Positions 1 to 40,831 of a DNA stretch of 40,831 nt are shown here, piece by piece. A model generated the notes under the pieces. It was not told where the DNA came from. It saw only the letters and a program-made list of their open reading frames with translations, and did not search any database. Source of the DNA: Candidatus Methanomethylophilaceae archaeon (GTDB lineage Archaea; Thermoplasmatota; Thermoplasmata; Methanomassiliicoccales; Methanomethylophilaceae); contig JBAYAO010000001.1 of assembly GCA_041669745.1 (NCBI GenBank), positions 1 to 40,831 on the forward strand, written 5' to 3'. Both the position numbers and the translations under genes were made by a program. Every line of letters starts with the position of its first letter. The stretch's first letter is position 1.

Positions 1-506
1 AGAAAAGGGAGGATTGCAGTTACATGAGGGAGGAAAGCATCCGTCTCGATGATATGGAACCTCTGCTCGCGGTACCTCACAGGGTGGATGATGTCAGACC
101 CGTATCCGATTTCGAGGGGGTGCAGCTCGATCAGGTTTTCGTGGGCACGTGCACCAACGGCAGATATGGGGACCTGAAACGTTTTGCCGACATCGTGAGG
201 GGGAGGAAGGTCAAGGTCAGGACGATAGTCGTCCCCGCATCGAGAGCCGTTCTTCTCAAGGCAATGAGCACCGGCATCATAAGGGACATCATCGAATCCG
301 GCGCTGTGCTCTGCAATCCAGGATGCGGACCGTGTCTCGGAGCGCACCAGGGTGTACTGGCCGATGGAGAGACGGGTCTATCGACCGCCAACAGGAATTT
401 CAAGAACAGGATGGGTGTAGGCGCGAAATACTATCTCTCGTCGCCTACGACCGCGGCATTCTCTGCATTGAGAGGCGAGATAACTTCACCGGGGGATATG
501 TCATGA
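1..506 (+). CDS. Aconitase-family dehydratase large subunit, C-terminal part (HacA/LeuC type); 5' end lies outside the window
   Basis: The frame is open from base 3. The translation contains GTCTNGR, CNPGCGPCLGAHQG and STANRNFKNRMG, signatures of homoaconitase/isopropylmalate isomerase large subunits. Its stop overlaps the next start (ATGA at 503-506). Confidence 0.9.
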   Translation, partial: KREDCSYMREESIRLDDMEPLLAVPHRVDDVRPVSDFEGVQLDQVFVGTCTNGRYGDLKRFADIVRGRKVKVRTIVVPASRAVLLKAMSTGIIRDIIESGAVLCNPGCGPCLGAHQGVLADGETGLSTANRNFKNRMGVGAKYYLSSPTTAAFSALRGEITSPGDMS

Positions 507-973
507 AGGGCGTCGTCATAAGACTGGGTGACGATGTGGACACTGACCAGATAATCGCCGGAAGATATCTGAGGACCAAGGACAGAACCGTCTGGGCGGA
601 ACACGCGTTCGAGGATCTGGATCCGAGTCTGTCGTCCCGTCTCAGGGGCGGGGTCATCGTCGCCGGGAAGAACATGGGCTGCGGATCGTCACGTGAACAG
701 GCGGCCATCGCTCTCAGGGAGGCAGGAGTGGTCGCAGTGGTCGCGGAGAGCTTTGCCAGGATATTCTTCAGGAATGCGATAAACAGGGGCATACCACTGT
801 TCGAGGTTCCCGGGGGCATCACATGCGATGAGGGAGACGAGATCAACGTATCCTTGGAGCGGTCGTGTGTAGAGGTGGACGGACATACGTATCAGGCTCT
901 GAGACTATCAGATAGGATGAAGGAGATCATAGATGCCGGCGGGCTCATCGAGCTAAGGAGGAGGGGCGTTTGA
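503..973 (+). CDS. Aconitase-family dehydratase small subunit (HacB/LeuD type; YLRT loop favours homoaconitase)
   Basis: An internal Met of ORF 149..973 gives MKGVVIRLGDDVDTDQIIAGRYLRTKD...GKNMGCGSSREQA...FARIFFRNAINRGIP, typical of the small subunit. The start overlaps the large-subunit stop. The specificity loop reads YLRT. Confidence 0.88.
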   Translation: MKGVVIRLGDDVDTDQIIAGRYLRTKDRTVWAEHAFEDLDPSLSSRLRGGVIVAGKNMGCGSSREQAAIALREAGVVAVVAESFARIFFRNAINRGIPLFEVPGGITCDEGDEINVSLERSCVEVDGHTYQALRLSDRMKEIIDAGGLIELRRRGV

Positions 974-1929
974 GGATCGCAGTGGTCAGAGGCGACGGTA
1001 TCGGTGAAGAGGTGGTACCGGAGGCTGTCAGGGTACTAAGGCATTATGCACCCGGCGCTGAATACTTCGAAGTGGAGGTCGGATACGGCAAATGGAAGAG
1101 GTGCGGGGTCGGATGCGATGATGAGGATATAGAATCCCTGAGGGAAGCGGATTCCATCCTCTTCGGTGCCATAACGACACTTCCTGATCCGGGTTACAAG
1201 AGCATCATGCTTAGGATAAGGCATGACCTCGGTCTTTATGCCAACCTCAGACCGGTGTACGGTGACGGATTCAACATCATGGTGGTACGCGAGAATTCCG
1301 AGGGCCTGTATTCCGGCATAGAGGAGATAGGCGACACCAGATCCACCACCCTGAGGGTGGTGACGAAGAAGGCGAGCGAGCGCATAGCGAGATGCGCATG
1401 CGATATACTGCTGAAGGATTTCAAAGGCGGCACCCTTACGATAGGGAACAAGGCCAATGCCATAAAGTCGGATGTGCTCTTCCGGGACACGTGCATAAGG
1501 GTGGCGGACGAGATGGGTGTTCCCTACAGAACGTCGTATATCGACGCACTCACATTCGATGCCATACAGAATCCGCAGAAATATGACGTGATAGTCACGA
1601 CGAACGTTTTCGGAGACATACTCAGTGACGCATTGGGGCATCTGGTGGGCGGCCTTGGTATGCTTCCGAGCGCGAACATAGGCGACGATTGTGCGCTTTT
1701 CGAACCTGTACACGGCAGTGCGCCCGACATCGCCGGAAAAGGTCTGGCCAATCCGATAGCGGCCATAAGGAGCGCCGGCATGCTGCTCGAGTACAACGGT
1801 ATACGCTGTGGTGTCGAGATAGAGGATGCGATAAGAGAGGTCATATCGTCCGGCATAAGGACCAGGGACCTCGGAGGGACCGCGGATACGGCATCGTTCT
1901 GCGATGCATTGATGGACAGACTTGACTGA
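970..1929 (+). CDS. Isopropylmalate/homoisocitrate dehydrogenase family (LeuB/AksF)
   Basis: The translation shows MRIAVVRGDGIGEEV, NLRP, VRENSEGLYSG, TNVFGDILSD and HGSAPDIAGKG. A TTG start overlaps the previous stop (TTGA). Confidence 0.9.
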   Translation: MRIAVVRGDGIGEEVVPEAVRVLRHYAPGAEYFEVEVGYGKWKRCGVGCDDEDIESLREADSILFGAITTLPDPGYKSIMLRIRHDLGLYANLRPVYGDGFNIMVVRENSEGLYSGIEEIGDTRSTTLRVVTKKASERIARCACDILLKDFKGGTLTIGNKANAIKSDVLFRDTCIRVADEMGVPYRTSYIDALTFDAIQNPQKYDVIVTTNVFGDILSDALGHLVGGLGMLPSANIGDDCALFEPVHGSAPDIAGKGLANPIAAIRSAGMLLEYNGIRCGVEIEDAIREVISSGIRTRDLGGTADTASFCDALMDRLD

Positions 1930-1941
1930 GGAGGTTTCAAC

Positions 1942-3303
1942 ATGGATGTTATTAACCCGGCTGACAACAGGAAGATCGGAACGGCGAGGGATTTCACGGA
2001 AGAGATGGTGCATGACACCATCGGGACCCTGGAAAAAGGATTCACGGAGTGGTCCTCACGCAATCCCACGGCACGCGGCGGGATACTGTTCAGGGCCGCA
2101 GAGACGATAAGACGGGACCAGGACAGGCTCGCATCGATACTCACTACCGAGCAGGGTAAACCCCTTTACGAGGCAAGATACGAGATACAAGGGGTAGCAG
2201 CCGTCATGGAGTTCTATGCCTCTGTGGCGGGAACTATAGGCGGTCATACCCTGCCGAAAGCGGATTACGGTCATGCGTTCACGAAAAAGACACCATTGGG
2301 GGTGTGCGGTGCCATAATACCGTGGAATATGCCGGCACTGATAATGGCCTGGAAGATATGTCCCGCGCTGGTATCAGGGAACACGATGATACTCAAGACG
2401 GCCTCTGCGACGCCGCTCACGAACATCGGGATCGCGGAGATATTATTCGGCGCAGGACTTCCCCGTGACGTTCTTGCCGTGGTCACTGGCCAAGGTAGCA
2501 TCGTGGGTGCCGCCGTGGCGGCAGACGAGAGGATCAAGCACCTGTCGTTCACCGGATCGGTGGAGACCGGGGACAGGATCGCGAAGACGGTCAACGCCAG
2601 AAGGACGCGTCTCACCCTCGAATTGGGAGGAAGCGACCCGATGATAGTCTGCGAGGATGCGGATATCGACAGAGCGGTCGCGGGAGCGGTCTCTGGCAGG
2701 TTCTTCAACTGCGGCCAGACATGCACAGCGGTCAAGAGACTCTTCGTTGCGGACGGTATCGCCGACGAATTCATCTCCAAACTGAAACACGGTACGGAAT
2801 CGCTCAGGGTCGGCGACGGTACCGCGGAGGGAACGACCATGGGACCTCTGAACAGTGTCTCCGGGCTAAGGGACATGGAGGACGCCGTGGAGAGTGCGAG
2901 AGACTGCGGGGACGTCATAACCGGCGGTGTCAAACCGCACGGTCCCGGAAATTTCTATTCCCCGACGCTGATATCCGATCCGGAGCCGGGATGCAGACTG
3001 CTGACAGAGGAGATATTCGGTCCAGTACTGCCGATAGTCAGGTTCGACGGTCTGGACGAGGCCATACGCATGGCGAACGATTCCAGGTTCGGTCTCGGCG
3101 CTTCGATATGGACCAAAGACATCGGGACGGCCTGTAAGGCCACGGACAGGATAGATTCCGGCATACTGTGGATCAACCGCCATATGAGGATCCCTCCCGA
3201 GGTACCATTCGGAGGTGTCAAGGACAGCGGCATAGGCCGTGAGAACGGTCTTTCGGCTCTGGAGCAATATCTCACCGAGAAGACCGTGATCCTGTCACCG
3301 TGA
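1942..3303 (+). CDS. NAD(P)-dependent aldehyde dehydrogenase
   Basis: The ORF has 453 codons. It carries the catalytic Glu motif LELGGSDP and the catalytic Cys motif FFNCGQTCTA. GGAGG lies about 8 nt upstream and the start is only 12 nt after the dehydrogenase stop. Confidence 0.9.
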   Translation: MDVINPADNRKIGTARDFTEEMVHDTIGTLEKGFTEWSSRNPTARGGILFRAAETIRRDQDRLASILTTEQGKPLYEARYEIQGVAAVMEFYASVAGTIGGHTLPKADYGHAFTKKTPLGVCGAIIPWNMPALIMAWKICPALVSGNTMILKTASATPLTNIGIAEILFGAGLPRDVLAVVTGQGSIVGAAVAADERIKHLSFTGSVETGDRIAKTVNARRTRLTLELGGSDPMIVCEDADIDRAVAGAVSGRFFNCGQTCTAVKRLFVADGIADEFISKLKHGTESLRVGDGTAEGTTMGPLNSVSGLRDMEDAVESARDCGDVITGGVKPHGPGNFYSPTLISDPEPGCRLLTEEIFGPVLPIVRFDGLDEAIRMANDSRFGLGASIWTKDIGTACKATDRIDSGILWINRHMRIPPEVPFGGVKDSGIGRENGLSALEQYLTEKTVILSP

Positions 3304-3470
3304 CACTCCGTCATATGTTGCAGGTTATATGTGCGGATCCGGGGATTTACTGGACCGGGACCGGTATACAACGTGATCACGATCCAGAACAACCGAAAGC
3401 CGATCGCATGCATTTACACACCGATCGAAAAAGTCGTGTCGATACGGCATTGCATAAAGAGGCACGGTGG

Positions 3471-4811
3471 TCAGAGGAACATCGTCATGTATATCGGTAT
3501 GTATACGATATCCCCTTCCATTCTGAGGTCTTTGGAGTGTATGACATATCCTTCGTTGACTATCGATGGGAACTTATCCATGAAACGATCCAGTGAGGCG
3601 TGTTTGCTGGATACGCCGGATTTCGATTCGATAGGTACGATCTTCTCGCCGTCGGCGATCATGAAATCGACCTCCTGCATATTTGTTGAGTCATTGGCGT
3701 AAAATTTACAGAATCTCAGTTTATGTCCGGTAGCTGTCAGTTCCTGAGCCACCATATTCTCAAAGAACATTCCCTTGTTCACGGCCATTTTGTTCTTGAG
3801 GAGATTTCTGTACACCTCTTCGCGGTTTCCGGTATTCGATCTGAAGGACGCAGTGATCAGGAGTCCGGTATCTGCCATGTATATTTTGAACGAATTCTCA
3901 TCAAGATTGAGATCCAATGCAGGACCTGGATCGCTGTTGCGGTAGCATATGTTCACCATCTTGGATTCTCCAAGCCAGGTCACGCTGTCGTAGTACTCCC
4001 TGGTTTTCGTTCCTCTTCTCATCATCGACGGGCTGAAAGTCTTCTCGTGCTTGGATAGGAATGAAGGTATCTGTTCGAATATGCGTTTGGACTTGAGTCC
4101 GCGGTCAGCTTTTATCTTCGAGGTATCATCGGAATACAGGTTCAGTATTGCTTGTTTCACGTTCTCTACGCTTTCGAAATTGTTGTTCTCGATGTAAGCA
4201 ACCACCGCCTGCGGCATTCCGCCGACGAGCATATACAGGATGTACCGATCCATGATCTGTTTATGCAGAACATCTCCCAGGGGGACAAGCTTTTCGAATG
4301 CGTCTCTGATTATTTGGATCGTAACCTCGTTGTTCTGAGCCCACAGGAATTCTTCGAAATCCATCGGATGCATCTCAATGGATATTTCTTCCGAAGGGAT
4401 CAGAATATCCTTCACATTTTGTTTTATCGAGAGGAGGGATCCCGTCTCTATGTAGTCGTAGCGTCCGTCGGCCACAAAGTGTTTGATCATCTGTCTGGCA
4501 AAAGGGAACAGCTGTACTTCGTCGAATACAATCACAGATTCGCGTTCGTACAGAATGGTGTTGTAAGTGTCTTGTAGGAACAGGAATATCTTGTCAAGAT
4601 TTCCTGCATTCTGAGTGAATATCTCTTTGACCGCGTTATCAATTTTCGAGAAATCAATCAGAATGAACGTTTTATATTCGTTCTTGGCAAATTTTTCAAC
4701 GACAGTGGTCTTCCCGACACGTCTGGCGCCCTTGATCAGGAGAGCACATCTGCCATCGTATTCCTTTTTCCAATCGAGTATCCTATCATATATCTTCCTT
4801 TTGAAATCCAT
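3471..4811 (-). CDS. P-loop ATPase with C-terminal PD-(D/E)XK nuclease-like domain (AAA_14 + DUF4143 type architecture)
   Basis: The translation has Walker A GARRVGKTT, a Walker B-like VIVFDEVQ and a C-terminal EVDFMI...VPIESKSG (D...ExK core). Sampled G+C is well below that of the flanking genes. Confidence 0.85.
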   Translation of the reverse strand: MDFKRKIYDRILDWKKEYDGRCALLIKGARRVGKTTVVEKFAKNEYKTFILIDFSKIDNAVKEIFTQNAGNLDKIFLFLQDTYNTILYERESVIVFDEVQLFPFARQMIKHFVADGRYDYIETGSLLSIKQNVKDILIPSEEISIEMHPMDFEEFLWAQNNEVTIQIIRDAFEKLVPLGDVLHKQIMDRYILYMLVGGMPQAVVAYIENNNFESVENVKQAILNLYSDDTSKIKADRGLKSKRIFEQIPSFLSKHEKTFSPSMMRRGTKTREYYDSVTWLGESKMVNICYRNSDPGPALDLNLDENSFKIYMADTGLLITASFRSNTGNREEVYRNLLKNKMAVNKGMFFENMVAQELTATGHKLRFCKFYANDSTNMQEVDFMIADGEKIVPIESKSGVSSKHASLDRFMDKFPSIVNEGYVIHSKDLRMEGDIVYIPIYMTMFL

Positions 4812-4832
4812 GGTATATGCCAGAATAATTGT

Positions 4833-4907
4833 ATTACACCTATATTAGTTTGTGTACGCACACATAATACACCTGTATTAAATCACAAAGTGCATTGGAA
4901 TACACCT
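4833..4907. repeat. Three direct copies of A(A/T)TACACCT spaced exactly 33 nt apart
   Basis: TACACCT occurs at 4835-4841, 4868-4874 and 4901-4907. The second copy lies inside the inverted repeat AATACacctGTATT. The array sits between the ATPase start and the tRNA-Ser 3' end. Confidence 0.7.
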
Positions 4908-4980
4908 CTGAACATTTATCGAACCGGTATTCTCGACCAGATTCAGCACCTACGTTCTTGCATAACATCGAAAAGAAGAA

Positions 4981-5066
4981 TGGCGCCGAGGGAGAGATTC
5001 GAACTCCCGAGGCGGAACGCCAGCGGTTTTCGAGACCGCCACCTTACCGGACTAGATTACCTCGGC
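4981..5066 (-). tRNA. tRNA-Ser (anticodon CGA), long variable arm, CCA encoded
   Basis: The reverse complement folds by hand: acceptor GCCGAGG/CCTCGGC, anticodon stem GCGGT/ACCGC with loop CTCGAAA, variable stem GGCG/CGCC, T-loop GGGAGTTCGAATCTCTC, and 3' end GCCA. Confidence 0.9.
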
Positions 5067-5148
5067 TCGATTCCGAACAATCCTTACACCTATTTTTAAC
5101 TTACCTGTCAGAAAATCTTGTTTATACGATAAGTGTCATGACGGAAAG

Positions 5149-5820
5149 ATGATCCAGAACGACATACCGGATCCAAAGGGTTATGACGGGCGTGTTCCGC
5201 TGACTATACCCGGATACGAGGAGATCCATAAGCGCATAGCGGACACGGTCGGCAGTCTGGACGAGAGGCCGAGGTACTGGTTGGACACAGGTTGCGGGAC
5301 AGGAACATTGGTCGCCGGTAACGTGGACCGTTTTCCGGATACCGAGTTCATACTCGCCGATCCATCGTCCGGCATGCAGGATGCTGCACGTTCGAAACTC
5401 AGCGGAAAACAGAACTGTTCCTTCGTAGAGAAAGGTACAGAGGATGTAAATTTCGGGAACGGTACGTTGGACGTGATAACGGCAGTCCTCTGTCACGGTT
5501 ACTACGACAGGGAGGGTCGAAGGAAGGCGACTGAAAACTGCTACAGGCTGCTCAGGGAGGGCGGCCTGTATTTCACAGTGGAGCATATCCGTCAGGACAC
5601 GGATGAGGAGACCGATGCCGCCATGGGCAGATGGAGAAAATTCCTCATAGAAGGCGGTCGAACACCGGAGGAGACGGACGCATATCTCGACAGACGCGAT
5701 ACCGTATTCTTTCCTATAACCGTGCGGGAGCACACGGACCTTCTCAAGGAATGCGGTTTCAGAGAGGTGAATGTTTTTTGGAGGTCATGCTCAGATGCGG
5801 GGTTCCTCGCTTCGAAGTGA
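5149..5820 (+). CDS. Class I SAM-dependent methyltransferase (CmoA-like layout)
   Basis: SAM motif I is WLDTGCGTGTL. An upstream IPGY segment and LREGGLY (post-motif II) are also present. The ORF has 223 codons. Confidence 0.85.
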   Translation: MIQNDIPDPKGYDGRVPLTIPGYEEIHKRIADTVGSLDERPRYWLDTGCGTGTLVAGNVDRFPDTEFILADPSSGMQDAARSKLSGKQNCSFVEKGTEDVNFGNGTLDVITAVLCHGYYDREGRRKATENCYRLLREGGLYFTVEHIRQDTDEETDAAMGRWRKFLIEGGRTPEETDAYLDRRDTVFFPITVREHTDLLKECGFREVNVFWRSCSDAGFLASK

Positions 5821-5897
5821 TGATGTGAAACCCTTGTGTGATTAGCTTTATTACGGACCATTGACTACACATGACGGTGTATTCGGGGGAGAATGCG

Positions 5898-7448
5898 ATG
5901 GCAACGATCAAAAGAGCCTTGATAAGTGTTTCTGACAAAGACGGAATCGTCGATTTTGCGAAAGGACTGGTGGATCTCGGAGTGGAGATCATCTCCACGG
6001 GCGGTACGTACAGACTGCTCACGCAGAACGGCCTTCCCGTTAAGGAGGTCTCCGAGGTGACGGGATTCCCGGAGATGCTGGACGGACGCGTCAAGACACT
6101 CCATCCCAGGATACATGCGGGAATACTCGCCAGGAGGGATATTCCAGAACACATGGATGCGATCGGGGAGAAAGGCATCGAGACCATAGACATGGTCGTG
6201 GTGAATCTCTATCCGTTCAAGCAGACGGTCCTCAAGGAAGGGGTCAAGTTCGATGACATCGTGGAGAACATAGACATCGGCGGACCCAGCCTGATCCGTG
6301 CCGCGGCCAAGAATTACAAATCGGTCGCAGTGGTCACATCGCCGGACCAGTATGCTCCGGTATTGGAACAGCTGAAGGCCGACGGGAAGTTGGATGACGG
6401 CATACTGTCAAAACTGATGGCGGAGGCGTTCATCACGACCGCCAATTACGATGCCATGATAGCCTGTCAGATGAACAGGAGATTCGGAGGCAGGTTCCCT
6501 GCGTCGTTCCCGATCCCCTCCGAGAAGGTCATGGATCTCAGATACGGAGAGAATCCGAACCAGAAGGCGGCATTCTACAGAGATCCGTTCACACCAGGTC
6601 CGACAGTATCGAAAATGGAGCAGCTTCACGGCAAGGAACTGTCCTACAATAACATCCTGGACATGGACAAGGCGTTGGATATCGCTATGGACTTCGAGAA
6701 ACCCACCGCAGTCGTTATGAAGCACACGAACCCCTGCGGTCTTGCCAGTGCCGATAATATCTACGATGCGTTCGTTACCTCATACGCGGTCGATCCGATG
6801 TCCGCATACGGTTGTGTGATCTGCATCAACAGACCCTGCGATCTGAGGGTCGCAGAGGAGATGGCCAAGCATTTCGTGGAAGTGGTCGTGGCACCAAGCT
6901 TCGACAAGGATGCATTGGAACTTCTGGAGAAGAAGAAGAACATCCGTCTCATGACGACGAATGCGCCGATCGGCCCTGCATACAGGGTCAGGGAATACAA
7001 GATGAAGAAGGTCCAGGGTGGATTGTTGGTACAGACCGATGAGGATGTTCCGGTCGACCGCAGCAATCTCAAGGTAATAACGAAGCGTGCACCGACCGAG
7101 AAGGAGATCGATGCCATGCTCTTCGCGTGGAAGCTCGCCAAGCACGTTACGTCGAATTGCGTCGTATATGTCAAGGACGAACGTGCGGTGGGTATAGGGG
7201 CGGGACAGATGAGCCGTGTGGATTCTGCAAAGATCGCGACCATGAAGGCCAATGAGCCGACGCAGGGCTGTGTAATGGCATCCGATGCGTTCTTCCCGTT
7301 CAGAGATGGTGTCGACGAGGCCGCCAAGGCCGGTGTTACAGCTATAATCCAGCCCGGAGGGTCCATAAGGGATGAGGAAGTGATCGCTGCCGCGAACGAG
7401 CACGGAATGGCGATGGTGTTCACCGGTTGCCGTGTGTTCAGGCACTGA
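5898..7448 (+). CDS. purH: Bifunctional AICAR transformylase / IMP cyclohydrolase
   Basis: The translation reads MATIKRALISVSDKDGIVDFAK..ISTGGT...GRVKTLHPRIHAGIL...DIGGPSLIRAAAKN...KHTNPCG...GAGQMSRVDS...IQPGGSIRD. ATG 5898 is preferred over 5871 because GGGGGAG lies just upstream and a TATA-like element sits near 5846. Confidence 0.93.
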   Translation: MATIKRALISVSDKDGIVDFAKGLVDLGVEIISTGGTYRLLTQNGLPVKEVSEVTGFPEMLDGRVKTLHPRIHAGILARRDIPEHMDAIGEKGIETIDMVVVNLYPFKQTVLKEGVKFDDIVENIDIGGPSLIRAAAKNYKSVAVVTSPDQYAPVLEQLKADGKLDDGILSKLMAEAFITTANYDAMIACQMNRRFGGRFPASFPIPSEKVMDLRYGENPNQKAAFYRDPFTPGPTVSKMEQLHGKELSYNNILDMDKALDIAMDFEKPTAVVMKHTNPCGLASADNIYDAFVTSYAVDPMSAYGCVICINRPCDLRVAEEMAKHFVEVVVAPSFDKDALELLEKKKNIRLMTTNAPIGPAYRVREYKMKKVQGGLLVQTDEDVPVDRSNLKVITKRAPTEKEIDAMLFAWKLAKHVTSNCVVYVKDERAVGIGAGQMSRVDSAKIATMKANEPTQGCVMASDAFFPFRDGVDEAAKAGVTAIIQPGGSIRDEEVIAAANEHGMAMVFTGCRVFRH

Positions 7449-7507
7449 TCTCATACAATCTCGGAATGGATTCTTTTCATCGAAAACGGATGTGTTCGGG
7501 TCTGGAA

Positions 7508-7519
7508 CGAACATGTTCG
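7508..7519. promoter_or_regulatory. Perfect 12-nt palindrome CGAACATGTTCG in the MT2 methyltransferase promoter
   Basis: The extended 15-mer (to 7522) is identical to 9388-9402. It is followed by a TATA-like TTTCATTTATCTC, then GGAGGTGA and ATG 7589. An extra TGTTCG half-site lies at 7493-7498. Confidence 0.6.
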
Positions 7520-7588
7520 TGATTTCATTTATCTCATCACAGTTCGGTGTCGTCTCGGGCAGAGACTTGGAAAACCGCGGAGGTGAAT

Positions 7589-8620
7589 ATGATGAGTGAA
7601 ATTACACCTAGGGAAAGGTTCTTCAAAGCAATGAAGTGTGAAAAGGTCGACAGACCGCCGGTATGCGGTATGACCACGACAGGCACGACTGAACTCATGG
7701 ATCATGTGGATGCCTACTGGCCTGAGGCCCATACGGATGCGAGGAAGATGGCCAAGATCGCATTGGGCGTATATGATTTTCTGGGACTGGAATCCGTCAG
7801 AGTGCCATACTGCCTTACCTACGAGGCAGAGGCACTGGGATGCACCGTGAATCTCGGTAAGAAGAATTCCACGCCGATGGTCAAGAACAGTCCGTTCAAA
7901 GCGGACCCGGATGCCAAATTGGAAATGATGGATGAGAAGGCGATGCTCAAAGTTCCGCGCAACAAGGTCATAGTCGATGCGGTCAATATCATAATAAAAG
8001 AGAGGAAGGCCGATCTCCCGACATTGCTGGGGGTGACAGGACCATTTACGATCGCAGGACATCTGGCAGGTACGGAGAATCTCGTATTGTGGACGATAAC
8101 GGAGCCGGACAGTGCAAAGAGATTCATATCGTTTGCTACGGACTATGAGAAGATGTGGCTGAAATACGTGGAGACACTGGGTGTAGACAGCATTCAGATG
8201 AGTGAACCATCGGCATCGTACGATATGATCTCCCCGGAGATGTTCGATGAATTCGCACTTCCGTCCCTGAAGAACGTCTATAAACCGCTCAGGAAAACCA
8301 TGAAGATCCTGCATATTTGCGGAAACATGCTGCCGATGCTTGATCACATGGTCGCGTCGGGAGCAACCGCGTTGAGCGTCGAGGAGAAGACGGACCCGTT
8401 CGTGGCAGTGAAGAAGGTCAACAAACGTGCGGCACTCGTCGGTAACGTCGGTGTCGTGAGGCCTCTCCTGCAGGGAACACCGAAGGATGTGGCGGATTCG
8501 ACGGTCCGCAGCATCGAAGCGGGATTCAACATAATCTCCGCAGGATGCGGTCTTTCGGCACTGATCAGCACCGAGAACATTCATGCAATGGTCGATACCG
8601 CGAAGAATTGGAAATATTGA
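7589..8620 (+). CDS. Methylcobamide:coenzyme M methyltransferase (MT2; MtaA/MtbA family, uroporphyrinogen-decarboxylase fold)
   Basis: The N-terminus is MMSEITPRERFFKAMKCEKVDRPPV. Zn ligand motifs LHICGN and SAGCG are present. GGAGGTGA lies upstream of ATG 7589. The protein is 343 aa. Confidence 0.88.
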   Translation: MMSEITPRERFFKAMKCEKVDRPPVCGMTTTGTTELMDHVDAYWPEAHTDARKMAKIALGVYDFLGLESVRVPYCLTYEAEALGCTVNLGKKNSTPMVKNSPFKADPDAKLEMMDEKAMLKVPRNKVIVDAVNIIIKERKADLPTLLGVTGPFTIAGHLAGTENLVLWTITEPDSAKRFISFATDYEKMWLKYVETLGVDSIQMSEPSASYDMISPEMFDEFALPSLKNVYKPLRKTMKILHICGNMLPMLDHMVASGATALSVEEKTDPFVAVKKVNKRAALVGNVGVVRPLLQGTPKDVADSTVRSIEAGFNIISAGCGLSALISTENIHAMVDTAKNWKY

Positions 8621-8654
8621 CTGAAATCGGTCCTATCGGTCCATAAACCATTTA

Positions 8655-9344
8655 TCATCTTTTGTGTTCTTTGATCATGTTCCTGTTGAAGCTCAGATAG
8701 TTTGTTATGATCTTGCATTCGGCATTCCTCATCAACACGCTCAGGGTGGATTTGGAGCAGTGGGTCAACTTACAGAGTCCTTCGAGAGTGACACTTCTGG
8801 GTATGTCGTAGTATCCTTTTTCGTAAGCGATTCTGAGGCAATTCTCCTGTTTCTCTGTCAACACGGATTCCAGGTCCATATTGGACGTGGACAGTGTCTT
8901 CACGCCATAGCCTTCAGATCTCATCCTCATTATCAGATTGCGTATGTATGTGCTGTTCGGACCGATGATCGTCCATTCTATGTCATCATCAGAGATCGGT
9001 ATCGCAGATGTCAGGAAGCATCCGGATTCCGACAGAATACCGGCCAACATGCAGTTGTTATTCGTCACCATCGCCATGTACTGTTGATTTGAGATCTTCA
9101 TGATTTCGCATTCACCGAAAATACAGGATGGGGATGATGTATCGGTCATGTCCGTATGTTCTCCTTTCATATCCGTGATCCGGATCATGGAGCACCCTGT
9201 ACCTTTAGAGAGGAAAGAACATTGTATTATCTCCACTCTTATCCCTATATCATTGAATTGGATGGGAAGAAGCATATGACACGGGTGACCGTCCGGTGTC
9301 TTGCCGTTGATTCTCCTATCGATCAAAAGTCTCGAGCACTGCAT
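8655..9344 (-). CDS. HTH_10 (Bat/DmsR-type) transcriptional regulator
   Basis: The C-terminal LTEKQENCLRIAYEKGYYDIPRSVTLEGLCKLTHCSKSTLSVLMRNAECKI matches the HTH_10 DNA-binding domain. The true start may be an internal Met. Confidence 0.75.
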   Translation of the reverse strand: MQCSRLLIDRRINGKTPDGHPCHMLLPIQFNDIGIRVEIIQCSFLSKGTGCSMIRITDMKGEHTDMTDTSSPSCIFGECEIMKISNQQYMAMVTNNNCMLAGILSESGCFLTSAIPISDDDIEWTIIGPNSTYIRNLIMRMRSEGYGVKTLSTSNMDLESVLTEKQENCLRIAYEKGYYDIPRSVTLEGLCKLTHCSKSTLSVLMRNAECKIITNYLSFNRNMIKEHKR

Positions 9345-9387
9345 ATCCGTGAGGAAAAGAGACGATGTGGCGTTATAATGATATTCT

Positions 9388-9399
9388 CGAACATGTTCG
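9388..9399. promoter_or_regulatory. Second copy of palindrome CGAACATGTTCG, in the divergent regulator/MFS spacer
   Basis: The 15-mer CGAACATGTTCGTGA is identical to 7508-7522. TTTCCTTTTATG lies downstream for the plus-strand gene. TTATAA at 9373-9378 serves the minus-strand gene. Confidence 0.6.
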
Positions 9400-9475
9400 T
9401 GAATTTCCTTTTATGTTGTTAATCTCATGGGAGAACCAGGTTGATTTCGAAGTCTTTGCCCGACGGAGGAATCAA

Positions 9476-10771
9476 ATGACAATCGATCCTACAAAAAAGA
9501 GCAAGGTACTCAGGTACCGGTGGCTGATCTTCGGAGTGTTAGCGCTGGCTTATTTCTTCGTGTATTTCCACAGAACGACGGGCGGTGGCATATCTGATAC
9601 GATCCAGGAGTATTTCGGAGTCGGCACGGCATCCGTGGCACTATTGGCGTCCGCATATCTCTACGCGTATACGCTGATGCAGCTGCCAAGCGGTGTTCTG
9701 ACGGACAAATTGGGTCCCAGAAAGGCCGCTACGACCTTCATATTCGTGATCGCGCTCGGTTCGATATTGAGTGCGTACGCTGCGATGATAAACGATTTCA
9801 ATCTTATGGTCGCAGGCAAATTCCTGATAGGCATCGGTGCGGCCGTCGTCTACATACCCATAATGAAGATCCTGGCTGTCTGGTACAGGAAGAACGAGTT
9901 CGCATCGCTCAGCGGGATACTGCTTTTGGTGGGTAATGTCGGAGGTATCGCCGCGGCAACGCCGATGATCATGATGGTCGATTCATTGGGGCTTCAGAAC
10001 ACATATTTCGTACTGGCCGGCATCACCGTTCTCATAGCTTTACTGTGTTGGCTGATAGTCAGGAACCATCCCAGTGAAAAAGGCCTTCCGAGCATAGAGG
10101 AGATCGTCTCGGAGGAGACGGGAGAGCCGATCAGGGAATCCACATCTTCGAAGGTCCCGATGGTCAAGGCACTAAAGGACACGTTCGGAAGCGGAAGGAA
10201 ATTCTGGCCGCTCGCAATATGGTTCTTCTTCATGTACGGTACGATAATGCTTTGGCAGGCCTCACAGGCCGGATCATTCTATGGCAACGTCTACGGATTC
10301 ACAAAGTCGCAATACGGTCTCCTGATAACGATGGTCGGTGTCGGAATGGTCATAGGATGTCCGCTTGCCGGTGTACTCTCGGATAAGGTAATCCATTCCA
10401 GGAAGAAGGTCATCGAGATCGGTACGGTGATATACACCCTGATATGGGCGTTGATATGGCTGACGGCCGGGGATCTGGATTCGTGGTCGGTCAACATGGT
10501 CGTCAATTTCGCATTCGGATTCTTCGGAGGTTTCTTCGTGGTGTCCTATGCTCAGATCAAGGAGCTGTTCCCGATCGCCATGGCGGGGACATCCACTGCG
10601 GCACTGAATGTGTTTCCTTTTGCAGGAGGTGCGATATTGATCACGTTGGCGGGTTTCATAGTAAGCGACAAGACACTCGCGCAATACCAGGAGCTTTGGA
10701 TGCTGGCATTTGTCTGCATGCTGATCGCGACGGTCTGTGCGTTCCTGTCGGTGGAGAGAACAAAGGAGTGA
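9476..10771 (+). CDS. MFS transporter (12-TM type)
   Basis: The sequence is hydrophobic and multi-TM, with an MFS-like LPSGVLTDKLGPRKA loop. ATG 9476 is preferred because GGAGG lies at 9465-9469 and the promoter geometry matches the MT2 gene. Confidence 0.85.
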   Translation: MTIDPTKKSKVLRYRWLIFGVLALAYFFVYFHRTTGGGISDTIQEYFGVGTASVALLASAYLYAYTLMQLPSGVLTDKLGPRKAATTFIFVIALGSILSAYAAMINDFNLMVAGKFLIGIGAAVVYIPIMKILAVWYRKNEFASLSGILLLVGNVGGIAAATPMIMMVDSLGLQNTYFVLAGITVLIALLCWLIVRNHPSEKGLPSIEEIVSEETGEPIRESTSSKVPMVKALKDTFGSGRKFWPLAIWFFFMYGTIMLWQASQAGSFYGNVYGFTKSQYGLLITMVGVGMVIGCPLAGVLSDKVIHSRKKVIEIGTVIYTLIWALIWLTAGDLDSWSVNMVVNFAFGFFGGFFVVSYAQIKELFPIAMAGTSTAALNVFPFAGGAILITLAGFIVSDKTLAQYQELWMLAFVCMLIATVCAFLSVERTKE

Positions 10772-10820
10772 GGGAAGGATAAAATCAGACGTGTTAATCC
10801 TCAAACCGTTTAAACGGAGG

Positions 10821-10851
10821 GCGGCGGTCATCACGACCGCCGTTCCTTTTT
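10821..10851 (+). terminator. Hairpin GGCGGTC-atcac-GACCGCC followed by a T-run
   Basis: The stem is 10823-10829 paired with 10835-10841, followed by TTCCTTTTT. It lies between the convergent MFS and zinc-ribbon genes. Confidence 0.45.
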
Positions 10852-10871
10852 CATTACTGGTCGGGACAGGA

Positions 10872-11060
10872 TCAAAGGAGGTCGTCGGGGATGATGGGTT
10901 TGCCTTCCGCCTTCCTCTTCATATGTCCGCCGGGTCCGCCCCGTTCTATCCTGGCCTTTTCAATGCACTCGGGGTCGTCGCATACGAACGCGGCAAAGAC
11001 GAAATTGGTCGATTTCTTGCCGCAGAACTGACATTTGTAATCGTCGAAATCTATCGCCAT
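10872..11060 (-). CDS. Small zinc-ribbon-like protein (62 aa)
   Basis: The pattern CQFC...CDDPEC suggests a 4-Cys metal site, and the C-terminal tail is basic. No family could be assigned. Confidence 0.5.
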   Translation of the reverse strand: MAIDFDDYKCQFCGKKSTNFVFAAFVCDDPECIEKARIERGGPGGHMKRKAEGKPIIPDDLL

Positions 11061-11143
11061 GATGACCTTGATCGACTATGTCCGATTAATCTTTTGTCAT
11101 AGGATATTAGTATCAAGGACCGCGATGACGGCAAGCGATAATC

Positions 11144-11479
11144 ATGGCCGTTGTCGTTGTCAAGATGAAATTTTGCAATAAGACGCATAAGATAACCGTA
11201 AAACAGAAGGACGACGGCGATTTCTCGCTCCATATAGCGACGGATTGCCCTGATGTGAAGGATTATGCAAAGAGTCTAGGGGACACACTGACCATGGACG
11301 ATCTTACGGATTTCTCGACCAGCAGGATCTTCGATTTCGAGAACTGCAAAACGATAACGATGACGTGCCTGGCACCCAACGGTGTCATAAATGCTGCATG
11401 GTTGGAAGCGGGTATGCTGTCGAAATCGCGTGCCAAAGAGGTCGGTGAGAACGTGGTGAGTTTCGAGAAGGTGGAGTGA
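11144..11479 (+). CDS. Hypothetical protein (111 aa, 4 Cys)
   Basis: This is a clean ORF. Its stop overlaps the next start (TGATG). I recognise no motif. Confidence 0.55.
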   Translation: MAVVVVKMKFCNKTHKITVKQKDDGDFSLHIATDCPDVKDYAKSLGDTLTMDDLTDFSTSRIFDFENCKTITMTCLAPNGVINAAWLEAGMLSKSRAKEVGENVVSFEKVE

Positions 11480-11667
11480 TGGAAGGGAGGAAGCGATGCC
11501 TCTGGCATGCAGCAGACGGAAGATGCGCCTGTTGTAAGGCGAAGCGTATTCGTCTCGATGTTCTGAAACTACCTGACTACGAGGTATGCGTGGCAGATAG
11601 GGATTATCCCACGTGTGAGTTCTTTAAGGAAAAGCCCGTTGTACCGAAGGATGAACATGGATCCTGA
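11479..11667 (+). CDS. Cys-rich small protein (62 aa)
   Basis: The translation contains CLWHAADGRCACC...C...C, six Cys in total. It overlaps both neighbouring ORFs. GTG 11476 is an alternative start. Confidence 0.5.
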   Translation: MEGRKRCLWHAADGRCACCKAKRIRLDVLKLPDYEVCVADRDYPTCEFFKEKPVVPKDEHGS

Positions 11668-12133
11668 CACAGAGAAATGGCTTGCAGACCTTGAAGATGA
11701 TCTCAGGAAGAAGAAAGACCGTTCCGACGTATTGGACGAGCTGTTCCAGCTGACATTCATGGGCGATGCGGAGATAAGGCAGAAAGCATCATGGTGTGTT
11801 GCGAAGATGGGTCAGAACAAGGTCTCCGACATGCATATCCTGGACATACTGGTGCCTTTGGCTGACGATGAGGACGATACCGTCCGTGAGAATGTCGCAT
11901 GGGGAATCGGCGAGGTGACCGGCGCAGGGATAGGCGACGAACGTTCCATAGAAACGATCGTCAGACTTCTGGATGACGATATCACCGACGTCAGGGGAAT
12001 GGCAGCATGGGCTGCGGGACGTTTGAAACATAAGCTTAAACTTACGAGCAAGCATCTCGACGCAAAACTTACGTCTATGTCCGAGGATCCGTCGGAATTC
12101 GTAAGGAAGTCCGTATCGTTCGCACTGGAATGA
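11651..12133 (+). CDS. HEAT-repeat protein (PBS-lyase HEAT-like)
   Basis: Three repeats fit the form D(D/E)xxxVRxxxAWxxG: DDEDDTVRENVAWGIGEV, DDDITDVRGMAAWAAGRL and EDPSEFVRKSVSFALE. Confidence 0.75.
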   Translation: MNMDPDTEKWLADLEDDLRKKKDRSDVLDELFQLTFMGDAEIRQKASWCVAKMGQNKVSDMHILDILVPLADDEDDTVRENVAWGIGEVTGAGIGDERSIETIVRLLDDDITDVRGMAAWAAGRLKHKLKLTSKHLDAKLTSMSEDPSEFVRKSVSFALE

Positions 12134-12157
12134 GAAAAGGTTATTTCTGCTGATGCG

Positions 12158-13132
12158 GTGACGTATTCTATGATCGAATACGCGAACGAGAGAATATCCG
12201 CGTTCAGGAAGATCAATCTGGTCTTCAGGTTCAGCTACACTCTTCCATTTCTCATGGCATCGATGTGCGGTGTCCTGTTCGCTTTGCCGTATGGTCCGCC
12301 TGTATATGTGGCCATTCTTATACCGGCTGTCGTGTTGATCCTTGCGGTGTTCGTAAATTTCTCCAACGATTATTTCGATCACGGTTCGGGGGTCGACATG
12401 ATGAGATTCGAGGCCGTGAAGGAGGAAATGACGGATGACAGGATGTTGAGAAAACTCTACTGGGAAGGAAACCAGTTCGATACAGGAATGGTCAGCGAAA
12501 GACAAGGCAGGATGGTGATGACCGTACTTGCGGCCGTGGCCGTTCTTATGTCCGTCCCAGTGATCATATACGGCGGTCGAGAGGTCGTTCTCTTCGGAAT
12601 GATCGGTCTTTTCATCACATATTTCTACACCGCACCACCAATCAATCTGGGTGCAAGGGGACTGGGAGAACTGGCCGTGGGAATCTCGTTTTTCATGATG
12701 GTACTCTGTTCGTTCTACGTACTGACAGGAACATACACGTCAGAGATCGTTCTGTTCTCCTTGGCAGTCGGTATGATAGTGGGATTGATGCGTATGGTGG
12801 ATTCCATGTCCGCTCAGGATGCGCACATCAGGAACCACGAGATGAGCATTTCCGTATATCTCGGCATAGACGGGACGATACCTGTGATAAAGACGGTGAT
12901 AGTAACAGCGTACATGATTTTCGTCTGTCTGATCTATTTCAATCTCCTGTATGCGCTCCTGTTGCTGACGGTACCTATTATGATGAAGGCGTGGAGGATC
13001 ATGAGCGAAAAGGAGTTCAGGTGGGAATTCAAGGCCATTCCGTATTTCTTCGGTCTGTCTGTGTTCACGGAGGCATTGTTCATCGTCGTCACACTCATCA
13101 CGGTGTCGTTAGGCGGGCCGGTCCTTCTGTGA
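12158..13132 (+). CDS. UbiA-superfamily prenyltransferase, MenA-like
   Basis: The protein has about 8-9 hydrophobic segments. The first Asp-rich motif is NDYFDHGSGVD (compare MenA NDYxDxxxGxD). A second acidic patch reads VDSMSAQD. The start is GTG 12158 or ATG 12170. Confidence 0.8.
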   Translation: MTYSMIEYANERISAFRKINLVFRFSYTLPFLMASMCGVLFALPYGPPVYVAILIPAVVLILAVFVNFSNDYFDHGSGVDMMRFEAVKEEMTDDRMLRKLYWEGNQFDTGMVSERQGRMVMTVLAAVAVLMSVPVIIYGGREVVLFGMIGLFITYFYTAPPINLGARGLGELAVGISFFMMVLCSFYVLTGTYTSEIVLFSLAVGMIVGLMRMVDSMSAQDAHIRNHEMSISVYLGIDGTIPVIKTVIVTAYMIFVCLIYFNLLYALLLLTVPIMMKAWRIMSEKEFRWEFKAIPYFFGLSVFTEALFIVVTLITVSLGGPVLL

Positions 13133-14167
13133 TCATTTCGACATCGCGAAGATGGACGACATCTCCATTATGGTGGACGGACTTCCCTTGTCGACCAAGT
13201 AATACTCCCTCACAGCTGCGTAACCGCAGTGTCTGCAGGAATCAGTACCTGTCATCGGGCATCCCGATACGTGCATCCCGTCGGGCAGAACGAAAGCGGA
13301 CACGTATCTCGGACATCTTCCGTCCCAATCCTCGGTCGTCATCAGTTTCAGTCCTTTTCTTGAATTGAGGATCGGGAAACCTTCGTCCTTTAGCGTTCGG
13401 ATCTCCTCAACGGCCTTCTCCTTTTCTTCGATCGATGGCATTAGCTCGTACGGCGGAGGGGTGATGAAATTGTACACTATTCCGGAGAGCGCCGGATGAT
13501 CCCTGACGATCTGTGCCGTTTCACGTATGGATTCCAGATTTCCCTTCTGGAGGACCATGTTGGCGTAAACGGTGCCGTCGAAATTCAACCCATCGACGGT
13601 ATCCATGAGCTTATCGAACGTACCTTCTCCACGGACGAAATCGTGAATCTCCTTTGGGCCGTCAAGGCTTACCGAGATGACATCCGAATTCGTGAATATC
13701 CTGCCGGTGGTTCCGTTCGTCGTGTATCCTACATTGAAATAGCCCATCTCCTTGGCGGCATCGATCACATCCCCGAGGTCCTTATCGCCGTCCCTCCAGA
13801 GTGTCGTTTCACCGCCCTCGAAATAGACGATCTTCGTTCCCTGGTCGTGGCGCATCCTCATATCCTCGACTATGTCGTCATAGGAAAGGGAGACCCTCTT
13901 CTCAGGGAACGCTTCGAGCATCCCCGCGATCGCGCAATGTCTGCATCTCAGGTTACATCCGTAGTGGATGCACATCGTGTTAACCAACGGTACCCTTTTT
14001 CCAAGTTTTGCCAGTATCCACCATTTGGCGTAACCGAAGAATTGGGACGTCGTGCTCATAGTTGCGGAACGGCAAGACGATATAAAGAAATTCTCCAGTC
14101 CTGCCCGGGGAATATAATGGCGGTGGGCCAGCCGGAACAGCGCATCGCACAAGTCAGATGATAACAT
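13133..14167 (-). CDS. Radical SAM enzyme with C-terminal Cys cluster
   Basis: The translation shows CNLRCRHC (CxxxCxxC), FEGGETTLW (GGE motif) and a C-terminal CPRY...GCPMTGTDSCRHCGY. An alternative start lies at 14059. The stop abuts the prenyltransferase stop (TGATCA). Confidence 0.85.
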   Translation of the reverse strand: MLSSDLCDALFRLAHRHYIPRAGLENFFISSCRSATMSTTSQFFGYAKWWILAKLGKRVPLVNTMCIHYGCNLRCRHCAIAGMLEAFPEKRVSLSYDDIVEDMRMRHDQGTKIVYFEGGETTLWRDGDKDLGDVIDAAKEMGYFNVGYTTNGTTGRIFTNSDVISVSLDGPKEIHDFVRGEGTFDKLMDTVDGLNFDGTVYANMVLQKGNLESIRETAQIVRDHPALSGIVYNFITPPPYELMPSIEEKEKAVEEIRTLKDEGFPILNSRKGLKLMTTEDWDGRCPRYVSAFVLPDGMHVSGCPMTGTDSCRHCGYAAVREYYLVDKGSPSTIMEMSSIFAMSK

Positions 14168-14349
14168 TTTGAAGTAAGTTTTCAGGAGGTCTGTATAAGT
14201 CAGTCACTCGACTACTTTCATTTTTTTCCAACTGCTGTTGGTCGTGTGTTAATTCTCACAAAATGCAATCATGCGATAAAAGGTATCCACGGGTAATATA
14301 CTTGTGAACAGTAGATGGATGTCATCCTTTTACCATGTATGGTCTCAGA

Positions 14350-15174
14350 TCATTTTTCCCAATACATCGTGGCAACGGTTGCGTTGATCTGATCGGATAT
14401 TATGCCATCCCTGACCAGAGACCTCAGGTATTCCTTAACGTCGGCGGTTTCGCTTTCGCTAATCTGTTTTTCTGTCATTATCCTCCCAAGATAGTACGAA
14501 CATGCATCCTCAAATGACTGATTCATGGGCCAGGTCTGTTTTTCGTAATGGAGTTTCGGTGAATAGCCTTTATGCAGAAGTATGTCGAGCATATACGAAA
14601 AGTTGCTGTCGCAGCTCGTGCCCTTTATATTGCAATCAGTCATCTCCTGAATCTGCTGCATGACCGGCTCAACCATCCTGATCGGACTGCAGACCGCACA
14701 GAACCGTCTTGATGCGTCATTGAACTTCTCGAAAGTATCGACATCGCAGATGGCCGGTGTATTGTGTGCAAACACCAGATCGTAACGCTCTCTCATTCCC
14801 TTCTGTGCGAGATCAACGGTATTCCAGTCCATCAGTTCAAAGGAGATGTTATCCATATTGGACTCCCCTATCATTCTGTTCCCGTGAGCAATCATCTTCG
14901 GGGCTATATCAAGTCCCGTTACCGTGTGAACTCCTTCGGCGAGTGCGATCGAATAAATGCCCACACCGCAACCGATGTCCAGTACGTCAAAGTTCTTATC
15001 GAGCATGTGCTCCTGTTCCAAAAGTTTCAGAAAATCATCATATATGTGATGATAGGTCGGATCCTCCGCCTGCGAATCCCATAAACGCACATCTGTTTCA
15101 ACGTCTCTGTTTTTTATTGCCCAGTTTTTTCTTATATCTTCGATTTTCAAATCAATCAACTCCTGTATGTTCAA
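14350..15174 (-). CDS. Class I SAM-dependent methyltransferase
   Basis: SAM motif I is VLDIGCGVGIYS, followed by an acidic GLD (motif II). The ORF has 274 codons. Confidence 0.85.
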   Translation of the reverse strand: MNIQELIDLKIEDIRKNWAIKNRDVETDVRLWDSQAEDPTYHHIYDDFLKLLEQEHMLDKNFDVLDIGCGVGIYSIALAEGVHTVTGLDIAPKMIAHGNRMIGESNMDNISFELMDWNTVDLAQKGMRERYDLVFAHNTPAICDVDTFEKFNDASRRFCAVCSPIRMVEPVMQQIQEMTDCNIKGTSCDSNFSYMLDILLHKGYSPKLHYEKQTWPMNQSFEDACSYYLGRIMTEKQISESETADVKEYLRSLVRDGIISDQINATVATMYWEK

Positions 15175-15532
15175 TACAACGAGACAGCGTCCTTACGATT
15201 GAATCTGATCCATCAGTCCTTTGTATGGTCGGATTCCACGCAGAAAATGCCGGTTGGCAACCGATGGAATAAGAATGTCCATCAGCGTTGATAAGAAGCG
15301 GTTCGATTCGATCTTCAGGCGTATCGACGGTAGCGATGCGTTCCGGATGGATTGGACCCCTGATGATATCGATTGCAGGTATCAGCGGAACGTCAGATGG
15401 AAGGCTTTTTGTTTTTTCGGTCGGTTTTTCTTCCTGCTCCTTAAAAATATTGCCAACGGAAGGTGTCTCTTTTTTCTTCATTGTATGTTTCATAGATTCA
15501 AATCTGTATGAGATGGTTCTTCCATGCATCAT
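15152..15532 (-). CDS. Hypothetical protein (up to 126 aa)
   Basis: This ORF overlaps the methyltransferase start by 23 nt. The N-terminal region is Lys/Glu-rich. No motif was recognised and the start is uncertain. Confidence 0.4.
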   Translation of the reverse strand: MMHGRTISYRFESMKHTMKKKETPSVGNIFKEQEEKPTEKTKSLPSDVPLIPAIDIIRGPIHPERIATVDTPEDRIEPLLINADGHSYSIGCQPAFSAWNPTIQRTDGSDSIVRTLSRCIEHTGVD

Positions 15533-15773
15533 CGAATCATACGTATATGAATTAAATATGATAATACTTTCTGACGAAAAGTGTTACTATAGCACAACTA
15601 CATTTACAGCTACATTTCTCCTGTAAGATAAGAACGATGGGCTGAATCAGGATAGCGCGCAGACCAGGTCAAATGATAAAATGTTAAGACCGACGTATTG
15701 GCATCGTGAAAATGTCAATCATTATGGCGCGCATGCAACACGAGTCCAAAAACACTCGTCTGGATGGGAGATG

Positions 15774-15849
15774 TGGTGGGCCCAGCCGGATTTGAACCGG
15801 CGACCTTCACCATGTCAAGGTGACGTCATAACCCCTAGACCATGAGCCC
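15774..15849 (-). tRNA. tRNA-Val (anticodon GAC), CCA encoded
   Basis: The reverse complement is GGGCTCATGGTCTAGGGGTTATGACGTCACCTTGACATGGTGAAGGTCGCCGGTTCAAATCCGGCTGGGCCCACCA. The anticodon stem is TCACC/GGTGA and the loop is TTGACAT. Confidence 0.92.
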
Positions 15850-15993
15850 GTGGTCTCTGAGATACACTTCTTATTATTATATCTTACTACCTCGTGTGTC
15901 TGGGGATATGACGGACTGGCAGTTGGCGTTTGGGGACACGATTTCAGTGTCGGTCTCGATAAGATATTAATCGTCAACGCCGATGCCCCGGGC

Positions 15994-16233
15994 ATGGTAG
16001 AGATCAAACTGTTCACGAAAAACAATTGCGGTAAGTGCGATCACGTCAAAGAGAGACTGCCTAAAAATCTCAAGATAGAGGTCTTGAACGTCGATACGGT
16101 CGACGGATTGGCAGAAGGGGCGTACTATGAGGTCCTTGACAAGGGTTTTCCGGTCCTCGTTGTCGATGATGAAAGGGTCGCAGAGGATGCGGTTCCCGTT
16201 CTGAAGAAGCTCACAGAGCTCGCAGGTCAGTAA
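15994..16233 (+). CDS. Small thioredoxin/glutaredoxin-like protein (CGKC active site)
   Basis: An internal Met of ORF 15850..16233 gives [20 protein letters not shown]...FPVLVVDD, a thioredoxin-fold pattern. A TATA-like GATATTAA lies about 25 nt upstream. Confidence 0.7.
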
Positions 16234-16234
16234 G

Positions 16235-17218
16235 ATGATAACACTCGGTATCGAAGGTACGGCACATACTCTGGGGATAGGGATAGTGGATACCGAGAGG
16301 AAAGTGTTGGCAAATGTTCTTGATATGTACAAACCGGCCGAGGGGGGACTGCACCCCAGAGAAGCCGCGAATCATCACGCGGATGTCGTTGCGCCCCTCA
16401 TCGTAAAGGCAACTGAAGAGGCGGGTGTCTCGTTGAAGGAAGTGGACCTGGTATCATTTTCGAAAGGTCCGGGATTGGGACCGTGTCTCAGGGTCGCGGC
16501 GACCGCGGCACGGTCCTTGTCACTGAGGATGGGTGTGCCGATAATGGGTGTCAATCACTGTATCGCGCATATCGAGATAGGAAGGGCCACGACCGGATGC
16601 AGGGATCCAGCGCTACTGTACGCCTCCGGCGGGAATACCCAGATAATCGCGTTCGCGAACGGTAAATATCGTATTTTCGGTGAAACACTGGATGTTGGCA
16701 TAGGCAACATGTTCGATAAACTCGGAAGGGATCTCGGGCTCGGCTATTATGCTGGACCCGTGATCGAAAAGCTTGCCAAAGAGGGAGACAGGCTTCTTGA
16801 GCTGCCGTATTCGGTGAAAGGCATGGACATATCGTTCTCCGGTATAATGACGGCGGCATTGGCCCTAAAGAGAAAAGGGTACCGGCTGGAAGATATAGCT
16901 TTCTCGGTCCAGGAGACGTGTTTCGGTATGCTCGTCGAGGTCACGGAGAGGGCGATGGCGCATGTTGGCAAGGACGAAGTGCTTCTGGGCGGAGGTGTTG
17001 CACAGAACGCACGTCTCAGAGAGATGATACAGGAGATGGCGGAAGAACGCGGAGCACGGATGTTCGTCCCGGAGAGGAAGCTATGCGTGGACAACGGTGC
17101 GATGATCGCGTGGTTGGGGAATCTGATGTATCTGTCCGGAACGAGGATGACGATCGGCGATACGGCGATAGAACAGAGATTCAGGACCGATGAAGTGAAG
17201 GTCACTTGGCGGAGCTGA
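16235..17218 (+). CDS. kae1: tRNA N6-adenosine threonylcarbamoyltransferase Kae1
   Basis: The translation shows [35 protein letters not shown] and a C-terminal VDNGAMIA. No Bud32 domain is fused. Confidence 0.92.
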
Positions 17219-18551
17219 GCTGTTCTTTGAGTATGTTATCGAGATTGGCAAGGAACGTCTCCTCACAGCCAGCCTCGAAGGATGCGCCGCTAGCTATCTT
17301 ATGGCCGCCTCCCGTGCCGCCTACCGAATCAGCGGCGAGTCTCATGGCCGAGGAGAGATCGATGCCCTTGTCCAGCTGTTGCCACATTCCTCTGGATGAG
17401 ACCTTTGCTTTTCCATCTGAACTATTGATCCCGATGGTGGGTTTGTCAGGGTCGCCTATGAACTGCATCGCGATACCGCAGAGTATGCCGGTGAATCCCG
17501 ATGAGGTGCTGTCGAAATGCTGGAGATGTTCCATCTGCGTAAGGCCTTTGTTGTCAAGGTCTGTTATCGATGTAACGATCTTGTTCTTTGATTCGTTGTT
17601 CAATTCGACCGCTCTCACCAGGTCGTTATCGCTTCCCAGGCAAACCGATACCCCTATACCGCCGACACCGGAGCGCCCGCAAGCATTCAATATATCTGCA
17701 AAGGATTCGGCATCCATGCCCCAATCCTTCAGGAAGTATCTGGTTCTGGCAACCTCTTTCATGGTTTGAAGTGTCACGCCCTGTCTGGTCAATTTTATCG
17801 CGATCAGCGTGGACAATCTTCTCTTTTCGTCATCGGTAAGGTCCGTAAAAGATTCATCCAGAGAGACACCAGCATCCTTCAGGATCTGTGAAACGCCCTC
17901 CTGATTTCCGGTGACGCCCCTTATGTAGGGGTCCGTCGTAAGATACAGGGCCTTGGACATAGGTCCAGGGGGGACCAACGAACCCTCGGTAACTTTGACC
18001 AACCCTCTTCTGACGCCCTCATCCAGAAGATATGTGTTCAGACCGCTCAGTCCGTTGATGTGCTGTCTGTCGCCTGCTATACCCGCGAACGCGATCTGGA
18101 CAAGGTCCCAGTTTTCTTCGTTCATGAAAAGGGAGAAGAGAAAGGCCATGGTAGCACCGCATCCAGAGGTCATACCGTCAATGCCGACCAGATGCGGATT
18201 GGCATAGCAGATTGTTTCCGAATCATCGGGTGTGCTGTGATGGTCCAGCACGATAATCTTCTTGTCCATCTTCTCTAGCTGTCTGATGTATGAGGCACCT
18301 AGGTCCGTCATAAGGATGCAGTCGGCTCCGCATTCCTTTACGATTTCGAAATACTCGTCATTCATGGTGGTGAAGAGCGTAACTGCGTATTCCTTATCGG
18401 CTCTGGACAAGGTCTTTGCAATGATACCGGCGGCAGAGATCCCATCTGCGTCGTGGTGTGAGAAAACCTGAATAAAACCATGACTGCGAACGATCTCCGC
18501 CGCAGATGATAAACGATTAAAGAGTTTTGAAGGTAGGACGTTTTCGTCCAT
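17202..18551 (-). CDS. RecJ-like DHH/DHHA1 phosphoesterase (archaeal RecJ/GAN/Cdc45 family)
   Basis: DHH motifs are [18 protein letters not shown] and [13 protein letters not shown]. The 3' end overlaps the kae1 3' end by 17 nt. Confidence 0.85.
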
Positions 18552-18559
18552 GGAACACC

Positions 18560-19015
18560 TTACTTAAGCATGAGCTCCACAGTGTTGAGTGAATATTTCC
18601 AATCCTTGGGCAGAACGCCGTTATCCTTGTAGTAGCGTTCCAGTCTTCTGATCTTCGCTTCGATCATCTGGAGTCCTCTCCGGTTGGCAACGTCTCCACG
18701 GTTGTTCTTTATGTGAACGTTGAGCGTGATGGCGCGTCTCATCAGATTGGATAGATCCTCGGGAAGTGCGGGCGATACGCCTTTTGCTTCCATAATCTTT
18801 GTCACTGTGCTTCCGGTAGCGAGCTTAACGTCCGGAACTCCGTACTGGTCTCTTAGAACAAGTCCGATCTTGGCTGAGTTGTTGCCGTCCTTGGCCATTT
18901 TGACTATTATGTCCTCTATCTCGGTGGCTGAGATGGGAACCCATGCAGGGTTCTCGGTGACCATGGGGCGCTTCGAACAGGATTTGCCCTTTCTTCTTGT
19001 ATGCATTCTTGCCAT
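18560..19015 (-). CDS. rps15: 30S ribosomal protein uS15 (S15P/S13e)
   Basis: The translation reads MARMHTRRKGKSCSKRP...LVLRDQYGVPDVK...RRLERY. The protein is 151 aa from the internal Met. A TATA-like TTTAAATA lies upstream. Confidence 0.92.
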   Translation of the reverse strand: MARMHTRRKGKSCSKRPMVTENPAWVPISATEIEDIIVKMAKDGNNSAKIGLVLRDQYGVPDVKLATGSTVTKIMEAKGVSPALPEDLSNLMRRAITLNVHIKNNRGDVANRRGLQMIEAKIRRLERYYKDNGVLPKDWKYSLNTVELMLK

Positions 19016-19144
19016 GATGTAATTCCTCTGAATCATTCAGGCGGCGAGGCTGGTTCTACCCTATCTAATACTAATATTTAAAGCAAATCACACACGGCTG
19101 CAAATGACCGATTGTAAATCCTCGCCTCATAACGCAACGATGAT

Positions 19145-20140
19145 TCACTGGCGGATACAGCATCTGGCCCATTCGATGACGTTTTCGTATTCATCGGTAT
19201 CAAAGGCCAGATTATCGGGCAGGGTCTCAAACAACTCGGACTCCATCTCTCCCTTCGAGATCTTTTTTCCCAGCAGGCACACACAGACATCGCAGTATCC
19301 TATGTTCTTCTTGTCGATCAGTGCGGCCTCGTATCCGGATTCCTCAAGGCATTCTCTCACTGCAGCCTGCTCGGTGGTCTCATCGTTCTCCACCTTGCCG
19401 CCGGGCATCTCCCAGCCCTTTCTTTTGAGATTATGCACCATCAGGAACCTGTCGTCCTTCATCACTATGCAGTACACTGTTCTGGGCCTTTCCGCGACGA
19501 TAATGGCATGGGCGCCCTCATACGGTTCCAGGCTTCTCATGTCGAGTATCCTGCATCCGCGATTCAGAAGGCGTTTCCTAGCTTCCTCGAAAACGGTCTT
19601 TGGCTCTGCAGTGACATCTTCGGAACGTGCTTTGATGCACACCATCCCGTATCTGGCATTGAAGCGCTCCATGTTGTTTGCCAATATGTCGGCCTGATTC
19701 TTCTGTGCGACATCGGAGTAAACGATATCCACTTTATCGATCAGAAAACCATATTCTTCCGGATCCGTGGCATCGCCGAGGATAGGATTCATATTGTCCC
19801 TTCTTTCGGCTGTCTTGACAAGGTCCCTGAAGGATCTGGGTGAAAATTCGACACAGTATACCTTTCCGTTGCGCACGATGTCCGAGACATGGGAAGAGGT
19901 GGTTCCACTGGCAGCTCCGAGATAAAGGACGTGTGACGATCGTGTAAAAGGGAAGGCGGTCCCGCCGCACGTGATGTATGCCGAAAGTTTGCTTCTGTCA
20001 GGGGACCATTCACGGTATTCTGTTCCAGAGATGGTCAAAAGGCGTTCACCGTACACCCTCATTCCAGGATTTCGCGATACCGTATACAGTCTTCCCTTTT
20101 CGGAGAACACTGTTCCATCTGTGCATTTCAAAGGTTCCAT
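19145..20140 (-). CDS. flpA: Fibrillarin (box C/D rRNA/tRNA 2'-O-methyltransferase) fused to a C-terminal Nudix hydrolase domain
   Basis: Residues 1-218 are fibrillarin: VYGERL, EYREWSPDRSKLSA and VLYLGAASGTTSSHVSDIV. Residues 221-331 are Nudix, with the box GKVENDETTEQAAVRECLEESGY at nt 19331-19399. It is one uninterrupted ORF. Confidence 0.85.
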   Translation of the reverse strand: MEPLKCTDGTVFSEKGRLYTVSRNPGMRVYGERLLTISGTEYREWSPDRSKLSAYITCGGTAFPFTRSSHVLYLGAASGTTSSHVSDIVRNGKVYCVEFSPRSFRDLVKTAERRDNMNPILGDATDPEEYGFLIDKVDIVYSDVAQKNQADILANNMERFNARYGMVCIKARSEDVTAEPKTVFEEARKRLLNRGCRILDMRSLEPYEGAHAIIVAERPRTVYCIVMKDDRFLMVHNLKRKGWEMPGGKVENDETTEQAAVRECLEESGYEAALIDKKNIGYCDVCVCLLGKKISKGEMESELFETLPDNLAFDTDEYENVIEWARCCIRQ

Positions 20141-20229
20141 CAGGGTCGCTGTATATATCGTAGTTGAAACGAATATAAAATGGAAGTTATCAGAATAGTA
20201 AATTATATCGGTAGATCATCCTCATCACG

Positions 20230-21846
20230 ATGATACAAACACTCAGGGCAATTGCAGAAGATGTATCGAAGGCGATCAGGACGATACCGAAATGTGTCGA
20301 TATCGGGGAGGAGATCTGCATCGGAGCGGACGGTACACCGACCTCTAAAATCGACAAGATCGCCGAGAATACCGTCCTGAGTTACATTCAGTTACACGAG
20401 ATCCCTTTGAATATATTGAGCGAAGAGATAGGTTTCGTCGATAACGGTGCAGAAGACACGCTTGTTCTTGATCCCATAGACGGAACGACCAATTCGGTCA
20501 TCGGGGTGCCGATGTTCACGATCTCGATGGCCGTAGGAAAAGGTTCTATGAACGGGATGCACACAGCATATATCCGAAATCTGATCACAGGCGACGAGTA
20601 TACGGCGGAAAAGGGAAACGGCGCGTATCTCAACGGTGAAAGAATACACAGTAAGAGCATATCGGATCCGAAGAGATTGATGATGATGATATACCTCGGC
20701 AACGGAGCCGATCCGCAGGCATTCGCGGTAGCAAAACGTGTCAAATCATCGAGAGCCTACGGATGCGCATCGTTAGAGATGACATTGGTCGCTACCGGCA
20801 AAGCCGACGGATTCCTTATGCAGTCTGAGAACTACGCAAGGGCGATCCGTATCGTGGATATTGCGGCCAGCAGTCTTATACTCAGGGAGGCCGGGGGTGA
20901 GGTTTACGCATTGGACGGTTCTGTATTGGATATGCCGTTCGACCTCGAGCACAGGTCAAATTTCCTTGCCGTGGGGGACAACAGGGTATTCGATTACATC
21001 ATGGGCGGAGGAGGGACACTTCCGGAAGGCATCGAAAGACCGAGATATGGGATATATGTCAATATGAGCATCCCTTCGGTAAAGGAAATAGCCGCCAGGG
21101 TGATGAAGGCACTGGAAGGCGAGAGTTATGTTCTGGATTCGGAGATCGCCGATGCTATGGGACTGAAGGGATGTCCGCTTGACATGATGGATGTCGACAT
21201 ACTCATAACCGTGGGCGGTGACGGTACGATATTGCGTGCCATGCAGAGCACCGATGCCAGGATAATAGGGGTGAACGCAGGCGGAATAGGATTCCTCACA
21301 GAGATAGATGCCGATGATATTGAAAAGGGCGTAAAGAGGTTGCAAAATGGGGACTATACGGTACAGAGAAGGGCGAAGCTCAGGGTGACCTACAGGGGGG
21401 AGGTGCTCGGGGACGCGGTCAACGAGGCGGTCATCCATACGGATTCAGTGGCGAAGATCAGACGTTTCAAGGTCTACGTGAACGATTCACTGGCGACAGA
21501 CATCCGTGCGGACGGGATACTGCTTTCGACACCCACGGGTTCTACATGTTACGCCATGAGCCTGGGTGCACCCATAATAGACCATCGTGTCAATGCTTGG
21601 GTGATGGTCCCTATGGCGGCATTCAAATTCTCATCAAGACCCATGATCATCCCGACATCTGCCAAGGTTACGGTGGAGATGGTTATGGAAAAGGGATGTC
21701 TTCTGGTCATCGACGGACAGAAGGAGTTCAGTCTTCCTGGGGGTTCCAAGATAGAGCTCACGAGATCGTCAAAATATGCGACATTCATAATGTTCGACAC
21801 CGATTTCTATTCTCGCATAAGGGAAAAGCTGGTGAACGCTTTATGA
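20230..21846 (+). CDS. Bifunctional inositol-monophosphatase-family NADP phosphatase / NAD kinase (MJ0917-type fusion)
   Basis: The N-terminal half has LDPIDGTTN and EE...D IMPase motifs. The C-terminal half has the NAD kinase motifs TVGGDGTILRA, NAGGIGFLTE and STPTGSTCY. Confidence 0.9.
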   Translation: MIQTLRAIAEDVSKAIRTIPKCVDIGEEICIGADGTPTSKIDKIAENTVLSYIQLHEIPLNILSEEIGFVDNGAEDTLVLDPIDGTTNSVIGVPMFTISMAVGKGSMNGMHTAYIRNLITGDEYTAEKGNGAYLNGERIHSKSISDPKRLMMMIYLGNGADPQAFAVAKRVKSSRAYGCASLEMTLVATGKADGFLMQSENYARAIRIVDIAASSLILREAGGEVYALDGSVLDMPFDLEHRSNFLAVGDNRVFDYIMGGGGTLPEGIERPRYGIYVNMSIPSVKEIAARVMKALEGESYVLDSEIADAMGLKGCPLDMMDVDILITVGGDGTILRAMQSTDARIIGVNAGGIGFLTEIDADDIEKGVKRLQNGDYTVQRRAKLRVTYRGEVLGDAVNEAVIHTDSVAKIRRFKVYVNDSLATDIRADGILLSTPTGSTCYAMSLGAPIIDHRVNAWVMVPMAAFKFSSRPMIIPTSAKVTVEMVMEKGCLLVIDGQKEFSLPGGSKIELTRSSKYATFIMFDTDFYSRIREKLVNAL

Positions 21847-22217
21847 AGAGGATATATGCAGTGGATATCGAATTCATAGATTCTTTCAACGAATCAGCCA
21901 AAGCCTGCTATCCCAAGGAATTCCTGTGCATGACAAGGGTCTATGACGGAGTCATATCGGAAATGATCCTTCTGCCCGGAACGGTGTTCGGTGACAGTCA
22001 CAGTTTCTTGAACGAATGGATGTCGCCGATAGATTATGATCTCGCTGGTACGGCGCATTCCCACCCAGGTTACAGCAATCAACCGTCCGGTGACGACAGA
22101 TCTCTGTTCAGCAACATGGGCGGGATACATTTCATCACCTGTCAGCCATATGACAGGAACAGCTGGAGAGCTTACAATTCCGACGGGAAACCCGTCGAAT
22201 TGGAGATCAAATATTGA
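21843..22217 (+). CDS. Minimal JAMM/MPN+ metalloprotease (124 aa)
   Basis: It carries the exact JAMM motif HSHPGYSNQPSGDD (HxHx7Sx2D) with an upstream Glu (PKEF). The ATG overlaps the NAD kinase stop (ATGA). Confidence 0.8.
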   Translation: MKRIYAVDIEFIDSFNESAKACYPKEFLCMTRVYDGVISEMILLPGTVFGDSHSFLNEWMSPIDYDLAGTAHSHPGYSNQPSGDDRSLFSNMGGIHFITCQPYDRNSWRAYNSDGKPVELEIKY

Positions 22218-23517
22218 CAGGTTTAAGACTCGAGGTGACGATCTGCTTGGCGATCTCCATCAGTCCCACTACGTAGGCCTTGTCCCTTGCCTCGACGGTT
22301 ATGTCGATAACGCTGTCGGTGTCGGAGAATCTTACGAGGAACCATCCGGATTCCATTTCGACCCTCCATCCGTCCACATCGTACATGTTGATGTAGTCGA
22401 CATCGCCGATCTTAGAACAGATTCTCTTGGCGATCCCGTCACGGTCCTCTGAATACCTAACGGATGTGTTCTCGCGCAGATATGTCGGTAGCTCATCGAT
22501 CACATCTCTGAGACTGGATTCGCTGGCTATCTTGCTGATGTATGCCGCAGCTGCAATCCCATCCGGTGCATAGGATATCTTTGAGATGAAGAAAGAGCCG
22601 TCCTCGCACCCGCCCGTATCAAGGCCATTGTTCTTGATGGATTCTCCGACGTGATGGGCACCCAGTTTCGTGATGACTATATTGCCCTTCATTAGGTCCT
22701 TCACTGCCATCGTGGTATCTATCGGGATGGCGATATTTTTGGGTTGGAAGAATTTGATGAACAATGCCAGCAATGTGGTGCCGTCAACGTATCTTCCGTC
22801 CTCGTCAATGGCGGCTATGCGTCCGCCGTCGCCGTTCAAAGCGATGCCGATACTTCCGTAATTTGATTTCACGACCTTCGACAAGGTCTTCAGATTGATT
22901 TCCTCGAGAGAGGGGGACCGTCCCGGTGATCTTCCGTCGGAGTGACAGTTCACGGTGAGTGCATCTGCGCCTATGTCCGTGATCAGCTGCGGTGCGACGA
23001 GCGATGCGCACCCGGATGCGCAGTCCACGACGACCTGGCAATCGACCATGCCGATCTCCTTTGCCACCTTCGCACGGTAGTTGTCGATGGAACCCGTCAC
23101 GTAGCGTACGTCACCGATGGATTTGAAGGAGGGGAGCATTTTCTCCTTTTCGAAACGACTGCCGAAGGCGAACATCTGAGAATCGGTGAAGAATGTGCCG
23201 TCCGTATTCCAGAACCTAAGACCGCTGACACAGTCTCTGCTCTCAGGCGAACCGATCGTTACGCAGCATTCCGTCCCTTTGCTGGCAAATGGCAATACCG
23301 GTGATGGGACTATGCCTGCATCATGTACATTCGCTCCTGCTGCCGTAAGGCCTGCTATGAGACTGCTGCGTACCATCATGCTGGTGGGATGAAGGTCACG
23401 CGCAATGGTCACACTCTTGTATTGTGTTCCGATGGTCTTGCCTATGTTCAGAACGAGTTCGGGAGTGATCTCCCCGTCTAATGTTCCTTGAATATTGGCC
23501 ACTCCGATAAGGGGCAT
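22207..23517 (-). CDS. Alpha-D-phosphohexomutase-family protein (GlmM/PMM-like) with degenerate catalytic loops
   Basis: The family-wide layout is recognisable (MPLIGVANIQG..., sugar loop GGCEDGS, phosphate loop RFSDTDS). The Ser loop reads TIGSPES instead of TASHNP. The metal loop reads NGDGGR instead of DGDGDR. The start at 23517 has AGAGGA upstream, and the ORF is open to 23685. Confidence 0.7.
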   Translation of the reverse strand: MPLIGVANIQGTLDGEITPELVLNIGKTIGTQYKSVTIARDLHPTSMMVRSSLIAGLTAAGANVHDAGIVPSPVLPFASKGTECCVTIGSPESRDCVSGLRFWNTDGTFFTDSQMFAFGSRFEKEKMLPSFKSIGDVRYVTGSIDNYRAKVAKEIGMVDCQVVVDCASGCASLVAPQLITDIGADALTVNCHSDGRSPGRSPSLEEINLKTLSKVVKSNYGSIGIALNGDGGRIAAIDEDGRYVDGTTLLALFIKFFQPKNIAIPIDTTMAVKDLMKGNIVITKLGAHHVGESIKNNGLDTGGCEDGSFFISKISYAPDGIAAAAYISKIASESSLRDVIDELPTYLRENTSVRYSEDRDGIAKRICSKIGDVDYINMYDVDGWRVEMESGWFLVRFSDTDSVIDITVEARDKAYVVGLMEIAKQIVTSSLKPVNI

Positions 23518-23725
23518 GATGAGTCCTCTAGCATCGTTCCCCATGATAAATGTTTTTTTGAAACATCGACCGATAGCCAGGACAAAGAAGACATCTTGGA
23601 TATATTCGAAGGACGTACAGAGCGAAAAAATAGTCTGGGTCGTAGATTTTTTGGCAAAGTTATATATACTGACTATATAAATCAATAATCTGGCTAAGCC
23701 GAAGAGGCCGTGTCAGAGGGATAAA

Positions 23726-23944
23726 ATGGTAATGGAGAAAATCGACTTTGGAAAGGCGAAGGCAATCGCATCCAACAAGGGACTGAAACCCGGTAAAGTG
23801 AAGGGTACCGAGGGAATCCAATTCACCAAAGGGAAGAACGACAGACTCGTTGTTATCGGATGGGATGAGTTCGAGGCCATACTCAGGAAGAGAAAGCTTT
23901 CCGTTTACGAAAGCGGCGGATGGATGAAGATAATGAAGGCGTGA
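23726..23944 (+). CDS. Small basic hypothetical protein (72 aa)
   Basis: This is a clean, Lys-rich ORF followed by a hairpin plus T-run. No motif was recognised. Confidence 0.45.
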   Translation: MVMEKIDFGKAKAIASNKGLKPGKVKGTEGIQFTKGKNDRLVVIGWDEFEAILRKRKLSVYESGGWMKIMKA

Positions 23945-23968
23945 GCCCTCGAAACGTTTTATGAGAGG

Positions 23969-23998
23969 GGTCGGGCAAAACCGACCTGCGTCACTCTT
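23969..23998 (+). terminator. Hairpin GGTCGG-gcaaaa-CCGACC followed by a T-rich tract
   Basis: The stem is 23969-23974 paired with 23981-23986, followed by CTCTTTTT. It lies downstream of the 72-aa ORF. Confidence 0.4.
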
Positions 23999-24006
23999 TT
24001 TATATT
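23999..24006 (+). promoter_or_regulatory. TATA box TTTATATT for tRNA-Leu
   Basis: The element lies 24-31 nt upstream of the first tRNA base (24030), the canonical archaeal spacing. Confidence 0.5.
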
Positions 24007-24029
24007 ATCATGTGATTCGCACGGCCAAC

Positions 24030-24116
24030 GCAGGGGTTACCGAGCCTGGCCAAAGGTGCTAGATTCAGGGTCTAGTCGTTAGTCGTTCGTGGGTTCAAAT
24101 CCCATCCCCTGCACCA
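24030..24116 (+). tRNA. tRNA-Leu (anticodon CAG), long variable arm, CCA encoded
   Basis: The acceptor is GCAGGGG/CCCCTGC. The anticodon stem is CTAGA/TCTAG with loop TTCAGGG. The T-loop is GGGTTCAAATCCC and the 3' end is ACCA. Confidence 0.92.
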
Positions 24117-24184
24117 ATGCGTTTGTTTTCTCGTTTTCCGTCGGGTATCGCCCCGGAGAGGTGTGACGGTGTCTTGAACGATCG

Positions 24185-25576
24185 TCAATCGTGATCTTCG
24201 TCCTTCATGACGGAGTCCTTGTGGATCATTATGGAGTGCAAGACTGCCAGGCTTAGGAGTCCCATGCCGATGGATCCTATGATTTCTCCGTACGCAAGAC
24301 CCCACCACAGAGCTCCGATATATCCGAACGTCGAAGCATATGCGAATATCCCGAGGATCAGGAGATTCCTGAGCAGGGAGGAGGTCATGGCGAGCATTCC
24401 TTTTCCCAATGACTGAAGCAATGAGGAACTTATGAAGATCCATGACATGAATACCAGATATACACAGCATATGCGTAGCAGGTCGACCATATCCGGCTGC
24501 AGTCTTTGCATGTTTCCCGAATAGGCGAACATCATGGTGGTCTGATCGGCGAAGAGGAACACTGCCACGGAGATGACGGTCATCACCGCTATCGTGATTT
24601 TGAGGGAATAGTAATATCCGGCCCCTATCCTGTCGAATCTCTTCATCCCGTATGCTGCTGCGCATACGGGAACGATCGCCGCAGCTATGGCCTGAGCCGG
24701 GATCAACAGCATGTAGTTAAGTTTCCACACTGAACTATATACGGCCATGGCATCACTTCCCCCGACATTCATGATATAGGCGTTCATGAATATGTTCATT
24801 ATCGCCATGATCGACAGTTCGAGAGACTGTGGAAATCCTACGACCATTATATCCTTTTGAAGGGGTCTGCTGAATTTGAGATGTTTCAGGTTCAGGTCTA
24901 TATACAGGTCCTTTTTCACCAGATACCAATAGAATGCGATGATCAATGATATGCTAGTTGCCAGAATGGTCGCCCAAGCCGCACCGGCGGTCCCCAGACC
25001 TGCCGTATATATCAATAGCGGGTCGAATATGATGTTTAGCACAGCGCATGTGACCAGAACGATCATTGACCTTTTTGCAGCACCCTCGGATCTGAGAAGG
25101 CCTGTGATGACACCGAGCATCAATGTCACTATCGAGCAGGCGGTCAACGGATAACCGAAGTCGAGTCCATACTGCAACGTGGTATCTGTACCTGAATAGA
25201 GCAACAACGGTCTGACAAGCAATACAAATATCGGGGTTACGATGATTGCGACCAGGAATATCAGCAGTATGGTCTGTGCTGCGGTCCTGTCTGCGAGCTC
25301 CTTCTCCCCTCTTCCGAGTCTTCTTGCGATCGCGGATGATGCGCCGATACCTATTCCTGTACCCAGTCCTGTGAGAGTGGAGTATAGTGGGTATATCAGA
25401 CCGACGGCGCACATGGCATCGGCACCGAGACCAACGACCCAAACGACATCGACGAGATTATTGAGATTCTGAACGAACAAAGATATGGCAAGCGGAACCG
25501 CCATCACGATGATGGCTCTCTTAGGATTGCCCAAGAGTGTTTCGACGTCATGCGTCATCCTTTTCGTTTCGTTCAC
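24185..25576 (-). CDS. MATE family efflux transporter
   Basis: The ORF has 463 codons and about 12 TM segments. The N-terminal LLGNPKRAIIVMAVPLAISLFVQNLNNLVD is typical of NorM/MATE proteins. Confidence 0.85.
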   Translation of the reverse strand: MNETKRMTHDVETLLGNPKRAIIVMAVPLAISLFVQNLNNLVDVVWVVGLGADAMCAVGLIYPLYSTLTGLGTGIGIGASSAIARRLGRGEKELADRTAAQTILLIFLVAIIVTPIFVLLVRPLLLYSGTDTTLQYGLDFGYPLTACSIVTLMLGVITGLLRSEGAAKRSMIVLVTCAVLNIIFDPLLIYTAGLGTAGAAWATILATSISLIIAFYWYLVKKDLYIDLNLKHLKFSRPLQKDIMVVGFPQSLELSIMAIMNIFMNAYIMNVGGSDAMAVYSSVWKLNYMLLIPAQAIAAAIVPVCAAAYGMKRFDRIGAGYYYSLKITIAVMTVISVAVFLFADQTTMMFAYSGNMQRLQPDMVDLLRICCVYLVFMSWIFISSSLLQSLGKGMLAMTSSLLRNLLILGIFAYASTFGYIGALWWGLAYGEIIGSIGMGLLSLAVLHSIMIHKDSVMKDEDHD

Positions 25577-25676
25577 GGTGTCATCTCACTCTCAATTATG
25601 GAAGGGTCAGGTAAAAATATTCCCTCCTGAATTTTTTTAAATCATTCGTTTGCGGAAAGATGCGTCAGGACAAGAA

Positions 25677-25949
25677 TCAAAATATCGATATGACCATCCC
25701 TGCGGTAGTTACGGTGATCAATATGACAGCCACCGTTAACCATTTGGTATCTTTTTCGATCGCCAGAGACATGGCCGTTACCAAGATGCCTATGAACGGC
25801 GAGAGGATTAGAACCAGAATCCCCAACCAGACCACATCCATGGAATATTCCGTATCAAGAATCGACATGGCCATTCCGATGAAAAGTATGGCGATCCCCG
25901 TGAACATATTGTATCTCAGTACGGAAGCTGTGCAGTCGTATGTTCTCAT
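25677..25949 (-). CDS. Small membrane protein (DUF1634-like partner of TauE)
   Basis: The protein is 90 aa with 3 hydrophobic segments. Its start overlaps the TauE stop by 4 nt. Confidence 0.55.
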   Translation of the reverse strand: MRTYDCTASVLRYNMFTGIAILFIGMAMSILDTEYSMDVVWLGILVLILSPFIGILVTAMSLAIEKDTKWLTVAVILITVTTAGMVISIF

Positions 25950-26779
25950 AGTATACCGCCTGCCTGCAGGAACATGATAATGGAAACGAATATCAAGAGT
26001 ATGGAGAAATATTTCCTCAGTGAAGATCCGTCAACAGATTTTGATACGCGTTCGCCCACGAGCGAACCCAGGAATGCGCCTATGACCACGAAGGCCGCAA
26101 CATCCAACAGGACGTGTCCGTTGAGGAAGTAGATTATGGCACCTGAAAATGCTGTGATACCTATCATATAATTACTGGTGGCCATCGCAGCCCTGACCGG
26201 AACACCCATATGCAGGTTCATTATCGGTACTTTGATGACACCTCCGCCGATTCCGGTCATACTCGATACCATGCCTGCGATGCTACAGGCGGCAAAACCG
26301 CTTTTTATGTTCTTCACGTCATAATTCACGTTTTCTTCTCTTTTCAGATCATAATATGTGAATTCGCCTTTCTCCGAGGAGACCTCTTTCTCCCTACCGG
26401 CCGTCATACGCAGAGCACTTACAAGTATGACAATGGCGAAAATCATCATGAGGGCCCAGTCCTGTATATACGCTGACATGAACGCACCCACCATCGCGCC
26501 TATGGCGGTACTTATCTCAAGCAAAAGACCCAGACGGATGTTGGTTACTCTTTTCTGAAGATAGAATGTCGTGGCGCTTGTGGATGTAGCAATAATGCCT
26601 ATGAGACTCACGGCCGCCGCTTCTGTCGTTGTGAGCCCATACACTATCGTCAGGATCGGAATGAACACAATTCCGCCGCCTATACCGAACAATGTACCGA
26701 GTATCCCGGCAAGGACACCTAAGATAAGAAGTCCTGCGATCATCAGAGGGTCCATCAAAGGGAATATGAGAGAAGGCAA
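25946..26779 (-). CDS. TauE/SafE family anion (sulfite/sulfonate) exporter
   Basis: The ORF has 277 codons. Two internally repeated halves each carry GIGGG(I/V) motifs (LFGIGGGIVFIPIL and TGIGGGVIKVPIM). Confidence 0.8.
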   Translation of the reverse strand: MPSLIFPLMDPLMIAGLLILGVLAGILGTLFGIGGGIVFIPILTIVYGLTTTEAAAVSLIGIIATSTSATTFYLQKRVTNIRLGLLLEISTAIGAMVGAFMSAYIQDWALMMIFAIVILVSALRMTAGREKEVSSEKGEFTYYDLKREENVNYDVKNIKSGFAACSIAGMVSSMTGIGGGVIKVPIMNLHMGVPVRAAMATSNYMIGITAFSGAIIYFLNGHVLLDVAAFVVIGAFLGSLVGERVSKSVDGSSLRKYFSILLIFVSIIMFLQAGGIL

Positions 26780-26826
26780 TATTAACGATGTCGGCTCCTC
26801 TATCGAAAAACGTTATTACATAGCAG

Positions 26827-27693
26827 ATGATAGGGCGTCCCGTGGCAACGATCCTCGTAAGATACTGCGAGATAGGTCTCAAAAGTACACCCGTTCGTAA
26901 GAGATTCGAAAATCAACTGAGGGACAATATGCTGACAATGTTGGCATATGACAAGGTCGAGGCATTCGTCACATATGCCGATGCCAGATTTTATATCGAA
27001 ACGGAAAATACAGACGGATGCGTGAGATCCCTGAAGAAAGTATTTGGGATCGTTTCGCTATCTGTTGCCGAAGTCTGCAGTTCCGAAATGGAAGACATAT
27101 GTGCCACTGCTGCGAAATATTCTCTCGGGAAGTTATCCAGAGGAGATTCGTTTGCCGTCAGGGCCAGACGCGAAGGAGACCACATTTATACCAGCATGGA
27201 TGTGGGAAGAGAGGCGGGTTCAGCGATATTCATAGCCAATGAGCGATTGGGAATAACCGTGGACCTCCGCAGTCCGGATAGGATATTCTATATCGAGGTC
27301 AGGAATAACAAGGCATTCGTATTCGATGAGTATGTTCAATGTCCGGGAGGGCTTCCTTTGGGAAGTCAGGGGCGTGTGATAGCGGAGGTGAACGACGATC
27401 GCGGTACAGTGTCTGCCTGGATGATGATGAAACGCGGTTGTAGGACATTGGTGACCGGCGTCGATGACATAAGTATCCTGAAGGAATACGATCCCATGCT
27501 CAAGGTTCTTGAGAGTACGGAGAACGTTGGAAAGATCAGGGGCATTCTCGGAAAAGTATTGGGAACCACCCTTGAGGGATTAAAGAGTATGGATATCTCA
27601 AGGTATGATGTCCCAGTTTATTTTCCCACCATCGGAATGGACGATCGGCAGGTACACGACATGCTGTGCAAGATCAGGACGCATTCTTTCTGA
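26827..27693 (+). CDS. ThiI-like THUMP-domain protein with degenerate, truncated PP-loop domain
   Basis: The N-terminal ILVRYCEIGLKS...FAVRARR...IEVR matches the ThiI NFLD+THUMP layout. The position of the PP-loop SGGxDS reads NDDRGT, although the following SAWMMMKRG is conserved. The protein ends about 100 aa after this point. Confidence 0.7.
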   Translation: MIGRPVATILVRYCEIGLKSTPVRKRFENQLRDNMLTMLAYDKVEAFVTYADARFYIETENTDGCVRSLKKVFGIVSLSVAEVCSSEMEDICATAAKYSLGKLSRGDSFAVRARREGDHIYTSMDVGREAGSAIFIANERLGITVDLRSPDRIFYIEVRNNKAFVFDEYVQCPGGLPLGSQGRVIAEVNDDRGTVSAWMMMKRGCRTLVTGVDDISILKEYDPMLKVLESTENVGKIRGILGKVLGTTLEGLKSMDISRYDVPVYFPTIGMDDRQVHDMLCKIRTHSF

Positions 27694-27718
27694 TCAACGC
27701 GTGTGGAAAGATAGGAGA

Positions 27719-27742
27719 CCTCTACGGAAGAGCCCGTAGAGG
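27719..27742. terminator. Perfect 9-bp hairpin CCTCTACGG-aagagc-CCGTAGAGG between convergent genes
   Basis: It lies in the 79-nt spacer between the ThiI-like stop (27693) and the eL15 stop (27773). There is no long T-run, so the function is uncertain. Confidence 0.35.
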
Positions 27743-27772
27743 ATGTAAAGTTAAGATGTTTGGACGGAAGGT

Positions 27773-28366
27773 TTACTTGCCCCTTCTTCCCTTCGCCCTG
27801 ATAGAAGGTCTGCACTTCTCAGCACCTTTGCCCTTATTGAGCAGTCCGCGTCCTCTCTGACCAGCCGAGGTCTTTCCGCGGTATACACGGTTCTTTTGGG
27901 TGTTGTAGCAGATCCAGTTGATCTTGGGATCGGATTGTATGACGGGATGGCTGGGATCGACTAATATGATCTCATACCATTCCTGCTGACCATCGGCACC
28001 TACCCAGTACGAGTTGAGGACCTCCATGTTGGGATATCTCTTCTGAGCCCTCTCCTCAGCCATCCTCTGAAGGCTTTTACCGACTGTAATCTGGAGAATA
28101 CCCTTTCTCTTGGCTCTCCTTCCGCTCTTGATCTGTCTTTTCTGGAAGGATCCCTTTCTGACCCTTCCCCTGACGATGATGTATCCTTGTTTCGCTTTGA
28201 ATCCGAGTTTCCTAGCCCTGTCAAGCCTTGTGGGTTTTTCAATGCGCACAAAATTCTCCTCTCTTCTCCAGAGGATCCTTCTCTCTTTGTTCAGTTCCTT
28301 GAGGTAGGACTGAGATGGGTTCTTCCAAGCATCTGCGATGTAGGAGTACATGCTTTTGCCGCTCAT
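27773..28366 (-). CDS. rpl15e: 50S ribosomal protein eL15 (L15e)
   Basis: The translation reads [17 protein letters not shown]...[26 protein letters not shown]. The ORF is open to 28399. ATG 28366 has GGAAGAAGG upstream. Confidence 0.92.
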
Positions 28367-28568
28367 TTTGCGGCCTTCTTCCTGTGTCTCTTCGGACATG
28401 TTTGATCACCTTTTCGGATTCACCCTTTCGGGCACATTTCCGTCGGAACTAGATTCCGTGACATCTCGTATAACCGACCCCTATATAAATGCAATTCAGA
28501 TACACGTTGCACTCGCGGGCGCTTCGGGTAGATCGGTGTTTCGGTTTTTCTGACATCGGTCGTTCCGA

Positions 28569-31001
28569 TCAGAAGAAGTCCGAAAGTTTTGTCGTCTTTG
28601 ATTTGGGAAGTGTGGGGACAGGAGAGGGCCCTTCATTTCTTTTTCTGGGGGTCGTTCCCGATCTTTCGAATCCCCCATCGAAGAGCGTTGTCTGTTGGCT
28701 TCCCAGGAGCAGGTCCTTTTCACTCCATCCGAATACCTCGGTTATCCTTGAAGCGGTTTGGGCAAGTCTTCCGGCATAGTATCTGTAATCGGGTTTCGCA
28801 GTGAAATCTACGCCGCTGATGAAAGGTTCCAATTTTTGAGGTGTGGTGCTGGAGTCGGTGACGATCCACGATACTTTCATTCCCGGTATGAACTCATACC
28901 CTAAGGCCATCATTTTTTTCGCAGCCTGAACGTTCGCCATCCTTTCAGGGTTCTGATACGCATCCAGACCCTTGCACGTGCGTGATATGACGAGTCCTGC
29001 TGTCGGTACATCGCCGGCAAGGACCCTTTGAATGGTCCTTTTAACCAAGGCTATTGCATCCTCGTTCTTTTCTTTGAGTATGCAGTCAAAAAGTTCCATG
29101 AGAAGGTCGCTCTGAATGTCGAAGGAATCGGAGCGTCTTATCTCGTAGCCTCTGACCAGAAGTTCCTCTTCCACCTTGGGCCACATGACCTTTCCGACGT
29201 ACCTTTTTTTCTTCCCGTGGGAGAAGAGTGGTTCGAGGATCTTCTCAAATTCCAAAGTTCCTCCTTCTACGGAGAAACGCTCGGCCATCTTCTTTCCGAA
29301 TTCTATGGAACCTTCGAGTGTATGGTCGGGGGATTGCATGAATACGGAGTCAGTATCGGAGTAGATGACCTTGATCCCTTCGGACGTTACATCGCTGATT
29401 ATCGTTTTTACAGTGTTTCTTGCGAATGCTGTTATCGATGCCCCTATGCTTTTGTCGGTGAATCTGTAGAAGGAGGAGGCGAATACACCGTAGAAGGTGT
29501 TCATCAGGACCTTGACCGCCGCCTGAAGACCATCCAAATAATGGTATTCATCCTTATTATCCGTAGTTTTCATTCTCGACTTTATGTCATCCCTCTCATG
29601 CATCAACTCACTCAGGATCCTCGGAAGCAGACCCATCTTCTTCTCCTTGGAGATGAAGTGTACCCCGTTGGGAGAAACGATCTCACCGTCAGGTGAAAGA
29701 GTGGTGAAACAGATGTTCTTGGCAATTATGAGGGACGGATACATCGATTTAAAATCCAATACGCAGACCCAGTGGTATAATCCAGGATTCATGGTGTGAA
29801 CGTACCCGCCTTCTATCTGGTCTGTCCTGGACATCCTCCCTGTCATAGGTACACCGATCTTCTCGCGATCGGCTCTGCGGATCAGTATCGAATCGACCAA
29901 TGTGGATGTACCAGACGTAAGAACATCGCCTACGGGGAGCATTGATACGGCTGCAAGGTCCATACTTTTCCTTAATGTACCTATTGACAGGAGGATCCTC
30001 AGTGCCAGTTCAGCATCTTTTATACAGTATTCTATTACTCTATCATGGTCGTTGTTCCATTCGTCATCCATGTATTTGGGGTTTACATCCAATTTGGATT
30101 CTCCTAGGACCTGCATAGCAACTGCGTTCAACGTTTCCTGTTTGGGTCTGAGTTCCTTTTTTGCAGACCACCAGGCATCGACTATCAAACGACCTTTGAC
30201 CCTCCAAAATTGTTCGCTGACAATTCGGGGAATGTCTCTGGCCCTTCCCCATGTGATTTCGTCGTGTATGCCGTTTATCTTGGCACGTTCCACTATCTTC
30301 TTTATGTCGTAGTTGTCGATGTTGTACCCGGTTATCACATCCGGATCCTCGGTCTGGATAAGTCTTGAGAACTCCATGATCATGTCTTTCTCTGAACCGC
30401 TTATCGGTTTGCATGTTCGGATATTGTCATCTTCCTCTATCACGGAACAGATGGTGAACAAGAAATCATGCTTGACGCTGTTCTCTATGTCGAAGGACAG
30501 TATCTTCAATCCAGGATCGAAGGAGTCGATATTTTGAAACGACCTCATCACGATAGTAAGGTCCGTGGCATAGTCCTTTTCAACGATATCGCCGTCGACA
30601 CGGATACATGAGCCCATATCCATGTCATATATGAACCTGTAATGGTATGCTATGTCCGCAGCAAGCAGGCGGTATTCCTTTTTCAGTTTGTTGCGGTAAT
30701 CCGATATCGTACGCGGATCTTTCAGGACGATCTTCAGGACGTCTCTGTTTCGGCCTTTATAGAACAGAGTGTCATCCTCCGTCGTCAACACGCCTCGGTC
30801 CTTATCAAGGAGAGTCCTAAGTTCCGGCTTCGGGTCGATGACGTAAAAGTAGTGATTGAATCCGTAGAACAGGATGGTTATCGATTTTTTGTCCCGTGTT
30901 TTTCCAAATACCTCTATGGCCAGATCATCATCGGTCGTTCGCAGTGAAGCGCTCAGAAGTCTTACATCCCAAGTGCCCATGTCAAAATCACCTGTTTGCA
31001 A
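28569..31001 (-). CDS. polB: Family B DNA polymerase
   Basis: Exo I is FDIEN. Pol motifs are DFKSMYPSLI, a KxxxNSxYG-like VKVLMNTFYGV and YSDTDSV. The ORF has 810 codons with no intein-sized insertion. Confidence 0.93.
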   Translation of the reverse strand: MQTGDFDMGTWDVRLLSASLRTTDDDLAIEVFGKTRDKKSITILFYGFNHYFYVIDPKPELRTLLDKDRGVLTTEDDTLFYKGRNRDVLKIVLKDPRTISDYRNKLKKEYRLLAADIAYHYRFIYDMDMGSCIRVDGDIVEKDYATDLTIVMRSFQNIDSFDPGLKILSFDIENSVKHDFLFTICSVIEEDDNIRTCKPISGSEKDMIMEFSRLIQTEDPDVITGYNIDNYDIKKIVERAKINGIHDEITWGRARDIPRIVSEQFWRVKGRLIVDAWWSAKKELRPKQETLNAVAMQVLGESKLDVNPKYMDDEWNNDHDRVIEYCIKDAELALRILLSIGTLRKSMDLAAVSMLPVGDVLTSGTSTLVDSILIRRADREKIGVPMTGRMSRTDQIEGGYVHTMNPGLYHWVCVLDFKSMYPSLIIAKNICFTTLSPDGEIVSPNGVHFISKEKKMGLLPRILSELMHERDDIKSRMKTTDNKDEYHYLDGLQAAVKVLMNTFYGVFASSFYRFTDKSIGASITAFARNTVKTIISDVTSEGIKVIYSDTDSVFMQSPDHTLEGSIEFGKKMAERFSVEGGTLEFEKILEPLFSHGKKKRYVGKVMWPKVEEELLVRGYEIRRSDSFDIQSDLLMELFDCILKEKNEDAIALVKRTIQRVLAGDVPTAGLVISRTCKGLDAYQNPERMANVQAAKKMMALGYEFIPGMKVSWIVTDSSTTPQKLEPFISGVDFTAKPDYRYYAGRLAQTASRITEVFGWSEKDLLLGSQQTTLFDGGFERSGTTPRKRNEGPSPVPTLPKSKTTKLSDFF

Positions 31002-32196
31002 TTATTCGTATTACGTCGCCGTCCAAGAGTTCATAATCGGCTCCGACGGTACGTTTGGTCTTGACATTCACGGCACGGACGAACTTATCACCGAGGTCTG
31101 TGTGTACCTTGTATGCGAGGTCTCTCGCGGTCGATCCCCTGGGTATGAGAAAAGCATCCGGAAGCACCCTCCCGAAGTGGTCGGTGAACTTGTTTTCGTC
31201 TTCAACAGGATAAACGGTTATGAGATCCAGTATTCCGTATGTTGCCTTTTCAAGACATGTCTGAACACCCGTCCCGTCGTATTTTTCCATATTCTTCGCC
31301 ATATACTCCAGTGCATGCTTCTGGTTATCGTTGAGGACTGCGTCCTTTCTGACATCGAACGTCGGTTCGCCGGGAACATATTCCACAATACCCGCATCGC
31401 AGGCTTTTTTGAGTGCAAGTTCGGTCTCTGCCATTGTGGCTATCGATACATCGCCGATACCCGTGACCAGATCGATGTTCCCGGAGGGGGCGATATCCGC
31501 TTTGTTCATCGCTATGATCATGGGTTTGCTGACATCTCTTATTTCGTCGGCGAGTGAGAGCATAACATCATCATCCCATAGTGTGATGTCGTCAGGAGGA
31601 CATACGTTCTTCAATGCGGTCTTGATCTGCGTTTCGGTGATCTTCAATCCTGCAAGTCTGTCAGCGAGTATCGCCTCTGGTTTCGTGCCTTTCATCTTTG
31701 CGGTCCTGGCCATTTTGTTGAATCCGTTCTTGAGAATCTCTCTGATCCAGAGTGAGATCTCCTTTTTCAAGAATTCCACGTCCTCACGCGGATCATGTTC
31801 TCCAGGTTTTCCGGGGGTCCCCTCTATATCCGTGGAACCGCTGACATCGATAACATTGATCAGAGCATCCGCCTGTCGCAGATCATCCAAAAATCGATTG
31901 CCGAGGCCTTTTCCCTGCCACGCATCCGGTACCAGGCCGGCGACGTCGAGCAGTTCCACCGGTATCATTCTGATCCCGTCAACGCAGCCTGAATTATGCG
32001 GTGTACATTTTACACCTAATTCCTTGCATGGACATTTGGACCTTACATAACCTACGCCCTTGTTGGCCTCTATGGTTGTGAAAGGATAGTTGGCTATCTC
32101 TACGGGTGCCATTGTCGCTGCGCTGAAGAATGTGGATTTCCCTACGTTCGGTTTTCCGACGATACCTATCTGCATAAGATCGCGTGGTAATGGCAT
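30988..32196 (-). CDS. Obg/YchF-related P-loop GTPase with C-terminal TGS-like domain
   Basis: G1 is GIVGKPNVGKST, G3 is DVAGLV and G4 is NKAD. The C-terminal GDVIRI is TGS-like. The gene overlaps polB by 14 nt. Confidence 0.85.
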   Translation of the reverse strand: MPLPRDLMQIGIVGKPNVGKSTFFSAATMAPVEIANYPFTTIEANKGVGYVRSKCPCKELGVKCTPHNSGCVDGIRMIPVELLDVAGLVPDAWQGKGLGNRFLDDLRQADALINVIDVSGSTDIEGTPGKPGEHDPREDVEFLKKEISLWIREILKNGFNKMARTAKMKGTKPEAILADRLAGLKITETQIKTALKNVCPPDDITLWDDDVMLSLADEIRDVSKPMIIAMNKADIAPSGNIDLVTGIGDVSIATMAETELALKKACDAGIVEYVPGEPTFDVRKDAVLNDNQKHALEYMAKNMEKYDGTGVQTCLEKATYGILDLITVYPVEDENKFTDHFGRVLPDAFLIPRGSTARDLAYKVHTDLGDKFVRAVNVKTKRTVGADYELLDGDVIRIIANR

Positions 32197-32996
32197 TAAT
32201 CAGTTATATGTTTGCCATGATCGAACACGGCATTGGCCAATTGCCCTATTTCGGCAGGCGTCAATGTTTCGATGCGTTCGTTCAGGAATGGAATATCAGA
32301 ATCTGTTTCGATCATGCCCGCAGCCTTCAGCGAAGTTCCGATTTTCTTTCTTCGGTGATTGAACGTGGTTTCGGTGATCCTGAAGAAGGTCCTTTCGTCC
32401 GTGACATCGAACGGAGCAGGTCGGGGAACGATCTCAACCAATGCGGAATCTACTTTGGGACGAGGTTTGAAACGTGATGCCGGAACCTGTTCGAGTATTC
32501 TGCAATCGGCCTTGTAGAACATGTTCACCGTGAGGCGGGAATAGTCGATGCTTCCCACATCGGATACCATCCTTTGGGCAAATTCCTTCTGTACCATGAC
32601 GACCGCTTTTTTGAAAGGATACTCTAGAAGCTTGAAGATAACAGGCGTGGATATGCTGTAAGGCAGATTGCTGACAAATTTGTCGAACGGAGGGAAATCG
32701 ACCTCCAGGGCATCTCCGTTTATGAGATTTACTCTGGATCCGTATTGTTCCTCAATATATCTGGCAAGTATGTCATCCAATTCGATACATGTCACATTAT
32801 CGGAAGACTCCACAAGGAATCTCGTGAGGATCCCCAATCCTGGACCCACCTCGAGGACCCTGTCATGTGGTCCTATGTCGGCGAATTCAACGTGCCTCCG
32901 TGCAACACGTTCATCGATGAGAAAGTTCTGACCTTTGCTTTTCTTAGGGACGATGCCGGTTTCGGTTATCAGTCTTCCCGTTTCATTTCGATTCAT
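32196..32996 (-). CDS. rsmA: 16S rRNA (adenine1518/1519-N6)-dimethyltransferase (KsgA/Dim1)
   Basis: The translation shows KSKGQNFLIDERV, the SAM motif VLEVGPGLGILT and NLPY. There is a 1-nt overlap with the GTPase start (TAATG). Confidence 0.92.
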   Translation of the reverse strand: MNRNETGRLITETGIVPKKSKGQNFLIDERVARRHVEFADIGPHDRVLEVGPGLGILTRFLVESSDNVTCIELDDILARYIEEQYGSRVNLINGDALEVDFPPFDKFVSNLPYSISTPVIFKLLEYPFKKAVVMVQKEFAQRMVSDVGSIDYSRLTVNMFYKADCRILEQVPASRFKPRPKVDSALVEIVPRPAPFDVTDERTFFRITETTFNHRRKKIGTSLKAAGMIETDSDIPFLNERIETLTPAEIGQLANAVFDHGKHITD

Positions 32997-33541
32997 CTGG
33001 AAATGAAGAGATAACGTCTCCTCTCTGGATCCGATATCTCCAGTATTATACGGGAAACGATCAATTTTTCAGGCCCCTTCAGGAGAGGTACCCTTGTCGA
33101 TATATCATCGAAACTGGTAAATCTGCTCTTCTCGCGTTCCTTCAGGATCTCCTGCATGGTTTTCTTTCCAAGGCCGGGCAGTTCTTCCAAGAGATGTTTC
33201 TTGATCGAGATCGGACCAGCTTCATTGTAGAATTTCACGAATCTCGCCTGATTGCCGGTCACGATCTGGTCGATGACGAACTCCAACTCTCCGCTGGCAG
33301 TGTTGGTCAGTTCCTCGTAACCTATGCGTCTTTTGACATGATCGATCTGTGTACGGAGTGTCGGATCCTTTCCGATGTACACCCTGTCATCTATCATTAT
33401 CTGCGCATTCGGTTTCGGGACAAGCTCGAAAAGTTTGAACTCCTCTTCACCTATCGCATAGCAGACGGGGTCCCTTTTTGAAAAATTGTTGCTGGGCAGG
33501 CCCTGCGGCAAGTAATCCAAGACAAATGCGTATTCTTCCAA
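32993..33541 (-). CDS. DUF655-family putative RNA/nucleotide-binding protein
   Basis: The translation reads MEEYAFVLDYLPQG...FYNEAGPISIKKHLLEELPGLGKKT (OB plus HhH-like). It sits in the conserved position between ksgA and rpo4. Confidence 0.75.
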   Translation of the reverse strand: MEEYAFVLDYLPQGLPSNNFSKRDPVCYAIGEEEFKLFELVPKPNAQIMIDDRVYIGKDPTLRTQIDHVKRRIGYEELTNTASGELEFVIDQIVTGNQARFVKFYNEAGPISIKKHLLEELPGLGKKTMQEILKEREKSRFTSFDDISTRVPLLKGPEKLIVSRIILEISDPERRRYLFISR

Positions 33542-33563
33542 GTAAATCCCTCTGTTCGAAGGC

Positions 33564-33884
33564 TCAAAGGTACTTATCGACTATTTCAATTATCTTATTG
33601 ATGTTGTCGGCTTCAAGTGTGATTCTCTCTTTTGCAAAAATCGCACGTACGTCCTCTGGATATTTTGGAAGAAGGTCGGCAATCTTGCAGGAGGTTGACT
33701 CGGTCGTGAAATCGAGCGCATCGGCCTCGGCAATGAGCGCATTGGTCTGTTCCAATGAGAGTTTTGCGATGGTCTGGGCGTGGTTCATGGCCGATCTCTG
33801 TATGGTGCTAAGCTCTCCCCTCTTTTCATTTTCTGCTGTGAGGAGGTCTCTGACCTCAGCCAAACTGACGTATTGCTCAGACAT
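33564..33884 (-). CDS. rpo4: DNA-directed RNA polymerase subunit Rpo4 (RpoF)
   Basis: The protein is 106 aa and begins MSEQYVSLAEVRDLL. The rpl21e-rpo4-DUF655-ksgA gene order is conserved. Confidence 0.75.
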   Translation of the reverse strand: MSEQYVSLAEVRDLLTAENEKRGELSTIQRSAMNHAQTIAKLSLEQTNALIAEADALDFTTESTSCKIADLLPKYPEDVRAIFAKERITLEADNINKIIEIVDKYL

Positions 33885-33896
33885 TCATTCACTTCC

Positions 33897-34187
33897 TTAG
33901 ACGTTCTTCACGAGATGGTTGGGGCGTGCGATTACCGTTTTAGGTTTGTTGCCGTCCATGACGCTCACTATGAACGCTGCGCCTCTCTGACCTACTACGA
34001 CGCCGGTGTATCCGTGGAATCTCGAGTGCGGCATTCCCTTGTGTTCACTGGGGTCGATGACTATATTGACCTTTTCTCCATTCTCAAAGGTCTGGAAACC
34101 CTTGGTTATAGGTGAAAGACCGCGCGCCCTCGGCTTCTTCTGCAAAAGAAAACGGGTCTTGGTCCTTGTTCCTTTGGATGCTTTCAT
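33897..34187 (-). CDS. rpl21e: 50S ribosomal protein eL21 (L21e)
   Basis: The translation reads [12 protein letters not shown]...[13 protein letters not shown]. The protein is 96 aa from the internal Met. The ATG overlaps the pus10 stop (ATGA). Confidence 0.9.
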
Positions 34188-35410
34188 TTCATTCCCTCGT
34201 TGATCGCTATCACGTCCAGTTCCTCCACGAGACATCGGATTCCCAATGCCTCAGAGAAACTCGGGGTCGTTCTTCCATCATCGCCGGAAACGAATTCCTT
34301 CACATAAGTTCCAGACTCCGTTTCAAGGGTCAGATCGAACACGTCATCCCCTACGACCTCCGCCTCGACCCAAAAGATCTCCCTGTTCCTCACTAGGTCG
34401 GCACGACGGTGCTCGACTCTTTGTGGTGTCCTCTGGTCGATGCGGATGTTCTTGAACGCTAAGGCTACCTCATCTACTCCTTCTTTATTAACTTTACTCT
34501 CCGCGCGTACCCTGGCCTTGTAAGTCTTCGTAGGGGTGGCCAGTTTCGTCCTCTGCACCTCATCTCTCTGTACAAATCTCAGGTTATGGTATTGTGCCAG
34601 TTCTGATTGATTTGCCTTTGCTTCCAGGTAGTCGAGGTCTATGTCGCGTGTCCTAGGATCGCTGATTTCGAGAACGAAGGGCCTTCCTTCGCCCAGCATA
34701 AGCGCGTCTATGTCCTCCCTCCCCATTCCATGGAAGAAATGTTCCTTTCCACCGGACATTTCAAGGGCTATGTCACCAAGTATTTCTTGGACAGAGGTCT
34801 GGTACATCTTTCCCGTGTCATGACATCTGGAACAGCCCTTTCCATGGCATACCCTGCAGGGCCAGATGGTCTGGGGTATCTCGCGGCTTAGCTTGTTGTA
34901 CCTTCCGTATATGAATATCGGGGCAATGTCCAATTCAACATCCGCGAAACGTGTGTCTATACAGGCCACGATCTGCGGATTCTTGAATTCGACGGGCCGA
35001 TTGATCATCGGAAGTGCGAGTTTTCCGATTTCACGATTGAGTTCGGTCTTAATGGATTCTGCATTCTCAAGTTCGAACCTTTCTCGAATGTCCTTTTCCC
35101 TCTTCGTTATCTCAGGGTCGACACGGGACCCTACGAGGAAATTTTCAGATTCCACATCATTCACCTTGTCTGCGACCGTCTCCGCAAAACGGCCCAACAG
35201 ATCGAAGATGCCTTCACATAACGGACAAGCATCTGGTGCCGGTATGTCATATCCTTCCTCTTCCAGAGCTTTGCGTATGAAGGTTCCGCGGACATCATTG
35301 GTCATTCCCGTTCCGAGCTTTCCGAACATTCTGCCGAGGCAGCGATCGCACAATCCATATTCCGCCACGGCCTTGGCCTTGTCCATATCGTTAACGATCC
35401 AGTCTTCCAT
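34184..35410 (-). CDS. pus10: tRNA pseudouridine(54/55) synthase Pus10
   Basis: The N-terminal Zn motifs are CDRCLGR...CPLCEG. A second [12 protein letters not shown] motif is present. The ORF has 408 codons. Confidence 0.85.
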
Positions 35411-35419
35411 GATGGTACC

Positions 35420-35968
35420 TCAGAGATCGAAACCCATCTCGGCGATCCTAAGTTTGGGTCTTTGGCCTTCCAGATAATGATAGACAGTGGAATGCTCGCT
35501 GCCGTTCAGGATAAGTTCTATCGCATGTTTGGCAACCGGCAGACTTACCGAATTACCGATGAGGGCGACGGTATTTCCGTAGATGGTCATGTAGACTCCT
35601 GTGAGTTCTTCGATGATCTCTCTTGTCTTGCCGTTTTTGCCGATGAGCCTTCCTCTGATCCTTTCCAGTTGATTGGATTTGGATCCGACGATATCCTTGA
35701 GGTCCACGATGTCCAGGTATTCGTCCTCCTCGAAAAGACGCATGGATTTCTCAGGATTGAATCCTCTGCCGATCGCTTTCACCACGTCGATCAATTTGAG
35801 TGCCATGAGAGGATCTGCGCTATCTGCATCGTCTTTGATGTCGACGATACCTTCTTCAGCATCGATGTCCATAGAGATGCCAGATCTTTTCTGGAGCATC
35901 CTTTTCGTTGTGCCTTTGACACCGATGATGGTTCCGACCCTGTCCTGTGGAATCCTTATGGATCTCAT
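35420..35968 (-). CDS. KH-domain RNA-binding protein (Dim2/Krr1-like)
   Basis: Two KH GxxG loops are present (IIGVKGTTKR and LIGKNGKTRE). The gene follows rio1 with a 4-nt overlap. Confidence 0.85.
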   Translation of the reverse strand: MRSIRIPQDRVGTIIGVKGTTKRMLQKRSGISMDIDAEEGIVDIKDDADSADPLMALKLIDVVKAIGRGFNPEKSMRLFEEDEYLDIVDLKDIVGSKSNQLERIRGRLIGKNGKTREIIEELTGVYMTIYGNTVALIGNSVSLPVAKHAIELILNGSEHSTVYHYLEGQRPKLRIAEMGFDL

Positions 35969-36762
35969 CTCTTATCCCCTTTGTCGCCTTGGTCTAGTGT
36001 CTCTTCCATTATAGTCTTGCCGTCTATGATATCGGCTCCGCGATTTTTGAAGAATCTGTTTACGTTGTTTATATCCCTCTCGAGGTATTCCTTCGCATTG
36101 AAGTGATCGGCGGTAAGGGCCTGGCCGCAGTCGATCATTACGGGTTGGCCGTCCCACATCAGGATATTGTACTCGCTGAGATCGCCGTGCACCAGATGTG
36201 CATCCTTGAAGCCGTCTATGATGAAGGATAATACCTCCTCGTAGATGTCATCGACATCTTTCGGCTTCATCGTGATATTTTTTATCTGCGGTGCCGGTCC
36301 GTGTTCATCACCGATGAACTCCATGAGAAGGCAATTCTTTTTGAATTCTATAGGTTCCGGGACAGGAATATCCGCCTCGTAGTACCTTTGCAGATTGCGG
36401 TACTCCTTGTTGGTCCAGGCGTAAATCAGTTTTCTGCGATTTCCGGAGAGACCTTTGAACCTGGGGTCGCCCTCGATGTATTTTGAGAGCCTATTGAAAG
36501 ATGCATTGGATGTCCTGAATATCTTCAGCGCCATAGGTTCGTCGTCGTCATTGGTCGCGTAGAAGACATTCCCCTCCTTACCTGTGGAGATAGGATAATG
36601 AACGGACTCGATCACCCCGTTGGTCATCAGGTCGTATATCACCATCAGTGTCTGTCTGTCAAATACCTCGTCGGCCGTTTCCTTCTCATCGCCGGTCCTA
36701 TTGGTCTTCAGGGCATCTACGTGCCTTTCGAGATAAGCGTAAACCTCGTCATGTGATGCCAT
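35965..36762 (-). CDS. rio1: RIO-type serine protein kinase Rio1
   Basis: The translation shows STGKEGNVFYA, a catalytic LVHGDLSEYNIL and IDCGQA. There is no N-terminal wHTH, so this is the Rio1 type. Confidence 0.9.
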   Translation of the reverse strand: MASHDEVYAYLERHVDALKTNRTGDEKETADEVFDRQTLMVIYDLMTNGVIESVHYPISTGKEGNVFYATNDDDEPMALKIFRTSNASFNRLSKYIEGDPRFKGLSGNRRKLIYAWTNKEYRNLQRYYEADIPVPEPIEFKKNCLLMEFIGDEHGPAPQIKNITMKPKDVDDIYEEVLSFIIDGFKDAHLVHGDLSEYNILMWDGQPVMIDCGQALTADHFNAKEYLERDINNVNRFFKNRGADIIDGKTIMEETLDQGDKGDKR

Positions 36763-36777
36763 GAGGGGTCACTCCTT

Positions 36778-37107
36778 TCAGAAAATGTCCAAATTTTTAG
36801 GGACCTTGTTCCTTTTACTGAGATTCACGGCCTGTGTCTTGGTATAACGGAACCTGACGTCGCATTTGTCAGGCTGGAAATCCCATATCGAAATGATGAG
36901 GAGGTCCCCTTCCCTGATCCACATCCTCTTCTTTATCTTGCCGGGGATCCTCCCCATTCTGGATACCCCGTCCTCACACATGACCTTGATTTTGGATGCT
37001 CCGAGCAGCTGATCGGCTATGCCGAATATCTCGCCTTCCTTGATATTCGGCAAACGTACACGCGTCACGTCCTCATCAGGACTCTCCATGGGTTCATTGC
37101 CGCTCAT
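36778..37107 (-). CDS. eif1a: Translation initiation factor aIF-1A
   Basis: The translation reads RVRLPNIKEGEIFGIADQLLGASKIKVMCEDGVSRMGRIPGKIKKRMWIREGDLLI (S1/OB fold). Confidence 0.92.
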   Translation of the reverse strand: MSGNEPMESPDEDVTRVRLPNIKEGEIFGIADQLLGASKIKVMCEDGVSRMGRIPGKIKKRMWIREGDLLIISIWDFQPDKCDVRFRYTKTQAVNLSKRNKVPKNLDIF

Positions 37108-37226
37108 ATTGACATCTCCGCTGACTCAGTCCATAGTTTACCTATATATTAAGGATTCCCATTTGGCCTATTGCGGACAATTGATAGGAAACTATTTTAA
37201 AGGAATTCCATTATCGCGACCGTACA

Positions 37227-37302
37227 GCTCATGTAGTGTAGCGGCCAATCATTCCGCCCTTTCGAGGCGGACACCCGGGTTCAAATCCCGGCATGAGCAC
37301 CA
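37227..37302 (+). tRNA. tRNA-Glu (anticodon UUC), CCA encoded
   Basis: The acceptor is GCTCATG/CATGAGC. The anticodon stem is CCGCC/GGCGG with loop CTTTCGA. The T-loop is GGGTTCAAATCCC and the 3' end is ACCA. A TATA-like TTTTAAAG lies about 30 nt upstream. Confidence 0.92.
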
Positions 37303-37386
37303 TGTATTTTCCGGTTTACGGTCTTCGTTTTCTGGGTTCGGTATATCATTAAAGCCACTTGATGTGGAAAGATGTTTGAAAGAGGT

Positions 37387-38841
37387 TTACGCCTTTGCAT
37401 CTCTGTACTTCTTGTCCCTGACTCCCATGGATATGGTGAATGCCACCAGTGCCAAAATCACAGCAACGAAGAATGCAGGTCTGAACGCAGAGATCAGCCA
37501 GTCAAAGTTGCCGCCTGATGCCAGGATACCTCCGACAGGGATGACCAGTGCGTTGAGGAATACGGCGTTTAGTATTGCCACACCCGTGGAGCTTCCTGCC
37601 TGTCTGAATGTGTTGATCAGTCCTGACAATTGGCCGTCCTCACCTTCTTTACAATATCCGAAAGACAGATTGGTCGATGCGACGAGAGCAGCTCCGACAC
37701 CCAGACCCATTATGAACAGGGTCAGCAGGATGAACAGAAGACCCGTATTCTCGGTGAAGAAGGTCATCATGAAGAAACCAGCGGCACCGATGAGGCATCC
37801 GATCGATGCGTATCGGCTGTTAACACCTGTTACGTCAGCAAGTTTACCGACCGTCGGACCCGCAACCAGGATGCCGATGGAATTCGCGATCATTATGAAA
37901 CCGAGTTCGACCGTGGTGTAGCCCTGCGCATATTGCAGGTAGTACGGCAGAAGCAGATAGCTTCCCGACATCGCACCGAAAAGCAGCAGTGTGGAGACAT
38001 TGCTTCCAATGACATCTTTGATCGCAACCAGTCTGAGGGAGACCAAAGGATCCCTTGATCTCTGTTCCCACCAGGCGACAAGTCCTCCGGCCACCAACAT
38101 TATGACGATCAACAGCAATCCCTCGTGGGACATCCAGCCGATGTCCTGACCTACGTTGAGATAGTATATCAGAGCAAACATCATCACGAACAGAAGACCT
38201 GCACCTGCGAAATCCAGTCTTTCCCCTTTCTCATTGATCTTGGTGTTGCTCATGGATCTCAGAGACATCAGTATGCAGATCAATCCAATGGGGACGTTTA
38301 TGAAGAATATGTACGACCAGTGGAAATACACAAGTATGCCGCCCAGCGCCGGTCCGAACGCTGTACCCGCCGATGCTGCCAAGGTGATGTATCCTATGGC
38401 GGTACCCCGTATGGATAGGGGCATGTATGTTGATACCATGGCAAGTCCCATAGCGATCACCATGCCTGCACCGAGTCCCTGGATCGCCCTGAGGATAATG
38501 ATGGCTCCAAGACCTAAACCGCTTATGAATCCGGCGAGACCGATTATTAAGGAGGTCGTCGTAAAGATCGCAATACCGGTAAGAAACACATTCCTGTACC
38601 CGATATTCGTTCCTAGTTTTCCCCACAGGAGTACGAAACAGCACAGGGTCAGAGTGTATGCAAGCAAGACCCATGAGATGTTAGCCGTACTTCCCTCGGT
38701 AGCGAAGTCCTTTGCCATCGTCGGTAAGGCCACGGTCACTATGGTGGCATCCAAGGAGGTCATGAAAGTTCCCAGAACAATCGAGATCAATACGATTTTC
38801 TGTTTTCTACTGAGAGCTTTGCTCTCATTTTTCTCAAACAT
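37387..38841 (-). CDS. MFS transporter, DHA2/EmrB-like (14-TM type)
   Basis: The N-terminal LGTFMTSLDATIVTVALPTM is typical of DHA2 drug:H+ antiporters. The ORF has 484 codons. Confidence 0.85.
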   Translation of the reverse strand: MFEKNESKALSRKQKIVLISIVLGTFMTSLDATIVTVALPTMAKDFATEGSTANISWVLLAYTLTLCCFVLLWGKLGTNIGYRNVFLTGIAIFTTTSLIIGLAGFISGLGLGAIIILRAIQGLGAGMVIAMGLAMVSTYMPLSIRGTAIGYITLAASAGTAFGPALGGILVYFHWSYIFFINVPIGLICILMSLRSMSNTKINEKGERLDFAGAGLLFVMMFALIYYLNVGQDIGWMSHEGLLLIVIMLVAGGLVAWWEQRSRDPLVSLRLVAIKDVIGSNVSTLLLFGAMSGSYLLLPYYLQYAQGYTTVELGFIMIANSIGILVAGPTVGKLADVTGVNSRYASIGCLIGAAGFFMMTFFTENTGLLFILLTLFIMGLGVGAALVASTNLSFGYCKEGEDGQLSGLINTFRQAGSSTGVAILNAVFLNALVIPVGGILASGGNFDWLISAFRPAFFVAVILALVAFTISMGVRDKKYRDAKA

Positions 38842-38876
38842 GTCGGCAGAATGGAAGTTCAGGTTTTAAAACGCAT

Positions 38877-39977
38877 TTATCTCATGGTCTTCTTCCTGAA
38901 GATCTCGTTTTCCTTCACGATGGCGTCTGCATTGCGCCAATCGACTCTTTTGACGATAGGTAGCTTCTTTGGGAAAGTTTTCAGCATGGCATCCATGAGA
39001 TTCCTGTCCGCGCAGGGTATCTTTTTCAGTCTGTCGCGGTCCCAGTTGTCTATCAGTTCATACACGGCCTCGATGCCCTCATTGTAGAATTCCGACGTGA
39101 GTACGGCGACAACTATGGCATTGTTGCTCATTACCGCAACATTTGCACCCCTTACAGCATACTCGCTTCCGTTGTAGGAGATGGAGAGACCGCTGCTGTC
39201 ACGAACCAGATCCATCGCTTGGAAGTCGGTTATGTCCCCGCCTACGTAAACGGTAGAATTGAATTCTATCTCCGTTTTCCTTCGTATTTCCAGCAATGCG
39301 TATGCCTTTTCATTGGCACCGATCGCTGTTATCGGTTTCACGGCTCCGTCTATCTCCATCTTCGGTAGAGAATCGGCAAATATATCGTCAAGGGTCGTCA
39401 CGATGTTCGCGTCATCATCGTCCAATGATTTCGCGTTCGTCAGGGTATACATGGTTTTCGGAATGCGCAGATTCGAGATCCTTGTGCCCATTCCTCGAAT
39501 CGTCTTCGACTCCTGTCTGCTTATCGGTATATCATCGAAGGATACCTGAGTGCAGCCTACGTTGTTCATCGGGAATCCTATCGCGTCGCATACTGCCATC
39601 ATGTGATGTTCATATGAACTGGAAGTGATGAATGTCGGAAGGAGATTGAATATATACCTCAGGGCCTTGTCCGCGCCCGGAACCAACTGCAGGTCCTCCT
39701 TGCAGAAATCATAGGCCATGTGGTCCGTGAGTCCGTTAGCCTTCAGAAAGGGAATGATCATCTTCAGTGTACTGCCGATCCTGCTGTTCTCTCGGTTCAA
39801 CGCATATGCGACGAGATCGTCATATCTGGACACAACGTCAAAAAAATGTTCTCCGTTCCTTATGTATTTGGAGCACAGACGTCGGGCGTTGTCGTTCTTC
39901 GACAGAAAACCATGGCAGTTGCATATGAACTGTTTGTCCTCAGTCAATCCGAGTTCTTCCATCGGGTTATATTCCAT
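38877..39977 (-). CDS. Hypothetical protein, HAD-superfamily-like with degenerate motif I
   Basis: Motif II-like FITSSS and motif IV-like VGGDITDFQAM are present. The motif I position reads ICNCHGF rather than DxDGT. The assignment is tentative. Confidence 0.45.
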   Translation of the reverse strand: MEYNPMEELGLTEDKQFICNCHGFLSKNDNARRLCSKYIRNGEHFFDVVSRYDDLVAYALNRENSRIGSTLKMIIPFLKANGLTDHMAYDFCKEDLQLVPGADKALRYIFNLLPTFITSSSYEHHMMAVCDAIGFPMNNVGCTQVSFDDIPISRQESKTIRGMGTRISNLRIPKTMYTLTNAKSLDDDDANIVTTLDDIFADSLPKMEIDGAVKPITAIGANEKAYALLEIRRKTEIEFNSTVYVGGDITDFQAMDLVRDSSGLSISYNGSEYAVRGANVAVMSNNAIVVAVLTSEFYNEGIEAVYELIDNWDRDRLKKIPCADRNLMDAMLKTFPKKLPIVKRVDWRNADAIVKENEIFRKKTMR

Positions 39978-39981
39978 CGAT

Positions 39982-40806
39982 TCACTTCCTCAGGGTCGCG
40001 TTAACCTCTTCGGAAAGGTCGAACGGATGTTTTAACGGTTCTCCTCTCATGTACAATCTCTTGCCTTTTATGCTGGCGGTCCCATCGGCAAACTGTCTTA
40101 TCGTCGAGACTATGAGGGGGATCTCGTGTCTCTTCCCGTCTTCCCTTATCATTCTGAAGAGGGGTTCGTCAACACCTTCGGTATCGATGATCCGTTCAAG
40201 TGTACTGGTCTTCATCTTCTTGTGCAGATCGGCCCACAAGCCATCGTATTCTTTGCCGCGTATCGGGAAACTGCAATATGTCAGTGCGGCGCCCCTGTCC
40301 CATTCCGGCGTGCAAAGATGAATCATCGAACCCTGTTCATCGGCTTCGGTGCGGATGAGTTCCCAGATCACCTCTTCCCAGGTACCCTTGGGTCCGTCAG
40401 GGAGGGCAGGATGCAGATTGATCATATCATAGGTGTCGCATGTCGTGTCGTCCATCCACAGCATATAACCTGCCAGGATTCCGAGGTCGAAATCGTATCC
40501 ATCTATCCTCTTTCTGATCTCGGCTCCGTATTCGTTTCTCCATGCCGTCTGATCCGTGTCCCAGAGATCTGGTCTGAATGTCTTCCACGAGATGGTCACC
40601 AGGGGGATTCCGTAGTCTTTCGCAAGGTCGAAGAATTGTTCCCTCTGATCCTTTTTGGGATTCGGATCTTCGGTGTTGTCCCAGTTGCAGAATACGAACG
40701 AGATGTCTATATCGAGGACGCCCTCCTCTTTTTTTCGCATGACCTCACGCAAAAGGTTGCGGGACCCAGGACCTCTACCAGTCGAGAACCAACCCAGTCT
40801 GAGCAT
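39982..40806 (-). CDS. Formyltransferase-family protein (PurN-like)
   Basis: An N-terminal Rossmann-like LGWFSTGRGPGSRNLL is present. The catalytic region INLHPALPDGPKG is followed by MIHLCTPEWDRGAAL (compare PurN NIHPSLLP ... HxVxxxxDxGPII). Confidence 0.65.
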   Translation of the reverse strand: MLRLGWFSTGRGPGSRNLLREVMRKKEEGVLDIDISFVFCNWDNTEDPNPKKDQREQFFDLAKDYGIPLVTISWKTFRPDLWDTDQTAWRNEYGAEIRKRIDGYDFDLGILAGYMLWMDDTTCDTYDMINLHPALPDGPKGTWEEVIWELIRTEADEQGSMIHLCTPEWDRGAALTYCSFPIRGKEYDGLWADLHKKMKTSTLERIIDTEGVDEPLFRMIREDGKRHEIPLIVSTIRQFADGTASIKGKRLYMRGEPLKHPFDLSEEVNATLRK

Positions 40807-40831
40807 GTTTCTCCATACGGCTCGAAGTATA

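What the first reader, a model, noticed from the sequence alone, without database searches (positions are those of the whole stretch)
19145..20140. Fibrillarin fused in-frame to a Nudix hydrolase domain, with no adjacent nop5
Seen: one uninterrupted 331-codon ORF.
- Residues 1-218 are a canonical archaeal fibrillarin (VYGERL, EYREWSPDRSKLSA, SAM loop VLYLGAASGTTSSHVSDIV).
- Residues 221-331 are a compact Nudix domain. Its box GKVENDETTEQAAVRECLEESGY (nt 19331-19399) fits Gx5Ex7REUxEExGU almost perfectly.
- No nop5 gene lies next to it. Upstream is a divergent NAD kinase gene, and downstream is rps15.

Established: fibrillarin is the catalytic subunit of box C/D sRNPs and in most archaea is encoded directly after nop5. 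Nudix enzymes hydrolyse nucleoside-diphosphate-X compounds, including NAD, ADP-ribose and non-canonical RNA 5' caps.

Inference: this polypeptide would tether a pyrophosphohydrolase to the 2'-O-methylation machinery. Possible roles are 5'-end processing or deNADding of guide or target RNA, or local nucleotide clearance. I do not recall this architecture being described.
Basis: partly seen in the sequence, partly recalled or inferred. Interest (0 to 1): 0.72.

Follow-up and report, generated by a model that had tools for sequence, protein, structure and literature searches.

The report
Fibrillarin fused to its Nudix partner
A gut-type methanogenic archaeon encodes its rRNA-methylating enzyme fibrillarin fused to a small Nudix hydrolase; the two are adjacent, coupled genes throughout the order Methanomassiliicoccales, which points to an undescribed, still untested Nudix partner of the ribosome-biogenesis machinery.

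Summary
Window 19145-20140 (-) is one uninterrupted 331-codon ORF. Residues 1-218 are a canonical archaeal fibrillarin and residues 219-331 are a complete, compact Nudix domain with an intact Nudix box.

It is not an assembly artefact. About 100 protein clusters from independent assemblies (49-90% identity) have the same architecture and a fixed, linker-less junction.

The fusion is secondary. In 48 of 48 informative Methanomassiliicoccales species genomes, this Nudix gene lies directly downstream of fibrillarin. It is usually a separate 115-125-aa gene that abuts or overlaps fibrillarin. One Methanomethylophilaceae clade, which includes the window, merged the two genes. A second merger may have occurred in Methanomassiliicoccaceae.

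"No adjacent nop5" holds for the whole order. Nop5 and L7Ae are encoded elsewhere in two genomes of the order.

In Aciduliprofundum-like Thermoplasmatota the same Nudix family is coupled to NMD3, another ribosome-biogenesis gene. Its closest characterised relative is Bacillus YtkD/BsRppH, an RNA 5'-pyrophosphohydrolase, but it fails that family's membership cut-off.

Best reading (inferred, about 0.4): an RNA 5'-end pyrophosphohydrolase or decapping module working with box C/D RNPs or pre-ribosomes. I found no description in the searched literature. It is a new variant of a known kind and of moderate to high interest.

The parts
19145..20140 (-). Complete fused gene: fibrillarin-Nudix, 331 codons plus stop
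   Evidence: ORF list and sequence. Two Pfam domains. About 100 homologous fused clusters.
19487..20140 (-). Fibrillarin (box C/D RNP 2'-O-methyltransferase) half, residues 1-218
   Evidence: PF01269 E 7.9e-74. NF003276 256.9 bits, above the cut-off. Foldseek match to 1g8a, 2nnw_B and 1nt2_A with target TM 0.86-0.91.
19898..19930 (-). SAM-binding loop VLYLGAASGTT (residues 71-81)
   Evidence: L72, Y73, L74, G75, A76, A77, G79, T80 and T81 are invariant in 64 fused homologues.
19475..19495 (-). Fusion junction ...AERP|RTVY... (residues 216-222). No linker. It replaces the ATGA stop/start overlap of unfused relatives.
   Evidence: DNA comparison with BRNA1 and Methanogranum. The junction has a fixed length in all 63 fused homologues except P0101. 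AF2 places 3 residues between the last fibrillarin strand and the first Nudix strand.
19148..19486 (-). Compact Nudix hydrolase half, residues 219-331
   Evidence: PF00293 E 1.6e-13. AF2 domain model has pLDDT 94.4 and pTM 0.85. Foldseek finds 489 Nudix-type PDB matches at E<=1e-3. 44-53% identical to the separate Nudix proteins of unfused relatives.
19331..19399 (-). Nudix box G248-x5-E254-x7-R262 E263-x2-E266 E267-x-G269-Y270
   Evidence: Read directly from the sequence. G248, E254, R262, E263, E266, E267 and G269 are invariant in 64 fused homologues and across the wider family.
19169..19234 (-). Family-specific C-terminal motif LF..LP..LAF...EYE..I.W (residues 303-324)
   Evidence: F304, P308, F313, E317, Y318 and W324 are invariant in fused proteins. 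P (LP) is invariant and E nearly invariant across the fibrillarin-linked, NMD3-linked and other members. The motif aligns to the conserved L.E...SF of YtkD.
20141..20229 (.). Divergent intergenic region between fibrillarin-Nudix and IMPase-NAD kinase. It contains A/T-rich TATA-like stretches (TTTTATATT, ATATATAC) 15-45 nt upstream of the ATG.
   Evidence: Sequence reading only. Promoter function is inferred and was not tested.
18560..19036 (-). Ribosomal protein S15 (S13e) gene, the conserved downstream neighbour
   Evidence: PF08069 + PF00312. Same position in L001, L003, L056 and L060.
17202..18551 (-). GAN/RecJ-like DHH-CID-DHHA1 protein, the next conserved neighbour
   Evidence: PF01368, PF21763 and PF02272. 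Synteny.
20230..21846 (+). Divergent inositol monophosphatase-NAD kinase fusion gene, the conserved upstream neighbour in Methanomethylophilaceae
   Evidence: PF00459 + PF01513 + PF20143. Synteny.

Best explanation
SHOWN. The gene encodes a bifunctional polypeptide. One half is an intact archaeal fibrillarin, the catalytic subunit of box C/D sRNPs. It is joined without a linker to an intact, compact (~113 aa) Nudix pyrophosphohydrolase.

The polypeptide arose when the stop/start overlap (ATGA) between two adjacent, translationally coupled genes was lost. Those genes, fibrillarin followed by nudix, are neighbours throughout the order Methanomassiliicoccales. One clade of Methanomethylophilaceae, which includes this window's organism, inherited the merged gene and has kept both halves under purifying selection.

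The same Nudix family is coupled in the same way to NMD3, a large-subunit biogenesis factor, in Aciduliprofundum-like Thermoplasmatota.

INFERRED. The Nudix module works physically with fibrillarin, in or beside the Nop5-L7Ae-guide RNA particle or the pre-ribosome. It acts as an RNA 5'-end pyrophosphohydrolase or decapping enzyme. It would convert 5'-triphosphate, or nucleotide-metabolite caps such as NAD or ADPR, on primary transcripts into 5'-monophosphate. Candidate substrates are box C/D guide sRNAs or pre-rRNA leader fragments. The conversion would license 5'-end trimming or turnover.

The enzymatic steps, the substrate and the physical association in unfused species are all untested.
For: Reality of the fusion.
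- The ORF is uninterrupted.
- About 100 clusters at 90% identity, from ENA, NCBI, JGI and Logan assemblies, carry PF01269+PF00293 at about 330 aa.
- The junction has an identical length in all of them except P0101.

Origin from a gene pair.
- BRNA1 and Methanogranum have fibrillarin (219-221 aa) followed by a separate NUDIX gene (118-119 aa) that overlaps it by 4 nt, with the same flanking genes as the window.
- In 48 of 48 GTDB species loci with upstream DNA, fibrillarin lies immediately upstream on the same strand. Nine are fused.
- The fused forms are one clade in an NJ tree.
- P0101 looks like a second, independent fusion in Methanomassiliicoccaceae.

Both halves look functional.
- The Nudix-box residues G248, E254, R262, E263, E266, E267 and G269 and the fibrillarin SAM loop are invariant in 64 proteins at 49-90% identity.
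- AF2 gives pLDDT 93.9 and pTM 0.80 for the whole chain, which suggests a defined mutual orientation.

Link to ribosome biogenesis beyond fibrillarin.
- An NMD3-Nudix overlap pair occurs in Aciduliprofundum sp. MAR08-339 and three further diverged contigs.
- The Aciduliprofundum Nudix is 45% identical to the window's Nudix half.

RNA 5'-end activity.
- TIGR02705 (YtkD, 'RNA deprotection pyrophosphohydrolase') is the best NCBIfam model for the window protein and for 4 of 5 further family members.
- BdRppH and BsRppH are the 2nd and 3rd PDB sequence hits and lie in the Foldseek top 10.
- The first named bacterial relatives of the family profile are YtkD proteins.
- hhalign of the family against YtkD gives probability 99.6 and E 1.4e-23 over most of the domain. 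Single-sequence controls give YtkD 4e-18, MutT 1e-12 (box only) and E. coli RppH 3e-9.

Precedents.
- Eleven C/D box sRNAs were among the NAD-capped RNAs of S. acidocaldarius, and an archaeal Nudix (Saci_NudT5) decaps ADPR-RNA (PMC10663502).
- The eukaryotic nucleolar Nudix X29/Nudt16 decaps U8 box C/D snoRNA (PMC5900562, PMC2566886).
Against: - There is no biochemical or expression evidence.
- The similarity to YtkD is far below that family's equivalog cut-off (43.8 bits against 154.4). The archaeal proteins lack about 20 N-terminal and 30 C-terminal residues of YtkD.
- The structural ranking is flat: E is about 1e-7 for dozens of Nudix enzymes of many specificities, including CDP-Chase, MutT1, NUDT18 and Ap4A hydrolase.
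- YtkD/BsRppH enzymes themselves hydrolyse free NTPs, so a nucleotide substrate is not excluded. Source annotations call relatives '8-oxo-dGTP diphosphatase'.
- The module is acidic (pI about 4.7), which gives no positive sign of RNA binding. Bacillus YtkD proteins are equally acidic, so this is uninformative.
- Two more distant family members sit next to unrelated genes: PolB/DUF1922 and an amidohydrolase.
- None of the four S. acidocaldarius Nudix proteins removed NAD caps in vitro (PMC10663502).
- Adjacent overlapping genes can fuse through a single small indel, so fusion alone is weak evidence of joint function.
Confidence: 0.42

Rival explanations
1. The Nudix module is a MutT/YtkD-like cleaner of free nucleotides. 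It would hydrolyse oxidised or modified NTPs: 8-oxo-GTP, or, speculatively, 2'-O-methyl or other modified nucleotides released by rRNA turnover. Its coupling to fibrillarin or NMD3 would then serve co-expression with rRNA synthesis and maturation, not action on RNA ends.
For: - The domain has the minimal MutT-like size and a GWE[FM]PGG..E..E..RE..EE.G box typical of NTP pyrophosphohydrolases.
- Source annotations of relatives read '8-oxo-dGTP diphosphatase' or 'nucleoside triphosphatase YtkD'.
- MutT, MutT1, MTH1 and NUDT18 are all in the Foldseek list at nearly the same E-value as the RppH enzymes.
- The module is acidic, with no obvious RNA-binding surplus of K/R.
Against: - Similarity to MutT is confined to the 34-column Nudix box, whereas similarity to YtkD extends over 57-95 columns.
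- A free-nucleotide cleaner has no obvious need for 4-nt translational coupling to one specific RNP enzyme across a whole order, a linker-less fusion, or parallel coupling to NMD3.
- The automatic '8-oxo-dGTP diphosphatase' names are generic Nudix labels, not tests.
Confidence: 0.25
2. There is no functional coupling. Fibrillarin and the Nudix gene are simply neighbours in a housekeeping gene string. Loss of the overlapping stop codon produced a tolerated, selectively neutral fusion of two independently acting enzymes.
For: - The surrounding genes are functionally mixed: rpS15, GAN/RecJ-like, Kae1, IMPase-NAD kinase.
- Fusion of ATGA-overlapping genes needs only a small indel.
- Some family members lie next to unrelated genes.
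- In several Methanomassiliicoccaceae a ~175-aa ORF separates the two genes.
Against: - The fibrillarin-Nudix order holds in 48 of 48 species across two families, while the upstream context differs completely between them.
- Most pairs abut or overlap.
- The fusion has been retained through divergence down to 56% identity within the main fused clade, with all catalytic residues kept.
- There is a probable second, independent fusion.
- The same Nudix family is coupled to a different ribosome-biogenesis gene, NMD3, in another order.
- AF2 gives a confident whole-chain pTM of 0.80 with no linker.
Confidence: 0.15
3. The Nudix half acts on NAD, NADH or ADP-ribose as free metabolites, which is one of the first reader's options. 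It would be linked metabolically to the divergent NAD kinase gene and not to RNA.
For: - A divergently transcribed IMPase-NAD kinase gene shares the intergenic region.
- Weak NCBIfam hits to bifunctional NMNAT/Nudix and NAD diphosphatase models (E 3e-4 to 0.04).
Against: - Those hits are 7-9 orders of magnitude weaker than the YtkD hit and lie far below their cut-offs.
- The domain ends about 60 residues after the Nudix box. It contains no NudC-type zinc motif and no SQPWPFPxS signature (sequence reading; the signature is from my own knowledge).
- In Methanomassiliicoccaceae the NAD kinase is not the upstream neighbour of fibrillarin, yet the Nudix pairing persists.
- In Aciduliprofundum the partner gene is NMD3.
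Confidence: 0.05
4. The fusion is an assembly or sequencing artefact: a frameshift or lost stop that joins two genes.
For: Close relatives have two separate genes overlapping by 4 nt, so one indel would mimic a fusion.
Against: - About 100 non-redundant fused clusters come from many independent assemblies and sources, with an identical junction length.
- Nine GTDB species representatives are fused and form one clade.
- The window junction differs from the unfused state by an in-frame deletion of several codons, not by a 1-nt slip.
Confidence: 0.01

Closest known systems
Archaeal fibrillarin (aFib; PF01269 / NCBIfam NF003276; structures 1g8a, 1fbn, 2nnw, 1nt2, 3pla)
   Same: Residues 1-218 match over the full length of the profile, above the curated cut-offs. 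They are 41-50% identical to solved archaeal fibrillarins (target TM 0.86-0.91) and have a conserved SAM loop.
   Different: The protein carries a C-terminal Nudix domain that no solved fibrillarin has (best query-normalised TM 0.63). The gene is not next to nop5, a trait of the whole order.
The unfused fibrillarin + NUDIX gene pair of other Methanomassiliicoccales (for example 'Thermoplasmatales archaeon BRNA1' CP002916, Ca. Methanogranum OY780938)
   Same: The proteins are orthologous (fibrillarin 65-69%, Nudix 44-53% identity). Gene order and flanks are the same: IMPase-NADK | fib, nudix, rpS15, GAN-like DHH, Kae1.
   Different: They are two polypeptides, translationally coupled by a 4-nt overlap. 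In the window the overlap and the first few Nudix codons are deleted in frame, which gives one chain.
Bacillus YtkD / BsRppH, 'RNA deprotection pyrophosphohydrolase' (TIGR02705; PDB 4jzu, 4jzv)
   Same: It is the best-scoring characterised family by HMM, PDB sequence search, fold search and profile-profile comparison. It shares the loop spacing ..R-G-W/Y-E-F/M-PGGKVE, the Nudix box and a C-terminal L.E/LP...SF/AF motif.
   Different: The score is about 44 bits against an equivalog cut-off of 154 bits. The archaeal domain is about 113 aa against about 158 aa and lacks the N- and C-terminal extensions. BsRppH is a bacterial, stand-alone enzyme. Its RNA specificity (G at position 2) cannot be inferred here.
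X29 / NUDT16, the nucleolar Nudix that decaps U8 box C/D snoRNA in metazoa
   Same: This is a functional analogy only: a Nudix hydrolase acting on a box C/D guide RNA in the compartment where fibrillarin works (PMC5900562, PMC2566886).
   Different: There is no specific sequence relationship; NUDT16 is absent from the PDB sequence hits at E<=0.01. It is not fused to or encoded with fibrillarin. It removes m7G/TMG caps, which I do not know to occur in archaea (own knowledge).
Saci_NudT5 of Sulfolobus acidocaldarius (ADPR-RNA decapping Nudix)
   Same: It is an archaeal Nudix shown to process a non-canonical RNA 5' cap. C/D box sRNAs are among the NAD-capped RNAs in the same organism (PMC10663502).
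   Different: It is an ADP-ribose pyrophosphatase-type Nudix with no reported link to fibrillarin. The window's domain gives only marginal hits to ADP-ribose and NAD hydrolase models.

Membership tests
[quoted passage not shown] | Full-length profile match above the curated cut-off | tested here: met
   PF01269 scores 248 bits against 27 and covers profile positions 18-224 of 227. NF003276 scores 256.9 bits against 113.
[quoted passage not shown] | Class I methyltransferase fold with the fibrillarin N-terminal beta domain and a conserved SAM-binding loop | tested here: met
   Foldseek matches 1g8a, 1fbn, 2nnw_B and 1nt2_A at E 1e-20 to 4e-26 with target TM 0.85-0.91. The LYLGAA.GTT loop is invariant in 64 homologues.
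[quoted passage not shown] | Assembly with Nop5, L7Ae and a box C/D guide RNA | not testable with these tools
   Nop5 and L7Ae homologues are reported in two genomes of the order (M. intestinalis Mx1, ISO4-H5) in the S4 table of PMC7608942. None lies in the window.
Nudix hydrolase superfamily (PF00293) | Nudix box GX5EX7REUXEEXGU | tested here: met
   G248-KVEND-E254-TTEQAAV-R262 E263-C-L-E266 E267-S-G269-Y270. U is Cys at the first position and Tyr at the last, which are mild deviations. All G, E and R positions are invariant in 64 fused proteins and in the wider family.
Nudix hydrolase superfamily (PF00293) | Profile match above the gathering score, and an alpha/beta/alpha Nudix fold | tested here: met
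   PF00293 scores 51.2 bits against 21.1. The AF2 domain model has pLDDT 94.4. Foldseek gives 489 PDB matches at E<=1e-3, and the top 50 are all Nudix enzymes.
Nudix hydrolase superfamily (PF00293) | Mg2+/Mn2+-dependent pyrophosphohydrolase activity | not testable with these tools
   This needs a biochemical assay. Only conservation of the catalytic residues is shown.
YtkD / BsRppH RNA deprotection pyrophosphohydrolase (TIGR02705) | Equivalog-level profile score (cut-off 154.4 bits) over the full ~156-residue model | tested here: not met
   The window protein scores 43.8 bits and matches model positions 22-76 only. Other family members score 30-57 bits. hhalign covers template columns 22-130 of 165, so both termini are missing.
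YtkD / BsRppH RNA deprotection pyrophosphohydrolase (TIGR02705) | Closer to this family than to other characterised Nudix families | tested here: met
   It is the best NCBIfam hit by 3-5 orders of magnitude for most members. Profile against single sequence gives YtkD 4e-18, MutT 1e-12 and EcRppH 3e-9. This is a statement of resemblance, not of membership.
YtkD / BsRppH RNA deprotection pyrophosphohydrolase (TIGR02705) | Conversion of 5'-ppp RNA to 5'-p RNA; RNA-contact residues | not testable with these tools
The structural paper that lists the contact residues (PMC3670357) is not held.
MutT 8-oxo-(d)GTP diphosphatase (TIGR00586 / NF008044) | Equivalog-level profile score | tested here: not met
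   TIGR00586 scores 28 bits against 97.9 and NF008044 scores 30.7 against 148. The hhalign overlap is limited to the 34-column Nudix box.
NudC-type NAD(H) / NAD-RNA diphosphatase (NF001299) | Profile score above the cut-off; zinc-binding motif and the SQPWPFPxS signature downstream of the Nudix box | tested here: not met
   NF001299 scores 13.3 bits against 158. No such signature occurs in residues 271-331 (sequence; the signature is recalled from my own knowledge).

The most novel reading that the evidence does not exclude
This compact Nudix is a previously unrecognised, dedicated protein component of ribosome-biogenesis particles in Thermoplasmatota. In Methanomassiliicoccales it would bind fibrillarin in box C/D RNPs, covalently in the fused clade. 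In Aciduliprofundum-like lineages it would bind NMD3-containing pre-50S particles.

It would be an archaeal functional counterpart of bacterial RppH. To my knowledge (not searched here) no such enzyme has been identified in archaea. It would remove 5'-triphosphates or NAD/ADPR caps from guide sRNAs or pre-rRNA fragments, so that 5'-3' exonucleases can trim or clear them.
Probability: 0.25. Interest if true: 0.8.

Novelty: new variant of a known kind. Interest (0 to 1): 0.6.

Why it matters
Fibrillarin is one of the most conserved and best-studied RNA-modifying enzymes. Its known archaeal partners are Nop5, L7Ae and the guide RNA.

An order-wide, translationally coupled and repeatedly fused Nudix partner would add a catalytic activity to that machinery, or at least to its expression unit.

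How archaeal primary transcripts lose their 5'-triphosphate or metabolite caps is, to my knowledge, poorly understood. [quoted passage not shown] A Nudix that resembles BsRppH and is genetically tied to fibrillarin and to NMD3 is therefore a concrete candidate that can be cloned.

The hosts are Methanomassiliicoccales, the methyl-reducing methanogens of human and animal guts. Cultured relatives exist in which the unfused pair could be studied.

If the coupling turns out to be neutral, the finding is still a clean documented case of gene fusion by loss of an overlapping stop/start.

Tried and rejected
1. Assembly artefact. Rejected, because about 100 independent fused clusters share an identical junction.

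2. nop5 hidden nearby. I scanned 38 further window ORFs and the conserved ORFs upstream of fibrillarin in Methanomassiliicoccaceae loci. The 306-aa candidate is DUF7065/DUF7064, not Nop5.

3. Metagenome scan for more NMD3- or fibrillarin-linked Nudix genes. The first attempt failed because the alignment was too divergent. The second used patterns that were too generic: 80 loci came back and none had NMD3 or fibrillarin upstream. This was a dead end.

4. Structural classification of the Nudix half. Foldseek confirms the fold, but the ranking is flat and does not discriminate substrate classes.

5. Residue-level comparison with BsRppH RNA contacts. The structural paper PMC3670357 is not held.

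6. Charge or pI as an indicator of RNA binding. Uninformative: the module is acidic, but so are genuine YtkD proteins.

7. Geometry of the Nudix domain relative to the Nop5 and SAM sites. Model coordinates are not exposed by the tools. From class I methyltransferase topology (own knowledge), the C-terminus after the last, antiparallel strand points away from the SAM face. That suggests the Nudix domain does not block the active site, but this is untested inference.

8. NMD3-Nudix fusion proteins. None were found among 69 NMD3 relatives.

9. Rfam scan of the window for C/D sRNAs. Only tRNAs were found.

10. NudC, ADPRase and MutT membership. All failed their cut-offs.
Full report
OBSERVATION

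Window 19145-20140 on the minus strand is one uninterrupted ATG-initiated ORF of 331 codons. The Nudix box GKVENDETTEQAAVRECLEESGY is residues 248-270, which is nt 19331-19399.

Profile searches confirm both halves.
- Pfam Fibrillarin covers residues 14-217 (E 7.9e-74) and Pfam NUDIX covers residues 218-276 (E 1.6e-13). Both are above their gathering scores.
- The NCBIfam fibrillarin equivalog NF003276 passes its cut-off.
- The Pfam Nudix match covers only the first half of that profile. AlphaFold2, run on an alignment of 64 homologues, models the whole chain with mean pLDDT 93.9 and pTM 0.80.
- In that model, residues 221-330 form a complete minimal Nudix fold. Only three residues separate the last fibrillarin strand from the first Nudix strand.
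- The fibrillarin half superposes on solved archaeal fibrillarins (1g8a, 2nnw_B, 1nt2_A; target TM 0.86-0.91). No PDB chain covers both halves.

The flanks are as described: a divergent inositol-monophosphatase/NAD-kinase fusion gene upstream, then rpS15, a GAN/RecJ-like DHH-CID-DHHA1 gene and Kae1 downstream. None of the 38 further ORFs I scanned in the window is Nop5 or L7Ae.

THE FUSION IS REAL

A search of 5.8 billion proteins returned about 100 clusters (at 90% identity) of roughly 330 aa that carry both PF01269 and PF00293. They are 49-90% identical to the window protein. They come from ENA, NCBI, JGI and Logan assemblies, and those with names are labelled Methanomethylophilaceae or 'Thermoplasmatales archaeon'.

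In an alignment of 64 of them:
- the Nudix-box residues G248, E254, R262, E263, E266, E267 and G269 are invariant;
- the fibrillarin SAM loop is invariant;
- a set of C-terminal Nudix residues (F304, P308, F313, E317, Y318, W324) is invariant.

The junction (...IVVE[RK]-[PQ]RT[AV]Y...) has the same length in all of them except P0101. An assembly frameshift is therefore excluded for this clade.

WHERE THE FUSION CAME FROM

The closest unfused fibrillarins (about 219 aa) belong to the same family of archaea. In 'Thermoplasmatales archaeon BRNA1' and in a Ca. Methanogranum chromosome, fibrillarin is followed by a separate 118-119-aa NUDIX gene that overlaps it by 4 nt (...CCATGACC...). The flanking genes are the same as in the window. 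These separate Nudix proteins are 44-53% identical to the window's C-terminal half. The window reads ...GAA AGG CCC AGA ACA GTG TAC... across the junction, so the ATGA overlap and the first few Nudix codons were lost in frame.

A scan of one genome per GTDB species with the Nudix alignment found 49 loci, all Methanomassiliicoccales. Seven of these records carry bacterial organism names, which are evidently mislabelled bins.
- In 48 of 48 loci with upstream sequence, fibrillarin lies immediately upstream on the same strand.
- Nine loci are fused.
- Most of the rest abut or overlap.
- Six loci have a gap of about 570 nt. It holds a ~175-aa ORF with no Pfam match.

In an NJ tree of the concatenated halves, the fused forms (window plus L005-L013) are a single clade nested among unfused Methanomethylophilaceae. 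This tree has no bootstrap support values.

One outlier, P0101 (367 aa), retains a Met at its junction. Its fibrillarin half is 66% identical to unfused Methanomassiliicoccus loci but only about 50% identical to the fused clade. It is probably an independent second fusion, but it rests on a single contig.

NOP5

nop5 is not adjacent to fibrillarin in any fused or unfused locus. That includes the Methanomassiliicoccaceae-type loci, whose upstream context is entirely different: a PPDK-like gene, a DUF7065/7064 gene and small ORFs.

The supplementary HMM tables of a fibrillarin-evolution study list Nop5/NOP56 and L7Ae hits in two genomes of the order (PMC7608942):
- Ca. M. intestinalis Mx1: Nop5 AGN26948.1, L7Ae AGN27193.1, fibrillarin AGN25674.1.
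- ISO4-H5: Nop5 AMH95320.1, L7Ae AMH95474.1, fibrillarin AMH93842.1.

The partner accession numbers are more than 1,200 away from those of fibrillarin. The separation of fibrillarin from nop5 is therefore an order-wide trait, the partners exist, and there is no reason to think the methyltransferase works outside a canonical C/D RNP.

WHAT KIND OF NUDIX

An exhaustive HMMER search of 1.84 billion representatives shows a narrow family. Only 31 clusters (at 50% identity) reach E<=1e-10, and nearly all are stand-alone proteins of 110-130 aa.

Distant members (30-45% identity) share three features:
- the FLMV.N..RGWE[FLM]PGG stretch;
- the Nudix box;
- a C-terminal F..LP..L[AS]F..EEY motif.

Their genomic contexts are informative.
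- Two more Methanomassiliicoccales show the fib-nudix-S15-DHH string.
- Three contigs have the Nudix gene directly after, and overlapping, an NMD3-family gene. Their NMD3 proteins are only 40-56% identical to each other.
- The NMD3 relatives with names are Thermoplasmatota.
- In the complete genome of Aciduliprofundum sp. MAR08-339, the operon L44e-S27e-aIF2alpha-Nop10-PAC2-NMD3 ends with a 110-aa NUDIX gene that overlaps NMD3 by 4 nt. That protein is 45% identical to the window's Nudix half (E 8e-24).
- Two other members sit after PolB/DUF1922 or an amidohydrolase.
- A more distant Thermoplasmata NMD3 is followed by Trm5 instead of a Nudix gene.

The family is thus recurrently, though not universally, coupled to ribosome-biogenesis genes, and the partner differs between orders.

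CLOSEST CHARACTERISED RELATIVES

Four independent approaches point to the Bacillus YtkD/BsRppH family of RNA 5'-pyrophosphohydrolases.
- TIGR02705 is the best NCBIfam model for the window protein and for four of five further family members, and a close second in the fifth.
- BdRppH (3ees) and BsRppH (4jzu) are the second and third PDB sequence hits and are in the Foldseek top ten.
- The first named bacterial hits of the family profile are YtkD proteins.
- hhalign of the family against a small YtkD alignment gives probability 99.6% and E 1.4e-23 over columns 5-100 of 129.
- Like-for-like single-sequence controls give YtkD 4e-18 (57 columns), MutT 1e-12 (34 columns, Nudix box only) and E. coli RppH 3e-9.

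This is resemblance, not membership. The score is about 44 bits against an equivalog cut-off of 154 bits, and the archaeal proteins lack both terminal extensions of YtkD. MutT, NudC and ADP-ribose hydrolase models all fail by wide margins. The Foldseek E-values are flat across many specificities. The module is acidic (pI about 4.7), but so are Bacillus YtkD proteins, so charge says nothing.

MECHANISM

Shown:
- a single polypeptide with an intact fibrillarin and an intact Nudix catalytic core;
- an origin by merger of an order-wide, tightly coupled gene pair;
- retention under purifying selection.

Inferred: the Nudix module acts together with fibrillarin, most probably on RNA 5' ends. It would convert 5'-triphosphate or metabolite caps on C/D guide sRNAs or pre-rRNA fragments to 5'-monophosphate, so that they can be trimmed or degraded.

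Support for this reading comes from three sources.
- The YtkD/BsRppH resemblance described above.
- The parallel coupling to NMD3.
- Two literature precedents. Eleven C/D box sRNAs are among the NAD-capped RNAs of S. acidocaldarius, where a Nudix (Saci_NudT5) decaps ADPR-RNA (PMC10663502). In metazoa the nucleolar Nudix X29/Nudt16 decaps the box C/D snoRNA U8 (PMC5900562, PMC2566886).

I give this reading about 0.4. The rivals are:
- a free-nucleotide cleaner co-expressed with rRNA maturation (about 0.25);
- a neutral fusion of unrelated neighbours (about 0.15);
- free NAD or ADP-ribose metabolism (about 0.05);
- an artefact (about 0.01).

NOVELTY AND VERDICT

The fused proteins are present in public databases, named only as fibrillarin-like methyltransferases. 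I found no paper that describes the architecture, the conserved gene pair or the NMD3 parallel. The searchable library excludes most subscription journals.

This is a new variant of a known kind: a canonical enzyme with a lineage-specific catalytic partner, not a new class of system.

Its interpretation is partly supported.
- The tethering idea is reasonable, but the unit that matters is the conserved fibrillarin-Nudix pair.
- The missing nop5 neighbour is a red herring.
- The NAD and ADP-ribose options are the least supported.

Interest is 0.6. A specialist in archaeal RNA processing would find it unexpected, and it gives a concrete candidate for archaeal RNA 5'-end deprotection that can be cloned. 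The function remains entirely inferential.

Noticed in passing
L141:3001-4325 (Aciduliprofundum sp. MAR08-339, CP003168.1); also L057:3003-4327, L058:3016-4351, L059:2979-4339: The same compact Nudix family is encoded immediately after, and overlapping, an NMD3-family gene (large-subunit biogenesis factor). In Aciduliprofundum the pair closes an L44e-S27e-aIF2alpha-Nop10-PAC2-NMD3 operon. This is a second, independent ribosome-biogenesis linkage. No NMD3-Nudix fusion was seen among 69 NMD3 relatives.
   Followed up: partly
L038:5462-5989 (also L036, L037, L040, L043, L052): In a subset of Methanomassiliicoccaceae-type genomes, a ~175-aa ORF with no Pfam match is inserted between fibrillarin and the Nudix gene, on the same strand. 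Its identity is unknown.
   Followed up: partly
P0101 (367 aa; 76-kb contig) and P0111 (523 aa): P0101 is a fibrillarin-Nudix fusion whose fibrillarin half groups with unfused Methanomassiliicoccus and which keeps a Met at the junction. It is probably an independent second fusion, or an error on a single contig. P0111 joins about 280 unrelated N-terminal residues to a truncated fibrillarin plus Nudix and looks like a chimeric gene call or assembly.
   Followed up: partly
L009, L010, L016, L018, L027, L028, L030 (record titles): Seven GTDB representative records carry bacterial names: Bacteroides salyersiae, Anaerovoracaceae, Bifidobacteriaceae, Dialister hominis, Faecalibacterium sp., Acutalibacteraceae and Eggerthellaceae. 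Each nevertheless holds a typical Methanomassiliicoccales fibrillarin-Nudix locus. These are mislabelled or contaminated gut MAG bins.
   Followed up: no
window 20230-21846 (+) compared with L056:145-1721 and L060:1455-3031: Inositol monophosphatase and NAD kinase are one 538-aa fused gene in the window and other Methanomethylophilaceae. They are two adjacent genes in L056 and L060. This is a second lineage-specific fusion state at the same locus. A bifunctional NADP phosphatase/NAD kinase is known from Methanocaldococcus (own knowledge).
   Followed up: no
window 32196-37107 (-): A separate ribosome-biogenesis and translation cluster: KsgA/Dim1 (RrnaAD), DUF655, L21e, Pus10, a KH-domain Dim2/Krr1-like protein, Rio1 kinase and aIF1A.
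   Followed up: no
window 19283-19300 (-), residues 281-286 GYCDVC: A conserved Cys-containing motif (C283 and C286 are nearly invariant in fused proteins and present in BRNA1 and Methanogranum). It is specific to Methanomethylophilaceae Nudix modules and absent from Methanomassiliicoccaceae and NMD3-linked members. Its role is unknown.
   Followed up: no
window 24030-24116 (+): ARAGORN calls a tRNA-Leu(CAG) here that the Rfam gathering-threshold scan did not report. It overlaps the 3' end of the mechanically listed ORF 24072-24665 (-).
   Followed up: no
window 7529-8584 (-) and 38877-39977 (-): Two long ORFs (351 and 366 aa) have no Pfam match at E<=1e-3. I did not examine them further. They are not Nop5.
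   Followed up: no
Genome-contig scan: The window's own sequence matches the scan patterns, yet no locus more than 64% identical was returned. The source species is therefore either not among the GTDB r232 representatives or is masked in the collection. Its nearest relatives are P0001 (90%) and P0002 (85%), from ENA and Logan metagenome assemblies.
   Followed up: no
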